Virus record (IMG/VR): IMGVR_UViG_3300042731_001312
Location: 37,110 to 101,109 of that record
Length of the DNA: 64,000 bases
DNA from: a virus
Reading direction: 5' to 3' (one strand)
The notes beneath the pieces are model-generated. The model did not search any database and had not been told where the DNA came from. It saw only the letters and a list, made by a program, of their open reading frames with translations. This document shows, piece after piece, positions 1-64,000 of this stretch; position 1 is the stretch's first letter, and each line of letters begins with the position of its first letter. A program made the translations under genes and the position numbers.

Positions 1-2
1 CT

Positions 3-3000
3 GCAAATAATGGTCAGCTTAAATTTAAGGTATTAAACTCTTATATTAATGATGATGCTAAGTCAGCAATACCACCCTTCAGCCTGATTGATAACACTCC
101 AACTTTAGGGTATGCTCATATTTCAGATAACTTCTATAAAATATCGCCTAGAGTTCTATATAAACCAGAAAATCTAGAGGTTATTGTAGAGGATAGTGCT
201 AATAAAATACCAGCTGAGGTGAAATTAGCTCCTACTGGAAGATCAATAGAGATGAGTACTAGCTCAGCGGCTGGTAATGATTTCATTAAACTAGATGTTG
301 TCGATACTCCTGCTGTAAACGACAGGTTAGCTATATTCCCTTCAAAGGAACAGACATACAGGATTAAGTTTAGTAGATATACTCAAAACGACTCGTTCAC
401 TTTAGGTTTAATTGTAGACCCTAATGGAGGTTATACTTCTATTAATTTCACTCTACAAGCAGATTTGGATGATTCAATTAATCTATTGAATTTCATCTTC
501 AACGCACCTAGTGGTGGTAATATTGTTTTTGAAAAAGAAACGGATTCTAGTATTATCTTTTACGAGAAGAAAGGTACACTTAGGCCAATGGAGCCTATGT
601 TGACCCCAGATGTAAATAATACTACTCTGGCTAGAATTGAAGAATTACAAGTACCTTATGACCTAGCAAATAATATGTTCTTTGCTGTAGACCATTTACC
701 GGCGGGCCACTTTAATGGTACTAGCTTCTCAAGCCAGGGCACTAAGTCTGAAATAGCTTCTGCTCTTGCAAAGGCTATTAATTCTATTGATAATGGATTT
801 ACTGCAATAACGTATGATAAGGCAGAACATCTTTATATTAAAACAAATGTAATTGGCTATAAACTTTTACAGGCTGGCGTTGCTATTCCACATGATAATT
901 CCAGCGATTGGTTAACTATCGATGAGGCTAATAGAGATGATGGTAATTTACTAAGATTAAATATTATAGAGAACGCCACGGTAGATCTTTTATCTAATAG
1001 TAGTATTTACTATTTTAGTGGCGGTAATGCTGCTGGTAAATCAGTACTGGTTACTGAGGATTCTGTTAGTAATATTAATGCCGGTGATTATATTGAAACT
1101 AGATCTAGTGGAGTATATAATAGGGTGGTGGATATTGTTGATGATATTGAAAGATTACCTATGCAATATAAAAAGGTAATTTTAGAGAGAATTAATACTA
1201 TTGACGCTGGTGAGATTAATGTATTTGCAGATAACCTAGTTAGATTAGGCTTATTTTCAGCGTTTGATATTCATGATATGAACTTTGATTTTTATGATAC
1301 ATCAAACTCTGATTTAAAAGAACTTCAATGGGAAACACATGGTGAAATAAATTATGAACCTGAGGTTAATAACCTAAACGATATTTACCCATTTGGTGAT
1401 AAAGATAACACTGATTATACATTAGACCCTATTAACTATTTCACCGGATTAAGCGATGTATTAGCAGAAGAAACCGCTGATGAGTTTGATGAAGTTATTA
1501 TTCAAAGTGAATACGATAGGCTACAAGAGAATAACTTGAAAGAATATGCTGTAACTTCTAGAGTAGTTCCTACAATTAACAAGTGGGTTCTAAAAGATGT
1601 CACTACTGTTAGAGAGCAGCCTTATTATTTAAACGCTAATGAGGCGTTTGGTAGATCTAATTTTGCAGCAGACTTGTCTTTCCCTAATAGAGATAGACTG
1701 GGCATGACGCACGAGTGGTTCTATATTAATAATTTACCAACACATCTAATTAAAAACCAAGGTGATAATCAAAACCCAGCGTATAGGCTAAACGAATCAT
1801 TTAGTTATATTAACTTTATGGAAGGGTTTGAAATGACGCCAGCTCTATTCAAAGATGTTAATTACAATTACTTCGATAGATTCTTTGTAACAGAAGGGTT
1901 TGAAACTATTGGTGATAATAACTACAAGACGTTTGTAAAAACCAACAGACAGAAGAAATATACTACCGTCAACGGCGGTAATGATATGGCTTTCGCTGAT
2001 ACAATATTTAAAGGTTTAAAAGTAATCTTTAAGAATAGAAAAGAGTTTGCTTCTAGTAGCCCTGTTGATTTTGTGAAATCACCTGAGTTCAATGGATATA
2101 AGTTTAGTATCTTATTAAATGTAAAAACAGCACAAGAGTCTAATGGTATTGAGTACGAAGTTATTCAAAATAAGAAGTTTAAGTTTGTAGTATTCTTTAT
2201 TTCTCTAAGCATTGATGATCTTTGGGCAGATAAGACTCTGACTAGAAAATTATTATATGAGTTAAATCACTCTTTAGTTTGGAATAATGAGGAACAAACG
2301 TTTAAGTATTCTGATATTAAATTAGACGGCTCTTTAGATCTTAATTCTGCAAACCTAACTAATCCTGCAGCACCTGATTATTTAAAGATACAGGGCCTGA
2401 TGCACGCGGACGGTACAGAACCACAATATTTAGAACAGGTAAATAAAAACGTCGATGACGAGTTTGGTAATATATTAGTCGAGATAAACACTGCATTTGG
2501 ACCACAATACTTATTGTTAGAGATTGCTAAAATTGATGGACAAGATGGTATGACTCTAAAGTCACCGCCTAAAGATATTACAAACGGTGATGTTAATCCA
2601 CCAGACGCTGATATTGATAATCTGCCCCACTACTTACAATACAATGCTAAGTATACTTATATCCAAGGGGGTATCAATGCGTACAAAGCAATCTTAGACG
2701 CATTAACTGCTAAAAACGTAGCAGATATGTTATTAAGAGACCCTGGTAATGTGGAATATACTACTGTGAATCTAGATGGCAGCATTTCTAAAAATAGATT
2801 TATTATTCTGTTCGAAGATGGTGTTGAGATAGTTAAAGAGTCTTATATTGTAACAGTTGAAGATGATGACAAACCTGAATCGTTTAAATTATTCTCCGGT
2901 AATATAGGCTATAATCTAGATAGAGGCTTAACTTACTATCCGTTTTTAATTAGACATAATGGTGGTTATACAATTGATACTAGACCTGTAGTAACATTTA

Positions 3001-3989
3001 CTGATGTTTACTCACACATGAAAACTAATACTCTACAGAATAGCGTTAATTCTACTGAGGTCTTGTTAGAAGAACAGATGTATAAGCATTCGCTTTCTAA
3101 CGTTGCTGAAATTGAATTAGCGAAAGATTACTATAAGAAATATAATAGATGTGGAGTAGCGTTTAACTTAGGTTTTATTTATGATGGTGGAAATCATGAT
3201 GCTAACTGGGGTTATATTAAAAACCACTTCTATAGAAAGGTAAATGAATTTAATACAAGTGGTGTAACTAAATTATCTACATCGACTGATAAACTACCAC
3301 TCTACCCATTAATAGGTGAAGTGGCAATTGATAAAAAAGACGTACACGTCTTTAAATCTTCGTGGGATAAAAACTATTATACTAGATCTTTATCAGGTGG
3401 AGTAAATGAACAAGTACCGGGAACATTTGAGACTAAGGAGGAGAGATCGTATTTAGCCTCTACAATTATGAAAGTAAAAGATAGTTATACTCTGTTAGAT
3501 TTTGAAGTCCAGCAAGTGGAATCAGAAGCAGAACAAGACGATATTTTACAGAGCTCAACTAACACAACAGACGTTGTAATGTTTGAGGATGATGAAAGAG
3601 TTGTATTTGATTTTTATATCGACTTTTCAGTTAATAAAAAATTAAGTACAGACGGCGTATTGTCGGGTATTACAAAATATGTAACTCCTGAAAATTCTGC
3701 TGAAGATAAGACTACTTTAGTAGATGATGCAGCGCTGTATATTGATAAAAATTTGGTTAATATATTTAATTTGAATCAAATTAAACTCTATACTAAGCGT
3801 ATAAAAGGGGAACCATCTACACTTGAAAGCGTGTCAACGCTAGATGGACTAGATGACAACGGTTTTGTAGCGGATCAGAACTTCTCATTCACTGCGCACG
3901 AGCAAAAGCCCCTTAATTTTAGATTGATATATAATAAAAGATTAGGTTACTCTTATAGAATTAGACCTATGGTAAAAATAACGTCATAA
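3..3989 (+). CDS. Very large probable virion (baseplate/tail) protein, 5'-truncated by the window edge
   Basis: The frame of the 219..3989 ORF is open back to position 3 with no stop. Beta-rich composition; lies upstream of fibre and tail genes. No recognised motif. Confidence 0.55.
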   Translation, partial: ANNGQLKFKVLNSYINDDAKSAIPPFSLIDNTPTLGYAHISDNFYKISPRVLYKPENLEVIVEDSANKIPAEVKLAPTGRSIEMSTSSAAGNDFIKLDVVDTPAVNDRLAIFPSKEQTYRIKFSRYTQNDSFTLGLIVDPNGGYTSINFTLQADLDDSINLLNFIFNAPSGGNIVFEKETDSSIIFYEKKGTLRPMEPMLTPDVNNTTLARIEELQVPYDLANNMFFAVDHLPAGHFNGTSFSSQGTKSEIASALAKAINSIDNGFTAITYDKAEHLYIKTNVIGYKLLQAGVAIPHDNSSDWLTIDEANRDDGNLLRLNIIENATVDLLSNSSIYYFSGGNAAGKSVLVTEDSVSNINAGDYIETRSSGVYNRVVDIVDDIERLPMQYKKVILERINTIDAGEINVFADNLVRLGLFSAFDIHDMNFDFYDTSNSDLKELQWETHGEINYEPEVNNLNDIYPFGDKDNTDYTLDPINYFTGLSDVLAEETADEFDEVIIQSEYDRLQENNLKEYAVTSRVVPTINKWVLKDVTTVREQPYYLNANEAFGRSNFAADLSFPNRDRLGMTHEWFYINNLPTHLIKNQGDNQNPAYRLNESFSYINFMEGFEMTPALFKDVNYNYFDRFFVTEGFETIGDNNYKTFVKTNRQKKYTTVNGGNDMAFADTIFKGLKVIFKNRKEFASSSPVDFVKSPEFNGYKFSILLNVKTAQESNGIEYEVIQNKKFKFVVFFISLSIDDLWADKTLTRKLLYELNHSLVWNNEEQTFKYSDIKLDGSLDLNSANLTNPAAPDYLKIQGLMHADGTEPQYLEQVNKNVDDEFGNILVEINTAFGPQYLLLEIAKIDGQDGMTLKSPPKDITNGDVNPPDADIDNLPHYLQYNAKYTYIQGGINAYKAILDALTAKNVADMLLRDPGNVEYTTVNLDGSISKNRFIILFEDGVEIVKESYIVTVEDDDKPESFKLFSGNIGYNLDRGLTYYPFLIRHNGGYTIDTRPVVTFTDVYSHMKTNTLQNSVNSTEVLLEEQMYKHSLSNVAEIELAKDYYKKYNRCGVAFNLGFIYDGGNHDANWGYIKNHFYRKVNEFNTSGVTKLSTSTDKLPLYPLIGEVAIDKKDVHVFKSSWDKNYYTRSLSGGVNEQVPGTFETKEERSYLASTIMKVKDSYTLLDFEVQQVESEAEQDDILQSSTNTTDVVMFEDDERVVFDFYIDFSVNKKLSTDGVLSGITKYVTPENSAEDKTTLVDDAALYIDKNLVNIFNLNQIKLYTKRIKGEPSTLESVSTLDGLDDNGFVADQNFSFTAHEQKPLNFRLIYNKRLGYSYRIRPMVKITS

Positions 3990-3993
3990 AGGC

Positions 3994-5940
3994 ATGGCCA
4001 TTAATATTCAAGAAATACTACATCCTAGTGACTCTAACCAGATTAAGTGGGAAAAGGTTAACTATAACTTTGACCAAATCCTGGCTAATGGTGGCGGGCC
4101 GAAGGGACAAAAAGGCTCGAAAGGGATTCAAGGCGCGGTCGGTCAAACCGGTGCAAAAGGTGAACAAGGGTTTAAAGGTGAAAAGGGTGAAACAGGTGCA
4201 ACTACATCTAGATGGAAAACAATTACAGTTGATGAGAGTCCAGAAGATGGTATTGCAGAATACGTAATCTTAAAACCTAAAGTCTCTACGGATAACTATC
4301 ACCCTGTAATTTTCTTGGGTGACCAAACATTTGATGAACTAGCAGAGCAGGACGGTGAGATCAGATTAAGATCTACCCTGACTATTGGTAGACATGCGGT
4401 GGAAGGTTTAAGCCCGTCTAATGAACTATTAACTTTATGGCACGGTGAAAGAACCGGCACAACTAATAATATAGCCATTACTTTTTCAACTTCTGAAGAG
4501 ACTGATGGTACAACAGATTGGACTAGATTCACATTAGATGAAACATACGGTCTTAATCTAAATACTAATCCAGCTGAAGTTATTGAATTTTACGCTGGCC
4601 TAGATAAATGGACATTTAACACTAATGTTTCTTTTGATGGTACAGATAGCACATTAAAATTACCTAATACATTTATTGCAGCTAATCTTTTAGAGGCAGG
4701 TATGATTAGGTTCTATGATAATTCTTTTTGGGGTGTAATTGACAACGCAGGTACTTTAGAGTGGAAGCAATTCTGTATGGCTCCATGTGGTGCTGGTATT
4801 GGTGGCTCTGTAAGTATTGTCGAAGAAGGTGATTTAGTTCTAAATCAATTCGGTAATCCATGGGGCAACTCAGTGAATATTGTTGAAGAGGGTAACTTAG
4901 AATTAAATAATACAGGCCAACCTTGGGGTGGTAACACTACTACGACCACGGCTAGCCCATCTCCAGCTCCATATACAATATCTTTTGATGATGGTAATAT
5001 TTTAGGACTTGGTTCTACGGGCGGATCTTTAGAGATTGCATATACAACAGGCCCAGTTGATGGTTTAATTTTATATGATAGTATTGTAACTACTCCTAGT
5101 TGGGTAACAGTTGATTCATATTTAGAGGGCTCGTTAGATTGTAGCGTAAGTACTAATACGGGTGGTGCTAGATCTGGTGTAATTACAATTAAACACCCGA
5201 ATAACATTGGTGTAACAGATACTATTACAATATCACAGAATGCTGCACCAGCGACGACACAGGCTCCTACGACACAGGCTCCTACGACGACTGCGGCGCC
5301 GGTAACGCTAACCTTATATGATAACGGTTCCGCTACAGCACCTCTAACGTTCTCGTCAACGGTTTCTAGTAAATTAGCAAGCTGGTCAATAAGTCAATCT
5401 GGTTCAGTAACTGTTGGTAATGTTCCTAACTGGCTAACGGTCTCCGTGGCTAACCTGGCTTCAAATGGTGGAACTATAACAATGAATTTAGCGCAGTCGC
5501 CAGTAGATTCAATAGCCACAACACTTACCGTTGAAGATAATTACGGTAATACTGGTACTATTTGGGTACAATATGATGCGGGTGGTAGAGAAGTTATTAC
5601 AACGACAACTGACTCTGGTGCAGGTGGAGGTACAGGTGAAACAACGACAACTGACTCCGGCGCAGGTGGAGGTACAGGTGAAACTACGACGACTAGCGCA
5701 CCTACCGGCTCCGGGGGTGGTTCTGGGGAAGGTAGCGGTACTTGTAGGAGTTACACATTAAATAATAATAGTTACAACGCCTCTATTTTATATTCATACT
5801 ACCACTGTACTAATGGTTACACGACAGTAACCGTAGGACCGTACATGCCTATAACAGTTTGTTCTGAAGGGGCACCAACTTGTACGTCTAACTGTAGTGG
5901 TGCATCTATTACAGGTGGAACTCAATCATGCATTGGTTAA
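3994..5940 (+). CDS. Tail fibre/adhesin-like protein with collagen repeats, BACON-like Ig domains, Thr-rich linkers and a Cys-rich tip
   Basis: G-X-Y run GPKGQKGSKGIQGAVGQTGAKGEQGFKGEKGETG; BACON-like PSWVTV...VSTNTGGARSGVITI...TITISQ; late motif at 3926. Confidence 0.7.
   Translation: MAINIQEILHPSDSNQIKWEKVNYNFDQILANGGGPKGQKGSKGIQGAVGQTGAKGEQGFKGEKGETGATTSRWKTITVDESPEDGIAEYVILKPKVSTDNYHPVIFLGDQTFDELAEQDGEIRLRSTLTIGRHAVEGLSPSNELLTLWHGERTGTTNNIAITFSTSEETDGTTDWTRFTLDETYGLNLNTNPAEVIEFYAGLDKWTFNTNVSFDGTDSTLKLPNTFIAANLLEAGMIRFYDNSFWGVIDNAGTLEWKQFCMAPCGAGIGGSVSIVEEGDLVLNQFGNPWGNSVNIVEEGNLELNNTGQPWGGNTTTTTASPSPAPYTISFDDGNILGLGSTGGSLEIAYTTGPVDGLILYDSIVTTPSWVTVDSYLEGSLDCSVSTNTGGARSGVITIKHPNNIGVTDTITISQNAAPATTQAPTTQAPTTTAAPVTLTLYDNGSATAPLTFSSTVSSKLASWSISQSGSVTVGNVPNWLTVSVANLASNGGTITMNLAQSPVDSIATTLTVEDNYGNTGTIWVQYDAGGREVITTTTDSGAGGGTGETTTTDSGAGGGTGETTTTSAPTGSGGGSGEGSGTCRSYTLNNNSYNASILYSYYHCTNGYTTVTVGPYMPITVCSEGAPTCTSNCSGASITGGTQSCIG
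5599..5682 (+). repeat. 42-bp tandem repeat x2 (TTTTDSGAGGGTGE)
   Basis: acaacgacaactgactcYggYgcaggtggaggtacaggtgaa at 5599-5640 and 5641-5682. Confidence 0.9.
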
Positions 5941-5951
5941 TATTGTAAATT

Positions 5952-6758
5952 ATGAAAGATAAAATAAAAAATATACTCTCGAATAGGACTCTAGTAACAT
6001 TTATCGCTGGAGCTCTTTTCGTATTGCTATTTCTTAAACAGTGTAATCAAATATCTGAATTAAAACAAGATGTAAAATACGCACAAGAAGACGCTGGTAT
6101 TGCACTAAGTAATTTTAGAGCAGCCCAAGATTCTATTAAGATATTAGTTGATAAGAACGGTAATCAATTGGCTCAAATTAGATCTTTTACTATTGATTTA
6201 GATGATAAGAAGAATCAACTAATCAGCATGACTAATAAGTATAAGAAGGCTCTTAAATTAAACGATGAGCTTGAAGGAGTTAACGCTTTAATCTCAGCTG
6301 AGCTTGCGTTAAAAGATAGCCTATTAGCAGAAGCAACTATAACTAGAATAGACTCTACTACAGCAAAAGTTAACTTTAGTTCATTTGATGATTTCGGCAA
6401 TGGTAATACTAGATCTTTAACAGGGTCAAGCTTGATTAAATATAATTACGGTAATTTTCAAGTTACTGACAGTAAGTTTGAAATTAGAAATACCCTAAGC
6501 CTATTAGCTGCTATTGAAAATGTAGATGGTAGTGATGTACTAAAATTATCAACATCATATCCTGGTTTAGAGATTAGAGATATTGAAAATTTAAATCTAA
6601 TTAATACTAGATTAAATAGAAAAATAGAGAAAAAAGCAGGCTGGTCAATTGGTATTGGTGTGGGTTATGGTATTAACCTTAATAATAACCAAGTGATTAG
6701 CACCGGACCAAGTATTGGCTTAGGCTTATACTGGTCTCCAAAATTCTTAAGATTTTAA
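5952..6758 (+). CDS. Membrane-anchored coiled-coil protein, possible spanin-like lysis protein
   Basis: N-terminal TM (LVTFIAGALFVLLFL), coiled coil, C-terminal amphipathic beta hairpin WSIGIGVGYG...GPSIGLGLYW ending in Phe. Confidence 0.45.
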   Translation: MKDKIKNILSNRTLVTFIAGALFVLLFLKQCNQISELKQDVKYAQEDAGIALSNFRAAQDSIKILVDKNGNQLAQIRSFTIDLDDKKNQLISMTNKYKKALKLNDELEGVNALISAELALKDSLLAEATITRIDSTTAKVNFSSFDDFGNGNTRSLTGSSLIKYNYGNFQVTDSKFEIRNTLSLLAAIENVDGSDVLKLSTSYPGLEIRDIENLNLINTRLNRKIEKKAGWSIGIGVGYGINLNNNQVISTGPSIGLGLYWSPKFLRF

Positions 6759-6761
6759 AAC

Positions 6762-8831
6762 ATGGCTGAATCATCAAGATATTTCAGAATAGACCAAGAC
6801 ATTCTACTTGAGTTTATCTACCACGATCAGGCAGATCCTGAAAAGTATCGTATTGAGGTAGATGATAATGGTAGTGAGGTAATGTTCTTAGATGTGGAAC
6901 AGGGTAATCCCTTTGGGACTAGACACCTGATTCATGAGCTAGGTAGTGCAGTTGTCAACTTTGATGTAACTGAAATTTCTGGTTATCTTGCGGTTGAAAA
7001 CTTTGCTGCTAGAACTCTACTACTACAAAACGGTAAGACCTATAAATTTGATCTAAGTGCGCTGGCTAATCCGGCTGACTTTTCGATCAGCGGTAGTTTA
7101 GGTATATACTCGTACTCTGCTACAACTCAAATTGGAGAATTTACTCCTAACACAAACGGTACTGTAGATTATTCTTACCCTGGTTTAATAGGCGGTAAGA
7201 TTACGGTTGATACTAGAGCTAACCCTCTATTTGCGTCACCTGACGAAGCAACAGGAAATGATATAAACCAGACTATTGGTAGATACCATGCTGTTAATGT
7301 TCCAGGTGGGGACAAGACTAAATATGCTCTATTAGGGTATGATTCTACCGGTAATTATGAAATGCATAATTTCATTAATAATTCGTTAGAGTGGACTGGA
7401 TCTAGAGAAAACGATATGTTGAATTATCAGCAAGATGCTACTGATAATATTAATTTTATCTTATATGATACTGTAAGACTACACTTAAGATCTGGATTTT
7501 CTTTTGCTGCTAGAGGTTATGAGGGTTTCTTATTCGAGGTTAGTACTGAGAGAAATAATGCTGTTAAAAACTTTTTAACTCAATTAGTTTATCTAAATCA
7601 AAGTAACTATGAGTTCTCTAACCCAAGACCATTTATTTTAGGTGAGACTCTTTGGTCTAAATATATTAATATCAAAGTACCTTCAATTGTTGGTCAAAAC
7701 CAAGAGTTCTTAGATAGATTCTATGGAGATGGTACATTAGGTGGTAGTGATCTTAATCCATATTCTAACTATAATATTTCTTTTAAACTATTAGATCAGT
7801 TACAGACTATTAATGGTTATGATTTTGTATATACCGCAGAGGGTAATGATTTTACCGTTGCTAGAGAAGATGAATATGTTGATTTTACAGTTGTAGTGGA
7901 AGATGCTAATGACGGAGATTACTTTAAGATCTACGGAGAGAAGGATAACTCTTTAGCCGGCTTCGAGGGCCACATTCTAAATAGAATACAAACTTCTTCA
8001 GATGATATTGTAGTTATTTTCGATGTAGATGTTTTTGAGCAAATAGGAACATCTTATGTGAAAACTTCTACTAATACGTTTACCCAATACGAAGATTTTA
8101 GTACTCCTATTACGTTTAGACCTGTGATTCAAAATGCTGGTACTGCTGTTAATTTCTCGATCGACGTAACGATGAGAATTTACAACCAGACTGATAATAC
8201 TCAAATCACTAAACGAGCGTCGCTAATAACACACCAAGCAAATAAGTATGGTAAAAGATTAGCTGCTCTAAAGATTGATAATCCAAATATTTTAACAGAA
8301 GTCTATAATGTTTTACCTAGTTTAACTTCTAATAAAACTATCTCAGGGTTTATCACTGATAATTTACCTAGATCTGTAAAATACGTACCCACATTTATTG
8401 AGAGGTACAACGTAATTGCATCGGCATCTAAGGTAGAGTTATTAGGCGCAGGAACTAACGAGATGATTAAAGATGTGGAAGAGGTGGATTCTTCTGGCTT
8501 TGTAAATGAAGGAGACTTAAATATTAGTATTCCACCGTTTGCTACATATATTAAATTCGTAATAGGCAAGAAAAGAGGGGATGACTTTGAGTTAATTTCT
8601 TTTGAGAATGCCGAGCTGGTGATTTTAACCTTTAATGATGGTGCAACTAAATTGAAGTTCAACCACGTCTATAACAAAGATATTGATATGGGTAACGGTG
8701 AAGTCTTATTTAAGATTAACGAACAGAACGCTAATACAATTAGAGGCATGAAGTCTAATACATTCTATATCAGTATTGATAATGGTACAGATGAGACTAT
8801 GATTACTAAAGGAAAATTCACTAACGTATAA
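6762..8831 (+). CDS. Probable virion structural protein
   Basis: 689 aa beta-rich ORF in a late operon, coupled to the gp3-like gene. Confidence 0.45.
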   Translation: MAESSRYFRIDQDILLEFIYHDQADPEKYRIEVDDNGSEVMFLDVEQGNPFGTRHLIHELGSAVVNFDVTEISGYLAVENFAARTLLLQNGKTYKFDLSALANPADFSISGSLGIYSYSATTQIGEFTPNTNGTVDYSYPGLIGGKITVDTRANPLFASPDEATGNDINQTIGRYHAVNVPGGDKTKYALLGYDSTGNYEMHNFINNSLEWTGSRENDMLNYQQDATDNINFILYDTVRLHLRSGFSFAARGYEGFLFEVSTERNNAVKNFLTQLVYLNQSNYEFSNPRPFILGETLWSKYINIKVPSIVGQNQEFLDRFYGDGTLGGSDLNPYSNYNISFKLLDQLQTINGYDFVYTAEGNDFTVAREDEYVDFTVVVEDANDGDYFKIYGEKDNSLAGFEGHILNRIQTSSDDIVVIFDVDVFEQIGTSYVKTSTNTFTQYEDFSTPITFRPVIQNAGTAVNFSIDVTMRIYNQTDNTQITKRASLITHQANKYGKRLAALKIDNPNILTEVYNVLPSLTSNKTISGFITDNLPRSVKYVPTFIERYNVIASASKVELLGAGTNEMIKDVEEVDSSGFVNEGDLNISIPPFATYIKFVIGKKRGDDFELISFENAELVILTFNDGATKLKFNHVYNKDIDMGNGEVLFKINEQNANTIRGMKSNTFYISIDNGTDETMITKGKFTNV

Positions 8832-9382
8832 TGATACTCAATAGTAGAAATAATTCATTTGATTTTAGATTTCCAAGAAACTTTATTCCTAAAGAAGTAT
8901 CTGAGAAATACAAGAAGTACTTGAACAAAGTGCCTGGTGGACTTTTAGCCGAACCTGTTGATTTTGTCAATTACTCTATCCAGGGTATTAACATCCCAGG
9001 TGTGGCGTTTGACCCAATTACTCAAGCAGATAATGATGGTACAACAAGATACCATAGAGGTGCAGTGCCAATTCAGAATACAATTACTAGAGAGTTCACA
9101 GTGACTATGCAACTCCTAGATGGTTTTATTAACTACTGGATTATGATGGACACTCTACTTTATTATTATGCAAGGTCTACTAAAGAGCCTTACATTGACC
9201 CATTTACTCTAAGGATATTAGATGCTGAAGGTAGTTCGGTGGCATATATGGAGTTCAATAAAATTATTATGAATTCTATCAATGAGCTTAATCTTAACAT
9301 GGCAGAGAACGTCGCAGATTTTAGCACGTTTGAATGTACATTTGTATACAATAAGCTCGACCTGAAATTAGAAATAGAATAA
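8831..9382 (+). CDS. Tail tube terminator/completion protein (T4 gp3-like, tail-tube fold)
   Basis: IQGINIPGV...FTVTMQLLDGFINYWIM resembles gp3 AQSVPIPGI...LIVRFIVDEELKSWIGM; similar size. Confidence 0.6.
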   Translation: MILNSRNNSFDFRFPRNFIPKEVSEKYKKYLNKVPGGLLAEPVDFVNYSIQGINIPGVAFDPITQADNDGTTRYHRGAVPIQNTITREFTVTMQLLDGFINYWIMMDTLLYYYARSTKEPYIDPFTLRILDAEGSSVAYMEFNKIIMNSINELNLNMAENVADFSTFECTFVYNKLDLKLEIE

Positions 9383-9395
9383 AGATATATAAATC

Positions 9396-9767
9396 ATGAG
9401 AACATTTAATGAATATTTAGTAGAGCAAAAGATTACTGAGACTGATATGCAACTCTTACAAGAGGGTTTACAGTCTGAGTGGACTCCTGAACTAGAAGAA
9501 AAGGTAGATCTAGCTCTAGAACAATTTGTAACACAGTACCTAAACGAAGAGACTGGGCAATTTGATTTAGATAGATTAGAAGAAGATATAATTGAAGAGG
9601 GTCTACTAGGTTCTATTATTGGTGGTCTAACTGGTTTTGCATTAGGCAAATCAATTGGTAAAATGATCGCTAAGGTTCTCGGTATTCAAAAAGGTATCTT
9701 CTACGATTTATTAACCTCCAGATTAGTCGGTGCTGCCCTAGGCGCTGCAATGGGAAAAAGAATCTAA
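9396..9767 (+). CDS. Small probable internal head protein with CTS-like N-terminus and glycine-zipper C-terminus
   Basis: MRTFNEYLVE resembles the T4 CTS MKTYQEFIAE; late motif at 9384; C-terminal GLLGSIIGGLTGFALG. Confidence 0.5.
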   Translation: MRTFNEYLVEQKITETDMQLLQEGLQSEWTPELEEKVDLALEQFVTQYLNEETGQFDLDRLEEDIIEEGLLGSIIGGLTGFALGKSIGKMIAKVLGIQKGIFYDLLTSRLVGAALGAAMGKRI

Positions 9768-9768
9768 T

Positions 9769-10440
9769 TTGAATCTCGTCACAGTCGACTTCTCGCTTAA
9801 TTCCCCTGGTATTTGTATCTGGCAGTCTGATACAGATGAATATCACTTTGTCTCCTATATTAAAGCAGGTCAAGGTACAAAAGCAGAACAAAAACACCAA
9901 GAAGAAATTTCTACGTTCTCAGACGTAACTCTAGTTCATCAACCCGACTGGAAAGCTAATTTAGGTGATTATGCTAAAAATGAATTGGCTAAAGTCAGAA
10001 GATATATGCAAATGGCAGATCAGATTATTAATCTAATTGTCAGCATTACACAAACTAAGCAAAATTACTATATTGCTTTCGAGGGCTCATCTTATGGTTC
10101 AAAGATGGGTACTAATAATATCATCGACATGGCGGCAGGTGCAGCCATTCTAAAAGAACAGATGATTTCTCAGCTTGACGTCAAAGATCTATTGACAGTA
10201 GCTCCTACTACAATTAAGAAACATGCTGGAAAGGGTAATATGAATAAAGCTGCTCTATGGAAAGCTTTTATCGATAATGTTTTACAAGATGAACAACTTG
10301 CAAAGTCGTCCCTATTCACTTATTGTCAGAAAGAAATTGGAGAGGTTAAGAAAGTTCCAAAGCCATTTGACGATCTAGTTGATGCCTGGTTTCTTAATCA
10401 TTATTTACTAACTCAACTCGAGGGAAATTTGCCAGACTAA
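9769..10440 (+). CDS. RuvC-like Holliday junction resolvase
   Basis: VDFSLNSPG, IAFEGSSYGS, VAPTTIKK..GKGNMNK, DDLVDAW match the RuvC catalytic pattern; TTG start. Confidence 0.8.
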   Translation: MNLVTVDFSLNSPGICIWQSDTDEYHFVSYIKAGQGTKAEQKHQEEISTFSDVTLVHQPDWKANLGDYAKNELAKVRRYMQMADQIINLIVSITQTKQNYYIAFEGSSYGSKMGTNNIIDMAAGAAILKEQMISQLDVKDLLTVAPTTIKKHAGKGNMNKAALWKAFIDNVLQDEQLAKSSLFTYCQKEIGEVKKVPKPFDDLVDAWFLNHYLLTQLEGNLPD

Positions 10441-10519
10441 CCAAGTCTCTGCCTTCAGGCTAATCTCTGCCTACAGTTCCATCCGCTAACTAATCTTTCC
10501 CCTGGGGTTAAATACATAA

Positions 10520-10548
10520 CTTATATGCGACTTCCCAGAAAAGGTTTC
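10520..10548 (-). promoter_or_regulatory. Orphan middle-type promoter
   Basis: Minus strand GAAAC-N18-TATAAG with only a 10-codon ORF downstream. Confidence 0.55.
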
Positions 10549-10576
10549 AAAGCTCTCAAACTTTTTTCAAAAAACT

Positions 10577-10735
10577 TTAGTGCGATGTATAGAGCTCTAT
10601 TCTGGCAGGTATAACGACTGTCATATTACAGCCATCACAACATTTTCCAGAGTCTTTAACTGGCCACGGATTATTACCGTATTGCCCCTTGATAAGCTCG
10701 TCGCAAATGCAACATTTAAAAGGTTCTTTTACCAT
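10577..10735 (-). CDS. 52-aa zinc-binding phage protein (absent from ORF track)
   Basis: Hand translation MVKEPFKCCICDELIKGQYGNNPWPVKDSGKCCDGCNMTVVIPARIELYTSH; two CxxC pairs; start overlaps the stop of the upstream gene. Confidence 0.75.
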   Translation of the reverse strand: MVKEPFKCCICDELIKGQYGNNPWPVKDSGKCCDGCNMTVVIPARIELYTSH

Positions 10736-11025
10736 ACTTGTGTCATTGATTCACCGTACTCGGCGATGTCGTCTTTAATAATATTGATAATGTCTTCGAT
10801 TCGCCTTACATCTTCCATCGGCAATCCAAGTGTTTTTGAGTCTTCAAGCAGAGTATCATATAGATAACCATCCCAGATACCGCTAAGAGCATTTGTTACG
10901 TTGTTAAAGATACTTTCATCATTGTCAATACACCATGACTGGACTCGTCTAATGGTTTCTGCGTGGTAGCTCATAAGCTCCCCGTCAAATAATTGGTGTC
11001 TGTTGAATCTTTGATAATTTGCCAT
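10729..11025 (-). CDS. Hypothetical early protein
   Basis: 98-aa ORF directly downstream of the early-type promoter at 11037-11075. Confidence 0.7.
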   Translation of the reverse strand: MANYQRFNRHQLFDGELMSYHAETIRRVQSWCIDNDESIFNNVTNALSGIWDGYLYDTLLEDSKTLGLPMEDVRRIEDIINIIKDDIAEYGESMTQVW

Positions 11026-11036
11026 TTGTCTCCTTG

Positions 11037-11075
11037 TTTAATTACAGTACTAATATAATAAAAAAATCTGATATA
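11037..11075 (-). promoter_or_regulatory. Early-type (host sigma) promoter
   Basis: Contains the 29-mer ttttttattatattagtactgtaattaaa, identical to 24784-24812. Confidence 0.75.
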
Positions 11076-11181
11076 TGAAACTTTTTTAGCAACTATTTTG
11101 CAAAAAACTTATTAACATCACCGCAGAAACAAATCAGAATGTAGATATATAATATGTATAACAAACAAAAGAATTGGTGAT

Positions 11182-11376
11182 ATGTTGATTACAGCGGACT
11201 ACTTCCGTCTCAATGAGATCCTTACACAAATGGTGGAAGCTAACCAGCTCACAGAAGGTGAGCGTGAAGAGTTACTACACAAATCAGGGCTGATTAAGCA
11301 AGAGGACGGGACATGGAAGGAAGTATCTACAGACTCTAGAACAGGGTATGCTGAAGCTTATTTGACATTGGACTGA
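11182..11376 (+). CDS. Hypothetical protein
   Basis: 64-aa ORF preceded by overlapping middle and late motifs (11126-11153). Confidence 0.6.
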   Translation: MLITADYFRLNEILTQMVEANQLTEGEREELLHKSGLIKQEDGTWKEVSTDSRTGYAEAYLTLD

Positions 11377-11403
11377 AACTATTGATTGTTGTGCAACTAT
11401 AAG
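11375..11403 (+). promoter_or_regulatory. Middle-type promoter (gp32)
   Basis: GAAAC-N18-TATAAG. Confidence 0.65.
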
Positions 11404-11453
11404 GTATTGAAAGTAATTTTCAAGTTTTAAACATTTAAACAATTTTAAGTATC

Positions 11454-12383
11454 ATGAGTGAAAATTTTGACATTTTTAACTTGGGCGTAGAAGACGTTGA
11501 AACGCATCAGCCCCAACAAACAACGGTAAACGAAGTTTACAAACCAACTGCCGATGACGGCAAAGACGGAACTTACAAAGCACTAGTGCGTTTTGTTCCA
11601 AACCCAGAGAATCCAAGAAAATCTCTGATTCAAAAGTACGTACACTGGATGACTAACTCAAACGGTGACGGTAAATTAGTTGACTCTCCAGCTACTATCG
11701 GCGAGCACTGTCCAATTGCAGATGTATTCTGGAAATTGCGCAAGTCTGACTCAGCGGTAGATCGAAAATCTTCTGAGAAGCTAAAGAGACGTCAGCAGTA
11801 CTATTCTCTTATTAAGATTATTAAAGATCCACAAAACCCAGAACTAGAGGGTACTTACAAAGTATTCAAATTCGGTTACAAGATCAAAGAAAAGATCGAC
11901 TCTGAGTTGAAGCCTGATTTTGGTGAGCCAACACAAGTATACGATCTATTTGAAGGTAAGAACTTTGAATTAGTTATCACTCGCCAAGGTGAGTACAATA
12001 ACTACGATAAGTCTAAGTTCTCTTCTAGTAAATCTGCAATCTTAATGGGTGATACTCCAGCAGAAAGAACTCAAGAGGCAATGAGTCAAATTAAAGCTGA
12101 ACTAGAGAATGCTCCTTCATTGGCACAATATGACTATAAGCCATGGGACGAAGACACTAGAGCATTCGTTAACAACGTTCTTAGAATGTATCTAAATCCA
12201 GGTGACTCGATCGCCGCAGTAACTGCAACTCCAGCTTCAAAGCAAGCAACTGCTAAAGCAGAACCTGCTCCTGTGGCAGCACCAGCAGCAGTAGCCGCAC
12301 CTGCAAAAGTAGACACTGAAACAGCTGCACCTGCAAATACGGATGATGATTTAGATTCCTTCTTAAATGACCTCAACCTCTAA
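11454..12383 (+). CDS. gp32: Single-stranded DNA-binding protein (T4 gp32-like)
   Basis: ALVRFVP, HCPI, YKVFKFGYKIKEKI, GKNFEL, NNYDKSKF, acidic tail DDDLDSFLNDL. Confidence 0.92.
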   Translation: MSENFDIFNLGVEDVETHQPQQTTVNEVYKPTADDGKDGTYKALVRFVPNPENPRKSLIQKYVHWMTNSNGDGKLVDSPATIGEHCPIADVFWKLRKSDSAVDRKSSEKLKRRQQYYSLIKIIKDPQNPELEGTYKVFKFGYKIKEKIDSELKPDFGEPTQVYDLFEGKNFELVITRQGEYNNYDKSKFSSSKSAILMGDTPAERTQEAMSQIKAELENAPSLAQYDYKPWDEDTRAFVNNVLRMYLNPGDSIAAVTATPASKQATAKAEPAPVAAPAAVAAPAKVDTETAAPANTDDDLDSFLNDLNL

Positions 12384-13446
12384 TCCTATACAGTTAACAG
12401 AGGAGCTTAAGAGTAGAATAAAGAAAGCACTAAAACAAGTTTGTGTAGAACATCATTCTACTCCTAATAAGCAACTACTTAAAGACATGCCAGGGCGTAT
12501 AACCCTGGCGTGTCCTTATTGTGGTGATTCTCATACTGATGATACCAAGAAACGTGGTAACATGTATTGGGACACTTTGCAGTATCATTGCTATAACTGC
12601 TCTCACCACACAAACCTGCATAGTTTCTTAAAGGACCATCAGGTTAAAATGCCCAACAATGGTGACTCATTTACTATTATCGACTATATTAAGGCTAATA
12701 AGACACAGGTTACTCAAGACGAAGTCTTACAGAATCAGTCATTAGCTAAAGTACAGGAATTAGGGTTAACAGTCGATGAGTTTAAACAAGTATTTGGGGC
12801 TAAAGAGATTGAACCTGGGGACTGGATTTGGTTTCAGTTAAAAGACCGATTATTACATAATAAAGCAGATGAGTTTCTGTTTTCCCCCAAAGGCAATAGA
12901 CTGTGGATTCTAAACCGTGGGCTTGAAGGTAAAATTATCGGTGCACAATCCAGAAGAATGAAGGGCTATGGGTCTAGATACCTGACCTATGACCTACCAA
13001 AAATATATGAAGAGTGGAATAAACCGCTCGATCTATCACAAGAGGAATTAAACAAACTTGCAAAAGCCAGCACGCTATTTGGTATTATGCAAGTTAATTT
13101 CCAACAACCAGTAACTCTGTTCGAGGGGCCTATTGACGCTAAGTTTATGCACAACTCTTTAGCGTTAGCTACAGCGGGACGTTCCACAGAAGAGTTTGAT
13201 GAAATGGCAACAGTACGTTATATGTTTGATAACGATACTACTGGTAAAAAGAAGATGATGGAAAAATTAAAGAAAGGTAGACCTGTTTTTATGTGGTCTA
13301 AATTTCTAGAAGATTTTAAGCTAGATACATATAATATCAAGGATTTAAACGACTTGGTAAGAGTATGTTTTGAGCAGAAGTCTCCGGCATGGAAACAAAT
13401 TGAAAACTACTTTACATCAAGCGAATTAGACCTATGGTATGTATAA
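12367..13446 (+). CDS. gp61: DNA primase (T4 gp61-like)
   Basis: Zn ribbon CPYCGDS...YHCYNC; TOPRIM FEGPIDA, FDNDTTG, KDLND. Confidence 0.92.
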   Translation: MTSTSNPIQLTEELKSRIKKALKQVCVEHHSTPNKQLLKDMPGRITLACPYCGDSHTDDTKKRGNMYWDTLQYHCYNCSHHTNLHSFLKDHQVKMPNNGDSFTIIDYIKANKTQVTQDEVLQNQSLAKVQELGLTVDEFKQVFGAKEIEPGDWIWFQLKDRLLHNKADEFLFSPKGNRLWILNRGLEGKIIGAQSRRMKGYGSRYLTYDLPKIYEEWNKPLDLSQEELNKLAKASTLFGIMQVNFQQPVTLFEGPIDAKFMHNSLALATAGRSTEEFDEMATVRYMFDNDTTGKKKMMEKLKKGRPVFMWSKFLEDFKLDTYNIKDLNDLVRVCFEQKSPAWKQIENYFTSSELDLWYV

Positions 13447-13451
13447 AAGAA

Positions 13452-13643
13452 ATGGAAGATAAGTTAGAAGACTTTTTTAAAGACTCTGATAGATTTAAAG
13501 GCAACAAGCTTTTAGTCGGCTTTGATGTAGATGAGTTTAACGTACAGAGTAAAGATTTTGCTGTGGAAAAGCCTAAACTTAAGAAGGGCCAAAAGGCTGC
13601 TAAGTTTATTAAGTCTAATCCAAACAAAAAATCTCTGTTCTAA
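13452..13643 (+). CDS. Small hypothetical protein ending KSLF
   Basis: Fills the gap between primase and uvsY; ATG 13452 preferred. Confidence 0.55.
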   Translation: MEDKLEDFFKDSDRFKGNKLLVGFDVDEFNVQSKDFAVEKPKLKKGQKAAKFIKSNPNKKSLF

Positions 13644-13653
13644 TATAACTAAT

Positions 13654-14076
13654 ATGAGTAAAGAAAAGATTCAGGCCCTAGATCAAAAGTTATCTGCCCA
13701 AAGACAACAGTGGTCAGATACTGTTAGGGGCCTAGCAAAGGGACTAAAGAAAGTCGACGGCATGGAAGATGTTATCGCTGAGGTGTTATCTTCAAGACAG
13801 ACCATGGTCGACCAAATCGCGTACCTTAATGTAAAAATAAAAGAACAAAGAACGGCAATCTCAGTTAGATACCGCGAGGCATATATCAGATATTATGAGT
13901 ATGACTACAAACTAGGTGAGAAGCAAAAGGAAAGGTTTATCGAAACCGATCTGGCAGATGAGAATATTATTCTATCTCATCTAGAAAATCAACTAGACTT
14001 TTTTAATAGCTCAGTAAAAACCCTAGATAATATGGGCTTTGCTATTAGAAATAGGTTGTCGTTGAATGGACTATAA
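13654..14076 (+). CDS. uvsY: Recombination mediator, UvsY-like
   Basis: 140-aa helical protein immediately upstream of uvsW; C-terminal KTLDNMGFAIRN resembles UvsY; ATG 13654 follows a middle-type promoter. Confidence 0.65.
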   Translation: MSKEKIQALDQKLSAQRQQWSDTVRGLAKGLKKVDGMEDVIAEVLSSRQTMVDQIAYLNVKIKEQRTAISVRYREAYIRYYEYDYKLGEKQKERFIETDLADENIILSHLENQLDFFNSSVKTLDNMGFAIRNRLSLNGL

Positions 14077-14079
14077 TAG

Positions 14080-15588
14080 ATGGAACTAAGTTTAACAGAT
14101 AATAAGCAGTTTCTACGTGTTGATGAGGCGAGTGAGTTAGAGATAGAACAGCTTAACATCACTTTTAATCGTAGGATTGAGAACTGGCGATTCCACCCTC
14201 TTGTGAAAAAGGGTTTATGGGATGGCTATATCTCATATATTAAGGATGATAAATGGATTCCTTCTGGCTTATGGAAAGAGATAATGGACCTGTGTAAGCA
14301 GTATAAGTTTGAGCTTAAGATGAATGGCGTTACCTCGTTGTTCGATCCTAGTGTAAAGCAAGAAGAGTTCACAGAGTGGGCAGAACAGTATTTCGACGGC
14401 CATGAAATTACACCTAGAGACTATCAGATTGAGGCCGCATATAATATCTTAAGGTTTAGAAGATGTCTAAGTGAATTAGCAACATCAGCAGGTAAAACCC
14501 TGATAACGTATATGGCTCTTGCGTATATGTTAGAGAAGGGTAAAGCAGGCAGAGTATTACTTATTGTCCCAAACGTTTCGCTAGTCGTACAGGCCTCTGA
14601 GGACTTCATGGACTATAACTGGCGTGCAGCTACTAATATTAAAATACAACAGATCTACTCTGGTCAGAAAGTAAGACCCGGTAGAAACGTGGTAATCGGT
14701 ACATATCAATCCCTAGTTAAAAAGGATAAAGAATACTTTGAGCAGTTTGACGCTGTAATTATTGATGAGACTCATAAAGCCAAATCCACATCAATTAAAA
14801 CTATTCTACAAAAGTGTACTGCTGCAAACTATCGTTTTGGTTTATCGGGTACAATTCCAAAACCAAAAACATTAGATAGATTAACCTTAATGTCTCACAC
14901 CGGACCTGTGATTACAGAGGTTAATGCAAACTTCTTACAACAAGAAGGCCACATTGCAGGTTGTAATGTGAAAGTAATTAAAATGGATTATGCTCCACAA
15001 AGTACAAAGAATGCTTTTAGAGAGATGTCCCAAAACAGATATGAAAGTAAAGACGTTTTCAAATTCGAAAGCAATTATGTCATCAATTCAACAGGCCGCC
15101 TTAGTTTCATTTGCAACATTATTTCCAGAGTACGCGGCAATAGCCTTGTACTTTTCCACAGGATTGAACATGGTAAGAGAATCTATGAGAAACTTCGCCA
15201 AGATAGCGATAAGCCAATTTACTATGTTGATGGCAACACCGATAAAGACATCCGTGAAGAATATAAGAAGAAAATGGAAGCTGGCGCCCAGGTTGTTATT
15301 GTGGCTTCTTACGGTACATTTTCTACTGGTATTTCTATTAAAAAAATACACAATATCTTCTTTACAGAATCGTTTAAGTCGGAAGTCATAATTAGACAAT
15401 CGATCGGTCGAGGTCTAAGAAAACACCACACCAAATCAGAGGTTAATATTATTGATTTTGTAGATGATTTAAGCTCACCGGACTGGGATAATTACCTTAT
15501 CAGACACGCGAAGGCTAGGCAGAAGATCTACAAGGAGCAGAAGTTCCCTTTTGAGATAAAAAATGTAACTTTTGACGGTGATATATAA
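14080..15588 (+). CDS. uvsW: SF2 DNA helicase UvsW
   Basis: PRDYQ, LATSAGKT, IIDETH, GLSGT, ASYGTFSTGISIK, QSIGRGLR. Confidence 0.95.
   Translation: MELSLTDNKQFLRVDEASELEIEQLNITFNRRIENWRFHPLVKKGLWDGYISYIKDDKWIPSGLWKEIMDLCKQYKFELKMNGVTSLFDPSVKQEEFTEWAEQYFDGHEITPRDYQIEAAYNILRFRRCLSELATSAGKTLITYMALAYMLEKGKAGRVLLIVPNVSLVVQASEDFMDYNWRAATNIKIQQIYSGQKVRPGRNVVIGTYQSLVKKDKEYFEQFDAVIIDETHKAKSTSIKTILQKCTAANYRFGLSGTIPKPKTLDRLTLMSHTGPVITEVNANFLQQEGHIAGCNVKVIKMDYAPQSTKNAFREMSQNRYESKDVFKFESNYVINSTGRLSFICNIISRVRGNSLVLFHRIEHGKRIYEKLRQDSDKPIYYVDGNTDKDIREEYKKKMEAGAQVVIVASYGTFSTGISIKKIHNIFFTESFKSEVIIRQSIGRGLRKHHTKSEVNIIDFVDDLSSPDWDNYLIRHAKARQKIYKEQKFPFEIKNVTFDGDI
15580..15588 (+). promoter_or_regulatory. Late-type promoter (internal-protein block)
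   Basis: GATATATAA overlapping the uvsW stop. Confidence 0.75.
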
Positions 15589-15624
15589 TACTATAGTAAA
15601 GTATTAAAAATAAATTCAATAAAA

Positions 15625-17475
15625 ATGGGTTCATTAAAACTACAATCTTTTGAAGAGTTTGCAAACGCTTCTGCAAAGGCAGCTGCTGTAAAACTTGAAG
15701 AGGAACAAAGCGCTGCAAGAAACGCTGCAGCAGATCAATTTAAATCTCTATTAGCCGAGTTCGGCGCTACATCATTAAAAGATCTTAACGAAGAGGAAAG
15801 AGGCAAGTTTTACGCTAAACTTGGTGCTTCTGAAATCTCTGAGTCTGTAGCAATCATCGAAGAAGGCACGAGATCTCAAGTAGGTAGAATTACTAAAAGA
15901 GGTAAAATCGAATCAGTGTATATGCACTATGATGGTTATCCAGACCACATGCTACCTACAATTAAAAAAGGATATAAGGACGGAGCTAACGTTCAACTAC
16001 TGTTGAAGAAAGGAGGTGGCTCAGGCCTGGAAGCAGATCCAGCAAAGATTAATTTCTATGGAGATAAGCATGTATTGAAAGGTGACGCTAAAAATATTGA
16101 TAAGTATCTAAAGGATGCTGACTATGATGGTGGTGCAGAATTCGTTTACCTATATGATGAAAGAGATGGTAAATGGTATATGGCTGACATCTATGGCGGC
16201 GGTGGTTTAACACCAGCATTTGAGTCATTTATTATTAACGAAGCGTTTGTACCTTCTAAGGGTAATTTAAGAGACGCTAAGAAAGTGTCTAAGTCGTTAG
16301 AGCAAATTATGATGGAAGCGGTTGCTTTAACTAGAGATAAAGAGACTCACCTAGGCGCAGTAAAATACTTATTAATGTATGCACTAGAAGATGCTAACTT
16401 CCACAGCTATATGGAACCCGTAGCTAAGAAGATTGGCGGAAAGATCAGAACTATTATGGTATCGATCGATGAACTAGGTGGTATTGAACTTCCTATCGGT
16501 GCAAAAACAATCCAAAAATTCCTAGACCAAAGATACTCTAATTTATCTAGCGCAGCTGGATGGTCAGGTATCGGTCTTGTTGAGGGTGTTGCAATGTATC
16601 TAGATGGATGGGGCTTCTCAAAAGAGGCTCAAGCAATCGTAGATCAATTTAATCTAATCTGGCAAAATGAGTCAGTAATGAATGAGGGTAATGCATTCCT
16701 AGCAGCAAGAGCAAAAGCAATCGAGGAAGATGCTGAAGAGTTCGAGTTTAACGGTAAGACTTACCCGGTTATTAAAGAATCTGATGAGGCTATCTGTGAA
16801 GCAACTGTTGAGATGGATGCATTAGATCCAGATAATAAAGACTTCTTAAAGTTCTTAAAGAAGAACAGGGTTAAAATCATTAATAAAGTTATGGACGGTC
16901 CAGGCGGAGGTACACCAGTTATTACAATGCAGGGTAAAAGAAAAGACCTTGAAAAAGTATTAGCAGATCCAGAACTTGGTTGGGACGATCCAGATTTAGC
17001 AGAATATATTGAAGAAGGTAACGCTTTCGGTGCTGCAAGAGCTGAGGCTATTGCTAAAGGTGATGACAAATTCAAAGTAGGAGACGAAGAATATCCAGTT
17101 GAAGACGTTGACGCTGAAGATAAAGAGAACGCTGAAGAGTTTGCAGCAGAAGGTAATGCTTTCGGTGCTGCAAGAGCAGAGGCTATCGCTAAAGGCGAAA
17201 AAGAATTTACAGTAGACGGAGAAACTTACCCGGTTGAAGACGTTGACGCTGAAGATAAAGAGAACGCTGAAGAGTTTGCTAACGAAGAAGCAGTTACAGA
17301 GGCTGAAGTAAAATCAGACGAAGATTTTAAAGAGTATGCATTCTCTGTTTTACAAAAAGCATTCGGTGATAAATTTGATGAAGAAAAAGCACAAGAAGTT
17401 GTAGACGGTTTATTGTCTAAGCACGGTGAAGATTATGGTGCAGCAGTAGGTGCATTACAATCGTCATTAGGATAA
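15625..17475 (+). CDS. Modular probable internal head polyprotein
   Basis: LQSFEEF CTS-like motif; TRSQVG...YMHYDGYP domain; three EGNAF.AARA.AI repeats; modules separated by IEE/INE/MNE/VTE; late motif at 15580. Confidence 0.6.
   Translation: MGSLKLQSFEEFANASAKAAAVKLEEEQSAARNAAADQFKSLLAEFGATSLKDLNEEERGKFYAKLGASEISESVAIIEEGTRSQVGRITKRGKIESVYMHYDGYPDHMLPTIKKGYKDGANVQLLLKKGGGSGLEADPAKINFYGDKHVLKGDAKNIDKYLKDADYDGGAEFVYLYDERDGKWYMADIYGGGGLTPAFESFIINEAFVPSKGNLRDAKKVSKSLEQIMMEAVALTRDKETHLGAVKYLLMYALEDANFHSYMEPVAKKIGGKIRTIMVSIDELGGIELPIGAKTIQKFLDQRYSNLSSAAGWSGIGLVEGVAMYLDGWGFSKEAQAIVDQFNLIWQNESVMNEGNAFLAARAKAIEEDAEEFEFNGKTYPVIKESDEAICEATVEMDALDPDNKDFLKFLKKNRVKIINKVMDGPGGGTPVITMQGKRKDLEKVLADPELGWDDPDLAEYIEEGNAFGAARAEAIAKGDDKFKVGDEEYPVEDVDAEDKENAEEFAAEGNAFGAARAEAIAKGEKEFTVDGETYPVEDVDAEDKENAEEFANEEAVTEAEVKSDEDFKEYAFSVLQKAFGDKFDEEKAQEVVDGLLSKHGEDYGAAVGALQSSLG
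17014..17280 (+). repeat. 135-bp imperfect tandem repeat x2 (EGNAFGAARAEAIAKG...YPVEDVDAEDKENAEEFA)
   Basis: Units start at 17014 and 17149; a more diverged third copy lies near 16684. Confidence 0.9.
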
Positions 17476-17493
17476 ACAAAAACCAAACTTCTT

Positions 17494-18765
17494 ATGAAGA
17501 TTTATACAAACTTTCAAGAATTCTTAAACGAAAAAGTCCAGGTTAATAACTTGGACAATTTCGTATTTGAAGGTGGCGCCGCGGGCCACATGATGCACCC
17601 GTTTGATGACCATTCATTAACATTTGGTGATTTTAAAACTATCGTAAGATCTGCTTTACAAGGAGGTCTAGATTTTGAAGAGGCACCAACTGAAAAGACA
17701 GATGGCCAGAATGTATTCGCAACAGTAAAGGACGGTAAGGCTATGTTTGCCAGAAACAAGGGGCAATTAGCTAATCCACTTGACCTAAACGGTATTATTG
17801 AGATGTTTACTGGCCACGCTTCAAAGCTAGTTGAAGAAACATTCATCTTCGCCGCTAAAGATTTAGCAGAAGCACTGCCAAAGATCAAGGACCAATCGGT
17901 ATTCATGGACGGTAGGGCTTTTATCAACATGGAGCTTATTTACTCTAAGAACCCTAATGTAATCTATTACGACAGAGATGTTATTCAATTCCACGGTATG
18001 AAAGTTACCGATGGTAATGGTAATATCATTAGTGAAGAGAATATCGCAGCAGATATTGTAAAAGCACTACAAGACTTAAAGGCCGATGTGCAAAAGACCT
18101 TTACTATAATTCCCCCTCAAATTTTAAAGATAGGAAAAGACATTAACTTTGACGAGAGAGTCGGCTATTACGAAAAGGCGATAAATAAACTAAGAGATAC
18201 TTATAGTCTATCGGATCAAGATGAGGTTAAAATGTATCACGAGGCTTGGTGGAGAAACCAAATCGAAGAGAATTTTGCAGATTTAGACCCGGCATTAAAA
18301 GAGGGACTCTTATTAAGATGGGCGTACCTAGACAAGAAGACTCTAAATATGAGAGAGTTAAAGAAGGCAGTTACTCCAGAACAAGCAAAGGCCGTTAAAG
18401 ATTTTGATGGTCAAAGAAACAAGAAGTATAAAGAAAACATTCTACCTTTTGAGAACTTATTTTTAGAATTAGGCGCAGATGTTTTAAAGAATGTTTCTAA
18501 TTTTGTTGCTGCTAATCCAGAAGCTGAGAAAGCAAGATTACACAAGCAGATCAGAACTGAAGCTGACAAGGTTAAAAAGAACGGCGATCTAAAACAGATT
18601 GAGAAGGTAGAAAAAGAATTAAAAAGACTAGAAGGTATCGGCGGTATTGAGTCAATCATTCCAACCGAGGGCCTAGTCTTTAAATACAATGGTAAAACAT
18701 TCAAGTTAACTGGGACTTTTGCCGCTATTAACCAGTTAATGGGTATTATTAAATACGGTAGATAA
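17494..18765 (+). CDS. Ligase-fold nucleotidyltransferase (DUF6267-like)
   Basis: GGAAGHMMHPFD; motif I TEKTDGQN; motif IV/V EGLVFKYNGKTFK; N-terminal TNFQEFLNE CTS-like. Confidence 0.7.
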   Translation: MKIYTNFQEFLNEKVQVNNLDNFVFEGGAAGHMMHPFDDHSLTFGDFKTIVRSALQGGLDFEEAPTEKTDGQNVFATVKDGKAMFARNKGQLANPLDLNGIIEMFTGHASKLVEETFIFAAKDLAEALPKIKDQSVFMDGRAFINMELIYSKNPNVIYYDRDVIQFHGMKVTDGNGNIISEENIAADIVKALQDLKADVQKTFTIIPPQILKIGKDINFDERVGYYEKAINKLRDTYSLSDQDEVKMYHEAWWRNQIEENFADLDPALKEGLLLRWAYLDKKTLNMRELKKAVTPEQAKAVKDFDGQRNKKYKENILPFENLFLELGADVLKNVSNFVAANPEAEKARLHKQIRTEADKVKKNGDLKQIEKVEKELKRLEGIGGIESIIPTEGLVFKYNGKTFKLTGTFAAINQLMGIIKYGR

Positions 18766-18774
18766 TAAACTATT

Positions 18775-20637
18775 ATGGCATTACAGAATTTAAAAACATA
18801 TTTCGAAGGCGCTAACATATCAGACGTCGATAATCTTCTTAGCAACAAGTGTATTGTAACCGAGAAGATTGATGCATCTTCTTTTCACGTCAAAAGAGAC
18901 GGATCTGATTTTTTATTCTATAAGTCTGGCTCTAAACAAGAAATGGATCTAGTAGATCGCACGATTGTTAGATACTACGAGAATGCTATTAGATACTTTA
19001 GATCTGTATCTGAAGGCGCTGTAAAAGACATGCCATTCGACTGGAAATTTGGTTTTGATTATTTAGTAGATAATAAGACTGTTGATATTGAGTATGACAT
19101 ACTTCCAAAGTCTAATCTTATTCTAACGCATATCCAAGTTTTGCAACCATCTAATCCTACTAAGATTAGAAAGGTAATTAGAGACACTAAGGTCCTAAAT
19201 AAATGGGCAGATAAGTTAGGTGTCGCTGGACCTCCAGTTTTATTTGAGGGTCTATTAGACTCGGGCCAGAAAGATGCAATTAAAGCTCTATTGGCGATGT
19301 CAGTTAATGAGTTTGAGCAGAAATTTGAAGATAAAGATAAGCCTACATTTACTAGAAACGTCTTTGGTATTTTTAACCAGAACATGAAGCAATCAGCTTT
19401 AATGAATGACCTGTCTAAGGATGTTGCTGGCTTTATTGTTAACTTCCATGATGGAAAAGAGTTGAAGTCTTTTAAACTAGAGAAGTTTAATAAAAAACCG
19501 GCTGAAGAGAGAAAACCTTCAGACATGTATCAAATCACAATCTTAGATATTGTAGAGCACTTAACTCAATTTGACTTTGAATCAATACAACTAAAAGAAG
19601 AGCAATCAGATTTAAGATATTTAGAACTAATGTCAGGTGTTTTTAATGACTATGTCGAAAAGAATGCTACTAAATATATTGGCGCTAAATTTGATTCTGC
19701 TGACTTTTCAGAATCTCCTCTATTTGAATTAAACCACAAGTTTATTCAAAATGAAAAGACCTTAACATTAGTACAAGATAGAATCTTATCAGAGCTATTT
19801 AAAATTACATTAGGTTCTTTTAGAAAGAAGAGAAATAAAGAAACAGATATTATCAATGCCGATCTAATGAATACTATCAACGATATTGTAGAAAAGATTG
19901 AGGGTACGGTGATGGCAAAAACAAACGAAGGCGACGTTATGAATTTCAATCAATATTTATTAAACCAAAAGATTTCGGCACAAGTTAGTCCAATCACAGA
20001 GGGTTTAACTGTTAATTATCCAGAACAGGGTAGTAAGCCAGTTAACATGTTTGTTGGTAGATTCCAACCATTCACGTTAGGTCATGCTAAGGTGGTTGAA
20101 ACTATCTACAAGCAAAACGGACATCCAGTAGTTATCTTCTTAATTAAGTCTAAAACTAGAAAGGCAGAAGATGCATTTAAGAGACCTTATGATGAAGAAA
20201 CTCAAATGTCAATGTTAGACAAATTAAAGTCTAAATATCCTATTGAGAAAGTTTATATCTTAGATAGAGCAGCAATTGATCTAATGTTTAATACAATGAG
20301 AGCTGATGGCTACGAGCCAGTACTTTGGGGAACAGGAACTGATAGACTTAAGACCTATTCATACCAAGTCGATAAGCCAGAATATAGAGAAGATCTTGGA
20401 GTGAGAGATGATTTCGGTTTATTTGAAATACCAAGGACAGGTAAGAATATCTCAGCTACTCAGGTTAGAAACGCAATGTTAGATAACGACGAGAAGATGT
20501 TTAAAAAATTAACACCCAAAGGCATCCATAGTATGTATGGAGAATTAAAAACTAAATTAGAGGATTCAATGGGAGTAGTTGCGGAGTCATCGCAACCAGA
20601 GTTCTTAACCTTCGAAGCCTTTTTGAAGAATATATAA
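18775..20637 (+). CDS. Fusion of a degenerate RNA-ligase-like domain and a HIGH-family (cytidylyl/adenylyl)transferase
   Basis: IVTEKIDASSF at the N-terminus; GRFQPFTLGH, GTDR and ISATQVR in the C-terminal third. Confidence 0.75.
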   Translation: MALQNLKTYFEGANISDVDNLLSNKCIVTEKIDASSFHVKRDGSDFLFYKSGSKQEMDLVDRTIVRYYENAIRYFRSVSEGAVKDMPFDWKFGFDYLVDNKTVDIEYDILPKSNLILTHIQVLQPSNPTKIRKVIRDTKVLNKWADKLGVAGPPVLFEGLLDSGQKDAIKALLAMSVNEFEQKFEDKDKPTFTRNVFGIFNQNMKQSALMNDLSKDVAGFIVNFHDGKELKSFKLEKFNKKPAEERKPSDMYQITILDIVEHLTQFDFESIQLKEEQSDLRYLELMSGVFNDYVEKNATKYIGAKFDSADFSESPLFELNHKFIQNEKTLTLVQDRILSELFKITLGSFRKKRNKETDIINADLMNTINDIVEKIEGTVMAKTNEGDVMNFNQYLLNQKISAQVSPITEGLTVNYPEQGSKPVNMFVGRFQPFTLGHAKVVETIYKQNGHPVVIFLIKSKTRKAEDAFKRPYDEETQMSMLDKLKSKYPIEKVYILDRAAIDLMFNTMRADGYEPVLWGTGTDRLKTYSYQVDKPEYREDLGVRDDFGLFEIPRTGKNISATQVRNAMLDNDEKMFKKLTPKGIHSMYGELKTKLEDSMGVVAESSQPEFLTFEAFLKNI

Positions 20638-20656
20638 ACAAACAGATTATATTAAT

Positions 20657-21040
20657 ATGAGAAATATAAAAACATTCGAAGCGTTTAAAAACTCAGTAAA
20701 TGAGTCAATTCAATTCGGTTCTTATTATTATAGTACTAGAACAGCATTCGGTGAGCATAGTGACAACCTACCAGAAAAAGGCAATACAAAGTATTTAGTA
20801 TTTGCACATAATGAAGTAGATTTCTATGGCCAAAGAATTAGATTAGAAAACGGCGGTAGCAATAAACAACATATCGGCATTTTTGACGATGAGGCTAGTG
20901 CGGCAGACGCGTACAATACTGCTATGAAAAAACCAGATGGTGTTTATATTTCATTCTCAATGGGAACACTTTACGCAAAGTCTAAGTTCTCATTCCAATA
21001 TGAAGAAACACAGGGTAAACTAGCAAAAATTAAAGCATAA
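20657..21040 (+). CDS. Probable internal head protein
   Basis: MRNIKTFEAFKNSVNES (CTS-like plus cleavage site); late-motif variant overlapping the upstream stop. Confidence 0.55.
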   Translation: MRNIKTFEAFKNSVNESIQFGSYYYSTRTAFGEHSDNLPEKGNTKYLVFAHNEVDFYGQRIRLENGGSNKQHIGIFDDEASAADAYNTAMKKPDGVYISFSMGTLYAKSKFSFQYEETQGKLAKIKA

Positions 21041-21042
21041 TC

Positions 21043-23535
21043 ATGGCAACATTTGAAGACTTTTTATCAGAAGGTAAAAAAATACAAATCAAAAGAAAGT
21101 ATACAGAGAATCACCCTGCACAAACAGTGGGCAAGACTGCTAATGTAAGAAATGCAGTACTTAAAGCAATTGCTGATGGTATGGTAACAAGAGAAGAGTT
21201 TAACTCTATTATTGCTGAACTTTCTGCTAATTCTAGCCAATGGGCTTCTAGAAATAGAAAATACTTTAATGTTTCTGAAGAGGGCATTAAGCTTTCAAGA
21301 TGGGGTCGTAGAATTCTAGCTGAACTAGATGAAACTCCTAAAGCTGCTGAACTTAACGAGAAAGTTAAAGTTACAAAAGATAAATTCCCATACATTGAGT
21401 TTAAAGATGGTGGTAAGAAGTATGAAGTAGAATTTGACCAAGGTGATATTATTGACGACCACGGTAACGAGGGTAAAGACTGGTATTATGTCGGCGTTGA
21501 CCAATTTGGCGATGAGTGGGAAATTGATGTTTACACTGATTTCAGAGATGAGCCAGAAGATTGGTTTCATGATACTATTAAGAGAGTTGATGAGTCAAAA
21601 GTTAATGAAGCTAAATTTGTAAAAGAATTTGATAAAGCAGTTCTAGATGCTGAAACAGAACAAGATGTTTTAAAAGTATATCCTACAGCTGAATTTTATG
21701 TAGGTAAAATGTCACACTTCTTTGGAGAACTAGAACCAAACTTATTCTTTAAAGCTTATTATGCAGATTGGTATAAGAAAGATACTGGTAAATCAATTAA
21801 AGGTGACTTTAAAATTACTACAATCTACTCAGAGAAGGGTAGTAGATACGTAAACTTATATGTAGAAGAATCTGCAGTTACTGAAAACTATGAAGTAATC
21901 TGGTCTGACGGAATGAGAGGCCTGAAGAAATTCAGAAATGAAAGACAGGCTAGACAATATTTCGACGATAAGATCAAACAAAAGGGTATGAGAGATGTTG
22001 CTTTATATAGAGCAGGCTCTGGTTTTCACTCAACAACACAAACAGAATATGTAATTGCATTTTGGGGTGATGGCACTTACCTGGATAACGTATCTAAGAG
22101 AGATGCAGATCTAGCAGCTAAAAAAGTAGAAGAATCAGTAGTTAACGAGGCATTCAAATTCGGTACTAAAAATCAGTACTCAATGGATGATGTTAATGAT
22201 GGCTATGGTTTTTGGGGTACTTTAGAAATGCACTACGATGAAAAAGAGGTACAAGACCACTGGTTAGTCGCGTTTATTCACCTAACAGGTAACTTAGGCT
22301 TCTCTGATGCAGGTGCATTATATTTCCTAAACGCGAAATCAGGTAGATGGTTAGCAGATCAAGTTAACGATAAAGAGGGTATGAACTTTGATCTAATAGA
22401 TGTAATGGATGCATACGCAAAATCATCTCAATGGAAAAAATGGGCAAAAGAATATAACGACTATGCCCAAGAAGAATTAGCAGAAAATAATAATACAAAT
22501 ATGAAAACAGAATTCCTATTCGAGTCATTTAGTGATTTCGTTGGCGCTAATTTTCTCAACGAGAAATTAGGTAGCCAGATTATGGCTGATATTTTTATGT
22601 CTAATAAGCAAGGCAAAGCTGCTGCGCAAAACATTAAAACCTTAGCAAGGGGTTTTTATGGTATGGCTAAAGTAGCCCTAGATAAAATCCAGGATGAAGA
22701 TTTTATTGTGAGTAACGATCCAGGTAAAGTATTTAAAAATTACGGCGGACCTAACCACATTTTATTCTTTATTTCAGATAACGAGAAAGAGAACCCATAC
22801 TTCCCAGTAGATTCTTATGGTTCATTAAGAACAATCCCGGGCGGTGGTATTCTACTAGCAGCAATGTCTGGTGATAGAATGTTCTTCGCTAACGAGTGGT
22901 CTAGATGGTCAGGTGGCGGAACTTGGACTAAGCAAAAGAAGGGTGATGAAAGCCAAATTGGTGTTTCTCATAGATATAGAGGCTGGGATGCAACCGGACT
23001 TAACAACGGTAAGAGAATCTCAGAAGTTTCTGATAGAGTAATTGTACTTAACCTAGATTTAGTAAGACAAAAGTATTCTACTGCTCAATTAAGAGATGCT
23101 AGAGCTGCTGCTAAAGCAGGAGCTACCGCGTTCCAATCTGATAAAGACTTCAAGAAGGCTAATATGGCTAGATACCAACAGATTTTAGCCAATAAAGCAG
23201 CAAGCCTACCTTTAGACAGTATGGTTGAAGGTGCGATCGATATGTTGACTAAGCAGATCCAAGACGGTTTAAAGAAAGGTGAGAAGACTCAGTATAATGA
23301 AATTAAAATTGGAGAATCTCCTAAAGGTAGAGAAGTAAAAGCTAGAGATGCTTCTAGCCACATGTCTTCTATTCTTGATGACTACCAAAGATATTGTGAC
23401 TATGTTAAACAGGCTGAAGAGTCAGAGGCTAGATATGGAGAAAGAGAGTCTTACTATGAAAGAGAGTCTAAAGATTACGCGAAAAGAATTAAAGATAAGA
23501 TTAACAAAATAGAAACATTCGATTACGCTTGGTAA
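21043..23535 (+). CDS. Modular probable internal head polyprotein
   Basis: MATFEDFLSE; modules bounded by ELNE, ESKVNE, ESAVTE, ESVVNE, FLNE; second CTS-like ESFSDF after internal Met 22501. Confidence 0.6.
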   Translation: MATFEDFLSEGKKIQIKRKYTENHPAQTVGKTANVRNAVLKAIADGMVTREEFNSIIAELSANSSQWASRNRKYFNVSEEGIKLSRWGRRILAELDETPKAAELNEKVKVTKDKFPYIEFKDGGKKYEVEFDQGDIIDDHGNEGKDWYYVGVDQFGDEWEIDVYTDFRDEPEDWFHDTIKRVDESKVNEAKFVKEFDKAVLDAETEQDVLKVYPTAEFYVGKMSHFFGELEPNLFFKAYYADWYKKDTGKSIKGDFKITTIYSEKGSRYVNLYVEESAVTENYEVIWSDGMRGLKKFRNERQARQYFDDKIKQKGMRDVALYRAGSGFHSTTQTEYVIAFWGDGTYLDNVSKRDADLAAKKVEESVVNEAFKFGTKNQYSMDDVNDGYGFWGTLEMHYDEKEVQDHWLVAFIHLTGNLGFSDAGALYFLNAKSGRWLADQVNDKEGMNFDLIDVMDAYAKSSQWKKWAKEYNDYAQEELAENNNTNMKTEFLFESFSDFVGANFLNEKLGSQIMADIFMSNKQGKAAAQNIKTLARGFYGMAKVALDKIQDEDFIVSNDPGKVFKNYGGPNHILFFISDNEKENPYFPVDSYGSLRTIPGGGILLAAMSGDRMFFANEWSRWSGGGTWTKQKKGDESQIGVSHRYRGWDATGLNNGKRISEVSDRVIVLNLDLVRQKYSTAQLRDARAAAKAGATAFQSDKDFKKANMARYQQILANKAASLPLDSMVEGAIDMLTKQIQDGLKKGEKTQYNEIKIGESPKGREVKARDASSHMSSILDDYQRYCDYVKQAEESEARYGERESYYERESKDYAKRIKDKINKIETFDYAW

Positions 23536-23536
23536 T

Positions 23537-24733
23537 ATGCCTTCTGTAAGTAAGTCACAACAAAGATTAATGGGAATGGCCTATGCTGTTAAATCCGGCG
23601 ATATGGAACTCTCAGACATTGACCCAGCTTACAGAGATAAAGTAAAATCATTATCTGACGGAATGACAAAGAAAGACTTAAAGAAATACGCTGCAACAAA
23701 GCATGATGGTCTACCAGAGACGGTGGATGAGGCATTTATTGGACCTTTTGTATTTAATGACAGTATGTCTGATGAAGAATTACTAGGAATGTACAATGGA
23801 GCATTAGATGGCTATGCTAACTATGCTAAAGGAATGTATTACCCTAAATCGGATTACAAGAAAGCTTATCAAGAAATTGAAAAGATTTTAAAGAAGAGAG
23901 GAGTTTCAGTAGACGAAAGTGCACAAGGGGCTGTATCTTTAAATCCAGGCATGACTATCGGTGGTATTGGTGACCCGATGCTTCCAACAGCAACTGAATT
24001 TGGATCGGGCGACGTACCTGCAGTAGCAGATATTGACGACGACGAAGAAGAGGCTAAAAAAGATAATACAAAAACAAAGTTAGAGATGGAAAATTTACAT
24101 TTAACTTTCGATAGTTTCTTAAATGAAGCTTCTAATTTTAACGATCCAGTTTTAGTAGCTTTTAGAGCTGCTAGAATGAAGAGGGAAGAAGAGCTTGCAA
24201 AACCAAAGCGCAAGCCCCTTTATGGTAAACAAAGACAAAAAGCTGAAGATGATCTGTGGAATATTAGCCAAGACTTAAAAGATCTATATGCAGATAGAGG
24301 TCAAATGTTAATTGACATGGAACAAGAAGCAGAGGCTGAAGGTGGTCCAATTGCAGACGAATACGGAGGCAAATTAAATGATATTGAAGATCAAATTCAA
24401 GCGCTAATTGTTAAGAGAAATAAACTTGAAATGAAATTAGCAGAATCAGTAGTTAATGAAAAGAAGCTAGATAGAGAAGACATGATGGCTTGGATCGAAC
24501 AACACATGGATTTTGTAAGAACTACTGAAGAATTCAACGGTTCTCCAGGTGGCATCTGGGTTTCAGGTGAGAATGGCGACGAGTATAAAGGTAGAGTAAT
24601 CTATGCATACTACTCTGAAGACTACAAGAACAGAACATTTGGTGTAGATAACAGATGGGAAAAGGAACTTAATAAAAGAGGGTGGTATAGTGAATGGCAT
24701 GATGCAGGCACATCCATGATTTGGCCACTATAA
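23537..24733 (+). CDS. Modular probable internal head polyprotein, DUF3008-like N-terminus
   Basis: MPSVSKSQQRLMGMAYAVK...LKKYAATKHDGLPE; internal LTFDSFLNE and ESVVNE. Confidence 0.55.
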   Translation: MPSVSKSQQRLMGMAYAVKSGDMELSDIDPAYRDKVKSLSDGMTKKDLKKYAATKHDGLPETVDEAFIGPFVFNDSMSDEELLGMYNGALDGYANYAKGMYYPKSDYKKAYQEIEKILKKRGVSVDESAQGAVSLNPGMTIGGIGDPMLPTATEFGSGDVPAVADIDDDEEEAKKDNTKTKLEMENLHLTFDSFLNEASNFNDPVLVAFRAARMKREEELAKPKRKPLYGKQRQKAEDDLWNISQDLKDLYADRGQMLIDMEQEAEAEGGPIADEYGGKLNDIEDQIQALIVKRNKLEMKLAESVVNEKKLDREDMMAWIEQHMDFVRTTEEFNGSPGGIWVSGENGDEYKGRVIYAYYSEDYKNRTFGVDNRWEKELNKRGWYSEWHDAGTSMIWPL

Positions 24734-24758
24734 AGGACAAACTTTTAACAAAATAATT

Positions 24759-24789
24759 AGCCTGATATTTTTTTATGTCAGGCTTTTTT
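24759..24789 (+). terminator. Intrinsic terminator overlapping an early promoter
   Basis: agcctgata...tgtcaggct followed by a T-run, after the internal-protein block. Confidence 0.65.
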
Positions 24790-24812
24790 ATTATATTAGT
24801 ACTGTAATTAAA
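24774..24812 (+). promoter_or_regulatory. Early-type promoter
   Basis: tatgtcag...ttttttattatattagtactgtaattaaa upstream of small hypothetical genes. Confidence 0.75.
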
Positions 24813-24822
24813 GATAAAGTAT

Positions 24823-25122
24823 ATGAAAACATTTAAAGATTTAGTATTTCATCCGAACCGCCGCGGCGGCGTTAACAGTCGAACTGATTTCGACAATGGA
24901 TTTTCACTTAGTGTGGTTGCAGGTGGTGTGGCTTACAGTACGCCTCGTGATGACAGTCAAGACCCAGAACATTTCAGTGCGTTTGAGATAGCGGTGTTTG
25001 CTCCTGATGGTGAATTCACACGTGAGTTCTTCCCTGAAGACCATTCGGATGATGTAATGGGTTGGCAATCGCGTGCCGACATCAATACTATTTTGTTACA
25101 AATTCAAAATCACAATGAGTAA
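24823..25122 (+). CDS. Hypothetical early protein
   Basis: FDNGFSLSVV...FEIAV...DVMGW pattern common in small phage proteins; first gene after an early promoter. Confidence 0.7.
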   Translation: MKTFKDLVFHPNRRGGVNSRTDFDNGFSLSVVAGGVAYSTPRDDSQDPEHFSAFEIAVFAPDGEFTREFFPEDHSDDVMGWQSRADINTILLQIQNHNE

Positions 25123-25276
25123 GAAAAAGAAACATGATGACAAATTAGACTTCAACGGAGGATGGACCTCTGGTGAGGCTGCTCATCATATTTCTAAGAA
25201 AATGACTCAACAAACAGTGCCTGATAAAACCAAGTATTCAAGAAAGAAGAAACATAAAAATAAAGACGATGAGTAA
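25115..25276 (+). CDS. Small basic protein with ArfA-like YxRKxKH motif
   Basis: ATG 25115 overlaps the upstream stop; ...PDKTKYSRKKKHKNK. Confidence 0.5.
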   Translation: MSKKKKHDDKLDFNGGWTSGEAAHHISKKMTQQTVPDKTKYSRKKKHKNKDDE

Positions 25277-25946
25277 GATTGTAGTTATCGGAGATATTCA
25301 TGGACATACTTCATGGAAGGACGTTATGCGTGCACATGGTGATGCCACCGAATATGTATTTGTCGGAGACTACTTTGACTCTTTTTCTGTTTCACACGCC
25401 GAACAAATCTTTAATTTTAAAGAGATTATTAAGTGGAAAGAGGGGTCAAAGATTAAAATGACTCTACTTATTGGCAACCATGATTTCCACTATATGTCAG
25501 ATTGTGGAGGTAGATACGGCGGCTACAACTATATGTTTGCACCTGAGATTAATCAATTGCTCAGGGAGAACAAACACCATCTACAAGTGGCGTATCAATC
25601 TGGTAAGTATCTCTTTACTCACGCTGGAGTCTCAAGAAAATGGTATGAGTCCAATTTTTCAGAAGATGGAAATATTGCAGACCAAATTAACGAATTATGG
25701 AGATATGATAAAAGGTCTTTTAATCATACCGGTATGGAGGCGTATGGGAATGTCCCGGAAGAAGGCCCGATGTGGATTCGTCCTAGGGCTTTAAGGAGTT
25801 CACTACTCGATAAGAATATCGTACAGGTGGTTGGACATACTCACATGCGAGCAATTGATTATGATGATAACCACTATTTTGTTGATACACTTCCGTATGA
25901 GTATTTGACTATAGAAAACGGAGTTCCGATCATCAACAAGTTCTAA
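25269..25946 (+). CDS. Calcineurin-like metallophosphoesterase
   Basis: GDIHG, GDYFD, GNHD, THAG, GHTH. Confidence 0.92.
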   Translation: MSKIVVIGDIHGHTSWKDVMRAHGDATEYVFVGDYFDSFSVSHAEQIFNFKEIIKWKEGSKIKMTLLIGNHDFHYMSDCGGRYGGYNYMFAPEINQLLRENKHHLQVAYQSGKYLFTHAGVSRKWYESNFSEDGNIADQINELWRYDKRSFNHTGMEAYGNVPEEGPMWIRPRALRSSLLDKNIVQVVGHTHMRAIDYDDNHYFVDTLPYEYLTIENGVPIINKF

Positions 25947-25963
25947 AACTGTTCAATATTTAG

Positions 25964-25994
25964 GGCCGTTCACTCACAATGAACGGCCTTTTTT
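25964..25994 (+). terminator. Intrinsic terminator
   Basis: ggccgttca-ctcacaa-tgaacggcc-tttttt. Confidence 0.85.
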
Positions 25995-25997
25995 ATT

Positions 25998-26026
25998 GAA
26001 ACAAACTAGCACTTTCGTACTATAAT
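25998..26026 (+). promoter_or_regulatory. Middle-type promoter (modification cluster)
   Basis: GAAAC-N18-TATAAT. Confidence 0.7.
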
Positions 26027-26043
26027 TAATAAATCTATTTTAT

Positions 26044-26376
26044 ATGAGCAATATTCTAGAACAAGCAGACAAAATTATTAACCACAGATCAGAAGAGAAA
26101 GAACGTATGTATGGTCCTTTTGAAGAGGGCATGCGTCGTGCAGCAATGATCTGTTCTGGCATGACAGGCAAAGAGTGGACCGGATCCGATATGTATGCAG
26201 CACTCGTCGCACTTAAATTAAGCAGACATTCTTACAACTATAAAGAAGATAATCTTCTAGATGCGGTCGCATATATTGGCGGCCTAGATAATTACATTAA
26301 GAAGTATGGCTACGGTGAAACCGAAAAGCCAATTAATTTAACTGATGCCGACGCTGGATATGGAGACAAACAATAA
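26044..26376 (+). CDS. DUF6378-like all-alpha protein (nucleotide-modification associated)
   Basis: ILEQADKII..R...YGP...LVALKLSR....KEDNLLDAVAY. Confidence 0.7.
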   Translation: MSNILEQADKIINHRSEEKERMYGPFEEGMRRAAMICSGMTGKEWTGSDMYAALVALKLSRHSYNYKEDNLLDAVAYIGGLDNYIKKYGYGETEKPINLTDADAGYGDKQ

Positions 26377-27436
26377 CCTGGTCTATTTTACGGACTTAGA
26401 GAAGGATAATAATATTCGAATAGGTATTTCTGCGTTAGTTGGAAAACTAAGCAGTAAATTAACTTCACATAAATCAGGTTGGGCATTCCATTTAGCAAAT
26501 CAGCTAAAGCATGCCGGCTATCAAAATGTTCAAGTACTTACAGATAACACACCATGGGACGTAACAAGATTCGATGTAATCTTAATCGAGCACGGTATGG
26601 AATTCAAAGGCAATTTTAATATCTTCGGTGGGGCGAACGATGACTTGTACCATCAAATCACTAGAATGTTCGCTCCCGGTATACGCATGTATTCGCTCCA
26701 CCACGATATGCCTTGTGTAGGTACTCTAATTGAAAAGCGCCTAAAGACAGGTTCAGATCTTTTTAAAACACTTGAAGTACAAATAAAAGACGCTAAATCA
26801 ATTTGTGCTAGAATTCCTAGAGTAGATAGAATCCAAAAGACAGATAAACTTTGCTTTGGAGATTCACATTCATTTAGCCAGTATACTCCGGGTTATATGA
26901 CTGATCGCCATGATGGCTTAACTCTATTCGGTACTTTAAGAAGAGGTATTCGCTCTTATGTGCCAGAGGAAATTAATGCACTACGCATCTATCTAGGGAA
27001 TATAGATATAAGACACCACTTAATGAGACAAGATAATCCATCTAAGTCTCTAAAAGATATGTTGGCTAATTATGAACAACAGTTGATAGATTTAGAAATA
27101 AGTGATATTGAAGTGGTTCAGGCCCTACCTATCGAAAACGAGTCTAGACCGTTACCAAAAACAGGTTACTACAAAGGTACTCCTTTTGCAGGTACTTGGG
27201 CGGAAAGAACTGCATTGGTAAAAGAGTTTAACCAAATAGTAGAAGAAATGTGTAATAGAAACGGCTGGAAAACGTGGCAACACCCTGCAGTCTTTTTAAA
27301 CTCATTTGGTGAGTTAACATTTGACGTAATGGAAAAGCCTAAGTCAGTACATATTGCACGAGAATATTATCGTTGGGATTTAGAGCGTGACGAGCCCAAT
27401 AAGAGATTACAACCAGTTACGCAAGCTTTATTTTAG
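26360..27436 (+). CDS. Two-domain protein with C-terminal SGNH/GDSL-like domain
   Basis: Block I FGDSHS, block III-like LGNIDIR, block V-like KSVH; ends TQALF. Confidence 0.55.
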   Translation: METNNNLVYFTDLEKDNNIRIGISALVGKLSSKLTSHKSGWAFHLANQLKHAGYQNVQVLTDNTPWDVTRFDVILIEHGMEFKGNFNIFGGANDDLYHQITRMFAPGIRMYSLHHDMPCVGTLIEKRLKTGSDLFKTLEVQIKDAKSICARIPRVDRIQKTDKLCFGDSHSFSQYTPGYMTDRHDGLTLFGTLRRGIRSYVPEEINALRIYLGNIDIRHHLMRQDNPSKSLKDMLANYEQQLIDLEISDIEVVQALPIENESRPLPKTGYYKGTPFAGTWAERTALVKEFNQIVEEMCNRNGWKTWQHPAVFLNSFGELTFDVMEKPKSVHIAREYYRWDLERDEPNKRLQPVTQALF

Positions 27437-27439
27437 TAT

Positions 27440-27601
27440 ATGAAAAAGTATGATATTTTAATTACGCCATTAGAGAGAACTGGCGGTAGAACTGACGCAC
27501 CATATCAAATCCAACTAGAGACTGATAATATTGATTGGTCCATGGAACAATATCAAAGAAACAGACCTGCTCTAGACTGGAAGATTGTAAATGAAGATTA
27601 A
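27440..27601 (+). CDS. 53-aa hypothetical protein (absent from ORF track)
   Basis: MKKYDILITPLERTGGRTDAPYQIQLETDNIDWSMEQYQRNRPALDWKIVNED; fills the gap and overlaps the next start. Confidence 0.7.
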   Translation: MKKYDILITPLERTGGRTDAPYQIQLETDNIDWSMEQYQRNRPALDWKIVNED

Positions 27602-28808
27602 GACAACCAAATATTACGACGAATTTATTCGTTACTACGAATTGGCATTAGACCAGCAAAAGAAGTCTAATCTAGGCCATATTCCACATGCACAATCCGA
27701 TATGCAAGATCCTCTGATGGAGCACATTGAGTTGTATGATGTAGTTGAAAGAAAATTCGCAGGTTTTAGCCAGATCGTTAACGATTGCTTTTATGGTTGG
27801 ACTCCTGAGCACCCGTATTGGTCTAGGATGCAGGCCGGTTTAGTAACAGAGCAGAGAAAAGAGGTTGCCACTAATTGGACTGGTAAGCAAGAAGTATTCG
27901 GCCTACCAGAATGGCTGTACCTATTCATACTACACAGAGTCTGTGGTTCTGCAATCAACTATGCCACGAAGCCTAGCGGCTACCACAACACACTTCTGTT
28001 TGATCTGTGGCAATCCGATACAATAGAGCAAATGTGTGAGCAGGTAAAAGCAGCTACTAAATCTTTTTATACATCAGTAGGTTATCAATTTCCCGCTTTC
28101 CCAAAACCCCCACAACCAGAGGCTAACGAAGATGTTTTTGTTGGCATGTCGGGCTTTGAGGCACCTCAGTTTCAATATAAGAGAGGCGGCGATTATTTCC
28201 TGTGTGAATTTGCACCACGCCTAGCCAGAGATATGGCTAACTATTTAGAAGAGGGTGGTAAGAAAGATTTAAGGGAATTGGGTCAATGGATGTTTGACTG
28301 GAATAAAGCAAATGGATTAAGAGCGTATAAATTCCAATATGCAGCAGTTTTAGCAGATGTCGCAGATTGGTTCCCTGAGTACATCAATAAGGAGTCAATG
28401 TTTTATTATGGCACAAATGCTGTAGAATGTATTGGCTATCTAGCAGATCCAGTAGAGGGTAAAGGTAAAAAGTCTGAGCCATTCCTAGATGCAGTAATGA
28501 CTAAGATTTATGAGCAAACAGGTAGTTTACCATATAATGCTGAGGATGTTGCATGTGACTTTATTAGATGGATCGAAAATTACATGAGACCTGGTGCTGA
28601 CTATGCACATATTGATATGGATAATTTATGGAACTCTTCCACTATCTTAGACCATCCTTATGGTAGACAGAAGGCAATGTTAGACCTAGGTCTAGTAGAA
28701 ACATTTAACGGAATGAAACACCACCCATCAGATGATAAAATCATAGCAGAAGCTGGAATTACAGTAGAAGAATATAAAAAAAGAGTAGCACAGATTTATG
28801 GCACATAA
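27591..28808 (+). CDS. aGPT-Pplase-like (HhH-glycosylase-related helical) DNA hypermodification protein
   Basis: DPLM..IELYDVVER, YLFILHR, FQY..VLAD, YYGTNAVECI, NAEDVACDFIRW parallel the DP.L...F.NV.R / GPGA..G / E..LCEFDKY pattern of aGPT-Pplase1; adjacent to a PLP enzyme. Confidence 0.55.
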   Translation: MKIKTTKYYDEFIRYYELALDQQKKSNLGHIPHAQSDMQDPLMEHIELYDVVERKFAGFSQIVNDCFYGWTPEHPYWSRMQAGLVTEQRKEVATNWTGKQEVFGLPEWLYLFILHRVCGSAINYATKPSGYHNTLLFDLWQSDTIEQMCEQVKAATKSFYTSVGYQFPAFPKPPQPEANEDVFVGMSGFEAPQFQYKRGGDYFLCEFAPRLARDMANYLEEGGKKDLRELGQWMFDWNKANGLRAYKFQYAAVLADVADWFPEYINKESMFYYGTNAVECIGYLADPVEGKGKKSEPFLDAVMTKIYEQTGSLPYNAEDVACDFIRWIENYMRPGADYAHIDMDNLWNSSTILDHPYGRQKAMLDLGLVETFNGMKHHPSDDKIIAEAGITVEEYKKRVAQIYGT

Positions 28809-29694
28809 TAAACACACAGACTTATTAATTAATCAAGATCTAAATTTAATGATGCCTAATAGACAGGCGTGGTTAGATTTAGCCGGTGATTGGGTAGATC
28901 CTTTTCCAGCACCTGAAATCCACGAGCATAATGGATTCAATGTGGTTAGAGAAGATCTAATGGGCTTTGGTTCTAAATGTAGATTTGGTGACATCTTAGT
29001 ACAAACATGTCCTAAAGACACATTGGTATACGTACAGCCTAGATATGGTTTTGCAGGTATTTCACTTGCGTATCTAGCAAAGAAGTATAATAAAAGACTT
29101 GTTCTTTTTAGCCCAAGTCAAAAAGAGATTTCAGACCATCAGGCTATTTGTGTGGAAAGAGGTGCAGAGATGAAATTTAAGAGGATTGCAGCAATGCCAG
29201 TATTAAATGCACATGCAAAACAATGGGCTGAAGATAACGATGCATTTTTTATTCCACTCGGACTTCGCCATGAACTGGTTACAGCAGCCGCTGTGAAGGT
29301 GGCATACGATCTTGCAGAGAAACATGGTTATCCAGAAGAAGTATGGTCAGCAATATCCACAGGCGTTCTATCTCGAGCTCTACAGATAGCTTGGCCTGAT
29401 GCTCAGTTTAACGGAGTTGCTGTTGCAAGAAATATTCAAAAGGGCGAGAGAGGTAGAGCACAACTCTGGTCACATCCTAAAGCATTCACACAAAACGTAG
29501 ATCCAGAATACTATCCGCCATTTCCATCAGCGTTAAACTATGACGCCAAGGCTTGGGAATTTATGGTAAAACACGGTAATCCTGGTGCGTGGTTCTGGAA
29601 TGTTGGAGGTGACCCAAAACCTGAAAACGAGAATACAAAATTGTTAACAAATTCCGAAAGAGCTTGGGGTGAAGTCCTTGAAACAGATAGGTAA
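28798..29694 (+). CDS. PLP-dependent enzyme (fold type II) of the kind found in phage thymidine-hypermodification clusters
   Basis: VVREDLMGFGSKCR (PLP lysine), SAISTGVL, YDAKAW, FWNVG. Confidence 0.75.
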   Translation: MAHNKHTDLLINQDLNLMMPNRQAWLDLAGDWVDPFPAPEIHEHNGFNVVREDLMGFGSKCRFGDILVQTCPKDTLVYVQPRYGFAGISLAYLAKKYNKRLVLFSPSQKEISDHQAICVERGAEMKFKRIAAMPVLNAHAKQWAEDNDAFFIPLGLRHELVTAAAVKVAYDLAEKHGYPEEVWSAISTGVLSRALQIAWPDAQFNGVAVARNIQKGERGRAQLWSHPKAFTQNVDPEYYPPFPSALNYDAKAWEFMVKHGNPGAWFWNVGGDPKPENENTKLLTNSERAWGEVLETDR

Positions 29695-29707
29695 TTTTAA
29701 CTATAAC
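29680..29707 (+). promoter_or_regulatory. Middle-type promoter (gp56-FkbM-gp43A)
   Basis: GAAAC-N17-TATAAC. Confidence 0.65.
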
Positions 29708-29722
29708 AAACAAATTAGAAAT

Positions 29723-30187
29723 ATGGCAAACGCAGATAACAAATGTGCAGATCTAGAGGTTACAGACTTCTACGACACAGACAATGACACGCTAGGTTTA
29801 ATTTACAACAAACAAATTGAATTGCAAAAAAGATTAGGGTTTGACTTTACAGGTTGGACCTTAAAAGAGATTGCTGACTTTTGGTGTGTAAATAAACATG
29901 CAATGTCAGATGAATTAAATGAAATGTTTGATGCCCTTGGAGGTATCAACGATGGTATCGGTTCAGCAGCATGGAAGTACTGGAAAGGTACTCATAAAGA
30001 GGCTGCTAACATGAAGATAGAAGATCTATCTGAAGAAGACCGACTAGAATTATTCTACGAATGGATTGATGGCCTACACTTCTATATGAATTTTGCAATT
30101 TCTATCGGTATGTCCGCTAAAGATATTGTTAACTTATATATGGCCAAGAACGCAGAGAATCACGATCGCCAAAACCGCGGATATTAA
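29723..30187 (+). CDS. gp56: Dimeric all-alpha dUTPase/dCTPase (T4 gp56-like)
   Basis: DELNEM, WKYWK, EWIDGLHF, YMAKNAENHDRQNRGY. Confidence 0.88.
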   Translation: MANADNKCADLEVTDFYDTDNDTLGLIYNKQIELQKRLGFDFTGWTLKEIADFWCVNKHAMSDELNEMFDALGGINDGIGSAAWKYWKGTHKEAANMKIEDLSEEDRLELFYEWIDGLHFYMNFAISIGMSAKDIVNLYMAKNAENHDRQNRGY

Positions 30188-30768
30188 TGGCAAAGAACTT
30201 TATTGAAATAGGTTCTTGTTATTTTAACACGTTAGAATACTTATCTGATCGAGGTTGGAATGGTATTGTAGTAGAGCCCCAAAAAGAGATATTTGATGTT
30301 ATCAACGGTAGGTTTGATAATGTGCAATATTTTAACGCGGCTATTGCTAATGAGAATGGAGAGGCCGATCTTTGGAAGTTTAATAAAGAATGGACCGACG
30401 AAGATCCGGACTATCATGGTATGGCTTCTCTATTCCATCCATCTGAAAAGATCACCTATGATACCCATACTGCTGAATATATTGCTGAAAATGTACACGC
30501 AGAACGAGTTGAAACAATGACCTATGCACGTCTATTAGAATTAGCAAAGCCTGATACGGTAGATCTGCTAAAAATAGACACCGAGGGATTTGACTACGAA
30601 ATCATAAAACAAGTACAATTTACAGGAGCACTCAGACCTAGGATTATTATGGCAGAACATAAACATACTCCTGGTAAAGTGCTTGAAGAATTTTTAATCT
30701 ATAAAGGTTATCATGTAGAAGTGGAACAAGATAATCTTTATGCAATCGATATTAATAGATGCTTTTAG
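30187..30768 (+). CDS. FkbM-family SAM-dependent methyltransferase
   Basis: FIEIGS, VVEP, LLKIDTEGFDYEII. Confidence 0.88.
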   Translation: MAKNFIEIGSCYFNTLEYLSDRGWNGIVVEPQKEIFDVINGRFDNVQYFNAAIANENGEADLWKFNKEWTDEDPDYHGMASLFHPSEKITYDTHTAEYIAENVHAERVETMTYARLLELAKPDTVDLLKIDTEGFDYEIIKQVQFTGALRPRIIMAEHKHTPGKVLEEFLIYKGYHVEVEQDNLYAIDINRCF

Positions 30769-32165
30769 ATATTGAACAAAGAGATAAAGAGGTAATCGTA
30801 TCTTATTACGATAAAGAGGGTCAAGTTTCATTTAAGAGATATAATATCGATAAGTTCCAGAATTGGGTTGTCGCAAAAGATGATGATCGTTGGAAAGATG
30901 CCACTGTTAAAAACTGGGACGGGCGCCATATTAAGAAGTCAATATCAAAATCTTTTAATAAGTTTTCGTTATTGTATTTTATGGATGGTTTACCACAGAA
31001 AGACCAAGATGAGATCTTTGAGTTCAATATGCCACGTACATATTTTGTCGATATTGAAACTGAGATTGTCGATGGCTTTCCTAAACCTGAAGAGGCTAAG
31101 TCTAGAATCTTAACCTTTTCCATTATCACACCCGAAAGAAAAGCAATTGTATTAGGTCTTGAAGATCTTTCGGCCGATCAAATTAAGAAGATCGAAGATG
31201 ATACGAACAATCACTTTACTGGATATGACCAGGACTGGGAATTTAGTTATTACAAATTCAAGAGTGAATATGACATGGTCTATTCATTCTTGCACAAGTT
31301 TTTACCTAAGTTTCCCATGATGACGGGTTGGAACTTTATCAACTATGACTGGCAGTATATAGTTAATCGATGTAAGATATTACAGATTGATTTAACAGAA
31401 GTTGCATGTACTGGTGCATTAGATAAAAAAGACTCGAGACCACTACACATGGGTATTCTAGACTATATGCAATTGTATGATAAATACGATCGTTCGGTTG
31501 CTGTAAAAGAATCGAATTCACTAGATTTCGTTTCCGGCGCAGTTCTAGAAGGTATAAGTAAAATTAAATATAGCGGTAGCCTACAAGACCTATATGAAAA
31601 TGACTTTCAAAAGTATGTTTTCTATAATGTAGTCGACTCCTGTCTAGTTTATTACATCGATCAAAAACTCAGATCGATGGAAGTGCTATTGACTTTAGCA
31701 ACAATAACTAGAATGCCGTTATATAAAGCCGCTTCGCCAGTGGCTGTTACTGAATCTCTGATCGCTAGAAAGCTTACCGAGCAGGGTAAACGTATTGGTG
31801 TAGAATACGACAGAGAAGACAGTAAGAAAGACAGCAAATATGAAGGTGCTTTCGTTAAAGATCCTGTGGTTGGGTATTATGGTGGTGTATCTGCATTTGA
31901 CTTCGCGTCACTATACCCCTCAATTATGAGACAATTTAATATCTCGCCGGACTCGTTTGTTGAAATGGTCGAAGAATCACAAATAGCGGAGCGTAGAAAA
32001 GACGACTCAGTTATTGTCTGTGAAAATGGAGTTGTGTACAAGAAGGAAGATAGTATTCTTAAAAAAATTCTAAGCGATCTTTATGCCCAAAGAAAAGAAT
32101 ACAAGAAGACTTCTTATCAATATTTTGAAAAAGCACATGAGTTAACAAAAAAATTTAATCTATAA
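30759..32165 (+). CDS. gp43A: Family B DNA polymerase, N-terminal subunit (exonuclease, motif A, first fingers helix)
   Basis: ExoI DIETE, ExoII GWNFINYDW, ExoIII YNVVD, YEGAFV, DFASLYPS; stops after QRKEYKK with no motif B or C. Confidence 0.93.
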   Translation: MLLDIEQRDKEVIVSYYDKEGQVSFKRYNIDKFQNWVVAKDDDRWKDATVKNWDGRHIKKSISKSFNKFSLLYFMDGLPQKDQDEIFEFNMPRTYFVDIETEIVDGFPKPEEAKSRILTFSIITPERKAIVLGLEDLSADQIKKIEDDTNNHFTGYDQDWEFSYYKFKSEYDMVYSFLHKFLPKFPMMTGWNFINYDWQYIVNRCKILQIDLTEVACTGALDKKDSRPLHMGILDYMQLYDKYDRSVAVKESNSLDFVSGAVLEGISKIKYSGSLQDLYENDFQKYVFYNVVDSCLVYYIDQKLRSMEVLLTLATITRMPLYKAASPVAVTESLIARKLTEQGKRIGVEYDREDSKKDSKYEGAFVKDPVVGYYGGVSAFDFASLYPSIMRQFNISPDSFVEMVEESQIAERRKDDSVIVCENGVVYKKEDSILKKILSDLYAQRKEYKKTSYQYFEKAHELTKKFNL

Positions 32166-32190
32166 ATCTAACAAATTCCAGCAGCGCAGA

Positions 32191-32199
32191 GATATATAA
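32191..32199 (+). promoter_or_regulatory. Late-type promoter (nrdB-nrdA-holin)
   Basis: GATATATAA. Confidence 0.65.
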
Positions 32200-32331
32200 A
32201 CTAATAGCAGCGCTGCTAATATTTTATTAAGGTTTATAGATTAAGGGGGTCTTCCACAGAAAGACCTTTTTTGGTCTAAATGACCCCGTTATTAAAACAA
32301 ATTAAATCTAAAAATAAACTATTAGCAAAAA

Positions 32332-33333
32332 ATGTCATTATTTACTGAAAGAATTCCATTTAAACCATTTGAGTACCCTGAATACTACACGGAGGGTTGG
32401 TTGAAACAAGCTCAAGCATTCTGGTTACATACAGAGATCTCCATGCAAGGAGACGTAAAGGACTGGAACGAAAATTTACTACCACACGAGAAACATTTAG
32501 TAGGTAATATTCTTTTAGGTTTTGCACAAACAGAGTGTGCAGTATCAGATTATTGGACTCAATACGTGACAACATGGTTTCCTAAACACGAGATCAAGCA
32601 AATGGCTATGATGTTTGGGTCACAAGAAACAATTCACGCAACGGCTTACTCTTATCTAAACGAGACTTTAGGTCTTGAAGATTTTGAAGCGTTCTTACAT
32701 GAGCCGGCAACTGCAGATAAATTTGAACTATTAACTTCTACATCTGCACCATATACACACGAAGATCTAAAAAGAAACAGTGAGGCTAGAAAAGAAGTGG
32801 CTAGATCTTTAGCGATCTTTTCAGCATTTGCTGAGGGTTGTTCACTCTATAGTTCTTTTGCTGTTTTATACTCTTTCCAAATGAGAAACTTATTAAAGGG
32901 TATCGGTCAGCAAATGAAGTGGTCAGTAAGAGATGAATCTCTACACTCTAGAATGGGATGTAGACTATTTAGACACATGTGTGAAGAATACCCAGATTTG
33001 AAACAATCGGTTAAGGCGGATGTATTAAAAGCAGCTGGGCTAATCAAAGAATTAGAGCATAAGTTTATCGATAAGATGTTTGAAAAAGGAGATCTAGATA
33101 ACTTAAAAGCTAAAGATTTAAAGAATTTTATTACTAAGAGAGTAAATGAAAAATTAGTTGAGCTAGGTTACGAATCAGCATTTGAATATGACGAGGAATC
33201 TGCAGATCAATTGGAATGGTTCTACCATCTAACCGGAGGTCACACTCACACAGACTTCTTTGCAATCAGACCTACTGATTATGCTAAAGCTGGTGAAGGT
33301 GAAAACTGGGACGAAGACGACTTATTTGATTAA
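32332..33333 (+). CDS. nrdB: Ribonucleotide reductase class I beta subunit
   Basis: FWLHTEI, ETIHATAY, EGCSLYSSF, RDESLH, DFFA. Confidence 0.95.
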   Translation: MSLFTERIPFKPFEYPEYYTEGWLKQAQAFWLHTEISMQGDVKDWNENLLPHEKHLVGNILLGFAQTECAVSDYWTQYVTTWFPKHEIKQMAMMFGSQETIHATAYSYLNETLGLEDFEAFLHEPATADKFELLTSTSAPYTHEDLKRNSEARKEVARSLAIFSAFAEGCSLYSSFAVLYSFQMRNLLKGIGQQMKWSVRDESLHSRMGCRLFRHMCEEYPDLKQSVKADVLKAAGLIKELEHKFIDKMFEKGDLDNLKAKDLKNFITKRVNEKLVELGYESAFEYDEESADQLEWFYHLTGGHTHTDFFAIRPTDYAKAGEGENWDEDDLFD

Positions 33334-33342
33334 AAGATTATT

Positions 33343-35163
33343 ATGACAGACAAAGAAATAAACCACGGAGAATCACTCGGCTGGGAATTAGGAGTGGACT
33401 TTCCACTCTGGGCAAACACCGAGGTATATGTAAAAACAATTTCAGCAGGTTACCTATTTACTGGCGAAAAACCAAAAGACGCATACTGGAGAGTATCTAC
33501 TACAGTTGCAAGGCGTTTAGGTAAACCTGAATTAGCAAGCAAATTTTTTGATTATATCTGGAAAGGCTGGTTGAACCTAGCCTCTCCAGTTTTATCTAAT
33601 ACCGGACTAGAAAGAGGTCTTCCGATCTCATGTTTTGGCATTGATGTTGCCGACTCAATCCACGACATCGGTGCAAAGAACTTAGAGATGATGCTACTCG
33701 CTAAACATGGCGGCGGTGTCGGTATTGGTGTAAACCAAATCAGACCTGCTGGTAGCAAAATCACAGGCAACGGTACGTCAGACGGTGTTGTACCTTTTTG
33801 TAAGATCTATGACTCAACAATCTTGGCTACAAATCAAGGTTCAGTGAGAAGAGGTGCCGCATCTGTTAATATCGATATTGAGCACGGCGATTTCTGGGAA
33901 TGGCTAGAGATTAGAGAGCCAAAGGGCGACGTTAACAGACAATCTCTTAACTTACACCAATGTGTGGTTGTACCGGACGGCTTTATGCAAAAGGTACAAG
34001 AAGGTGACAAAGAGGCTAGAAAGAGATGGGTTGCAGTACTTAGAAAAAGAAAAGCAACAGGTGAGCCTTATGTAATGTTTAAGGGTAATATTAATAGAGC
34101 TAATCCAGATGCTTACAAACAGAATGGTTTAAAAGTCTATATGACTAATATTTGCTCTGAGATTACCCTACATACTGATGAGTCACACTCTTTTGTATGT
34201 TGCCTTAGCTCAGTGAATTTAGCAAAATATGATGAGTGGAAAGACACAGATCTTATTTACACTGCAACATGGTTCCTAGATGGAGTTTTAGATGAATTTA
34301 TTCAGAAGGCAAAATTCATGAGAGGTTTTGAGAACTCAGTTAGATCTGCAGAAAAAGGTAGAGCATTGGGACTAGGAGTTTTAGGATGGCATACTTATTT
34401 ACAAGAAAGAGGTATTCCATTTGAAGGTATGGCTGCTCAATTTGAAACACGTAAGATTTTCCAACAATTAAGAACTGAAACTGAAAAGGCAAGTAGAGAT
34501 ATGGCACAGGAATTCGGTGAACCTCTATGGTGTGTTGGTACGGGGATGAGAAATACTCACCTGAGAGCCATTGCGCCAACCGTATCGAACTCAAAACTAG
34601 CTGGTAATGTATCTGCAGGTATTGAGCCTTGGGCTGCTAACGTGTTTACAGAACAAACAGCAAAGGGTACTTTCATTAGAAAAAATCCAGTGTTAGAAGA
34701 GTTCTTACAAATGATTAATAGAAACTCTAGAAAAACTTGGGATAAGATTTTAGAAGATGGAGGATCTGTACAAGGTCTAGACTTTATCGAAGATTACTAT
34801 GTAAAATTAGGAACTTCTATTACAGATAGAGATAACGTTATTACAAAAACTAAGTTTGAAGCACTATCTGAAATGGATAAAAACAACTGGGAGCCTGTAA
34901 AGAATATCTTTAAAACATTTAAAGAGATTAACCAATTAGATTTGGTCAAGCAAGCAGGTATTAGACAACAATATGTTGACCAGGCTGTTAGTTTGAACTT
35001 GGCATTCCCAACTGAAGCAGATACTAAGTTTATTAATAAAGTACATTTAGAAGCTTACAAAGAGGGAGTGAAAACGCTTTATTACATGCGAACAGAATCT
35101 GTACTAAGAGGCGACATTGCAGCCGCTGCTACAGATCCAGATTGTCTAGCATGTGACGGTTAA
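33343..35163 (+). CDS. nrdA: Ribonucleotide reductase class I alpha subunit, no evident ATP cone
   Basis: ISCF, GGGVG, TNICSEI, CCLSS, APTVSNS, DQAVS, KTLYY, C-terminal CLAC. Confidence 0.95.
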   Translation: MTDKEINHGESLGWELGVDFPLWANTEVYVKTISAGYLFTGEKPKDAYWRVSTTVARRLGKPELASKFFDYIWKGWLNLASPVLSNTGLERGLPISCFGIDVADSIHDIGAKNLEMMLLAKHGGGVGIGVNQIRPAGSKITGNGTSDGVVPFCKIYDSTILATNQGSVRRGAASVNIDIEHGDFWEWLEIREPKGDVNRQSLNLHQCVVVPDGFMQKVQEGDKEARKRWVAVLRKRKATGEPYVMFKGNINRANPDAYKQNGLKVYMTNICSEITLHTDESHSFVCCLSSVNLAKYDEWKDTDLIYTATWFLDGVLDEFIQKAKFMRGFENSVRSAEKGRALGLGVLGWHTYLQERGIPFEGMAAQFETRKIFQQLRTETEKASRDMAQEFGEPLWCVGTGMRNTHLRAIAPTVSNSKLAGNVSAGIEPWAANVFTEQTAKGTFIRKNPVLEEFLQMINRNSRKTWDKILEDGGSVQGLDFIEDYYVKLGTSITDRDNVITKTKFEALSEMDKNNWEPVKNIFKTFKEINQLDLVKQAGIRQQYVDQAVSLNLAFPTEADTKFINKVHLEAYKEGVKTLYYMRTESVLRGDIAAAATDPDCLACDG

Positions 35164-35203
35164 CCCGGGTACCCGATCCGGGGGTTAAAAAAATGTTTAT
35201 CTT

Positions 35204-35380
35204 ATGCTAACTAAAGAACAAACATTTGGAGTGGTTCGCCACATTTTAACCACGCTTGGTGGATCGATTGTTGCAAAAGGTTGGATTGACGAATCTATGA
35301 TGGTAGAAGCAGTAGGACTGCTAATAGGTATTATGGGTTTTATCTGGTCATTCGCGGCAAAAAAGAAAGCCAAAGCTTAA
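35204..35380 (+). CDS. 58-aa two-helix membrane protein, putative holin (absent from ORF track)
   Basis: MLTKEQTFGVVRHILTTLGGSIVAKGWIDESMMVEAVGLLIGIMGFIWSFAAKKKAKA; RH.LT..GG..V..G...WS plus basic tail is typical of small putative holins. Confidence 0.65.
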   Translation: MLTKEQTFGVVRHILTTLGGSIVAKGWIDESMMVEAVGLLIGIMGFIWSFAAKKKAKA

Positions 35381-35439
35381 TTATTTTATCTAGTTGTGGT
35401 TTAGTCCACGACTTAGGACCGGGATAGTTCTCGGATTAA

Positions 35440-35476
35440 GAGGCCAGGAGTTCGCTACTTCCTGGCCTCACTTTTT
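35440..35476 (+). terminator. Intrinsic terminator, last of three tandem hairpins
   Basis: gaggccagga-gttcgctact-tcctggcctc-acttttt. Confidence 0.8.
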
Positions 35477-35478
35477 AT

Positions 35479-35506
35479 GAAACAACTCACTCCCATACCA
35501 TATAAT
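35479..35506 (+). promoter_or_regulatory. Middle-type promoter (gp45-gp43B)
   Basis: GAAAC-N17-TATAAT. Confidence 0.7.
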
Positions 35507-35528
35507 TACTAAACAAAATAATATTCAG

Positions 35529-36272
35529 ATGAAATTACAAATTGATCGAATTGACCAGCACGCTTTAACCGACTTCATTAATCGAGTTAAGCTAATCGAC
35601 TCCTTTGTCTATATGAAAATTAAAGATGGACAAATTAAGTCAGCAGTTTACTTACCACAGCGAGACGCAGTGAAATCTCACTCAGTAGCATGTGATAAGA
35701 TTTTTCAAATTAGTGAGTGGCCAGATACTGACCTAGAGATGAAAGTTGCTTTCTTCGAAGGTGCGAAGGTAATTGATGCCATTAAGCACTTTGATGCAGA
35801 TGCTATTAAAGGTGAGTTAGAATTTATCGAACAAGAGGGAGAACTTATCGCATCTTCTTTAAGAATGTTTAATGATGAACTTGAAATTACTTTATCTTGT
35901 TCAGAGCCTTCTCTTGGATTTAAAGACTTAACTCCAGAGCAGCAAAATGCAATTTTTGCAGTTGATAGCACTCAATTTAGCTTTAACATTGATACACATA
36001 CTATCAATAAAGTTAAAAATCTATTTGGACTTGATAAAGACGAAACATTTAGCGTGAAGGCAAATGGAACCGGAGTTAGCGTTAATGGTAAATCATTTAA
36101 TGCGGTGATTAACCCACAATCAAACGGCGCTGGAGAAGTAACTGTCTATAAAAAGTATTTAAATCTACTAGACCGCGAAGAACAAACAGTACATGTTACA
36201 GATTCAAAAATTGTCTTCCAGTCTACAGAATCTGAAACTTTATTAACAGTATCTACTTGCCAAACGGCGTAA
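35529..36272 (+). CDS. gp45: Probable sliding clamp (gp45-like)
   Basis: 247 aa acidic protein with a two-fold repeated alpha/beta pattern; coupled to the polymerase C-terminal subunit; no other clamp candidate although gp44 and gp62 are present. Confidence 0.55.
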   Translation: MKLQIDRIDQHALTDFINRVKLIDSFVYMKIKDGQIKSAVYLPQRDAVKSHSVACDKIFQISEWPDTDLEMKVAFFEGAKVIDAIKHFDADAIKGELEFIEQEGELIASSLRMFNDELEITLSCSEPSLGFKDLTPEQQNAIFAVDSTQFSFNIDTHTINKVKNLFGLDKDETFSVKANGTGVSVNGKSFNAVINPQSNGAGEVTVYKKYLNLLDREEQTVHVTDSKIVFQSTESETLLTVSTCQTA

Positions 36273-36273
36273 T

Positions 36274-37482
36274 ATGGATGTAACCACACTTACTGAGAAA
36301 CCAATCGATCAACTTAGTAGAGAAGAGGCAGAGCTGCTTGTAAATCATTACAAGCAGTTATCTGCTAAATATACTGCGTATGAACAAGCTGTAAAATTAA
36401 CTCTTAACTCTATCTACGGCGCATTTGGTAATAAGTGGTTTCATTTCTTTAATATTAACATTGCAGAGTCTATTACAAAGCAGGGTAAAAATGCTATCCT
36501 TTACTCTGAGGCAATACTTAATAAGTATGTTAAAGAGTTTTGGCATAAAGATACTGCAGTACACCAGAACTTCGGTATTAGAGTAAAGGGTAAAGTTGAA
36601 AAACCAGCAGTAATCTATATCGACACGGACTCATGTTATGTGCAGTTTCAAGATTTATATGAAACTATCATTTGGGAAGACGATGATAAAAAATTATCAA
36701 TCGATGAATTTATTTTAGCATTTTATGCATTTAGACTTAAAGACTATATCACTGCGTGTATGCAAAAATATGCCGACTCTAGAAATACGGATAATTTCTT
36801 AGTATTTGAATTAGAGTCACTTGCATATAATGGCATTTGGATGTCCAAGAAGAAGTATATTCAGAATATCGCATGGGATGATAAACTTGAAGTAACAGAT
36901 CGACACCCATCATTGAAGAAGGTAAAAACGATCGGTTTTGATACAATCCAATCTTCTACTCCTAAGTTTGCTAGAGAGAAATTAGTTGAAGCACTTAAAA
37001 TTTTATTTAAGTCTGGTAAAACACCAGGTGCAGATGAATTACAAGAGCTGGTTAGTTTTATGAAGAAATCTAAGAAAGAATTTCAACTTGCAGATACAGA
37101 CGATATTGCATTTAATCGTAGAACTAATAATATTGAAAAATATATTGTTGACGACCAAATTGAATTTCAAGTAGGTCTAAAATGTCCAGCCAATGTAAAG
37201 GCTGCCGGCTACTATAACTATGTATTAAATCAAAATAGCAAGTATAAAAACAAATACAAAGTGATCGGTAACGGCGAGAAGCTAAAAATCTACAATTGTA
37301 AAACTCCGATCTCAGAAGTTTATGCTTATCTACCAGGAGAACATCCCTATGAAATTGCACCACCAATAGACTATGATACACAATTTGAAAAGTGTATGAT
37401 TGACCCTCTTAACAGGGTATTGAAAGCAATCGGACTACAAACATTAGACACTAATCTAATCTATGCATCAGCATTATTTTAA
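36274..37482 (+). CDS. gp43B: Family B DNA polymerase, C-terminal subunit (motifs B and C, thumb)
   Basis: KLTLNSIYGAFGN, AESITKQG, YIDTDS, KKKY, QSSTP, IDYDTQFEK. Confidence 0.93.
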   Translation: MDVTTLTEKPIDQLSREEAELLVNHYKQLSAKYTAYEQAVKLTLNSIYGAFGNKWFHFFNINIAESITKQGKNAILYSEAILNKYVKEFWHKDTAVHQNFGIRVKGKVEKPAVIYIDTDSCYVQFQDLYETIIWEDDDKKLSIDEFILAFYAFRLKDYITACMQKYADSRNTDNFLVFELESLAYNGIWMSKKKYIQNIAWDDKLEVTDRHPSLKKVKTIGFDTIQSSTPKFAREKLVEALKILFKSGKTPGADELQELVSFMKKSKKEFQLADTDDIAFNRRTNNIEKYIVDDQIEFQVGLKCPANVKAAGYYNYVLNQNSKYKNKYKVIGNGEKLKIYNCKTPISEVYAYLPGEHPYEIAPPIDYDTQFEKCMIDPLNRVLKAIGLQTLDTNLIYASALF

Positions 37483-37487
37483 TAATT

Positions 37488-37691
37488 ATGAAAGATAATA
37501 AATTTACAAAAATCATGAAGTTAGTAGAACAATACCCTAACGACATGGAACTAGGCGAAAAGATAAGAGAGATTTACTGGAATAACAGAAAGGTTGAAGA
37601 TCCTAATCAGTTAAAGATTGAATTTCCAGTAGATCCTGTACATATTACAGATGCAGATATTGAATCTTTTGCTGCAAGATCAGAAGATTAA
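37488..37691 (+). CDS. Hypothetical protein
   Basis: 67-aa ORF with YPNDMELGEKIR; tightly packed. Confidence 0.65.
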   Translation: MKDNKFTKIMKLVEQYPNDMELGEKIREIYWNNRKVEDPNQLKIEFPVDPVHITDADIESFAARSED

Positions 37692-37692
37692 T

Positions 37693-38070
37693 ATGGAAGA
37701 TTCTATAAAATCAAAGATGGTATTACACCAAACGGACGTTAGACCGTGGGGTGAATATGAAGTCTTATTAGACTCAGATGATTGTAAAGTTAAAAAAATT
37801 ACAGTTGCGCCTGGACAAAGACTTTCGTACCAGTACCATGAAAACAGAAGAGAGCAATGGGTTGTCGTTAACGGACAATTAACTGTAGTACTAAACGGAA
37901 GGGACGTGGTACTCAATCCAGGTATGACTCTTTCTATCCACATTGGTGATAAGCACCGAGCGTGGAATAAAACAGATTCTCCAGTAGAATTTATTGAAGT
38001 ACAAACAGGAACGTATTTTGGAGAGGATGACATCATAAGAATAGAAGATGACTATGGCAGACAAGATTAA
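37693..38070 (+). CDS. Cupin, mannose-6-phosphate isomerase type II C-terminal-like
   Basis: RPWGEY, LSYQYHENRREQW, HRAWN, FIEVQTG.YFGEDDIIRIEDDYGR. Confidence 0.9.
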   Translation: MEDSIKSKMVLHQTDVRPWGEYEVLLDSDDCKVKKITVAPGQRLSYQYHENRREQWVVVNGQLTVVLNGRDVVLNPGMTLSIHIGDKHRAWNKTDSPVEFIEVQTGTYFGEDDIIRIEDDYGRQD

Positions 38071-38254
38071 TATAGAGGATCTACCACATGAACAACAAGT
38101 CTATGTAAGAGAATATCAAAGAATCTTACATGGACTTTCAGATATTCAAGAGGGTATTAAAACTTTACAAGAAAGAGCAAAAGCTTTGACTGAAGAGCTT
38201 AATACATTAAGGGCTAAAGAAAAAGCAGAATTCGGTGATGACCATATACTTTAA
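38054..38254 (+). CDS. Small coiled-coil protein
   Basis: Heptad pattern; overlaps the cupin stop. Confidence 0.6.
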   Translation: MADKINIEDLPHEQQVYVREYQRILHGLSDIQEGIKTLQERAKALTEELNTLRAKEKAEFGDDHIL

Positions 38255-38297
38255 ACAAAGTGTAGTATTACCATATAACTAAATAAAATAATAAGAC

Positions 38298-39410
38298 ATG
38301 GCTAAAAAGAACGAATTTAGTTTTGATGACATAAACAAAGAGTTGGCGGAACTTAATCCACTCGGCTCTGTTATGGAGCACTCAACATTTAGTGAAGTTA
38401 CAGAATGGATTGACACCGGTAACTATCACTTAAACGCATGTGTCAGTGGTTCACTTTTTAAAGGGTGGCCTAATAATAGATCTTGCTCAATTGCAGGACC
38501 TTCTGGTACAGGTAAAACATTCTTAATCTTAAACTCGATCGCAAGAGCAATCGATATGGGTTACAATGTTATCTTTTATGATTCAGAGGCTGCTGTAGAC
38601 AGAGAGTTAATGAAGAAGTTCGGTATCGACACTGAGAAGGTAAATTATCAGCCATGTAATACAGTACAAGAGTTTAGAACATCTGTAACTTCTATTACAG
38701 GTAAGATGCAAGAGGCAAAACGCAAAGGTATCGACCTACCTAAGATTATGATTATCTTAGATTCTGCTGGTAACTTGGCAACAATGAAAGAGATTGAAGA
38801 CGCGAAGTCGGGATCTGAGAAATCAGATATGACCAGATCAAAAGTTCTTAAGTCTATCTTTAGAATTATTATGACTCCTTTAGCTGACTTAAAAATTCCA
38901 TTTCTATTTACTAACCACACGTATCAGACACAAGACTTTATCTCAAGACAAGTTGCCGGCGGTGGTACTGGACCTGAGTATGCTGCGTCGATCGTTTTAT
39001 TCCTAAATAAGGCACAACTAAAAGAAGGCGGTGAGAAGGCAGGTATTATTGTAACTGCAAAACCAAATAAAAATAGATTTGCAAAACCACATCCTATTAA
39101 GTTCCACTTACACTTTACTGAGGGTATGAACAGATATGTCGGACTAGAACAATATATTGATTGGGAAGATGTTGGTATTGCAAAGGGTAATATTGAAAAG
39201 GGTGTTAAAGTACCAAAAGCCAGTGCCAGAAACTGGATCTGTAAACACCTAGACGAAACAGTACCCAACTCAGAGTTTTTCACTGAAAAAGTCTTTACCG
39301 AGGAAGTACTTCAGAAGATTGAAAAGAAGATTCAGCCTCTTTTCAACTATAATACTGAAGCTAGAGAAATCGATATTGACGAAATCTTAGAAGAGAGTGA
39401 AGCTGAATAA
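38298..39410 (+). CDS. uvsX: RecA-like recombinase UvsX
   Basis: IDTG, AGPSGTGKT, FYDSE, ILDS, TNH, GGG.G..YAAS. Confidence 0.93.
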   Translation: MAKKNEFSFDDINKELAELNPLGSVMEHSTFSEVTEWIDTGNYHLNACVSGSLFKGWPNNRSCSIAGPSGTGKTFLILNSIARAIDMGYNVIFYDSEAAVDRELMKKFGIDTEKVNYQPCNTVQEFRTSVTSITGKMQEAKRKGIDLPKIMIILDSAGNLATMKEIEDAKSGSEKSDMTRSKVLKSIFRIIMTPLADLKIPFLFTNHTYQTQDFISRQVAGGGTGPEYAASIVLFLNKAQLKEGGEKAGIIVTAKPNKNRFAKPHPIKFHLHFTEGMNRYVGLEQYIDWEDVGIAKGNIEKGVKVPKASARNWICKHLDETVPNSEFFTEKVFTEEVLQKIEKKIQPLFNYNTEAREIDIDEILEESEAE

Positions 39411-39696
39411 AGATAAGCTGCCGATCAAGTATATCCTAGGGATAGAAAAAGATCTACCGGATTATCCTACCGCACTAGATGTTTTATACGCTGAAGTAAA
39501 ACTGTGTAATAGAAACCCAGAAAGATATAAGGGTAGTTTTACCTACCATGCACTAAAGACCTACCGCTTTCCAGAATCAGACCACGATCGAATATTACAG
39601 TCTGCAAAAGAGCTGGTTAATTTAGGTCTTTGTGAACAAACAAATGATGAAGCTGGAAAAGAGGCTTTTAAAATCCTAATTAATCCATTCGAATGA
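39397..39696 (+). CDS. Hypothetical protein
   Basis: 99-aa ORF, GTG start, overlaps both neighbours. Confidence 0.6.
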   Translation: MKLNKDKLPIKYILGIEKDLPDYPTALDVLYAEVKLCNRNPERYKGSFTYHALKTYRFPESDHDRILQSAKELVNLGLCEQTNDEAGKEAFKILINPFE

Positions 39697-40271
39697 TAGC
39701 AGTATTTGACAATTTTATTAAAGACCCCGAGTTACTACAAGAGATAGAGACAAACTATAACTATATCTTTAGAGAGCCTGGTGTCTATAAGTGGTGGAAT
39801 GGTTGGTGGAATACAGAAGCCAACAATACTACAAAAAAGATAATTCAATATGTATGGGGTGAACATTGCCCTATCGCAGATGGGTTTTCAATTGATGGCT
39901 TTGAATACTGGACTGGAATTCAAACTGCGGCCGATATAGAAGATGATTGGAAAGATAATCTACAGATTCATTTCGATAAGGATGAAGCGTGGTGGCAAAA
40001 GACAAAAGAAGTGGTAAGTCCCGTGATAGGTAGCGTATATTACCCAGCGGGCCAGGACTTTGATGGAGGGGATCTTGCAATATACACAGATGGCCGAGAT
40101 TCGACCCCAGAGATTGTGAAAGCAAAACCTAATAGATTTATTATCTTTCAGGCAGGACAAGACCTGCACACAGTACAACAAGTCACACGAGGTGTTAGAA
40201 ACGCTATCGCAATTAATCTATGGGAAAATGAACCCTACTCTAAACAAGTTGGCGAGTTAACCATAGAATAA
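39693..40271 (+). CDS. 2OG-Fe(II) oxygenase
   Basis: HFD, FDGGDL, HTV, RNAIAINLW. Confidence 0.88.
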   Translation: MIAVFDNFIKDPELLQEIETNYNYIFREPGVYKWWNGWWNTEANNTTKKIIQYVWGEHCPIADGFSIDGFEYWTGIQTAADIEDDWKDNLQIHFDKDEAWWQKTKEVVSPVIGSVYYPAGQDFDGGDLAIYTDGRDSTPEIVKAKPNRFIIFQAGQDLHTVQQVTRGVRNAIAINLWENEPYSKQVGELTIE

Positions 40272-40285
40272 GTAAAAACATTAAT

Positions 40286-41602
40286 ATGCAGTTTGGACAA
40301 GACTTTGAAAAAATATTCTTTAGACTCTCATTAGAGAAGCCTAAATACTTACAGGCAATCAAATTTAACTTCTACACTTCAGAAGAGATTGATGCCTTAA
40401 GTTATTTAGCTAATAAGTTCTACGCTAAGTTTAATGAGACTCCATCTAAAGAGAACTTAAAGCTGTTAGTCCAAAATCACCCTAAATCTAAAGAGAGGGT
40501 CTCAGATGAGATTCTAGATATTGTCTTTGATGTGGATCTAGACAAATACGATGAAGAGTGGTTAACTAATACTGCAGAAGCTTGGATTAAGTGGAGAACA
40601 TTTAATAACTCATTAACAGATACAATTGAGTATATTAAAACCACAGATGTTAATCCAGAAAATGTAGAAGCTATCGTAACCAAAGTAAAGGGTTTAATTA
40701 ACGATAGAAATAATTTAACATTCAACTCAGATCTTGGTCTTAACTTCTTTGACTTTGATGCACACGACCAGAAAGAGGCTGAGAAAGTGAGTACAGGTTA
40801 CAACTTCTTAGACCGAATGTTAGGTGGGGGTTATGATAAAGGTGGTAATCTAGTTGTTTATGCTGGTGAGCAGAACATTGGTAAATCCATTTATCTAGCC
40901 AATGATGCAGCTAACTTTGTCAAGATGGGTACAAATACTGTAGTTATCACAGCAGAGATGGCAGCACATAAATTTGTAAAAAGAATTGGTGCTAACCTTC
41001 TTAATATCCGCATTGACGAATATCCCGAGAAGGCTAAAAATAGAGACCACATTAAAAGAAGATTGGAAACGGTTGGTGACGGGTTTACCCCTCCAGGGCA
41101 ACTTTATGTAAAACAATTCCCAACATCTCAGGCTACAGTCTTAGATATTGAAGCGTATGTCGCGCAAATAGAAGAAGAGTTACAGATTAAAGTCGGTGCA
41201 GTTGTAATTGACTACATCAACATTTTGGCTAATTATCGTAACCAAAATACGGAGAATACATATATGAAGATCAAGCAAATTGCAGAAGACCTTCGTGCGA
41301 TGGGTATTCGTAATAATTGGTTGATTGTCACTGCTACTCAAATAAACAGAAACGGCTATAATTCTTCAGATATTTCCATGTCCGACGTTGCAGAATCTGC
41401 AGGTCTATCACATACAGCTGACGTAATGCTTGGTATTATCCAAGATGACTTAATGCGTGCTAATCAAGAGTACTGGCTAAAGGTACTTAAGATTAGAGAC
41501 GGTGAGGGTAAAGGTAATAAGTGTAAGTTAAATGTCGACTACAACTATATGCGATTGAATGAAACGGATGATGTAACAAACTCCAGCATTCACGGCATTT
41601 AA
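40286..41602 (+). CDS. gp41: Replicative DnaB-like helicase
   Basis: GEQNIGKS, TAEM, VIDYINI, AEDLRAM, TATQINR, AESAGL..TAD. Confidence 0.94.
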   Translation: MQFGQDFEKIFFRLSLEKPKYLQAIKFNFYTSEEIDALSYLANKFYAKFNETPSKENLKLLVQNHPKSKERVSDEILDIVFDVDLDKYDEEWLTNTAEAWIKWRTFNNSLTDTIEYIKTTDVNPENVEAIVTKVKGLINDRNNLTFNSDLGLNFFDFDAHDQKEAEKVSTGYNFLDRMLGGGYDKGGNLVVYAGEQNIGKSIYLANDAANFVKMGTNTVVITAEMAAHKFVKRIGANLLNIRIDEYPEKAKNRDHIKRRLETVGDGFTPPGQLYVKQFPTSQATVLDIEAYVAQIEEELQIKVGAVVIDYINILANYRNQNTENTYMKIKQIAEDLRAMGIRNNWLIVTATQINRNGYNSSDISMSDVAESAGLSHTADVMLGIIQDDLMRANQEYWLKVLKIRDGEGKGNKCKLNVDYNYMRLNETDDVTNSSIHGI

Positions 41603-41618
41603 AAATAAAATAAAAAAT

Positions 41619-42053
41619 ATGGCAAATGATAAAATCTTTAATAACAGTTTTGATACACCAGACTTTGAGTTAACAAGTATCAGCTTTGAACTAGATCCCT
41701 CAGTAAGAAACGACCAAGACGAAGAGGATAGAATCCACTATGAGATGATCGCTCGTAAGATCCATGAGCTGATTACAGTTTCTAGATTTAAAGTCTTTAA
41801 TGACGTTGATGAGCTAGGTCGATGTAATAAATTAAAGAAAACTGATATTAATGATGTTTATGGATATATTATAGATGAAATCGGAAGGAACTGGTCTAGA
41901 ATAGATCTATTTAGTGAAATGTGCATCTATTTCGATATTAAACCGGCTAAATTTTACAGTTCACTTTCCAATGTATATAAAGAAGACCTAATCCAAGAGT
42001 TAGATGCAAAAACCGGTATTTTAGAGAAGAAGAATATTAAAAGATTGTTTTAA
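41619..42053 (+). CDS. Probable late-transcription co-activator (gp33-like)
   Basis: SRIDLFSEMCIYFDIKPAKFYSSLSNVYKEDLIQEL aligns by eye with the gp33 pattern SYIDA...C....I......IS...KEKL..E; ends KRLF. Confidence 0.5.
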   Translation: MANDKIFNNSFDTPDFELTSISFELDPSVRNDQDEEDRIHYEMIARKIHELITVSRFKVFNDVDELGRCNKLKKTDINDVYGYIIDEIGRNWSRIDLFSEMCIYFDIKPAKFYSSLSNVYKEDLIQELDAKTGILEKKNIKRLF

Positions 42054-43169
42054 ATGATTGAGGCTAAAGTAATTGAACAAGGCGCAAAAAGAGTTTGGGT
42101 CCTTGGGGATTTACACTTTGGTGTAAGAGCTAATTCAGTAGAATGGTTAGAAATTCAAAAAGATTTTTTTGAGAAACTGTTTATTCCTACCCTAAAGAAG
42201 CATGTGCAACCTGGGGATGTTTTAGTGCAAGTTGGGGATACGTTCGATAATAGACAATCTATTAATATTAAAGTCCTCAATTATGCAGTTGATCTATTTG
42301 AAAGATTGGGTCAAATTTTGCCAGTTTATGTTATTTGTGGTAATCATGATATTTGGGCTAAGAAATCAAATGACATTTCATCGATCGATAGTTTAAAATG
42401 GATTCCCAATGTACAGGTTTACAAAGAGCCTGAATTATTAGACTGGTCTGGTAGAAAGGTTTTATTAATGCCATGGAGAAGAGACTCAGAACATGAGGCA
42501 GAGACATTAGCAGAATTCCCACAAACAGATATTGTATTTTGCCACTCAGAAGTGAGAGGTATTTATTTAAATGCAAAAGTAAAGAACGAACATGGGACGG
42601 AGACCAATATCTATGACAAGTATACTAGAGTTTATTCAGGACATATTCACTATAGACAAGAGAAGAATAAACTACTAATGGTAGGTGTACCATATCAGCT
42701 TACTAGATCAGATAGAGACAATCCAAAAGGATTTGACCTAGTTAACCTAGAGAATATGGAAGAGACCTTCTTTGAGAATCATATTTCCCCTAAATTCTTA
42801 AGATATAACATCAAAGCACTATATGATATGCCTCTCGGCCAATTTAAGGAACAAATAGAAAATAACTTTGTAGATCTATTCGTGCCATCACAAATTGCCA
42901 CAACCAACGCATTGAGCCAACTGGTTAATGAGATACAACATATTTCTAGAAAACTAGAACCGAATATCTACGAAGAAGACTCTTATATCGATAAAGATTT
43001 TTATGATATTAATGAGATTGAGGAAATGTACAAGAATTACAATATTCTTAATCTTTGCAATATGTATATTGATGGGATGAAACATGATGAGGAATTGACT
43101 CTAAAACTAAAGAGTAAGTTAAAACAGTTGTATACTCAATGTGCATACAACTACGACACTGACAAATAA
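42054..43169 (+). CDS. gp47: Mre11/SbcD-like recombination nuclease
   Basis: GDLHFG, GDTFDNR, GNHD, SGHIH. Confidence 0.93.
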   Translation: MIEAKVIEQGAKRVWVLGDLHFGVRANSVEWLEIQKDFFEKLFIPTLKKHVQPGDVLVQVGDTFDNRQSINIKVLNYAVDLFERLGQILPVYVICGNHDIWAKKSNDISSIDSLKWIPNVQVYKEPELLDWSGRKVLLMPWRRDSEHEAETLAEFPQTDIVFCHSEVRGIYLNAKVKNEHGTETNIYDKYTRVYSGHIHYRQEKNKLLMVGVPYQLTRSDRDNPKGFDLVNLENMEETFFENHISPKFLRYNIKALYDMPLGQFKEQIENNFVDLFVPSQIATTNALSQLVNEIQHISRKLEPNIYEEDSYIDKDFYDINEIEEMYKNYNILNLCNMYIDGMKHDEELTLKLKSKLKQLYTQCAYNYDTDK

Positions 43170-44839
43170 TGAGGATAGACTATATTGAGTTTAAAAACTT
43201 TGCATCATACGGAAACCAGAAGCAGAGAATAGAGTTTAAAAAAGAGGGTTCTGAGCTATTTCTGACGTTAGGTAAAAACGGTGACGGAAAAACAACAATT
43301 GCTAATGCAATCATCTATGCATTATATGGAAAGGTGGAGGGTGTTAAATTAGCAGATTTACCTAATCGTATTAATAAAGAACTTTATGTAAAAATAGGAC
43401 TACAATGTGGTACTATGTTTATTGAGATTGAAAGAGGGTTATCACCTAATAGATTTACAGTCTTAATCAATGGTGTTGAGTTTGACAAAGCAGGTAAAAA
43501 ATCAGTCCAAGATTATTTAGAAGAGGAAGTTTTTGGTATTCCATATCATGTGTTCAAGAATATTATTATTCTATCCGTAAACGATTTTAAGTCTTTCTTA
43601 ACCATGTCTAATCAGGACAAGAAACAGATTATCGATAAAATGTTCGGCTTCTCTATTCTTAATGATATGCAACGCCAGATTAAAGATGAGCGCAGAGACA
43701 TCAAGATGGATATTGATTCGTTTGATGCCGAGCTAAATCAAATCATGGATTCTATTGCATCCGTTAAAGGTAAATTAAACACACTGCTAGAGGAATCAGT
43801 TACTGCAAATAAATCTAAAATCCAAGAGTTAAAAGATGATCTAGTTAAATTACATGAAACTGTATTAGAGATTGAGGCATCTAGGAATAAAGAGGAATCT
43901 TCAGTAAATAAGTTTACCGAGCAATATAATGAAAAGAGATCTGAAGCTGGTGATTTAAAAAGAGAAATTGATTACCTGAAGAAAAAACTTGAGTTATATG
44001 AAAGCGGCCACTGTCCAACGTGTGAAACTAAATTAGACTCAGACTGGCATAAATCACAGAAGGGTCAATTTGAACAGGGTATCAAACAGCATACTGATGA
44101 TATTATCGCTATTAAAGAGGAGATGGATTCTCTATCTGAAATGGTAAGAGATGCAAAGGAAAAGAAACAAGGCCTAGAGTCACAAATTAGTGAACATAAA
44201 TTTTCAATGAAGCAATTAAAGGCTGAGTTGATAAAACTTAAAGACGCTCCAGAGGGAGCAGATTTTGACCACCTCAGAAATCTTATTACGGAGTTTGAGG
44301 AAAAAGAGGCTATTAAGTCAGCAAGCAAAGATACTTTAAATGCAGACTATAACTTTATGGAAATTGTAGAACAAGTATTGGGCGAAGATGGAGTTAAGAA
44401 TCTGGCAGTTAAAACTATTTTACCAGGACTAAATACTAACATCGCTGCGATGGCACAAACCATGCACCTGCCGTTCCATATTAGGTTTGATGAGAAATTT
44501 AACTGTGTTATTAATCACCTAGGAGAGGACATTAACCCACTTACACTTTCAACAGGAGAACGTAAGAAGGCGGATTTTATTGTAATTGTTGCGATCATCA
44601 AAATATTAAAATTAAGATTCCCTCAATTAAATCTTTTATTCTTAGATGAGCTACTATCTTCAGTAGACCACGATGGTGTCTATAATATTTTAAAGATACT
44701 TAACCAAGTTATCAAAGAACATAAGATAAATACATTTGTAATTAACCACTCTGTTTTGCCACATGAGATTTTTGACAAGAAGATTCAAATATACCGAGAG
44801 AACGGATTTTCTAAGTTTACGATCGAAAGTATAGATTAA
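43169..44839 (+). CDS. gp46: Rad50/SbcC-like ATPase
   Basis: GKNGDGKTT, Zn hook CPTC, LSTGE, FLDE, INH. Confidence 0.95.
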   Translation: MRIDYIEFKNFASYGNQKQRIEFKKEGSELFLTLGKNGDGKTTIANAIIYALYGKVEGVKLADLPNRINKELYVKIGLQCGTMFIEIERGLSPNRFTVLINGVEFDKAGKKSVQDYLEEEVFGIPYHVFKNIIILSVNDFKSFLTMSNQDKKQIIDKMFGFSILNDMQRQIKDERRDIKMDIDSFDAELNQIMDSIASVKGKLNTLLEESVTANKSKIQELKDDLVKLHETVLEIEASRNKEESSVNKFTEQYNEKRSEAGDLKREIDYLKKKLELYESGHCPTCETKLDSDWHKSQKGQFEQGIKQHTDDIIAIKEEMDSLSEMVRDAKEKKQGLESQISEHKFSMKQLKAELIKLKDAPEGADFDHLRNLITEFEEKEAIKSASKDTLNADYNFMEIVEQVLGEDGVKNLAVKTILPGLNTNIAAMAQTMHLPFHIRFDEKFNCVINHLGEDINPLTLSTGERKKADFIVIVAIIKILKLRFPQLNLLFLDELLSSVDHDGVYNILKILNQVIKEHKINTFVINHSVLPHEIFDKKIQIYRENGFSKFTIESID

Positions 44840-44880
44840 GACAGATATATAATTAAAATACAAAAAACAAATAACTAATT

Positions 44881-45618
44881 ATGGCAACATCAAGAATTTT
44901 TGCATACACGGCTGACGCAAATGCTGCTGCTCCAGCAGGCTTTGAAAAAATCGGAAGCCTTTTTGCAGCACTAGCTACAAACACTACACCAGATGGTTAC
45001 AATCCTGCAGCTTCTGGTATTAGCTGGTACATGGGACCGGATGAGTCACTTGAAGCTAATGCTCCTATTATTGCATACACAAAAAGAGATCCAGAAGGTA
45101 CTTTTCTAGCTTTTAATACAGAGGGTGACCAAGGTACTGATGGCGACGCGGGCACTATTCCTGCTTGGATTGCATTTAAAAGAACTGTAAAAGGATCGAA
45201 CGCTGCGTTTATCGCTGCTGTAGAAGAAATTACAGCTATCAATGGATTTCCACAATCATTTGCAAATGCTGATCAAGCAATGACATGGTTAGACAATAAT
45301 TCTTGTTGGACTAACTACGAGATTGTTGTAGAAGCAACTACAACTACTACAACTGAAGCCCCTACAAGTGATGATCTTTACTACCAAGCAATGAACTGTG
45401 ATGGATCAGGTGCATCATTTGCGGTAGCATGGGGTGGATCTATCGGTCAGATTACAGATGGAAAAGCATACCTAGTCGATGGTACACAACCTGTTAATCC
45501 TATTGTAATAGGAGACGCAATTTATGTCGTGGGTGCTTATTCAGGAGTTCCAAGTGAAATTGGATGTACAATCACAAATACAGAGTACACAGGTACTTGT
45601 ACACCTGCACAACCTTAA
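44881..45618 (+). CDS. Late two-domain protein with poly-Thr linker, possible virion surface protein
   Basis: Own late motif (44844) and terminator (45644); ATTTTTTEAP linker. Confidence 0.5.
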   Translation: MATSRIFAYTADANAAAPAGFEKIGSLFAALATNTTPDGYNPAASGISWYMGPDESLEANAPIIAYTKRDPEGTFLAFNTEGDQGTDGDAGTIPAWIAFKRTVKGSNAAFIAAVEEITAINGFPQSFANADQAMTWLDNNSCWTNYEIVVEATTTTTTEAPTSDDLYYQAMNCDGSGASFAVAWGGSIGQITDGKAYLVDGTQPVNPIVIGDAIYVVGAYSGVPSEIGCTITNTEYTGTCTPAQP

Positions 45619-45643
45619 TTAGAATTAAATTCAATTAATATAG

Positions 45644-45674
45644 AAAATGGCCAATAGAAATATTGGCCATTTTT
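45644..45674 (+). terminator. Intrinsic terminator
   Basis: aaaatggccaata-gaaa-tattggccattttt. Confidence 0.85.
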
Positions 45675-45702
45675 GTTTCCAGTAAATGGTGATATATAAC
45701 CT

Positions 45703-46800
45703 ATGGCTACATACAACTTAAAATTTAATAAAGATGACTCAGTTATCAGACACGTTATCATAGGTCTCCTAGCAGACCTAAATGGTAAGCTGAGTTTTTG
45801 GAGACAGATTAGCAATAATGAGCGTGCCGAGGTAGATGTGCCATTCTTTTATGCTGTTTCAGGTGATGAGAATTTCTTAAAAGATAACTTTTTATTCTCT
45901 AATGTTAACGGCTTGGGCTGTGACCCTTCCGGTGAGTTCGCTGATGGTAACTATGATAAAGTGCCTAGAGGTATTGTCAACCTTACTTCATTTGCAGTAG
46001 ACCCTTCTAAATTGGTAAACAAGAGGAATATGGGTAACTATATGATGATGAACAAAGACGGTTTAATGGAAGGTTTCGTTGCAGAGTTTGAGATGATTCC
46101 AGTAGTGATCGGTGTCGATGTAGAGATTCTAGTCTCTAGTCAATTAGATCTATTTAAGGTTACCGAAGCTATTGTCAAGAAAATGTACAAGGCTAATTTC
46201 TACCACGTTGATGCAGGCCACTTAGAAGAGGGCACTTATAGAATTTCATCTGAATATATGATGCCAGATGATTATACACAAGAGCGTCCGATCGAATATT
46301 CATTCGATGATAAGGCAAATCATAAAGTAACTTTTAGTCTAGAGATTAATTCATTTATACCATCATTCGACTTTGAAGAAGATACTTATAGAAAATTCAC
46401 TAGATCTACATACGGTCCATCTGAAGCATTTCCAAACGGCACAGTTTGTGGAGACTTTGTAGATCCTAATGAGTTCTTAGATCCTGCTAAAAACCCAGAC
46501 GTTTATTTCGATAGCTATGAGCCTGCAAGATGGGATTCTAACGGCCAAGAGTGGATTAAGGTACAAGAGGGCGTTTCTTGTGCAGATCCAGAAATATTTG
46601 CACTTCTAGGTAAATTCTTATCAACAGAAACTCAAATTATGAGAGTCTCTAGACGTAGAAAACAGTCAAATAGAATCTTTACATTTGGTAACTCCAATGT
46701 GGGTACTGCACCTAGCGGCGAGGCAGATAGCGCACTTAAAGGCGATGAGTTCCAGGTTAAGGCAAGACAGTTTCCATGGGGTGATAAAATTGATGAATAA
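45703..46800 (+). CDS. gp15: Tail sheath terminator (T4 gp15-like) with C-terminal extension
   Basis: DSVIRHVII..., VPFFYA, VPRGIVNL, P...V.VEIL...QLDLFK.TEAI. Confidence 0.7.
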   Translation: MATYNLKFNKDDSVIRHVIIGLLADLNGKLSFWRQISNNERAEVDVPFFYAVSGDENFLKDNFLFSNVNGLGCDPSGEFADGNYDKVPRGIVNLTSFAVDPSKLVNKRNMGNYMMMNKDGLMEGFVAEFEMIPVVIGVDVEILVSSQLDLFKVTEAIVKKMYKANFYHVDAGHLEEGTYRISSEYMMPDDYTQERPIEYSFDDKANHKVTFSLEINSFIPSFDFEEDTYRKFTRSTYGPSEAFPNGTVCGDFVDPNEFLDPAKNPDVYFDSYEPARWDSNGQEWIKVQEGVSCADPEIFALLGKFLSTETQIMRVSRRRKQSNRIFTFGNSNVGTAPSGEADSALKGDEFQVKARQFPWGDKIDE

Positions 46801-46841
46801 TTAAACTGATATATACAATAAGAAAACAAAATAATTTGATA

Positions 46842-48029
46842 ATGACAAATAAAGTTAACAACAAAGTTATTTCTCCTGTATTAGAACATGGCCATGGCCA
46901 GATCTTTCATGCTGCAGGCGCAGACTTTAAAATTACAGGCAGTCATATCGAAAGAATTGCTGAAACTAATGATACCTTTAAAACATTAGTAGCAGCCAAT
47001 AAAATATTCGATATTAATGAGTCAGGTATTTCATTTTACTATGACTACAATAACAAACAATCAGTTACTAAGGTTGAAGAAGGTTCAGTAGAGAACTTCT
47101 CTAACTTTCTAGGTCTAAATGAAAAATTAAGCTTCTTACAGGAGTCAGCTAAAAAACTAAGAGTAGCCGGCAAAAAGGGTGAAGCATTAACTGAAGTTAC
47201 TAAAGAGATTACAGCTACAGAAGAGGCTATTAAAGAATCTAAATCATCTTCAATGGTGGTTAAGTTTACTTATGTTGCCGAGTCTAACGCTTTCTTTGCG
47301 GGTAATATTGAAGTAGTACTAGGATCTGAAGAAAGACTTTCAGAAAGATTCTTTAACATAGGCTATATTAAATATGCGGACAAGAAGTTAATTGAGGCTT
47401 TCCAAATTGCAGCTGATAATTTTGGCGCATATAAAACCTTAGACTTTGTAACAGAGTCTGCAAACGGCCACGTTGCTGTTGCAACTATGAGAGCTGAGAA
47501 TAATGTATTTGTTTACAGAGTAAATGAAGAGACTAAAATCAGCAAATTCCAAAAGATGTTAGCAGATGCTGCAATCGAATATGTTGCTGAAGAAACAGGT
47601 GTAGATTTAACAGAGCAATTTACAGATCTACTAGAAGCAGCTACTAGAAAAACTGAACTAAAGTCAGAGAAGATCAGACTTTACAAAGAGATGCTATCTT
47701 TCTTATATGACCAAAGAGGTAGATTAGCAGAGGCTGATAGAAACCTTCCAGATATTAAAGCAGCTGATAATCTAATTGAAACTGAAATTGCTAAAGTAAA
47801 AGAAGACCTAGCAGCAATGGAGGAAGAAACTCTTACTATTGAAGATGGTTACGTTAATGCATCGCTAAAGGGTGAAGTTGATGGTCTACCAGAAAACGCT
47901 GAACTAAAAGTTGACGCTGTAGAATTTAACCAAGCAGGTAAAAACGATATTTTAACTGTATTCGTTGAAGATAAACCTTTCAGAGTAGAGAAGTACAAGA
48001 TTAATATCTCAGAAGAAGATAATCTATAA
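46842..48029 (+). CDS. Late protein, possible prohead core component
   Basis: Late-motif variant at 46808; many hydrophobic-x-E(S) sites (INES, LQES, IKES, VAES, VTES). Confidence 0.4.
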   Translation: MTNKVNNKVISPVLEHGHGQIFHAAGADFKITGSHIERIAETNDTFKTLVAANKIFDINESGISFYYDYNNKQSVTKVEEGSVENFSNFLGLNEKLSFLQESAKKLRVAGKKGEALTEVTKEITATEEAIKESKSSSMVVKFTYVAESNAFFAGNIEVVLGSEERLSERFFNIGYIKYADKKLIEAFQIAADNFGAYKTLDFVTESANGHVAVATMRAENNVFVYRVNEETKISKFQKMLADAAIEYVAEETGVDLTEQFTDLLEAATRKTELKSEKIRLYKEMLSFLYDQRGRLAEADRNLPDIKAADNLIETEIAKVKEDLAAMEEETLTIEDGYVNASLKGEVDGLPENAELKVDAVEFNQAGKNDILTVFVEDKPFRVEKYKINISEEDNL

Positions 48030-48060
48030 AAGCTATCTCCTAGCTTTATACCATATAAAG

Positions 48061-48094
48061 AAAAAGCCCATTTCGAAACAAATGGGCTTTTTTT
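48061..48094 (+). terminator. Intrinsic terminator overlapping the gp55 promoter
   Basis: aaaaagcccattt-cgaaac-aaatgggctttttttt. Confidence 0.85.
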
Positions 48095-48102
48095 CATATA
48101 AT
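48075..48102 (+). promoter_or_regulatory. Middle-type promoter (gp55)
   Basis: GAAAC-N17-TATAAT. Confidence 0.7.
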
Positions 48103-48125
48103 TGATAATCAATTAGAATTAAATC

Positions 48126-48503
48126 GTGCCAAGAAAAAAGAATTATTTAAATAACCGCGATCTGTACGACCAGATTGTGCTCTCGCTGGAAGCAGATAGA
48201 CTGACTCCAGATGCAGAGAAGATGTTAATACTAATAGCTGAAAGGGCGATTACTAAACTAGTGTACCTAAACGAAGATGATAAGAATGATTGTCTTCAGT
48301 TTGCGATATTAGACTTATTAAAATACTGGAGAAACTTTAACCCTAAGTATACAAACGCGTTCGCGTATTTTACTGAGATTGCAAAGAGGGGTTATGCTAA
48401 AGGTTGGAACAAAATCCACCCTACTAAGTATAAAAATACAATGTCCATGGATCGCATCAACACTAAGAATAGTGATGGCGACTCAGGAATGTTTAATATT
48501 TAA
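48126..48503 (+). CDS. gp55: Late sigma factor (T4 gp55-like), compact
   Basis: NYLNNRDL, LIAE, NFNPK..NAFAYFTEIA. Confidence 0.85.
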   Translation: MPRKKNYLNNRDLYDQIVLSLEADRLTPDAEKMLILIAERAITKLVYLNEDDKNDCLQFAILDLLKYWRNFNPKYTNAFAYFTEIAKRGYAKGWNKIHPTKYKNTMSMDRINTKNSDGDSGMFNI

Positions 48504-48976
48504 TGTCAATAAAGAACTTAAAACCCAGTGGAAACTCAGGATTTGTACAAGGCTATTACGAACCACAGAATCCTGATAAGTATATCGGACCAACTCCGAT
48601 CATCTACCGTTCTTCCTGGGAAAGAAAGTTTATGATAATGTGTGATACAAAAGATAATGTATTAAAATGGTCAAGCGAACCAGTTGAAATCAAATACTGG
48701 TCTTCAATGGATAAGAAAGAACATAAGTATTATCCAGACTTCTATATGAAAACAGAAGGAGATGAAGGCCCAGTAGAATGGCTGGTTGAGATTAAACCAG
48801 AAGCACAGATTAAAAAGCCTACTCCACCTAAAACTAAATCTAAGAAAGCATTGAACTCATATAAATTTTTAGCAGAGCAATATGTTAAGAATAGAGATAA
48901 GTATGCTTATGCTAATGCTTGGTGTGAAAATAGAGGTTGGAGGTTTATTGTTTTAACAGAAAAAACTCTTAAATAA
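48503..48976 (+). CDS. gp4: Head completion nuclease (gp4, TnsA-like)
   Basis: NPDKYIG, YRSSWE, WSSE, YYPDF, LVEIKP, LTEK. Confidence 0.92.
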   Translation: MSIKNLKPSGNSGFVQGYYEPQNPDKYIGPTPIIYRSSWERKFMIMCDTKDNVLKWSSEPVEIKYWSSMDKKEHKYYPDFYMKTEGDEGPVEWLVEIKPEAQIKKPTPPKTKSKKALNSYKFLAEQYVKNRDKYAYANAWCENRGWRFIVLTEKTLK

Positions 48977-49572
48977 TGGGCGAGATTAGGAAACAAATAC
49001 GACTATTAAGTAAAGAGTTTGGCAGTAAAACTAAAGCTGCTAAAGAGGCTGAAGCGTGGTTTGAAACCAGTAAAAAATCAGTCAGAGAGAAAGCGGTCGC
49101 TAGATCTTCTCGACCATTTCAACCAGGTAAAATATACGTATTTAGGTATGATAATCCTATCTCAGCTTTTTGGTGGGATAGTAACCCAGTTGTATTAGCC
49201 TTAAATAAGGCAGATAATGGCAATGATATGGGTATTAACCTGAATATGCTTCCAGTAAAAGTAAAAGAGGACCTATTGGATTTTATATACGAACAGTATA
49301 TGGGATATATTCAAGGTCAGACTAGGGGGTCGAAAACTGAGAATGCCAGAGCACAGGCACCACTTTCACTCTCTTACCAAGGTGCAAAATCATTTTTAAA
49401 AAGGTATGGTTTTGACTTTGCGATTAGACAATATGCTAATACTCGTAAAACAGAACAAGTTGTGGTGTCCTATGAACACTGGGGTAGAATAGCACTTTGT
49501 GACTTTCTAGAATTAAATAACTCGTCCGTTGGTAAGATCAGGGCGGCCTTCAGAAAGCACCTAAATAAATGA
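48976..49572 (+). CDS. gp2: DNA end protector (gp2-like)
   Basis: PGKIYVFRYD, WDSNPVV, GINLNMLP, AIRQY; follows gp4. Confidence 0.8.
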   Translation: MGEIRKQIRLLSKEFGSKTKAAKEAEAWFETSKKSVREKAVARSSRPFQPGKIYVFRYDNPISAFWWDSNPVVLALNKADNGNDMGINLNMLPVKVKEDLLDFIYEQYMGYIQGQTRGSKTENARAQAPLSLSYQGAKSFLKRYGFDFAIRQYANTRKTEQVVVSYEHWGRIALCDFLELNNSSVGKIRAAFRKHLNK

Positions 49573-49581
49573 GATATATAA
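49573..49581 (+). promoter_or_regulatory. Late-type promoter (portal)
   Basis: GATATATAA. Confidence 0.8.
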
Positions 49582-49601
49582 AACAGAAATAATACTATAT
49601 T

Positions 49602-51197
49602 ATGGCAGGATTTACCGACAAACGAAACGGGCCATTTAGCTCAAATACCAGACCATTTAGCCTTTCAAATGCTTTGAAATCGCTAAGTTCTTTTGGTATG
49701 CGCTATGATGACATGGTCTTACGCCAGTCCCAGGCTATTGGTCCTATGGAAGACCAATTTGGCTATAGGGAAATGAATCCATTTGGTTTAGATAACGATG
49801 ACATCTACGGTGCGTTTGCCGCACTCTCGATGGGTGACATTAATATGAAGAAGAACGTACCGTTCTTTGATATTGATTATCCAGGTAAGAGAGATGAGTT
49901 GAGAAGATTCTCAATGAACGATGAGATTGAAGATATTCTAGATATTCTTTGTGATGAGGCAGTGGTATATGATGATAAGAATTTCTTCTGTCAACCAGAA
50001 ATTATGGGACTTGATGTCTCAGACCAGGTTAACAAAGACCTGAACAAATACTTTAGACAGATCTATCACTACTTTGGATTTAACGGCGAGCAATCAGCCT
50101 GGTATTTCTTTAGAAAATTCTTAGTAGATGGTTATCTATCATTCGAGATAATTTATTCCCCAGACCAAAAAGAGATTATTGGATTTAAAGAGTTAGATCC
50201 TGTAACTCTAATGCCAGGTTACAATAAAGACGATGGTAAGAAAGTTTGGGTACAATATAAAGACGATCCAGTAAAAGAGAGGGTATTATATGATTCTCAA
50301 ATCATTTATATCGCATACTCTTCACTTTCAACTGCATCTAGAGTCTCTTATGTTGAGCGTCTAGTTAGAGCGTTTAACCTACTTAGAATTATGGAACACA
50401 CCAGAGTAATCTGGGCAGTGACCAACGCTTCATTTAGAATGAAGTTTATTATTCCTGTTGGTGGTAAATCTAAAACAAGAGCAAAGCAATCATTGGCTCA
50501 GCTAATGAATAACTATAAAGAGGTTGTTGATTTTGACTTTGAATCAGGTACACTACAGACTGATGGTAAGCCAATGCTACAATTCTCAAAAGAATACTGG
50601 TTACCTTCTAAAGACGGTGAACAACCAGAAATTGAAACTCTCGGTGGTGAGGGACCAGATCTATCAGATACTGAAGCAGTTAAATACTTCTCTGATAAAC
50701 TTAAAGAGGTTTCTAAAATTCCTTACAACAGATTCTTATATGAAGATGACGGCGGTGACTATGCATTAGCAGGTGATGGTATGGTAAGAGATGAGATTAA
50801 GTTTGGTAAATTTATCAAGCGTCTAAGATCAGTCTTCCAAGAAATCTTAGTGAAGCCTCTGTATATTCAAATGTGTCTTAAGTACCCAGAGTTTGTGGAC
50901 GATCCACAATTTAAAACCCAAGTTGCTCTAAGATATAATGAGGAGAATGTCTTTGCAGAATTAAAAGAGCAAGAAATCATGCAGTTGAGATTAGACTTTA
51001 TCTCAAGTATGAGAGATTCTCTAATGACTACAAACCAAGAAACTATGGAAGAAGAATACTACTTTGACCAAGAATATCTGGTAACTAAATACTTAAAACT
51101 AACCGACGACGAGATTAGAGCTAACAAGGCATATAAGGCAAAAGCTGCTAAAGCTGACGCAGAAGAGCCAGAGCCAGAAGACCCAATGGCACTCTAA
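49602..51197 (+). CDS. gp20: Portal protein
   Basis: FLVDG, ELDP, FNLLRIME...WAV, EYWLPSKDG..PEIETLGG, RDEIKFGKFIKRLR. Confidence 0.93.
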   Translation: MAGFTDKRNGPFSSNTRPFSLSNALKSLSSFGMRYDDMVLRQSQAIGPMEDQFGYREMNPFGLDNDDIYGAFAALSMGDINMKKNVPFFDIDYPGKRDELRRFSMNDEIEDILDILCDEAVVYDDKNFFCQPEIMGLDVSDQVNKDLNKYFRQIYHYFGFNGEQSAWYFFRKFLVDGYLSFEIIYSPDQKEIIGFKELDPVTLMPGYNKDDGKKVWVQYKDDPVKERVLYDSQIIYIAYSSLSTASRVSYVERLVRAFNLLRIMEHTRVIWAVTNASFRMKFIIPVGGKSKTRAKQSLAQLMNNYKEVVDFDFESGTLQTDGKPMLQFSKEYWLPSKDGEQPEIETLGGEGPDLSDTEAVKYFSDKLKEVSKIPYNRFLYEDDGGDYALAGDGMVRDEIKFGKFIKRLRSVFQEILVKPLYIQMCLKYPEFVDDPQFKTQVALRYNEENVFAELKEQEIMQLRLDFISSMRDSLMTTNQETMEEEYYFDQEYLVTKYLKLTDDEIRANKAYKAKAAKADAEEPEPEDPMAL

Positions 51198-51230
51198 CCT
51201 AGATCTGATAGAAAAAGAGATATATAATTT

Positions 51231-51569
51231 ATGAAAATTATTAAAACATTTGAAGAGTTTATCCAGGAGGATGCCCTAAAAGCAGGCGAGGAGTCTAAGG
51301 TCTACGTTGAAGATCTGAAATTAGACTCAGGTGCAACTATTAAATCTGCTGAAATTTTAGGTGCTATCACCGCGTCTGCAACCGAGAACGATTTTAAAGA
51401 TTATTTCTTTAATGAGTACGGTAATGATGCATTCGCAGAGGGTGAAATGGACATCTTAGTAAAATACTACCTAGACAAATCCGCTGAAGAAGCTGAAGAG
51501 GAAAAAGAAGCCGAGAAGGAAGAAGGCGAAGAAGGCGGCGAGGAAGAAGATCCATTAGCTGGCATCTAA
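51231..51569 (+). CDS. Acidic prohead core protein (gp67/68 position)
   Basis: Between portal and protease; MKIIKTFEEFIQE; acidic tail. Confidence 0.55.
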   Translation: MKIIKTFEEFIQEDALKAGEESKVYVEDLKLDSGATIKSAEILGAITASATENDFKDYFFNEYGNDAFAEGEMDILVKYYLDKSAEEAEEEKEAEKEEGEEGGEEEDPLAGI

Positions 51570-51601
51570 AAAGGTATTAAGATAATTGCATAATACAAGC
51601 A

Positions 51602-51610
51602 GATATATAA
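51602..51610 (+). promoter_or_regulatory. Late-type promoter (protease-scaffold)
   Basis: GATATATAA. Confidence 0.8.
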
Positions 51611-51632
51611 TAAAAATAGATAAACCATAGAT

Positions 51633-53819
51633 ATGGCAAAATTAAATGACTTATTGATTGTCGAAATGTCTTCGTCTCAATTGAGCGTCGCTCAATCAGA
51701 GAACAAAGATTATATTCTAGAGGGTATCTTTGGAGAAATTGACTCCAAAAATAAAAATAATCGTATCTATACTGAAGATGAGTATGTACCTCAGATTCAG
51801 CAACTGCAAGATAAGATTAAATCATCAAAGCTATTAGGTGAGTTAGATCACCCACAGCAATTTGATGTTTCCCTAAAGAATGTATCACACATTATCGAAG
51901 AACTTTATTACGACAAAGACAACAAACAAGTAAAAGGTAAAATCAGACTTTTAGATACTGATGCTGGTAGACAAGCTAAAGCTCTTGTTGATGCAGGTGT
52001 ACCTTTACAAATTTCTTCTAGAGCGGCAGGTGCTGTTGAATCTAATGGTAAAGTAAAAATCAAGCAATTATTTACTTATGACCTAGTAGCAGATCCTGGT
52101 TTCGCTAATGCCGAGTTAAAGAGAGTAAACGAATCTTATGGATTCGATAACGAATCAGGTCTATGGATCTATGAAATGAACGGCGAAGGAGAAGTTGCAC
52201 AAGAAATTACTGAAACCAATATTGAAACAAATAATAATAAAAACATGGCAGAATTTGTAAAGGCTGAAGATTTCCACAAGTATTCTGAGTACTTAGCTGG
52301 TGAAATTAAGTCAATTAAAGAGTCTATCGACGCGAAAAGCGAAGATACTACGTTAGAGAACGTAAAGTCTCATAACGACCACATCGTCGAAAGCGTAAAT
52401 ACTCTCTCAGAATACGTAGAGTATTTAGCCGGCAAATTAGACGAGTCAATTCAATATACAGAGCATGTTGCTGAGAAAGCTGACCAAGGTATTTCTTACA
52501 CTGAGACTGTTGCAGAAAAATTAGATCAAGGTATTCAATACTCTGAGCACTTAGCTGAAGCTATCGGTAAAGTTAAGGATTTCGCTAATTATTTAGCTGA
52601 AGCACACAATGAAGGTACAGATACTGCTAAGAATTTATTATCTTATGTAGAATACTTAAAAGAAAACCTACAATCTGTTTCTGAGTATGCTGAATATATC
52701 GCAACACAAATCAATGAAAATTTAGTAACTGAAGAAGAAACTGAAGAAGTAGCTGAAGAAGAAGTTGAAGAAACTGAAGAGGCACACCACGAAGAAGTTG
52801 AAGAAACTGAAGAAGTAGCTGAAGAAGATGAGGCTGGTGAAGGTGCTGAAGAAGTAGTTGACGAAGAAGACGAAGCTGGTGAAGGTGCTGAAGAAGTAGT
52901 TGACGAAGAAGATGAGGCTGGTGAAGGTGCTGAAGAAGTAGTTGACGAAGAAGAAGTAGCTGAAGAAGATGAGGCTGGTGAAGGTGCTGAAGAAGTAGTT
53001 GACGAAGAAGAAGCTGCAGAAGAAGTTGAAGAAACTGAAGAAGTTACTGAAGACGATGATGCTGAAGAGCCTGGTCAAGAAAAAGAAGACGCTGAAGATG
53101 ACATCGAAGAAATTGGTGACAATTCAGAAGAAGGTGATGTAGATCCTAAAGGTGACATCGGTGAGCCTGCAGAAGAATTAGAAGATGAAACTGTAAAATC
53201 AGACGCTGAAGTTGAAGATGAGACTGAAGAGGCTGAACCAGGTGAGTCTGAAGAAGAGGCTGAAGGTGAAGATGGCGCACACGACCCATTAGAATCTTAC
53301 AAAAAAGAAATTTCATCTAAATTAGACGCTCTAGTTGAAGCTGCACAGGTTAAAGAAAATGAAAACCCATCTTTCTTTAAGATTGTATCTGCCACAACTC
53401 AAGAGAAATATAACGCTCTAAATGAAGATGCTAAAACTGAAGTTAGACAAAAGGTTGCTAAGAGAGGTTTCATGACTGAAGCACAAATCAACGCTATCGT
53501 TGAAAGTGCAGAAGCAGTAGTTGAATCTAGAAACTCTGAGCCTTTCTTTATCACTGCAATGCCTGCAGAGTACAAAGAGAAATTTGAAGCTCTAACTGAA
53601 GCAAAACAAAATCAAATCAAAGCTCAAGCTAATTACCATACTCTAAATACTGAGTATCAAGTTAGAAACTTCTGGGAAACTAGAGATCTAAGAGAGGTAA
53701 AAGTTGACCTAGAAAAATTACAAGCGGTAAACGAATCAGCAGTAAAATCTGATGAGAAGAAGCCACTTTATGATGTTTCTAACTACGCTGATAGCTTAAA
53801 GAAAAGATTTAAAAAGTAA
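51633..53819 (+). CDS. gp21: Prohead protease fused to scaffold (gp21-gp22-like)
   Basis: LEGIF, NKNNRIY, GELDHP, VSH, ISSRAAG, YDLVADPG in the first ~170 aa, then a long acidic helical scaffold-like region; directly upstream of the major capsid gene. Confidence 0.88.
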   Translation: MAKLNDLLIVEMSSSQLSVAQSENKDYILEGIFGEIDSKNKNNRIYTEDEYVPQIQQLQDKIKSSKLLGELDHPQQFDVSLKNVSHIIEELYYDKDNKQVKGKIRLLDTDAGRQAKALVDAGVPLQISSRAAGAVESNGKVKIKQLFTYDLVADPGFANAELKRVNESYGFDNESGLWIYEMNGEGEVAQEITETNIETNNNKNMAEFVKAEDFHKYSEYLAGEIKSIKESIDAKSEDTTLENVKSHNDHIVESVNTLSEYVEYLAGKLDESIQYTEHVAEKADQGISYTETVAEKLDQGIQYSEHLAEAIGKVKDFANYLAEAHNEGTDTAKNLLSYVEYLKENLQSVSEYAEYIATQINENLVTEEETEEVAEEEVEETEEAHHEEVEETEEVAEEDEAGEGAEEVVDEEDEAGEGAEEVVDEEDEAGEGAEEVVDEEEVAEEDEAGEGAEEVVDEEEAAEEVEETEEVTEDDDAEEPGQEKEDAEDDIEEIGDNSEEGDVDPKGDIGEPAEELEDETVKSDAEVEDETEEAEPGESEEEAEGEDGAHDPLESYKKEISSKLDALVEAAQVKENENPSFFKIVSATTQEKYNALNEDAKTEVRQKVAKRGFMTEAQINAIVESAEAVVESRNSEPFFITAMPAEYKEKFEALTEAKQNQIKAQANYHTLNTEYQVRNFWETRDLREVKVDLEKLQAVNESAVKSDEKKPLYDVSNYADSLKKRFKK
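52821..53003 (+). repeat. 42-bp tandem repeat x4 (EEDEAGEGAEEVVD)
   Basis: Units at 52821, 52863, 52905 and 52962. Confidence 0.92.
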
Positions 53820-53820
53820 A

Positions 53821-53829
53821 GATATATAA
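53821..53829 (+). promoter_or_regulatory. Late-type promoter (major capsid gene)
   Basis: GATATATAA. Confidence 0.8.
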
Positions 53830-53931
53830 ACAACAATCGACGATATAGGGTGACAGAAGCAAAACACCCAAGCAAGTCGAGTTCCTAACGGAACATTAAT
53901 AAAAACCATTGAAAAAAATAAAATCTGAAAA

Positions 53932-55326
53932 ATGGCAAATTTAATTAACGAAGCTGAGATCAGAAATACTTGGGCTCCTATTATCGAGGAAGCTACTGGT
54001 ATCAATGAATCAGCAAAACTAGCTTGGATGTCGGAATACTGCCACAATCACAAGCTTTATGAAGATGCTAACATCGTATCTCTTAACCCAGGTATGACAT
54101 TAGCAGGTATGGGTGACACTGCGTTCCCAACATCAACTGCAAACGGTTCTGGTGACAAAGCTCCAACTTTATTACCATTAGCAATGCAAGTTGCTGCACA
54201 AACTATCGGTCTTGATTTAGTACCTGTAGTTCCTATGGCTGGTCCAATGGGTCTACTTTCTTACCTAGACTTCGTATACGAAGGTGGTACTTTAGGTGGT
54301 GCTAAGCCTAACTACGCTGACGGTCGTGTTGCTCCAACTTACATCAAAGCTACTGCAGGTGCTGTTGTAGCAGATGCTACTTACGCAACTAAGTTAGATC
54401 AAAAGTCAAGAATTGACGGTAAAGACATCTGGAAAATCGAAGACGCAGGTCAAGCTGCTATCGGTGCTGAAGAGTCTTACGTTGACTTATTCACATCTAT
54501 TTCAGGTGTTGAATTAGTTGCTGCTCTAGAAGACCACATTCCTGGTTTCTCTGGTGCTAACGATGCAGGCGCGCCAATGTCAAGAGGTTTAGGTGAATCT
54601 ACTCCTGACAAAGTAATGGGTCTAAGCTTATTCTCTAAGTCAGTTTCTGCAGAAACTTTCCAAGTTGCTGCTGCTGTAACTAGAGAGCAAGTTCAAGATC
54701 TTAAGCAATTCGGTGTTGACGCTGTTGCTCAAGTAGAAGCAGTTTTAACTAACGAATTGACTCAGTCAATCAACAACCACATCTTAACCAAGATGAGATC
54801 TATCGCTGGTGAAAACCTATTCGGTGCTGGTCAGAAATTAGATCTAGATCTTTCTGCTGGTGAAACTAAAGGTGACGCACACAGAAGAATCTTAACAGCT
54901 ATCTTAGCTTCTGCGAACTTAATCGCTCAAAGAGGTAGAAGAGGTGCTGGTAACTTCGCTGTAGTAGGCGGTAAAGTTGCTTCTGCATTACAAGGTGTTG
55001 CTGGTTTCGTTGCTTACCCAATGGCTAACACTGTAAACCAAGTTGCTGGTGCAATCTATCCTTTAGGTTCGATCGCTGGTATCAACGTTTACACTGACCC
55101 ATCAATCTCTTTCGACTCAGTAGAAGTACTAGTTGGTAGAAAAGGTGACGGTAACGGTCCAGGTCTTGTATTCATGCCTTACTTAATGGCTGAATCAGTA
55201 CAAGCTATCGTTGAAGGCACAATGGCTCCTAAAGTAGCTGTTAAGTCTAGATACGCTCTAGTTGAAGCTGGTTTCCACCCAGGTACTCAATACGAGAAAT
55301 TTGAACTAGAAAACTTCAATCTATAA
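53932..55326 (+). CDS. gp23: Major capsid protein
   Basis: VPMAGPMG, KSVSAET, EQVQDLK, ELTQSIN, GAGNF, FMPY, VKSRYAL; strong codon bias. Confidence 0.93.
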   Translation: MANLINEAEIRNTWAPIIEEATGINESAKLAWMSEYCHNHKLYEDANIVSLNPGMTLAGMGDTAFPTSTANGSGDKAPTLLPLAMQVAAQTIGLDLVPVVPMAGPMGLLSYLDFVYEGGTLGGAKPNYADGRVAPTYIKATAGAVVADATYATKLDQKSRIDGKDIWKIEDAGQAAIGAEESYVDLFTSISGVELVAALEDHIPGFSGANDAGAPMSRGLGESTPDKVMGLSLFSKSVSAETFQVAAAVTREQVQDLKQFGVDAVAQVEAVLTNELTQSINNHILTKMRSIAGENLFGAGQKLDLDLSAGETKGDAHRRILTAILASANLIAQRGRRGAGNFAVVGGKVASALQGVAGFVAYPMANTVNQVAGAIYPLGSIAGINVYTDPSISFDSVEVLVGRKGDGNGPGLVFMPYLMAESVQAIVEGTMAPKVAVKSRYALVEAGFHPGTQYEKFELENFNL

Positions 55327-55351
55327 TCTTAAGATTTATAGAAGTTCATAA

Positions 55352-55384
55352 AAAAGGCCCTCATTCGAGGGCCTTTTCTTTTTT
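55352..55384 (+). terminator. Intrinsic terminator after the major capsid gene
   Basis: aaaaggccctc-attc-gagggccttttctttttt. Confidence 0.88.
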
Positions 55385-55432
55385 ACCAGCAAATCTAGAT
55401 ATATAAATCATAAGAAACATAAATTGATTAAT

Positions 55433-56503
55433 ATGCTTAATACAAATAAAATCAAATTGTTTGAAGAATTTTCAGCTGGTGAAATCACTAGACCTGAACA
55501 AAATGTAGCTCCCGCTGCTAAAACACAAACAGATTCGATCGCAGTTGACAAGACTGATGGTGCTCAAATTAGAGCAGAGATTATCAAAGACGTTGATGCT
55601 ATTTTAACTAATCTAGAAACTCTATCAACTAGAATCCAAGAAAATCTTAATGGACTTAAAGCAGATGTTGAGGCTGGCGTAGCTGACGAAGACATCCTAG
55701 AAGCCCTTGTAACTATTAACGAAGCCGGCGAAATGAGCAAAAAGCTAATGGATATTATCTGGTATAAGCCAAAGGCTAAAAAGGCCATGGATAAAGTTAA
55801 TAAGATCAAACAAAATGCAGTTGCTATCGATATAGCTGCAAAAGGACTAGACGGTAGTGATGATAAAGAAAAGGCTAAGAAAGATGCTTTAAAATTAAAG
55901 GCAGATTCTGCTAAGAAGAAAGCTGATGATTTAGAAAAGGCAGTTAGAGACAAATTCTCAGATAGAAGTGAAGTTGTAAAAAAGGCTATCGCTAACAAAG
56001 ATATTGAAGGTAGATTAGATGCTATCAAACAAGAGACCGGTATGTCTGATGACCCAAAGAAAAAAGCAGAGCTTAAAAACCAAATGGGTGAACTACAAAC
56101 TCAATTAAAGAAAGAGGAAGACGCTATTAAGCAAATTGAGAAAGACGTTGATCCTGCTGAAGTTGATAATGCAAAACAAGAAATGAAAGATCATCAAGAG
56201 GCTATTAAAGCTTTAAAGAAAGATGGCTGGAAAGATGGTGGACTTCCAAAAGATAAAGAGGGTGAAACCAAAACGATGACTGGACCTGATGGCGATAAGC
56301 AAATATTCCATAAAGTAGGAAAGGCTCCAGCTGGTAAAGGCTCTCCATCCGGTTCCGGAGCAAATGAATCTATTGTTAAAGATGGTTCAGGTAGAACTAA
56401 AGCAGAAAAGATTAATTTAGATACTTTAGAAGAAAAACAAGATCCAATTATTTATGAAGGTATGAGTATTTCTGATAAATTTAAAGCTTTAATGAATAGG
56501 TAA
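55433..56503 (+). CDS. Lys/Glu-rich helical probable internal head protein
   Basis: IKLFEEF CTS-like motif; late motif at 55398; IQE/INE/ANES sites. Confidence 0.5.
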   Translation: MLNTNKIKLFEEFSAGEITRPEQNVAPAAKTQTDSIAVDKTDGAQIRAEIIKDVDAILTNLETLSTRIQENLNGLKADVEAGVADEDILEALVTINEAGEMSKKLMDIIWYKPKAKKAMDKVNKIKQNAVAIDIAAKGLDGSDDKEKAKKDALKLKADSAKKKADDLEKAVRDKFSDRSEVVKKAIANKDIEGRLDAIKQETGMSDDPKKKAELKNQMGELQTQLKKEEDAIKQIEKDVDPAEVDNAKQEMKDHQEAIKALKKDGWKDGGLPKDKEGETKTMTGPDGDKQIFHKVGKAPAGKGSPSGSGANESIVKDGSGRTKAEKINLDTLEEKQDPIIYEGMSISDKFKALMNR

Positions 56504-56524
56504 TATCAGAATATAGATATAATG

Positions 56525-56552
56525 AAAAACCCCACTTTCGTGGGGTTTTTTT
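56525..56552. terminator. Bidirectional terminator between convergent genes
   Basis: aaaaaccccac-tttc-gtggggttttttt. Confidence 0.88.
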
Positions 56553-57171
56553 ATTTCCAAGACCAAAGTCTATTTTCTTCTGAATCATGTATGACTATAG
56601 TTTTATCAGTCATCTTAGTATCGTAAAAATATCTATAATCAAATAAACATACATCTGGACCAATTGATTTAAACATTTGTTCTGATAATGCTTTTCCACC
56701 CCATGCCCAGTCTATATCTTCGTATATTGAAAGACATGAGTTTATCATTCTAGAATTAGGAGCTGCTCCTAATACAGTACAGTCTATTAAGGCGGTTTCA
56801 TTACCATCTTGACCTACAGGCCTAACTCCACCAAAGAAAGTAGTTTGGTTATGTAGTTCTTTTAGAATATGATTAAATGATTTTACTGGATTTGCATCGG
56901 CATCAATATAAACTCCTCCAAAATCTCTAAGTAAAAGTAGCCTGGTTCTATCAGCAACATGCGCCGGTTTAAAATGAATACCTATATCTTTTTTCCAATC
57001 TTGTAGAAAAACATCATCTTTGTATTGTTCTTCAAAAACTTCTTTATTAGTCCATAGATTATACTCCCAGTCTGGGTGCAGTTCTTTGACTCTGCGCATA
57101 AATTTTACGCATTTCTCCGGGATTGGTTTGTCTCCAATCCAAATCTGATGTATTATCTTTGGAATACTCAC
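56551..57171 (-). CDS. GT32-like (DxD) glycosyltransferase
   Basis: IPKIIHQIW, ADRTRL..L..FGGVYIDAD. Confidence 0.9.
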   Translation of the reverse strand: MSIPKIIHQIWIGDKPIPEKCVKFMRRVKELHPDWEYNLWTNKEVFEEQYKDDVFLQDWKKDIGIHFKPAHVADRTRLLLLRDFGGVYIDADANPVKSFNHILKELHNQTTFFGGVRPVGQDGNETALIDCTVLGAAPNSRMINSCLSIYEDIDWAWGGKALSEQMFKSIGPDVCLFDYRYFYDTKMTDKTIVIHDSEENRLWSWK

Positions 57172-57174
57172 GAT

Positions 57175-57183
57175 TTATATATC
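57175..57183 (-). promoter_or_regulatory. Late-type promoter (glycosyltransferase)
   Basis: Minus-strand GATATATAA overlapping the upstream stop. Confidence 0.65.
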
Positions 57184-57669
57184 TAACCTTTTTCTAGCGT
57201 TCTTTTTAGCAAGTTTAAGAAACTCTTCTCGTTCTGCTAGCAGAAGTTTTTTGCATTTTTTGCGAAAGTCAACTGAGGATTTAAGTATACGACTATCCAC
57301 CATAGGTGCCTTTAAAACATCATAGTATTCTGGATGCACGAAGTTCTCCAGGTCAAAATTCATAAACTTAGCCTTGATCGGTTTAAGTGAAATGGCACAA
57401 TACCAATCCACCGTATTATAGGAACGTTCTAGGCCTTTCTCGTCTAATGCTCTATCATTAATTACGTCCCAATAAATTTTAGTGCTTGTCGTTGAATTAG
57501 GTCTTTGCATTCTTAAAACACACTCCATGAACTGGTCATCATCAGACCATTTAGCAAGATTCCTGTGAGTAATTAGAAACTTTCTTAAGAATCTAGGTAA
57601 ATGCTTTAGAATAATGCCATAGCGATTAGCTGGCCAAGGGCCTCCTGTCTTTTCAATGCGTATACTCAT
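57175..57669 (-). CDS. Hypothetical basic protein
   Basis: 164-aa ORF divergent from gp44; no recognised motif. Confidence 0.65.
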   Translation of the reverse strand: MSIRIEKTGGPWPANRYGIILKHLPRFLRKFLITHRNLAKWSDDDQFMECVLRMQRPNSTTSTKIYWDVINDRALDEKGLERSYNTVDWYCAISLKPIKAKFMNFDLENFVHPEYYDVLKAPMVDSRILKSSVDFRKKCKKLLLAEREEFLKLAKKNARKRLDI

Positions 57670-57686
57670 ATAGTATATTTATCGAT

Positions 57687-57715
57687 GAAACTTTTAGGCC
57701 ACTTAGTACTATAAT
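57687..57715 (+). promoter_or_regulatory. Middle-type promoter (gp44)
   Basis: GAAAC-N18-TATAAT. Confidence 0.7.
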
Positions 57716-57732
57716 AACTAAACTCAAGTTGT

Positions 57733-58689
57733 ATGCAATCAATAAATCAACTCTTTACCGAAAAGTATCGGCCTAAAAATTTAGAAGAACTTATTTTACC
57801 TGACACGGTCATGAATAAGTTTAAAGACGGACTAGTACAGAATATGCTATTTGCTGGCTCACCAGGAACAGGTAAGACCTCTACTGCTAAAGCCGTAGTA
57901 AATCAGTTTGGATTACCTTATCTGTACATCAACGCGTCCACAGATACCTCAGTCGAGGTGATTAGAACTAGAATTATAGACTTTTGTTCAACAGTCTCTA
58001 TTATGGATAAACCAGGCACATTTAAAGTGGTAATTCTTGATGAGGTTGATGGAGTATCAGACCAATTCTTCAAGGCTTTGCGTGCTACAATGGAACAATT
58101 TGCATCTAATTCTAGATTCATTGCCACATGTAATTATATCAATAAACTACCAGACCCAATCCTAAGTCGATTCGAAGTTATTAACTTTGACTTTGATAAA
58201 GAAGAAGAGTCTGAATTGACTAAGAAATATATTCGCAGAGTTTATGAGATCTGTAAACAAGAGGGAATGTCAATTGAGAAAGATGCTCTTGTAGAATTTG
58301 TTAGACGTAACTTCCCAGATCTAAGATCTACTTTAAATAAGTTACAAGGATTTAAGACTCAGGGCACTACAAATATTACAGTGGGCGATGTGAAGAAGTT
58401 TAACTCTGTCTATAAAGATGTATTTGAGTTAATCTTTAATGAGACTGATCCTGCTAAGAATTATCAGCTATTAGTAAGTAATTACTCTAATCGTGTTGAT
58501 GATATTTTACAAACGCTAGGTGAAGAGTTTATCGAATATATAAACCAAGAACAATTGCAAAGTGTGAAGCATATCCCACAGATCATTATTTCTGTAGCTA
58601 AACACCAATCGCAAAGAGTTCATGTGATAGATCCCGTAATTACAATGTTGAGTTGCGTGTACGAAATACAAGGCATAATTAGAGGCTAA
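57733..58689 (+). CDS. gp44: Clamp loader AAA+ subunit
   Basis: EKYRP, GSPGTGKTS, INAS, ILDEVD, TCN, LSRF, PDLR. Confidence 0.93.
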   Translation: MQSINQLFTEKYRPKNLEELILPDTVMNKFKDGLVQNMLFAGSPGTGKTSTAKAVVNQFGLPYLYINASTDTSVEVIRTRIIDFCSTVSIMDKPGTFKVVILDEVDGVSDQFFKALRATMEQFASNSRFIATCNYINKLPDPILSRFEVINFDFDKEEESELTKKYIRRVYEICKQEGMSIEKDALVEFVRRNFPDLRSTLNKLQGFKTQGTTNITVGDVKKFNSVYKDVFELIFNETDPAKNYQLLVSNYSNRVDDILQTLGEEFIEYINQEQLQSVKHIPQIIISVAKHQSQRVHVIDPVITMLSCVYEIQGIIRG

Positions 58690-58710
58690 AAATGTGTTAA
58701 ATAATTTTTC

Positions 58711-58738
58711 TATGTCAGATATTTTTATTATATTTGTA
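58711..58738 (+). promoter_or_regulatory. Early-type promoter with Bacteroidota -7 box TAnnTTTG
   Basis: tatgtcagatatttttatTATATTTGta upstream of rnh. Confidence 0.7.
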
Positions 58739-58766
58739 TAGGAAGCATAAGAAATATAAGAAAGAT

Positions 58767-60038
58767 ATGAAAGTGGGAAAACATACATTACTAATCGACG
58801 GCAATTACTTTGTCTTCAGTAGATTATTTGTCTTACCTAAACCTAAAAGAGGCAAGCTATTAGAAGACGATAAACAAAGAGCGCAGTTTATGCGTAAGTT
58901 GGCCATTGACTTTGCATCAGAGATGCGTAAGTTAAAAATGTTTGTAGACGACGTGGTCTTGGCCGTAGATTCCAAGTCATGGCGTAAAGACCTATTTCCA
59001 GCATCAGACTATAAAGGTACTAGAAAACAAAACAATAACGTAGACTGGCCATCAGTCTATGCTGTTTATGAAGAGTTCCAAAAAGTTGTTGCTGCGAAAG
59101 GTGTTACTGTACACCAAATCCAGGGTGCAGAAGCAGATGATGTAATTTTTGGTTGGTCCACAATGCTTAACGCTCGTGGTAAATCATGCATTGTTTGGTC
59201 AGGCGATAGAGACTTAATTCAATTAGTTAATTACTCAGAGACTAATGATGCGCATACAGTTTGGTACTACAATACTAAAAAGACGCTTTATGCGTATAAT
59301 GGATTTGTTGCGGATATGGAAAGATCAGCAACTGAAGATATGTCACAAGATGACTTAATGTTTAATATGGGCGGCCAGTCTATGTTACGCGATAACTACC
59401 AAAGAGACATCATGGAATGGGTTGCTGCTAATAAAATTAGTGTAACCGAAGTTGATTGTGATGAATTTATCTTTAAAAAGATTCTAGTAGGTGATAAGTC
59501 TGATAACATACCGTCAGTAGTAACTTGGCAAAAAGAAATGAAAGGCGGTAAGTTACGTAATTATTCAATTACTGATAAGACAGCAGAAACCATTTGGAAT
59601 CAGTATATTAAAGAATACAATGGATTTACTATCGACTTCTTATTCTCTTCAGAAGCTAAAGATATTTTATCAGATATTATTTACAGAGTAGTCGGTCAAA
59701 CTTCAACAACACTGATTAAGACTAATCTAACTAGTAATATTGCCCTTATGTTGTTACATAATAAAACAATTCCAGATCCAATTCAAAAGGCTATTTATGA
59801 AGCTATTGAAAGAGATTGGGAGGGTGCAATTGAGTCTAAAGAATCTATCATGGAAATGGATAGAATTTTAGAGGGTACTGACTGGTTAGACGGTGCTAAG
59901 AAGGCCAATTTTGCACCGGATCCATTTGCAGGTATGGATATTCCAGAAGAGAAGGAGGCAGCTCCTAAAATGAAGTTAGTTGGAAAGAAAACTCAAACTA
60001 AGACGGAAACTAAAGATAAAACTAAGAAATTGTTTTAA
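58767..60038 (+). CDS. rnh: T4 RNase H-like 5'-3' exonuclease/flap endonuclease
   Basis: LLIDGN, SWRK...YKGTR, EADD, SGDRDLIQL, GDKSDNIP; ends KKLF. Confidence 0.9.
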   Translation: MKVGKHTLLIDGNYFVFSRLFVLPKPKRGKLLEDDKQRAQFMRKLAIDFASEMRKLKMFVDDVVLAVDSKSWRKDLFPASDYKGTRKQNNNVDWPSVYAVYEEFQKVVAAKGVTVHQIQGAEADDVIFGWSTMLNARGKSCIVWSGDRDLIQLVNYSETNDAHTVWYYNTKKTLYAYNGFVADMERSATEDMSQDDLMFNMGGQSMLRDNYQRDIMEWVAANKISVTEVDCDEFIFKKILVGDKSDNIPSVVTWQKEMKGGKLRNYSITDKTAETIWNQYIKEYNGFTIDFLFSSEAKDILSDIIYRVVGQTSTTLIKTNLTSNIALMLLHNKTIPDPIQKAIYEAIERDWEGAIESKESIMEMDRILEGTDWLDGAKKANFAPDPFAGMDIPEEKEAAPKMKLVGKKTQTKTETKDKTKKLF

Positions 60039-60043
60039 CAGAT

Positions 60044-60202
60044 ATGACCCTAGAAGAACACTTATACGTTGAAGAAGTATTAACAGAGGCCAACGCGTAC
60101 GGACTAAAGTCGGAAGTTCAAGAAAGTGCAAACAAATTCTTGAAAGAGGGTTATGGCTACCAGGACGCTTATGCTCTAGCTTTCGCTGAGTGGGTTAAGT
60201 AA
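60044..60202 (+). CDS. 52-aa hypothetical protein (absent from ORF track)
   Basis: MTLEEHLYVEEVLTEANAYGLKSEVQESANKFLKEGYGYQDAYALAFAEWVK fills the gap. Confidence 0.7.
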   Translation: MTLEEHLYVEEVLTEANAYGLKSEVQESANKFLKEGYGYQDAYALAFAEWVK

Positions 60203-60231
60203 ACTTTCCACGTTATTAACATATAATAAAC

Positions 60232-60660
60232 ATGCTAGACGAAACGAAGTTATTTGACTTTGTGAAAATTATGTTCACAAAGCGAGACCAATACAGTAAA
60301 CTAAAAAATCACACAAAGAAGAGGCATCATTTTATGATTAACCGTTTCTTTGCTATTAAATATCCATCAAATGCACAGCTATTTAATATTAATGGTATTA
60401 ATGGCGGTAATGTAGTAGAATGTTGGGCTACTGTTGCATCTAGGTTTAAATCTGTTCCGGGCTGGTTTTATACTAAAACTAAAAAGGCCGCTAAAAATGT
60501 GGCCGATAAATATACTCCAAGCGAACAGGCTTTGCAGATCTATATGGATCGAAACGAAATTGGCCATCGAGAAATTGAAGAGCTAAAGCAATTTGCAAAA
60601 GACGCGCTGTTTGCTGATTTACAAAAAATAGAGCAACAGATAGACGTCTATGCAAAATAA
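60232..60660 (+). CDS. gp62: Clamp loader small subunit (gp62-like)
   Basis: LFDFV, FMINRFFA...AQLFN; size and proximity to gp44. Confidence 0.6.
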   Translation: MLDETKLFDFVKIMFTKRDQYSKLKNHTKKRHHFMINRFFAIKYPSNAQLFNINGINGGNVVECWATVASRFKSVPGWFYTKTKKAAKNVADKYTPSEQALQIYMDRNEIGHREIEELKQFAKDALFADLQKIEQQIDVYAK

Positions 60661-61297
60661 GGGAGATACATTTACTGAGATTATAGACATTACGCTCTAT
60701 AAGTATAACTCTATTGATTTAAAGATCTGGGGCATTATTAATCGTGACTCTAAGACTAGAAAAACCGGAGACAGTAGTATGCTGGTTTCAAAAGATCGAT
60801 TACTAGAATATCTAAAGGTAGCGTTTGGTTCAGATATTAATAGATTTAATGCAGTTTCGGATGTAAATATTCATAAAGAAGCGACTTCAATTTACTTTAT
60901 CTGGCAGATCTTTAAAAGCATGCCAAATTTAAGGTATGTTAGAGTAAATTTAAATACAAACTCTAGCTATAATAGAATTGTTAGCGTCGATCAGGTAAAG
61001 ACCATTAAATATGATATTAAAATCATAAGAGGCTCTGTTAGAATGTTTGACATATTCAATGAACATGAGTTAAGACTTGCTAATAACGTTCTATTAAAGG
61101 CGGGTTTAATTAAGCATGGTGAGAAATTTAAATCATTTAAACTTATGGACTTTTTAAGTGCCCTAGACCTTTATCAGGCTGAAAATAATACAGTTGAGGT
61201 ATTAGGAGTTACTAATGCATTTATCCATGAATTAGAGCAACACGAGCAGGATAATCCAGAAATGCTCTTAATCACCGACTGGGAGTCAGATATATAA
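60650..61297 (+). CDS. Hypothetical protein
   Basis: 215-aa ORF coupled to the gp62-like gene. Confidence 0.65.
   Translation: MQNKGDTFTEIIDITLYKYNSIDLKIWGIINRDSKTRKTGDSSMLVSKDRLLEYLKVAFGSDINRFNAVSDVNIHKEATSIYFIWQIFKSMPNLRYVRVNLNTNSSYNRIVSVDQVKTIKYDIKIIRGSVRMFDIFNEHELRLANNVLLKAGLIKHGEKFKSFKLMDFLSALDLYQAENNTVEVLGVTNAFIHELEQHEQDNPEMLLITDWESDI
61289..61297 (+). promoter_or_regulatory. Late-type promoter (neck gene)
   Basis: GATATATAA overlapping the upstream stop. Confidence 0.75.
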
Positions 61298-61328
61298 TAA
61301 AAAATAGAGGCATTGACCCCTTCAATTA

Positions 61329-63281
61329 ATGGCGGTAACAAACTTTACAGCAAATCAAATCGGAGACTATTTCTTCGCTAAACTACAAGAGCCTTTCTCT
61401 GGTGTAACAAGAGTAACAGGTTGGAATATTTTAGTAGGAGTTAACTCTCCAAATAGCGTAGGTACTTTACAGTTAACCTCGGGTTCCAATGTTATCTATG
61501 GCACTAATGTAAACTGGAATTTAGCGCCGGGCAATAACTTTATCGTAGGTTCTCAAGTTTTCACTGTTGCTGGTATTGACGCATATAGTATTACTACAAC
61601 AGAACCTGCTAACTTTTCTGCAGCTGCGGCAAAATGGTACGAATACCCAGATCAAGATAATTATTTTACCTATGACTTTAGATGGTCCCAAGAAAGTATT
61701 TCTTCAGACGGCGGCCAGATGTCTGAGTTAAGACCTTTAAATAATCAGATTGGGCCTAGAGACTTAATGGGCATGCAATTTGACGCGGATAAACCGCTCT
61801 GGATTGACGTAAAGGCAGAGGTTTATAGATTATCAAGTTTACATAGCTTAAGCCTTTTATCAGTAACTTTTGAACTGGAAACGGCAGAAGGTACAATTCA
61901 ATCATGTCCTAATATTTGTGGCGAATGTGACGACCCGTATGTTGCTGGATGCACTAATATTGTAATCGACTGTACTGACCCAATCTACAACCCATATAAT
62001 TTAAATAAACCGACAGCAATTTATGAAGAGATTAGTGAACTTGCTGCTAATATGTGGGGACATCCAGTACAGTATTTTAGAGTAGAACCTGATCAAAGAT
62101 CTAGAGATGTTATCTTAATGGAGTACTCTCTATATAATGTAAAAGAGCAAGGCGACTTAAAGGTTATCGTTCCAGATAATGCAATGCCAACTAGAGAATT
62201 TACATACGATATTTTTGGTATGGGCTTTGAGGATTTCGAGATCCATATTACAAAAGGCCAAATGGAACAGGCATTCGGTGAAGGTATACTCCCAAGGCCT
62301 AGAGATTATATGTACATTCCAGTTATGAATAGAATGTATGAGGTGAGCTCAGTATCTTTAGCAGATGAGTTTAACCAAACCATGACGTACTGGAGAGTAA
62401 TGCTACAAAAATACGAAGAGCGTAGCTCTAGTATTGTTGAGGATGGAAGTGCAATAGAGCAACAGTTAGATGAACTTTATACTGGCGTTGAAGAAGTATT
62501 CGGAGAAGAAATTCAAGATGAATATGTACAATCTACTAAGCCAGAACAATACCAGACTGTTTTCTCAGAAGTTAGTGATGGTGTTAGAGAGAGAATCCAT
62601 AACGGACTAATTATCTCAGATAAAGAGATTAGAAATAAGTGGACTATTATCGGAAAGAACTCTTATGATTTAGAATCAGTTAAAGATTTAGGTATTGAAT
62701 GTCTGGTCTATGGTAAATATTCTCAATTACAGACATCAGATAATATTGCATTCTCTGCTTGGTTTAAACCTAATTTTACGTCGGCCACTGCAGAACAAAC
62801 AATTATCGATGGATCGAAAGATAATAAGGGTTTAAAACTAACAGTTAATAAAACTCATGTCAAGGCATATATTAATGACTTAGTACTAGAATACCCATTT
62901 GCAACTCAACCCGAAAACGATAACTGGTATGGTTTAGTATTTAATTTAAATAATACACATCTAAATACACATGTATCTGTGTATAAATTAAATCCAGTTA
63001 GTAATGCTATAACTTCTATGGCAGTTTCAGATACTTTAATTGAAGTGCTTGATAATAATTTTGAAATTACAAGTAAACTAGGTTGGGTTACCACTAAAAA
63101 ATGGTCTTTAATGCCTGGTAAAATGGCATTAACCAATATCAGATTATTTACTAAAGTGATCGGTAAAGATCAACATACTAATATTCTACAACAATATATC
63201 GTTAGAGATAACCGACTGGCTCATATTATCGATAACGCTGTTCCGTCTATTCAGTTAAGAAGGTATAACCAAAACAGGTAA
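61329..63281 (+). CDS. Neck protein (gp14-like core) with N-terminal beta domain and C-terminal LamG-like domain
   Basis: MWGHPVQYF, FGMGFEDFEIHI, PRPRDYMYIPVMNRMYEV resemble gp14; FSAWFKP, NWYGLVF, NIRLF resemble LamG. Confidence 0.65.
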   Translation: MAVTNFTANQIGDYFFAKLQEPFSGVTRVTGWNILVGVNSPNSVGTLQLTSGSNVIYGTNVNWNLAPGNNFIVGSQVFTVAGIDAYSITTTEPANFSAAAAKWYEYPDQDNYFTYDFRWSQESISSDGGQMSELRPLNNQIGPRDLMGMQFDADKPLWIDVKAEVYRLSSLHSLSLLSVTFELETAEGTIQSCPNICGECDDPYVAGCTNIVIDCTDPIYNPYNLNKPTAIYEEISELAANMWGHPVQYFRVEPDQRSRDVILMEYSLYNVKEQGDLKVIVPDNAMPTREFTYDIFGMGFEDFEIHITKGQMEQAFGEGILPRPRDYMYIPVMNRMYEVSSVSLADEFNQTMTYWRVMLQKYEERSSSIVEDGSAIEQQLDELYTGVEEVFGEEIQDEYVQSTKPEQYQTVFSEVSDGVRERIHNGLIISDKEIRNKWTIIGKNSYDLESVKDLGIECLVYGKYSQLQTSDNIAFSAWFKPNFTSATAEQTIIDGSKDNKGLKLTVNKTHVKAYINDLVLEYPFATQPENDNWYGLVFNLNNTHLNTHVSVYKLNPVSNAITSMAVSDTLIEVLDNNFEITSKLGWVTTKKWSLMPGKMALTNIRLFTKVIGKDQHTNILQQYIVRDNRLAHIIDNAVPSIQLRRYNQNR

Positions 63282-63339
63282 TTATTCCAAATTCTAATCT
63301 AGGATAATTTTCTAGATATATAGAATATAATATCATATT

Positions 63340-63993
63340 ATGAGTGAGAAGAAAAAGACAATAGCTGAGCAGGCAGATGATATTAGGAAAGAGTTAGACG
63401 ATTTAATCGGAGATAGTCCGCTAAACGTAGAGAACGATCCTAAAGATTTACCTATTCAGTCAAAACCAACGGCATTAGCTCCGATGGTTAACTATACAGA
63501 ATTAAAAGCAGGTGCAACTAAAAAGGCACAAAAAACCATTACTTCTCTGATGAAATTTTATCTGGATGCAGATATTATTGAGAAGGATGAGTATATTAAA
63601 GCTAAGAAGCAAATGGATGAGATGACAATGTCTTCTCTAATTTATCAATTGCAAGCAGGTGAAAGAGCCCTAACTACTCTATTAGAAACTATCGACTCAG
63701 GTGAATTAGCACCTAGAATGTTTGAAGTACTAGCAACTTTACAGAAGTCAATGTTAGATATTATCAAATCTCAGACCATGTATCTGATGGCTGCAGAAGA
63801 AGGTACTAAAAGAATTGCTAGAGATATAGAGATCTATCAACAGAGACAGAATCAAACTGAGATTGAAGGAGCAGGTGGAGATACTAGTAATAAAAATATC
63901 CAAAGAGGTACAAAAGACTTAATGGCCGCTATCCGCGCAGGTATCGATGGTGCAAACGCGGACATTGAAGATGTTGAACCAACAGAAGAATAA
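63340..63993 (+). CDS. Probable terminase small subunit (gp16-like)
   Basis: LLETIDSGELAPRMFEVLATL...RGTKDLM resembles gp16 PR..EV...L and GST.DL; next ATG overlaps the stop at 63993. Confidence 0.6.
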   Translation: MSEKKKTIAEQADDIRKELDDLIGDSPLNVENDPKDLPIQSKPTALAPMVNYTELKAGATKKAQKTITSLMKFYLDADIIEKDEYIKAKKQMDEMTMSSLIYQLQAGERALTTLLETIDSGELAPRMFEVLATLQKSMLDIIKSQTMYLMAAEEGTKRIARDIEIYQQRQNQTEIEGAGGDTSNKNIQRGTKDLMAAIRAGIDGANADIEDVEPTEE

Positions 63994-64000
63994 TGTCAGA

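What the first reader, a model, noticed from the sequence alone, without database searches (positions are those of the whole stretch)
15580..24733. 9-kb block of probable capsid-packaged, protease-processed polyproteins
Seen: all six ORFs carry (T/S/N)FxxF/Y motifs (LQSFEEF, TNFQEFLNE, MNFNQYL and LTFEAFL, IKTFEAF, ATFEDFLSE and ESFSDF, LTFDSFLNE). The large ORFs are strings of unrelated small modules separated by ESxV(N/T)E or (I/L)xE linkers. The block starts at a late motif and ends at a terminator. Known: T4 internal proteins use the CTS MKTYQEFIAE, gp21 cleaves after I/L-x-E, and IPI* is an injected anti-restriction factor. Inference: an expanded cassette-like system that loads a dozen or more small effector domains into the head as polyproteins and releases them at maturation.
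Basis: partly seen in the sequence, partly recalled or inferred. Interest (0 to 1): 0.8.

Follow-up and report, generated by a model that had tools for sequence, protein, structure and literature searches.

The report
Head-cargo polyprotein operon of T4-like phage
An uncultured marine T4-like phage has a 9-kb late operon whose six proteins carry T4-style "load into the head, then cut here" tags and are built from swappable modules joined at the likely cutting motif of the phage's own head protease. They are probably capsid cargo delivered with the DNA, but neither packaging nor cutting has been measured.

Summary
Six co-directional ORFs (15625-24733) lie between a late-promoter motif (GATATATAA, 15580) and a strong terminator (24759-24784).

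- **Leader.** Four ORFs start with a leader of the form M-K-x-h-K-[TL]-F-E-x-F-[IL]-N-E; the same motif recurs inside O1, O3, O5 and O6 and at the C-terminus of O3. It keeps the four positions that mutagenesis showed to matter in the T4 capsid targeting sequence.
- **Head link.** The same leader heads the small acidic gene between portal and prohead protease, and the gene after the major capsid gene.
- **Linker.** ES-x-V-(N/T)-E occurs 5 times in the 101-kb contig, all in this block. It is 14-fold enriched in the syntenic block of 80 related contigs, and modules are swapped there at exactly these joints.
- **Protease sites.** The S77 protease-scaffold fusion carries conserved V-(N/T)-E sites at its own domain borders.
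- **Capsid mimic.** O6 holds a copy of the capsid protein's N-terminal arm.

The cargo is not only "small effectors": O2 is a conserved RNA-ligase-fold enzyme, and O3 is a second ligase-like domain plus a nucleotidyltransferase.

This scan has noted similar blocks on other uncultured T4-like phages. Verdict: new variant of the T4 internal-protein system.

The parts
15580..15588 (+). Late-promoter motif GATATATAA, overlapping the last codons of the upstream helicase gene
   Evidence: 14 copies in the window against 3.25 expected, most of them directly upstream of portal, protease, capsid and tail genes. Kept at this place in 42 of 52 distinct related loci.
15625..17475 (+). O1, 616 aa. N-terminal leader; internal leader at residues 195-206 (16207-16242); ESVMNE joint at 349-354 (16669-16686); three GNAF repeats; conserved C-terminal module 560-616.
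   Evidence: PHROG 1987 and 5922 modules of unknown function.
17494..18765 (+). O2, 423 aa. Leader (residues 1-13) followed by an RNA-ligase-fold enzyme with an invariant E-K-T-D-G motif.
   Evidence: AF2 pLDDT 85, with residues 1-31 below 50. All top Foldseek hits are RNA or DNA ligases; the best is T4 Rnl1 at E 1.8e-3. 54-96% identical in 80 loci.
18775..20637 (+). O3, 620 aa. Ligase-like N-domain; conserved leader-like linker ending I-T-E at residues 388-409 (19936-20001); HIGH nucleotidyltransferase; leader-like C-terminal tail at 611-620 (20605-20634).
   Evidence: PF01467 at E 2e-7; NCBIfam adenylyl/cytidylyltransferase; linker and tail conserved in 51 orthologs.
20657..21040 (+). O4, 127 aa. 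Leader ending S-V-N-E followed by one module.
   Evidence: The module occurs fused behind another cassette in L066 and L067.
21043..23535 (+). O5, 830 aa. Leader, constant N-domain, four cassettes, internal leader at 493-507 (22519-22563), constant C-domain 508-830. Joints end at residues 107, 189 (21592-21609), 281 (21868-21885), 369 (22132-22149) and 507.
   Evidence: All five [VILM][NT]E sites of O5 lie at module borders. AF2 pTM 0.31, with pLDDT below 50 at every joint, although the middle cassettes are low throughout.
23537..24733 (+). O6, 398 aa. DUF3008 N-domain; capsid-protein N-arm mimic at residues 132-159 (23930-24013); internal leader at 189-197 (24101-24127); ESVVNE joint at 303-308 (24443-24460).
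   Evidence: PF11450 at E 6e-10. O6 133-159 against capsid protein 49-75: 18 of 27 identical, E 2e-8.
24759..24784 (+). Intrinsic terminator closing the operon
   Evidence: 10-bp stem with 4 G-C pairs, followed by a T run.
51231..51569 (+). w112: small acidic protein between portal and protease (the position of T4 genes 67/68), bearing the same leader
   Evidence: The leader is kept in all listed homologs from 39 distinct sequences. Late motif at 51219.
51633..53819 (+). Prohead protease (Peptidase_S77, residues 27-138) fused to an acidic scaffold-like region. Conserved R-V-N-E|S directly after the protease domain and V-(N/T)-E near the C-terminus.
   Evidence: Pfam S77 47.7 bits and S80; alignment of 37 homologs.
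53932..55326 (+). Major capsid protein (Gp23 family). Invariant K-L-Y-E|D-A at residue 44, followed by the length-variable arm that is copied in O6.
55424..56503 (+). w359: Lys/Glu-rich protein after the capsid gene, with a leader-like N-terminus
   Evidence: Late motif at 55398.

Best explanation
The block is a late operon for capsid cargo. An N-terminal, internal or C-terminal leader (F-x-x-F-[IL]-x-E) docks each polypeptide onto the scaffold core of the prohead, as the T4 capsid targeting sequence does. The gp21-family (S77) protease then cuts after the Glu of the leaders and of the ES-x-V-(N/T)-E joints. This would free about 20 modules that stay in the head and enter the next cell with the DNA. 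They include an RNA-ligase-fold enzyme, a ligase-like domain plus a nucleotidyltransferase, a DUF3008 domain and a peptide copied from the capsid protein's N-arm. Because cassettes are cut apart anyway, fusion, fission and in-frame exchange at the joints are tolerated, which would explain the rapid shuffling. Shown: the motifs, their distribution, the shuffling, the promoter, the folds. Inferred: docking, cutting, retention, injection and every function after entry.
For: (1) The T4 IPII and IPIII leader is MKTYQEFIAE. Mutagenesis places targeting at residues 4 and 7 and processing at residues 8 and 10 (PMC9026906). The leader here keeps aromatic, +3 aromatic, +4 Ile/Leu and +6 Glu. (2) Synonymous codons at conserved leader positions follow background usage (TTT/TTC 72/28 against 72/28), so selection acts on the peptide. 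(3) The leader also heads w112 and w359 in the head module, in all listed relatives. It is absent from the replication enzymes checked. (4) In the O2 model the leader is disordered and outside the fold. It is retained on the O2 ortholog of a 462-kb phage at 34% identity. (5) A late-promoter motif stands in front of the block with none inside it, and this is conserved in relatives. (6) Joints are exclusive to leader-bearing proteins and coincide with module breakpoints. One downstream cassette is found behind several different upstream cassettes. (7) The protease-scaffold fusion has conserved V-(N/T)-E at its domain borders, with the same N/T alternation. T4 sites include I-T-E and L-T-E (PMC5694885). 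(8) The O6 mimic of the capsid arm co-varies with the cognate capsid gene in the window and in the record of L067.
Against: There are no proteomic, N-terminal or cleavage data for this clade. The block lies among replication genes, and no terminator separates it from the helicase gene, so early read-through is possible. One V-T-E lies inside the ligase-like motif I of O3 (residues 28-30), so such sites cannot all be cut. The Microcystis phage Mel-JY01 homolog is a nucleotidyltransferase-ligase fusion without a leader. The O6 N-terminus has no leader. The V-V codons of the joint are biased (GTA GTT) and AGY serine codons are depleted, so some conservation is at the DNA level. pLDDT of the middle O5 cassettes is low throughout, so the dips there are uninformative.
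Confidence: 0.55

Rival explanations
1. The six proteins are ordinary cytoplasmic multi-domain proteins, for instance an RNA-repair and nucleotide-metabolism set, that are never packaged. On this reading the leader is a common N-terminal helix with another role, and the joints are simply interdomain linkers.
For: The block sits between the helicase/primase and the phosphoesterase, hypermodification and polymerase genes. O2 and O3 are conserved enzymes. A metallophosphoesterase with a PHROG 'RNA ligase' match follows the terminator. The Mel-JY01 fusion lacks a leader. Late motifs also precede the ssb and nrdB genes.
Against: This does not explain why the same leader heads the gp67/68-position gene and the gene after the capsid gene. 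It does not explain the match to all four functional CTS positions, the V-(N/T)-E sites in the protease-scaffold, or the capsid-arm copy in O6. ES-V-V-N-E is not a typical flexible linker.
Confidence: 0.25
2. Leaders and joints are mainly DNA-level recombination cassettes (microhomology that lets genes and modules be swapped in frame), and the encoded peptides are by-products.
For: Combinatorial exchange happens exactly at the joints. The V-V codons of the joint are biased to GTA GTT and AGY serine codons are depleted.
Against: Leader codons follow background usage. The Ser (TCA/TCT), Asn and Glu codons of the joint vary about as background. On O2 orthologs the leader pattern persists while its sequence drifts. 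This rival is compatible with the main reading, since a cleavage site can double as a joint.
Confidence: 0.1
3. The leader is a sliding-clamp or other replisome docking peptide. Aromatic-acidic peptides of this kind bind the T4/RB69 clamp, which would recruit repair enzymes to DNA.
For: The F-x-x-F acidic pattern resembles clamp-binding tails (my own knowledge of RB69 and T4). The block lies in the replication region.
Against: In this phage the polymerase, the RNase H-like protein and the SGNH enzyme end in L-F at the C-terminus; no block protein does. Head-core proteins carrying the leader have no reason to bind a clamp.
Confidence: 0.05

Closest known systems
Phage T4 internal proteins IPI, IPII, IPIII and Alt: capsid targeting sequence plus gp21 processing
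   Same: A short N-terminal propeptide with aromatic residues three apart, then Ile/Leu, x, Glu. A gp21-family protease is present. Cargo genes are scattered outside the head cluster and are hypervariable between relatives. Enzymes can be cargo (Alt). C-terminal propeptides also exist (Alt L-T-E-619). Sources; PMC3012670.
   Different: Here the cargo is strung into polyproteins of up to 830 residues with repeated internal joints and internal or C-terminal leaders. The P2 residue is mostly Asn or Thr. Cargo includes ligase-fold and nucleotidyltransferase enzymes. Nothing has been shown experimentally.
Ejection and inner-body proteins of giant phages phiKZ, 201phi2-1 and SPN3US
   Same: Many head proteins are processed after Glu at a short motif by a gp21-related protease, often at several sites per protein (PMC5694885). 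The protease domain here also matches Peptidase_S80.
   Different: The motif differs (A/S-x-E there). No shared leader of the CTS type and no cassette exchange at the sites has been described there, and there is no sequence similarity of the cargo.
Polyvalent proteins of phages and conjugative elements (Iyer et al. 2017, PMC5512222)
   Same: Long chains of unrelated domains, predicted to travel with the DNA and to be processed into active pieces, with highly variable architectures.
   Different: Those rely on in-chain zincin-like or other peptidase domains and on MuF/portal fusions. None of their signature domains was found here. Here the cutter would be the prohead protease acting at a repeated short motif.
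T4 Rnl1 / fungal Trl1 RNA ligases
   Same: The O2 model's best structural matches are these ligases, and it has an invariant K-x-D-G motif.
   Different: Matches are weak (E 1.8e-3, TM about 0.25). There is no sequence-profile match to any solved ligase. Activity is untested.

Membership tests
T4-type capsid targeting sequence (CTS) cargo | N-terminal propeptide of 10-19 residues with targeting residues at positions 4 and 7 (aromatic) of the T4 IPIII leader | tested here: met
   The leader has F (74%) or Y/L, then F (86%) or Y three residues later. The first aromatic sits at residues 3-9 in most of 130 distinct leaders. T4 reference sequences. Functional positions: PMC9026906.
T4-type capsid targeting sequence (CTS) cargo | Processing residues: hydrophobic at P3 and Glu at P1 (positions 8 and 10 of IPIII) | tested here: met
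   +4 is L/I in 50% of leaders and +6 is E in 52%. O2, O4 and O5 in the window end L-N-E, V-N-E and L-S-E. The O1 leader lacks the Glu at +6.
T4-type capsid targeting sequence (CTS) cargo | A gp21-family prohead protease encoded by the same phage | tested here: met
   Peptidase_S77 at 47.7 bits (cut-off 27), residues 27-138 of the 728-aa protein; PHROG 207 at E 1e-32.
T4-type capsid targeting sequence (CTS) cargo | Protein physically present in proheads and virions and cut at the predicted site | not testable with these tools
   The clade is uncultured. No paper or proteome was found.
Polyvalent proteins (Iyer et al. 2017) | In-chain processing peptidase (zincin-like MPTase) or MuF/portal fusion, together with known conflict domains | tested here: not met
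   Pfam, PHROG and NCBIfam scans of O1-O6 show none.
ATP-dependent RNA/DNA ligase superfamily (O2) | Nucleotidyltransferase fold with a motif I lysine (K-x-D-G) | tested here: met
   E67-K68-T69-D70-G71 is invariant in 22 orthologs. All top Foldseek hits are ligases, though weak.
ATP-dependent RNA/DNA ligase superfamily (O2) | Sequence-profile membership in a described ligase family | tested here: not met
   No Pfam, PHROG, NCBIfam or PDB-profile match.

The most novel reading that the evidence does not exclude
Marine T4-like phages, and their giant relatives, load a whole enzyme and effector kit into the head as polyproteins. The cutting motif of the prohead protease doubles as an in-frame recombination joint, making the injected payload freely evolvable. 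The kit includes pre-made RNA-ligase and nucleotidyltransferase enzymes and a peptide that mimics the capsid protein's own N-arm to dock on or compete at the shell.
Probability: 0.4. Interest if true: 0.8.

Novelty: new variant of a known kind. Interest (0 to 1): 0.62.

Why it matters
If true, it extends the T4 internal-protein idea from three small proteins to a modular, polyprotein-encoded payload that is widespread in ocean phages. It would mean that enzymes such as RNA ligases can arrive ready-made with the genome, before any phage gene is expressed. It would show how one short peptide can serve at once as protease site and as shuffling joint. It would also give a sequence rule (leader plus joint) for predicting injected proteins in uncultured T4-like phages, and a natural set of tags for loading foreign proteins into capsids.

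Tried and rejected
- **DNA relatives.** A megablast of the block against cultured phages found nothing.
- **Family and PDB searches for O2.** Sequence and profile searches of O2 against PDB, Pfam, PHROG and NCBIfam gave no ligase match. Only the fold search did.
- **O2 and O3 as paralogs.** BLAST finds no similarity between them.
- **First O5 alignment.** MAFFT misplaced the module fragments (A2), so that alignment was discarded. Full-length collinear homologs were used instead (A3).
- **Fold search with the O5 model.** It gave only weak winged-helix-type hits for the N-domain, for example the T4 MotA activation domain at E 0.16. I do not build on this.
- **ESM Atlas.** It gave no usable hit for the O5 C-domain and only viral hypothetical clusters for O1.
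- **w112 in cultured phages.** It has no match there, so its gp67/68 identity rests on position, size and acidic tail only.
- **Clamp-binding reading of the leader.** Rejected, because the clamp tail in this phage is a C-terminal L-F that no block protein has.
- **Literature.** No paper on Mel-JY01 is held, and Repoila et al. 1994 could not be read.
Full report
**Setting.** The window is the right-hand 64 kb of a 101-kb viral contig. It encodes T4-type replication genes: a gp32-like ssb, primase, a UvsW-like helicase, a split DNA polymerase, RNR, UvsX, a DnaB-like helicase and SbcCD. It also encodes a T4-type head module: portal, an S77 protease, and a Gp23-family capsid protein. The nearest capsid proteins among database phages are uncultured huge phages and Lak phages, at 49% identity or less.

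**The observation.** Six + strand ORFs fill 15625-24733 with gaps of 1-19 bases.
- The leader opens O1, O2, O4 and O5. It also lies inside O1, O3, O5 and O6 and closes O3.
- In 80 syntenic loci from IMG/VR, dozens of otherwise unrelated ORFs in the same block begin with it: 48% of distinct block ORFs, against 10% of the ORFs classed as non-block, many of which are block ORFs of loci lacking a downstream marker.
- The hexapeptide ES-x-[VILM]-[NT]-E occurs five times in the contig's roughly 32,000 residues, all five in the block.
- In the relatives it is 14-fold enriched in the block. Nine of the ten 'outside' hits turn out to be in leader-bearing ORFs.

**Modules are real units.**
- Relatives keep the order helicase, O1, O2, O3, O4, O5, O6, phosphoesterase. 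O1, O5 and O6 are mosaics.
- The segment O5 170-285 sits inside O1 homologs in several loci. O1 380-464 sits inside O5 homologs. O5 371-483 sits in an O6 homolog. O4 appears as the back half of a larger ORF.
- One downstream cassette is found behind at least five different upstream cassettes, always across the hexapeptide.
- All five [VILM][NT]E sites of O5 lie at module borders.
- Internal BLAST breakpoints lie within 12 residues of such sites two to three times more often than random positions do. For each of the three proteins the observed share exceeds every one of 2000 randomisations. HSP ends from related sequences are not independent, so this is indicative only.
- The O5 family consists of a constant N-domain, zero to four cassettes, an internal leader and a constant C-domain.
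- The AF2 model of O5 has pTM 0.31 and pLDDT below 50 at every joint. The middle cassettes are poorly modelled throughout, so the test is clean only for the joints at 97-107, 184-192 and 478-507.

**Why the leader looks like a capsid targeting sequence.**
- T4 IPII and IPIII begin MKTYQEFIAE and IPI begins MKTFKEF (read from AF158101).
- A review of Black's mutagenesis states that targeting depends on residues 4 and 7 and processing on residues 8 and 10 (PMC9026906).
- The leader here conserves exactly these positions: aromatic, aromatic at +3, Ile/Leu at +4, Glu at +6.
- Codon usage at these positions equals background, so the peptide, not the DNA, is under selection.
- The leader also opens the 112-residue acidic protein encoded between portal and protease, which is the place, size and composition of T4 gp67/68. 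It also opens the protein after the capsid gene. This holds in all listed relatives.
- In the confident O2 model (pLDDT 85) residues 1-31 are disordered and outside the fold.
- The O2 ortholog of the 462-kb phage LR756500, only 34% identical, still starts with the leader and sits in the same synteny.

**Why the joints look like protease sites.**
- gp21-family proteases cut after Glu in a short motif; T4 examples are I-T-E and L-T-E in Alt (PMC5694885).
- The phage's own protease is fused to an acidic scaffold-like region. In 37 homologs it has an invariant R-V-N-E|S right after the protease domain and a conserved [VI]-[NT]-E near the C-terminus, with the same Asn/Thr alternation as the joints.
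- The capsid protein keeps an invariant K-L-Y-E|D-A at residue 44.
- The joint's codons are partly biased (GTA GTT for Val-Val, few AGY serines) while Ser third positions, Asn and Glu vary as background. Descent or gene conversion at the DNA level and selection on the peptide therefore both seem to act. A cleavage site that doubles as an in-frame recombination joint fits both.

**Expression.**
- GATATATAA occurs 14 times in the window (3.25 expected), 13 of them on the + strand.
- It lies just upstream of the tail-fibre gene, portal, w112, protease, capsid gene, w359 and other genes, and at 15580 in front of O1.
- There is none inside the block, and a strong terminator follows O6.
- The motif is kept in front of O1 homologs in 42 of 52 distinct loci.
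- Caveats: the motif also precedes the ssb and nrdB genes, and nothing stops read-through from the helicase gene.

**The cargo.**
- O2 has an RNA-ligase fold (best match T4 Rnl1; also Trl1 and archaeal Rnl3) and an invariant K-x-D-G.
- O3 has a K-I-D-A motif in a ligase-like N-half and a PF01467 nucleotidyltransferase C-half.
- In Microcystis phage Mel-JY01 a nucleotidyltransferase and an O2-like ligase are fused in one gene near the terminase and prohead protease genes, so the two activities probably work together.
- O6 starts with DUF3008.
- Other modules match only viral hypothetical proteins.

**An unexpected link to the shell.**
- O6 residues 133-159 are 67% identical to capsid protein residues 49-75 (E 2e-8).
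- By alignment to T4 gp23, this stretch lies where gp23 is cut and its N-arm begins.
- In five related records where both genes could be read, four have an O6-type cassette with the same G-M-G...P...G-S-G-D pattern as the capsid arm. In the window and in the record of L067 the two copies share lineage-specific residues.
- In both proteins a hydrophobic-x-Glu site lies a few residues upstream.

**Weighing.**
- The capsid-cargo reading explains all of the above with one mechanism borrowed from T4. I put it at 0.55.
- The main rival, unpackaged cytoplasmic enzymes, keeps 0.25. Its support is the replication-gene neighbourhood, the leaderless Mel-JY01 fusion, the V-T-E inside motif I of O3, and the complete lack of protein data.
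- A purely DNA-level cassette reading and a clamp-docking reading are weaker.

**Prior art.**
- The literature describes the T4 CTS, hypervariable internal proteins (PMC3012670), multi-site processing in giant phages (PMC5694885) and polyvalent proteins (PMC5512222).
- I found no paper describing leader-plus-joint polyprotein cargo in marine T4-like phages.
- This scan has noted similar blocks in other uncultured T4-like phages. Those notes are unchecked and do not count as evidence.

Noticed in passing
window 23930-24013 (O6 residues 132-159) and 54073-54156 (capsid protein residues 48-75); L067:16661 and L155; L023:16299 and L152: An O6-type cassette copies the length-variable N-arm of the major capsid protein. 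It shares lineage-specific residues with the cognate capsid gene in at least two genomes. This suggests gene conversion, or a shared partner such as the shell, the protease or the scaffold.
   Followed up: partly
window 20605-20634 and L060, L065, L076 (O3 orthologs of about 1115 aa): Nearly all O3 orthologs end in a leader-like tail (L-T-F-E-x-F-I-x-x-I, then stop). In three loci the same motif continues into about 500 further residues. The tail is therefore either a C-terminal targeting peptide or the stump of a lost fusion.
   Followed up: partly
window 25269-25946: A calcineurin-type metallophosphoesterase just after the terminator has a PHROG 'RNA ligase' match to its N-terminal part. Together with O2 and O3 it could form an RNA end-healing and sealing set. 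It has no leader.
   Followed up: no
window 9396-9767, with late motif at 9384: A 123-residue leader-bearing ORF after a conserved 183-residue gene. Its relatives carry an ES-x-[IV]-T-E site and a glycine-zipper C-terminus. It may be a further cargo or membrane-active peptide.
   Followed up: no
window 16681-17300 (O1 residues about 353-559): Three copies of a module of about 45 residues beginning G-N-A-F-x-A-A-R-A, each preceded by a Glu. This looks like a tandem cassette duplication inside O1.
   Followed up: no
window 21130-21330 (O5 residues 30-96): The constant N-domain of O5 gives weak winged-helix-type fold hits, including the T4 MotA activation domain (E 0.16, 22% identity over 83 columns). 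This is a lead only.
   Followed up: no
None of the six block proteins does.
   Followed up: partly

What the first reader, a model, noticed from the sequence alone, without database searches (positions are those of the whole stretch)
25998..30768. Candidate new DNA base-hypermodification pathway: DUF6378 + SGNH-like + aGPT-Pplase-like + PLP enzyme + dUTPase/dCTPase + FkbM, running into the polymerase
Seen: seven tightly packed genes behind a replication-class promoter, ending on gp43A. Known: thymidine hypermodification in ViI, M6, PaMx11 and PhiW-14 uses aGPT-Pplase/amino-acid:DNA-transferase helical proteins on activated 5-hmdU, and ViI and M6 add a fold-II PLP enzyme; gp56-type pyrophosphatases remove the competing pyrimidine nucleotide. 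Inference: this cassette makes an amino-acid-derived base. It has no evident P-loop 5-hmdU kinase or hydroxymethylase in the window, and it has an SGNH-like (acyltransferase/esterase-fold) protein, which I do not know from characterised pathways. The chemistry, or even the target base, may therefore be new. FkbM may be a passenger.
Basis: partly seen in the sequence, partly recalled or inferred. Interest (0 to 1): 0.88.

Follow-up and report, generated by a model that had tools for sequence, protein, structure and literature searches.

The report
Kinase-less hydroxymethylcytosine DNA hypermodification cassette
Just upstream of its DNA polymerase, this uncultured marine T4-like phage carries distant relatives of the enzymes that attach amino acids to thymine in other phages' DNA, but the set lacks the usual DNA kinase and in related phages is tied to hydroxymethylcytosine, so the DNA probably carries a decorated cytosine that I found described in no paper.

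Summary
Seven packed + strand genes (26044-30768) follow a terminator and a promoter-like site and run into the N-half of a split B-family polymerase. The family calls were mostly right.

- The 405-aa protein (g4) has the fold of PaMx11 gp46, an amino acid:DNA transferase (Z 10.3). Its viral look-alikes are ADDT, aGPT-Pplase and 5-hmdU-kinase helical-domain proteins.
- The 298-aa protein (g5) is a fold-II PLP enzyme related to M6 gp52. Its Schiff-base lysine is invariant.
- The 363-aa protein (g2) has an intact SGNH domain behind a possibly T4 beta-glucosyltransferase-like N-domain.
- g6 is a T4 gp56 (dCTPase) homologue.
- FkbM is a passenger, absent from all 80 related loci.

The proposed target base is probably wrong. 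No 5-hmdU kinase or dUMP hydroxymethylase appears in this contig (about 33% complete) or in five relatives' contigs, two of them complete. Those relatives make dTMP normally and encode gp42-type dCMP hydroxymethylases. In a second lineage that gene lies beside g4 in 32 of 35 informative loci.

g2 and g4 occur fused. The C-terminal tail of g2 co-varies with the polymerase's clamp-binding tail. Cultured Aeromonas phages such as 44RR2.8t carry a g2 fusion, gene 42 and no glucosyltransferase.

The chemistry is unknown. This scan has reported the same cassette in at least 12 other genomes.

The parts
25962..26023 (+). Intrinsic terminator-like hairpin (25962-25990) followed by a sigma-70-like promoter site (25996-26023). 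Together they head the cassette.
   Evidence: Consensus scan and sequence read. Function is not shown.
26044..26376 (+). g1, 110 aa, DUF6378 protein. It heads the cassette in the window's lineage and is absent from the second lineage.
   Evidence: Pfam PF19905, E 1.1e-9. Present at 79-99% identity in nearly all loci L003-L041 (absent from L024/L025) and in none of L042-L082. No PDB sequence match. Role unknown.
26345..27436 (+). g2, 363 aa. It has three parts: an N-domain (~1-160) that may be related to the N-domain of T4 beta-glucosyltransferase, an SGNH-fold domain (~165-350), and a C-terminal ...QALF tail like that of the polymerase.
   Evidence: - AF2 model pLDDT 89.
- SGNH fold: Foldseek E 2e-5, prob 1.0; VIA Z 12.9 to 2hsj and Z 10-11 to the O-acetyltransferases PatB and OatA.
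- S174 (GDSH), N219 (GNID) and H336 are invariant in 26 sequences.
- N-domain profile against T4 b-gt: E 3e-5 in a one-target search; hhalign prob 52%.
- Found fused to g4-like domains.
- Tail co-varies with the polymerase tail.
27440..27601 (+). g3, a 53-aa ORF of unknown role, kept only in the closest relatives.
   Evidence: No Pfam or PHROG hit. tblastn finds it at 48-72% identity in most of L003-L015 and in L026-L032 only.
27591..28808 (+). g4, 405 aa, a helical protein of the aGPT-Pplase / amino acid:DNA transferase / HMUDK-helical superfamily. It is the core of the cassette.
   Evidence: - AF2 model pLDDT 94.7.
- Best solved match is 8z2n, PaMx11 gp46/PUGT: Z 10.3, rmsd 3.9, 213 residues aligned.
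- BFVD hits: ADDT-domain proteins (E 6e-41 and 5.5e-4), Pplase1, and 5-hmdU-kinase helical domains at prob 0.94-0.99.
- One of 60 family members hits PF18724 at E 1e-3 and one hits PF18723 at E 0.01.
- 927 metagenomic homologues.
- Invariant residues include E318 and C322.
28798..29694 (+). g5, 298 aa, fold-type II PLP enzyme related to the DNA-acting PLP decarboxylase M6 gp52.
   Evidence: - PALP E 8e-5, below the cut-off; phrog_7093 E 9e-42.
- Family profile hits M6 gp52 at E 1.4e-12. M6 gene identities checked by Pfam.
- K60 (GSKCR) is invariant in 20 sequences and aligns with the PLP lysine motif of cysteine synthases.
29669..30187 (+). g6, 172 aa from GTG (more likely 154 aa from the ATG at 29723). 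Homologue of the T4 gp56 dCTPase-dUTPase.
   Evidence: tblastn finds 1413 phage records, 36-50% identical, annotated dCTPase or dCTP pyrophosphatase, including T6. Pfam dUTPase_2 and phrog_173. Adjacent to the polymerase gene in most relatives of the window's lineage that reach it.
30187..30768 (+). g7, 193 aa, FkbM-family methyltransferase. It is an insertion peculiar to this phage.
   Evidence: PF05050 E 9e-16 and TIGR01444. No homologue in any of 80 related loci, where g6 abuts the polymerase gene.
30759..32165 (+). N-half of the split B-family DNA polymerase, the downstream boundary of the cassette.
   Evidence: DNA_pol_B_exo1 and DNA_pol_B. The C-half lies at 36274-37482 and ends ...SALF.

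Best explanation
The cassette is a post-replicative DNA hypermodification module of a T4-like phage that most probably decorates 5-hydroxymethylcytosine (5-hmC), not thymine.

**Proposed sequence of events (inferred from gene families and context; only those are shown).**
1. The gp56-like g6 and a gp42-type dCMP hydroxymethylase, encoded elsewhere in the genome, feed hm-dCTP to the split polymerase.
2. On the new DNA, g2 is held at the sliding clamp by a polymerase-like C-terminal tail. Its glucosyltransferase-like N-domain presents the 5-CH2OH group of a flipped-out hmC to the SGNH Ser-His centre, which acylates it. This step takes the place of the ATP-dependent 5-hmdU DNA kinase of the thymidine pathways.
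3. g4, a distant relative of amino acid:DNA transferases, flips the base out and replaces the activated ester with an amino acid.
4. g5, a fold-II PLP enzyme like M6 gp52 and ViI gp226, trims the appended amino acid, probably by decarboxylation. That would leave an amine-bearing C5 side chain on cytosine.

The roles of g1 and g3 are unknown. g7 (FkbM) is an add-on peculiar to this phage.
For: **g4 belongs to the transferase superfamily.**
- Fold match to PaMx11 gp46 and to viral ADDT, Pplase1 and HMUDK_hel proteins.
- Weak Pfam hits of family members to ADDT and HMUDK_hel.
- Its invariant E318-D-x-x-C322 has the spacing of E243-T-x-x-C247, which binds the base in PUGT (PMC11472151).
- gX, a second gene between g4 and g5 in many relatives, is a g4 paralogue (E 4e-8).

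**g5 is a PLP enzyme of the DNA-acting kind.** Its profile hits M6 gp52 at E 1.4e-12 and the lysine is invariant.

**g2 looks catalytically intact and works with g4.**
- Intact SGNH residues.
- N-domain resembles the T4 b-gt N-domain.
- g2::g4 fusion proteins exist.
- The g4-g5-g2 trio is conserved across two lineages.

**g2 has a polymerase-like tail.** The g2 and polymerase tails change together: QALF/SALF, AALF/TALF, MSLF/TSLF, SLESFI/STLEDWFA. 44RR ORF233c ends SLDGLFAI, compared with SLDFLFG in T4 gp43.

**The link to cytosine.**
- A gp42 homologue, 58-65% identical to T4 gp42, lies about 1.5 kb upstream of g4 in 32 of 35 informative second-lineage loci.
- Closer relatives G001 (complete) and G004 also have a gp42-type gene with Asp at E. 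coli ThyA positions 143, 169 and 177. That is the 5hm-dCMP signature of PMC13326640.
- dTMP is made normally, by ThyA or ThyX.
- No HMUDK is found anywhere.

**A cultured parallel.** Aeromonas phage 44RR2.8t has gene 42 (55% identical to T4 gp42) and a g2-helical fusion. Petrov et al. 2010 list it among phages with genes 42 and 56 and no glucosyltransferase.
Against: - The window's own contig has no ThyA-like gene. It is only about 33% complete, so the hmC link for this phage rests on relatives.
- gp56 homologues also occur in T4 relatives without gene 42 (PMC2993671, Table 4). g6 alone is therefore not diagnostic.
- g4 does not hit Pfam ADDT itself, and profile-profile comparison with the gp46 clade is not significant.
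- Z 10 is within the range that helical proteins can reach by chance.
- The E-x-x-x-C correspondence was not checked on a structural superposition.
- The beta-glucosyltransferase likeness of the g2 N-domain is weak: 10.5 bits, hhalign prob 52%.
- No acyl donor is identified. SGNH enzymes are more often hydrolases than transferases.
- No chemistry was measured.
Confidence: 0.6

Rival explanations
1. One reading: the cassette hypermodifies thymidine. 5-hmdU in DNA would be activated and then given an amino acid by g4, with g5 trimming it.
For: All characterised aGPT-Pplase/ADDT enzymes and the PLP decarboxylases M6 gp52 and ViI gp226 act on 5-hmdU derivatives (PMC8989533). A dCMP deaminase lies between the gp42 homologue and g4 in L055 and could in principle turn hm-dCMP into hm-dUMP.
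Against: There is no dUMP hydroxymethylase, no 5-HMUDK and no Tet_JBP hit in this contig or in five relatives' contigs, two of them complete (the Tet_JBP control was silent). The relatives' ThyA-like extra copy has Asp, not Asn, at the base-specificity position. An ordinary ThyA or ThyX is present.
Confidence: 0.12
2. The pathway acts on free nucleotides before replication, or on RNA, rather than on polymerised DNA. g2, g4 and g5 would build a modified dCMP or dCTP derivative that the polymerase then incorporates.
For: The cassette sits among nucleotide-pool genes (g6, ribonucleotide reductase). The 5hmC carbamoyltransferase of PMC8670742 also works on hm-dCTP.
Against: g4 has the base-flipping, glycosylase-like fold of a DNA-bound enzyme. 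g5's relatives act on DNA. g2 carries a tail that co-varies with the polymerase's clamp-binding tail.
Confidence: 0.1
3. g4 is not a transferase but a DNA glycosylase or a mere base-recognition module, for example one that excises or guards unmodified or foreign cytosine. g2 would be an esterase, and no amino acid would be attached.
For: Apart from PUGT, g4's next-best solved folds include OGG/AGOG/MutY-type glycosylases at Z about 8. One family member and 44RR ORF233c hit the kinase helical domain rather than ADDT. Aeromonas phages have the g2 fusion but no g5.
Against: The viral look-alikes are ADDT, Pplase1 and HMUDK_hel proteins, not glycosylases. The tight and widespread linkage with a PLP enzyme related to M6 gp52 is best explained by an amino-acid adduct.
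Confidence: 0.12
4. The genes are unrelated neighbours in an early operon and do not form one pathway.
For: g1, g3 and g7 come and go between lineages.
Against: g4, g5 and g2 stay together at 28-63% identity with changed order. g2 and g4 are fused in several proteins.
Confidence: 0.03

Closest known systems
Thymidine hypermodification pathways of phages M6, ViI, PaMx11, PhiW-14 and SP10 (dUMP hydroxymethylase, 5-HMUDK kinase, aGPT-Pplase/AADT of Pfam ADDT, PLP decarboxylase or FAD lyase)
   Same: Both have a hydroxymethyl-pyrimidine precursor made by a ThyA homologue. g4 and gX are helical glycosylase-fold enzymes with PaMx11 gp46 as the best structural match. g5 is a fold-II PLP enzyme related to M6 gp52. 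In both, the cluster lies in the replication region; in PaMx11 it sits between the ribonucleotide reductase and polymerase genes.
   Different: There is no P-loop 5-hmdU DNA kinase and no dUMP hydroxymethylase. The linked ThyA homologue is the dCMP-specific gp42 type. A beta-glucosyltransferase-like/SGNH hybrid with a clamp-type tail stands in for the activating partner and is sometimes fused to g4. g4 is too far from Pfam ADDT to hit the model.
T4 hydroxymethylcytosine pathway (gp56 dCTPase, gp42 dCMP hydroxymethylase, alpha/beta-glucosyltransferases)
   Same: It has a gp56 homologue in the cassette and gp42 homologues in relatives (up to 65% identical to T4 gp42). The modification genes lie beside the polymerase gene, as genes 42 and b-gt do in T4. 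The N-domain of g2 may derive from the b-gt N-domain.
   Different: No glucosyltransferase is present. The UDP-glucose-binding half is replaced by an SGNH domain. The decoration is predicted to be acyl- or amino-acid-derived rather than a sugar, although the L040 lineage adds a GT2 and a UDP-galactopyranose mutase.
Other 5-substituted cytosine routes: 5hmC carbamoyltransferase (PMC8670742) and arabinosyl-5-hydroxycytosine of RB69/DLP3 (PMC13326640)
   Same: These are also phage pathways that start from a ThyA-homologue product on dCMP and decorate it further.
   Different: There is no carbamoyltransferase here. The ThyA homologues keep Asp169, the 5hm type, rather than Asn169, the 5ho type. 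The enzyme set is entirely different.
SGNH O-acetyltransferases and esterases (PatB, OatA C-domain, sialate O-acetylesterase)
   Same: Same fold, and the same Ser/Gly/Asn/His catalytic set, in the C-domain of g2.
   Different: Those enzymes act on cell-wall or glycan hydroxyls outside the cytoplasm. I found no SGNH enzyme described as acting on DNA.

Membership tests
Amino acid:DNA transferase / aGPT-Pplase (Pfam PF18724 ADDT) - g4 | Significant match to the family profile | tested here: not met
   g4 has no Pfam hit at E <= 0.01 and none at E <= 10 in the contig. Only 1 of 60 family members reaches E 1e-3. hhalign against the gp46 clade is not significant.
Amino acid:DNA transferase / aGPT-Pplase (Pfam PF18724 ADDT) - g4 | Two-helical-bundle, glycosylase-like fold of PaMx11 gp46 (PUGT) | tested here: met
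   8z2n is the best solved match: Z 10.3, rmsd 3.9, 213 of 289 residues. BFVD hits to ADDT, Pplase1 and HMUDK_hel proteins have prob 0.94-1.0.
Amino acid:DNA transferase / aGPT-Pplase (Pfam PF18724 ADDT) - g4 | Base-binding residues E243/T244/C247 of PUGT | tested here: inconclusive
   g4 has invariant E318 and C322 with the same spacing (E-D-V-A-C), and gX has E-D-K-T-C. No residue-level structural superposition was available.
Amino acid:DNA transferase / aGPT-Pplase (Pfam PF18724 ADDT) - g4 | Works downstream of a 5-hmdU DNA kinase (PF18748 + PF18723) | tested here: not met
   PF18723 is absent from this contig and from five relatives' contigs, two of them complete. PF18748 is absent from this contig.
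Amino acid:DNA transferase / aGPT-Pplase (Pfam PF18724 ADDT) - g4 | Transfers an amino acid or polyamine to an activated 5-methylene of a pyrimidine in DNA | not testable with these tools
   This needs an enzyme assay.
DNA-acting fold-II PLP decarboxylases (M6 gp52 / ViI gp226) - g5 | Sequence relationship to M6 gp52 and the PALP superfamily | tested here: met
   The g5 family profile hits M6 gp52 at E 1.4e-12 in a search of M6 and PaMx11 ORFs. PALP is E 8e-5, below the Pfam cut-off.
DNA-acting fold-II PLP decarboxylases (M6 gp52 / ViI gp226) - g5 | Schiff-base lysine | tested here: met
   K60 is invariant in 20 sequences and aligned with the S-x-K-x-R lysine of cysteine synthases.
DNA-acting fold-II PLP decarboxylases (M6 gp52 / ViI gp226) - g5 | Decarboxylates an amino acid tethered to DNA | not testable with these tools
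   This needs an enzyme assay.
SGNH/GDSL hydrolase-acyltransferase superfamily - g2 C-domain | Fold plus the Ser (GDS), Gly, Asn (GxND) and His catalytic set | tested here: met
   Foldseek E 2e-5, prob 1.0. VIA Z up to 12.9. G172-D-S174-H, G218-N219-I-D and H336 are invariant.
T4 beta-glucosyltransferase N-terminal (acceptor) domain - g2 N-domain | Sequence or fold relationship to T4 b-gt residues ~1-165 | tested here: inconclusive
   The N-domain profile against T4 b-gt gives E 3e-5 and 10.5 bits in a one-target search. It aligns the shared ...N-x-F-G-G and Y-x-L-x-x-D blocks. hhalign prob is 52%. The profile search of PDB sequences gave nothing, and the N-domain was not folded alone.
T4 gp56 dCTPase-dUTPase - g6 | Homology to gp56 | tested here: met
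   36-50% identity to proteins annotated dCTPase or gene 56 in 1413 phage records. Activity was not tested.
T4-type hmC DNA (gp42 dCMP hydroxymethylase present) | ThyA homologue with catalytic Cys and Asp at E. coli ThyA positions 143, 169 and 177 | tested here: inconclusive
   Not found in this 101-kb contig, which is about 33% complete. Found in relatives G001, G003 and G004 and in 32 of 35 informative second-lineage loci.
FkbM methyltransferase - g7 | Match above the curated cut-off | tested here: met
   PF05050 scores 58.9 bits against a cut-off of 22.7. TIGR01444 scores 46.3 against 37.7.

The most novel reading that the evidence does not exclude
Widespread marine and freshwater T4-like phages, and the cultured Aeromonas phages 44RR2.8t, 31 and 25, replace the glucosylation of 5-hmC by a new chemistry. 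A clamp-riding hybrid of a glucosyltransferase acceptor domain and an SGNH acyltransferase O-acylates 5-hmC in DNA without ATP. AADT-like enzymes then swap the ester for an amino acid, and a PLP enzyme decarboxylates it. The result would be an undescribed amine-bearing cytosine. This would answer the question left open in 2010: what protects hmC DNA in T4 relatives that lack glucosyltransferases?
Probability: 0.4. Interest if true: 0.9.

Novelty: new variant of a known kind. Interest (0 to 1): 0.8.

Why it matters
- All characterised amino acid:DNA transferases work on thymine derivatives and need a dedicated DNA kinase. A kinase-less version aimed at hydroxymethylcytosine would add a new base to the list of natural DNA modifications. 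It would also add a new way to activate a nucleobase hydroxymethyl group.
- The family is abundant: 927 clusters at 90% identity, and contigs up to 256 kb.
- Such DNA would escape, or attract, restriction and glycosylase defences, and it would bias sequencing of environmental viromes.
- The enzymes could become tools for labelling 5-hmC.
- The link to the cultured Aeromonas phages 44RR2.8t, 31 and 25 makes the idea testable at the bench now.

Tried and rejected
- **g4 by sequence.** Nucleotide and tblastn searches of the phage collection found nothing. Pfam, PHROGs, NCBIfam and PDB sequence searches also gave nothing.
- **g4 against the gp46 clade.** A gp46-clade HMM and hhalign against the g4 family were not significant. 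The tie to ADDT therefore rests on structure and on weak hits of single family members.
- **Foldseek of g4 against PDB.** On its own it was weak, with best E 0.5.
- **g2 N-domain.** The protein atlas and a profile search of PDB sequences gave nothing. The wide structural search was filled by SGNH matches.
- **Pathway genes searched for.** ThyA, ThyX, ADDT, HMUDK_hel and the HMUDK P-loop are absent from this contig. The Tet_JBP search of relatives was negative, but its control rang nowhere, so it is uninformative.
- **g6 as proof of cytosine replacement.** I rejected this, because gp56 homologues also occur in T4 relatives without gene 42.
- **5-hydroxycytosine.** I considered it as the precursor, as in RB69, and rejected it. 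The relatives' ThyA homologues keep Asp169.
- **Literature.** Searches found no paper describing this enzyme set.

Full report
**1. What is there**

The window is the last 64 kb of a 101-kb IMG/VR virus contig rated about 33% complete. Around the finding lies a T4-like replication module:
- UvsW;
- a split B-family polymerase (30759-32165 and 36274-37482), with ribonucleotide reductase genes between the halves;
- UvsX, a gp41-like helicase and gp46/47-like nucleases.

A strong terminator-like hairpin (25962-25990) and a sigma-70-like site (25996-26023) precede seven + strand genes. Their ends overlap or abut, and they run into the polymerase gene.

**2. The genes one by one**

*g1 (110 aa).* A DUF6378 protein.

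*g2 (363 aa).* It has no Pfam match but matches two PHROGs of unknown function. One of these, phrog_17781, is 795 positions long and is matched only over its first ~335.
- An AlphaFold model built on 26 sequences has pLDDT 89.
- Residues ~165-350 are an SGNH fold. Foldseek gives E 2e-5 at probability 1.0. VIA gives Z 12.9 to 2hsj and Z 10-11 to the peptidoglycan O-acetyltransferases PatB and OatA.
- The Ser of GDSH, the Asn of GNID and a C-terminal His are invariant.
- The N-domain gave nothing in general searches. Following a lead from earlier notes of this scan, I compared its profile with T4 beta-glucosyltransferase. The one-target search gave E 3e-5, aligning the N-x-F-G-G and Y-x-L-x-x-D blocks. 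hhalign gave probability 52%. I treat this as suggestive only.

*g4 (405 aa).* It has no sequence match to any curated family or solved structure, yet it has 927 metagenomic homologues at 90% clustering.
- Its model is excellent (pLDDT 94.7).
- The best solved match is PaMx11 gp46/PUGT, the glycine:DNA transferase: Z 10.3, rmsd 3.9, 213 residues. HhH-type glycosylases come next at Z about 8. The PUGT authors found the same glycosylase likeness for their own structure (PMC11472151).
- Against predicted viral structures, the top ten hits other than unnamed ones are ADDT-domain proteins, Pplase1 proteins and 5-hmdU-kinase helical domains of phiRSL1, SP10 and PhiW-14, at probability 0.94-1.0.
- One family member hits Pfam ADDT at E 1e-3 and another hits HMUDK_hel at E 0.01.
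- Profile-profile comparison with the gp46 clade fails.

I therefore file g4 in the superfamily, not in Pfam ADDT. Its invariant E318-D-V-A-C322 has the spacing of PUGT's E243-T-x-x-C247. In PUGT those residues hold the metal at thymine O4 and clamp the base. That correspondence is my inference, not a superposition.

*g5 (298 aa).* A fold-II PLP enzyme.
- PALP is below the cut-off.
- Its family profile finds M6 gp52 at E 1.4e-12. M6 gp52 is an experimentally shown PLP decarboxylase of DNA-bound glycine (PMC8989533). I checked the M6 neighbours by Pfam.
- The Schiff-base lysine is invariant.

*g6.* A homologue of T4 gp56.

*g7.* An FkbM methyltransferase, present in none of 80 related loci. In those loci g6 abuts the polymerase gene.

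**3. Linkage**

Eighty IMG/VR loci hold a g4 homologue.
- Close relatives keep g1-g2-(g3)-g4-g5-g6-polymerase.
- A second lineage, at 59-63% g4 identity, keeps g4-gX-g5-g2.
- gX also occurs between g4 and g5 in some closer relatives. It is a paralogue of g4 (profile E 4e-8) with the same E-D-x-x-C block. It is absent from this contig.
- Several proteins in the 50%-clustered library fuse a g2-like N-part to a g4-like C-part. This is the same architecture as the P-loop plus helical-domain 5-hmdU kinase.
- The L040 lineage inserts a GT2 glycosyltransferase and a UDP-galactopyranose mutase into the cassette.

**4. Which base?**

No PF00303, ThyX, ADDT, HMUDK_hel or HMUDK P-loop hit exists in this contig. 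In five relatives' contigs, two of them complete, HMUDK_hel is absent as well. Those relatives do carry the following:
- an ordinary ThyA (Leu143 kept) or a ThyX;
- a second, divergent ThyA homologue.

The divergent copy has the catalytic Cys and has Asp at the positions of E. coli L143, D169 and N177. By the rules set out in PMC13326640 that is a 5-hydroxymethyl-dCMP synthase. It is not a dUMP enzyme (which has Asn177) and not a 5-hydroxy-dCMP synthase (which has Asn169).

In the second lineage this gene is 58-65% identical to T4 gp42. It lies about 1.5 kb upstream of g4 in 32 of the 35 loci that have enough upstream DNA. A dCMP deaminase lies between them. The most economical reading is that these phages make normal T and replace C by 5-hmC, and that the cassette works on 5-hmC.

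For this window's own phage this is an inference. In relative G004 the gp42-type gene lies about 90 kb from the cassette. That distance would fall off this contig. gp56 homologues are not diagnostic on their own (PMC2993671, Table 4).

**5. Action on DNA**

The C-terminal tail of g2 changes in step with the C-terminal tail of the polymerase:

| Phage or lineage | g2 tail | Polymerase tail |
|---|---|---|
| this window | QALF | SALF |
| G004 | AALF | TALF |
| G001 | MSLF | TSLF |
| second lineage | SLESFI or TLEDFFA | STLEDWFA |

In T4 and RB69 the polymerase tail is the peptide that binds the gp45 clamp; this is my recollection of the literature and was not checked here. T4 gp43 ends SLDFLFG. 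It also argues for post-replicative action on DNA.

**6. A cultured handle**

g2 homologues occur in 43 phage records, 38 of them Aeromonas T4-like phages. The findings in 44RR2.8t are as follows:
- The gene is a 795-aa fusion, ORF233c. Its C-part weakly hits HMUDK_hel (E 0.004), and it ends SLDGLFAI.
- The phage has a gp42 homologue, 55% identical to T4 gp42, with the Asp/Asp/Asp signature.
- Petrov et al. 2010 listed 44RR, 31 and 25 among phages with genes 42 and 56 but no glucosyltransferase. They asked whether such phages modify Hm-dCMP in another way.
- No g5 homologue was found in any Aeromonas phage record. The PLP step is therefore an optional tailoring step.

**7. Mechanism, comparison and verdict**

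*Shown:* the families, the folds, the conserved catalytic residues, the linkage, the fusions, and the co-occurrence with gp42-type genes.

*Inferred:* g2 acylates the hydroxymethyl group of flipped-out 5-hmC. g4, and gX where present, replaces the ester with an amino acid. g5 decarboxylates that amino acid.

The closest known systems are the thymidine hypermodification pathways. This cassette differs from them in target base, in lacking the kinase, and in the g2 partner. I found no paper describing it. Earlier follow-ups in this scan reached the same reading for the same cassette in at least 12 other genomes. I reached mine from my own tests before reading theirs, except for the glucosyltransferase lead and the clamp-tail lead.

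I rate it a new variant of a known kind and of high interest. The chemistry is unproven.

Noticed in passing
window 30759-32165 and 36274-37482: The B-family DNA polymerase is split into two genes about 4 kb apart. Both ribonucleotide reductase subunits and a 247-aa ORF without a family lie between the halves. Second-lineage relative G003 has an unsplit 839-aa polymerase.
   Followed up: partly
L100 (Aeromonas phage 44RR2.8t, NC_005135.1) 3441-7421: ORF233c (795 aa) joins a g2-like module to a helical C-part that weakly hits HMUDK_hel. It sits next to a phage-encoded sodium:solute symporter (SSF, E 6e-53), which might import the donor substrate.
   Followed up: partly
L040 13143-15423 (256-kb complete IMG/VR genome): A GT2 glycosyltransferase and a UDP-galactopyranose mutase are inserted between g5 and g6. 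This lineage may therefore add galactofuranose as well.
   Followed up: no
L055 7246-15271 (167-kb IMG/VR genome): Gene order: PRA-PH/MazG-like pyrophosphatase, gp42 homologue, dCMP deaminase, a weak UDG-superfamily protein, g4, gX, g5, g2, then a C5 cytosine DNA methylase homologue. The role of a C5 methylase in a phage predicted to lack plain cytosine is unexplained.
   Followed up: no
L001 (Erythrobacter phage vB_EliS_R6L gp1) and L002 6013-6723 (Microcystis phage Mae-JY30): These are the only cultured-phage relatives of g5. One is a PALP domain fused to an N6/N4 DNA methylase, near a PAPS reductase. The other is a stand-alone copy behind two ParB genes. Both are a second, independent DNA-modification context for this PLP clade.
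   Followed up: partly
window 29669-29723: The g6 ORF as listed starts at GTG 29669, inside g5. Relatives align only from about residue 19 onward, so the ATG at 29723 is the likelier start.
   Followed up: partly
window 18775-20637: A 620-aa protein has an NMN-adenylyltransferase-like cytidylyltransferase domain at residues 425-531. It lies in a block that other notes of this scan read as capsid-packaged polyproteins.
   Followed up: no
window 37651-38070 and 39693-40271: A cupin / mannose-6-phosphate isomerase C-domain protein and a small 2OG-Fe(II) oxygenase lie between the polymerase C-half, UvsX and the gp41-like helicase. No link to the cassette was tested.
   Followed up: no
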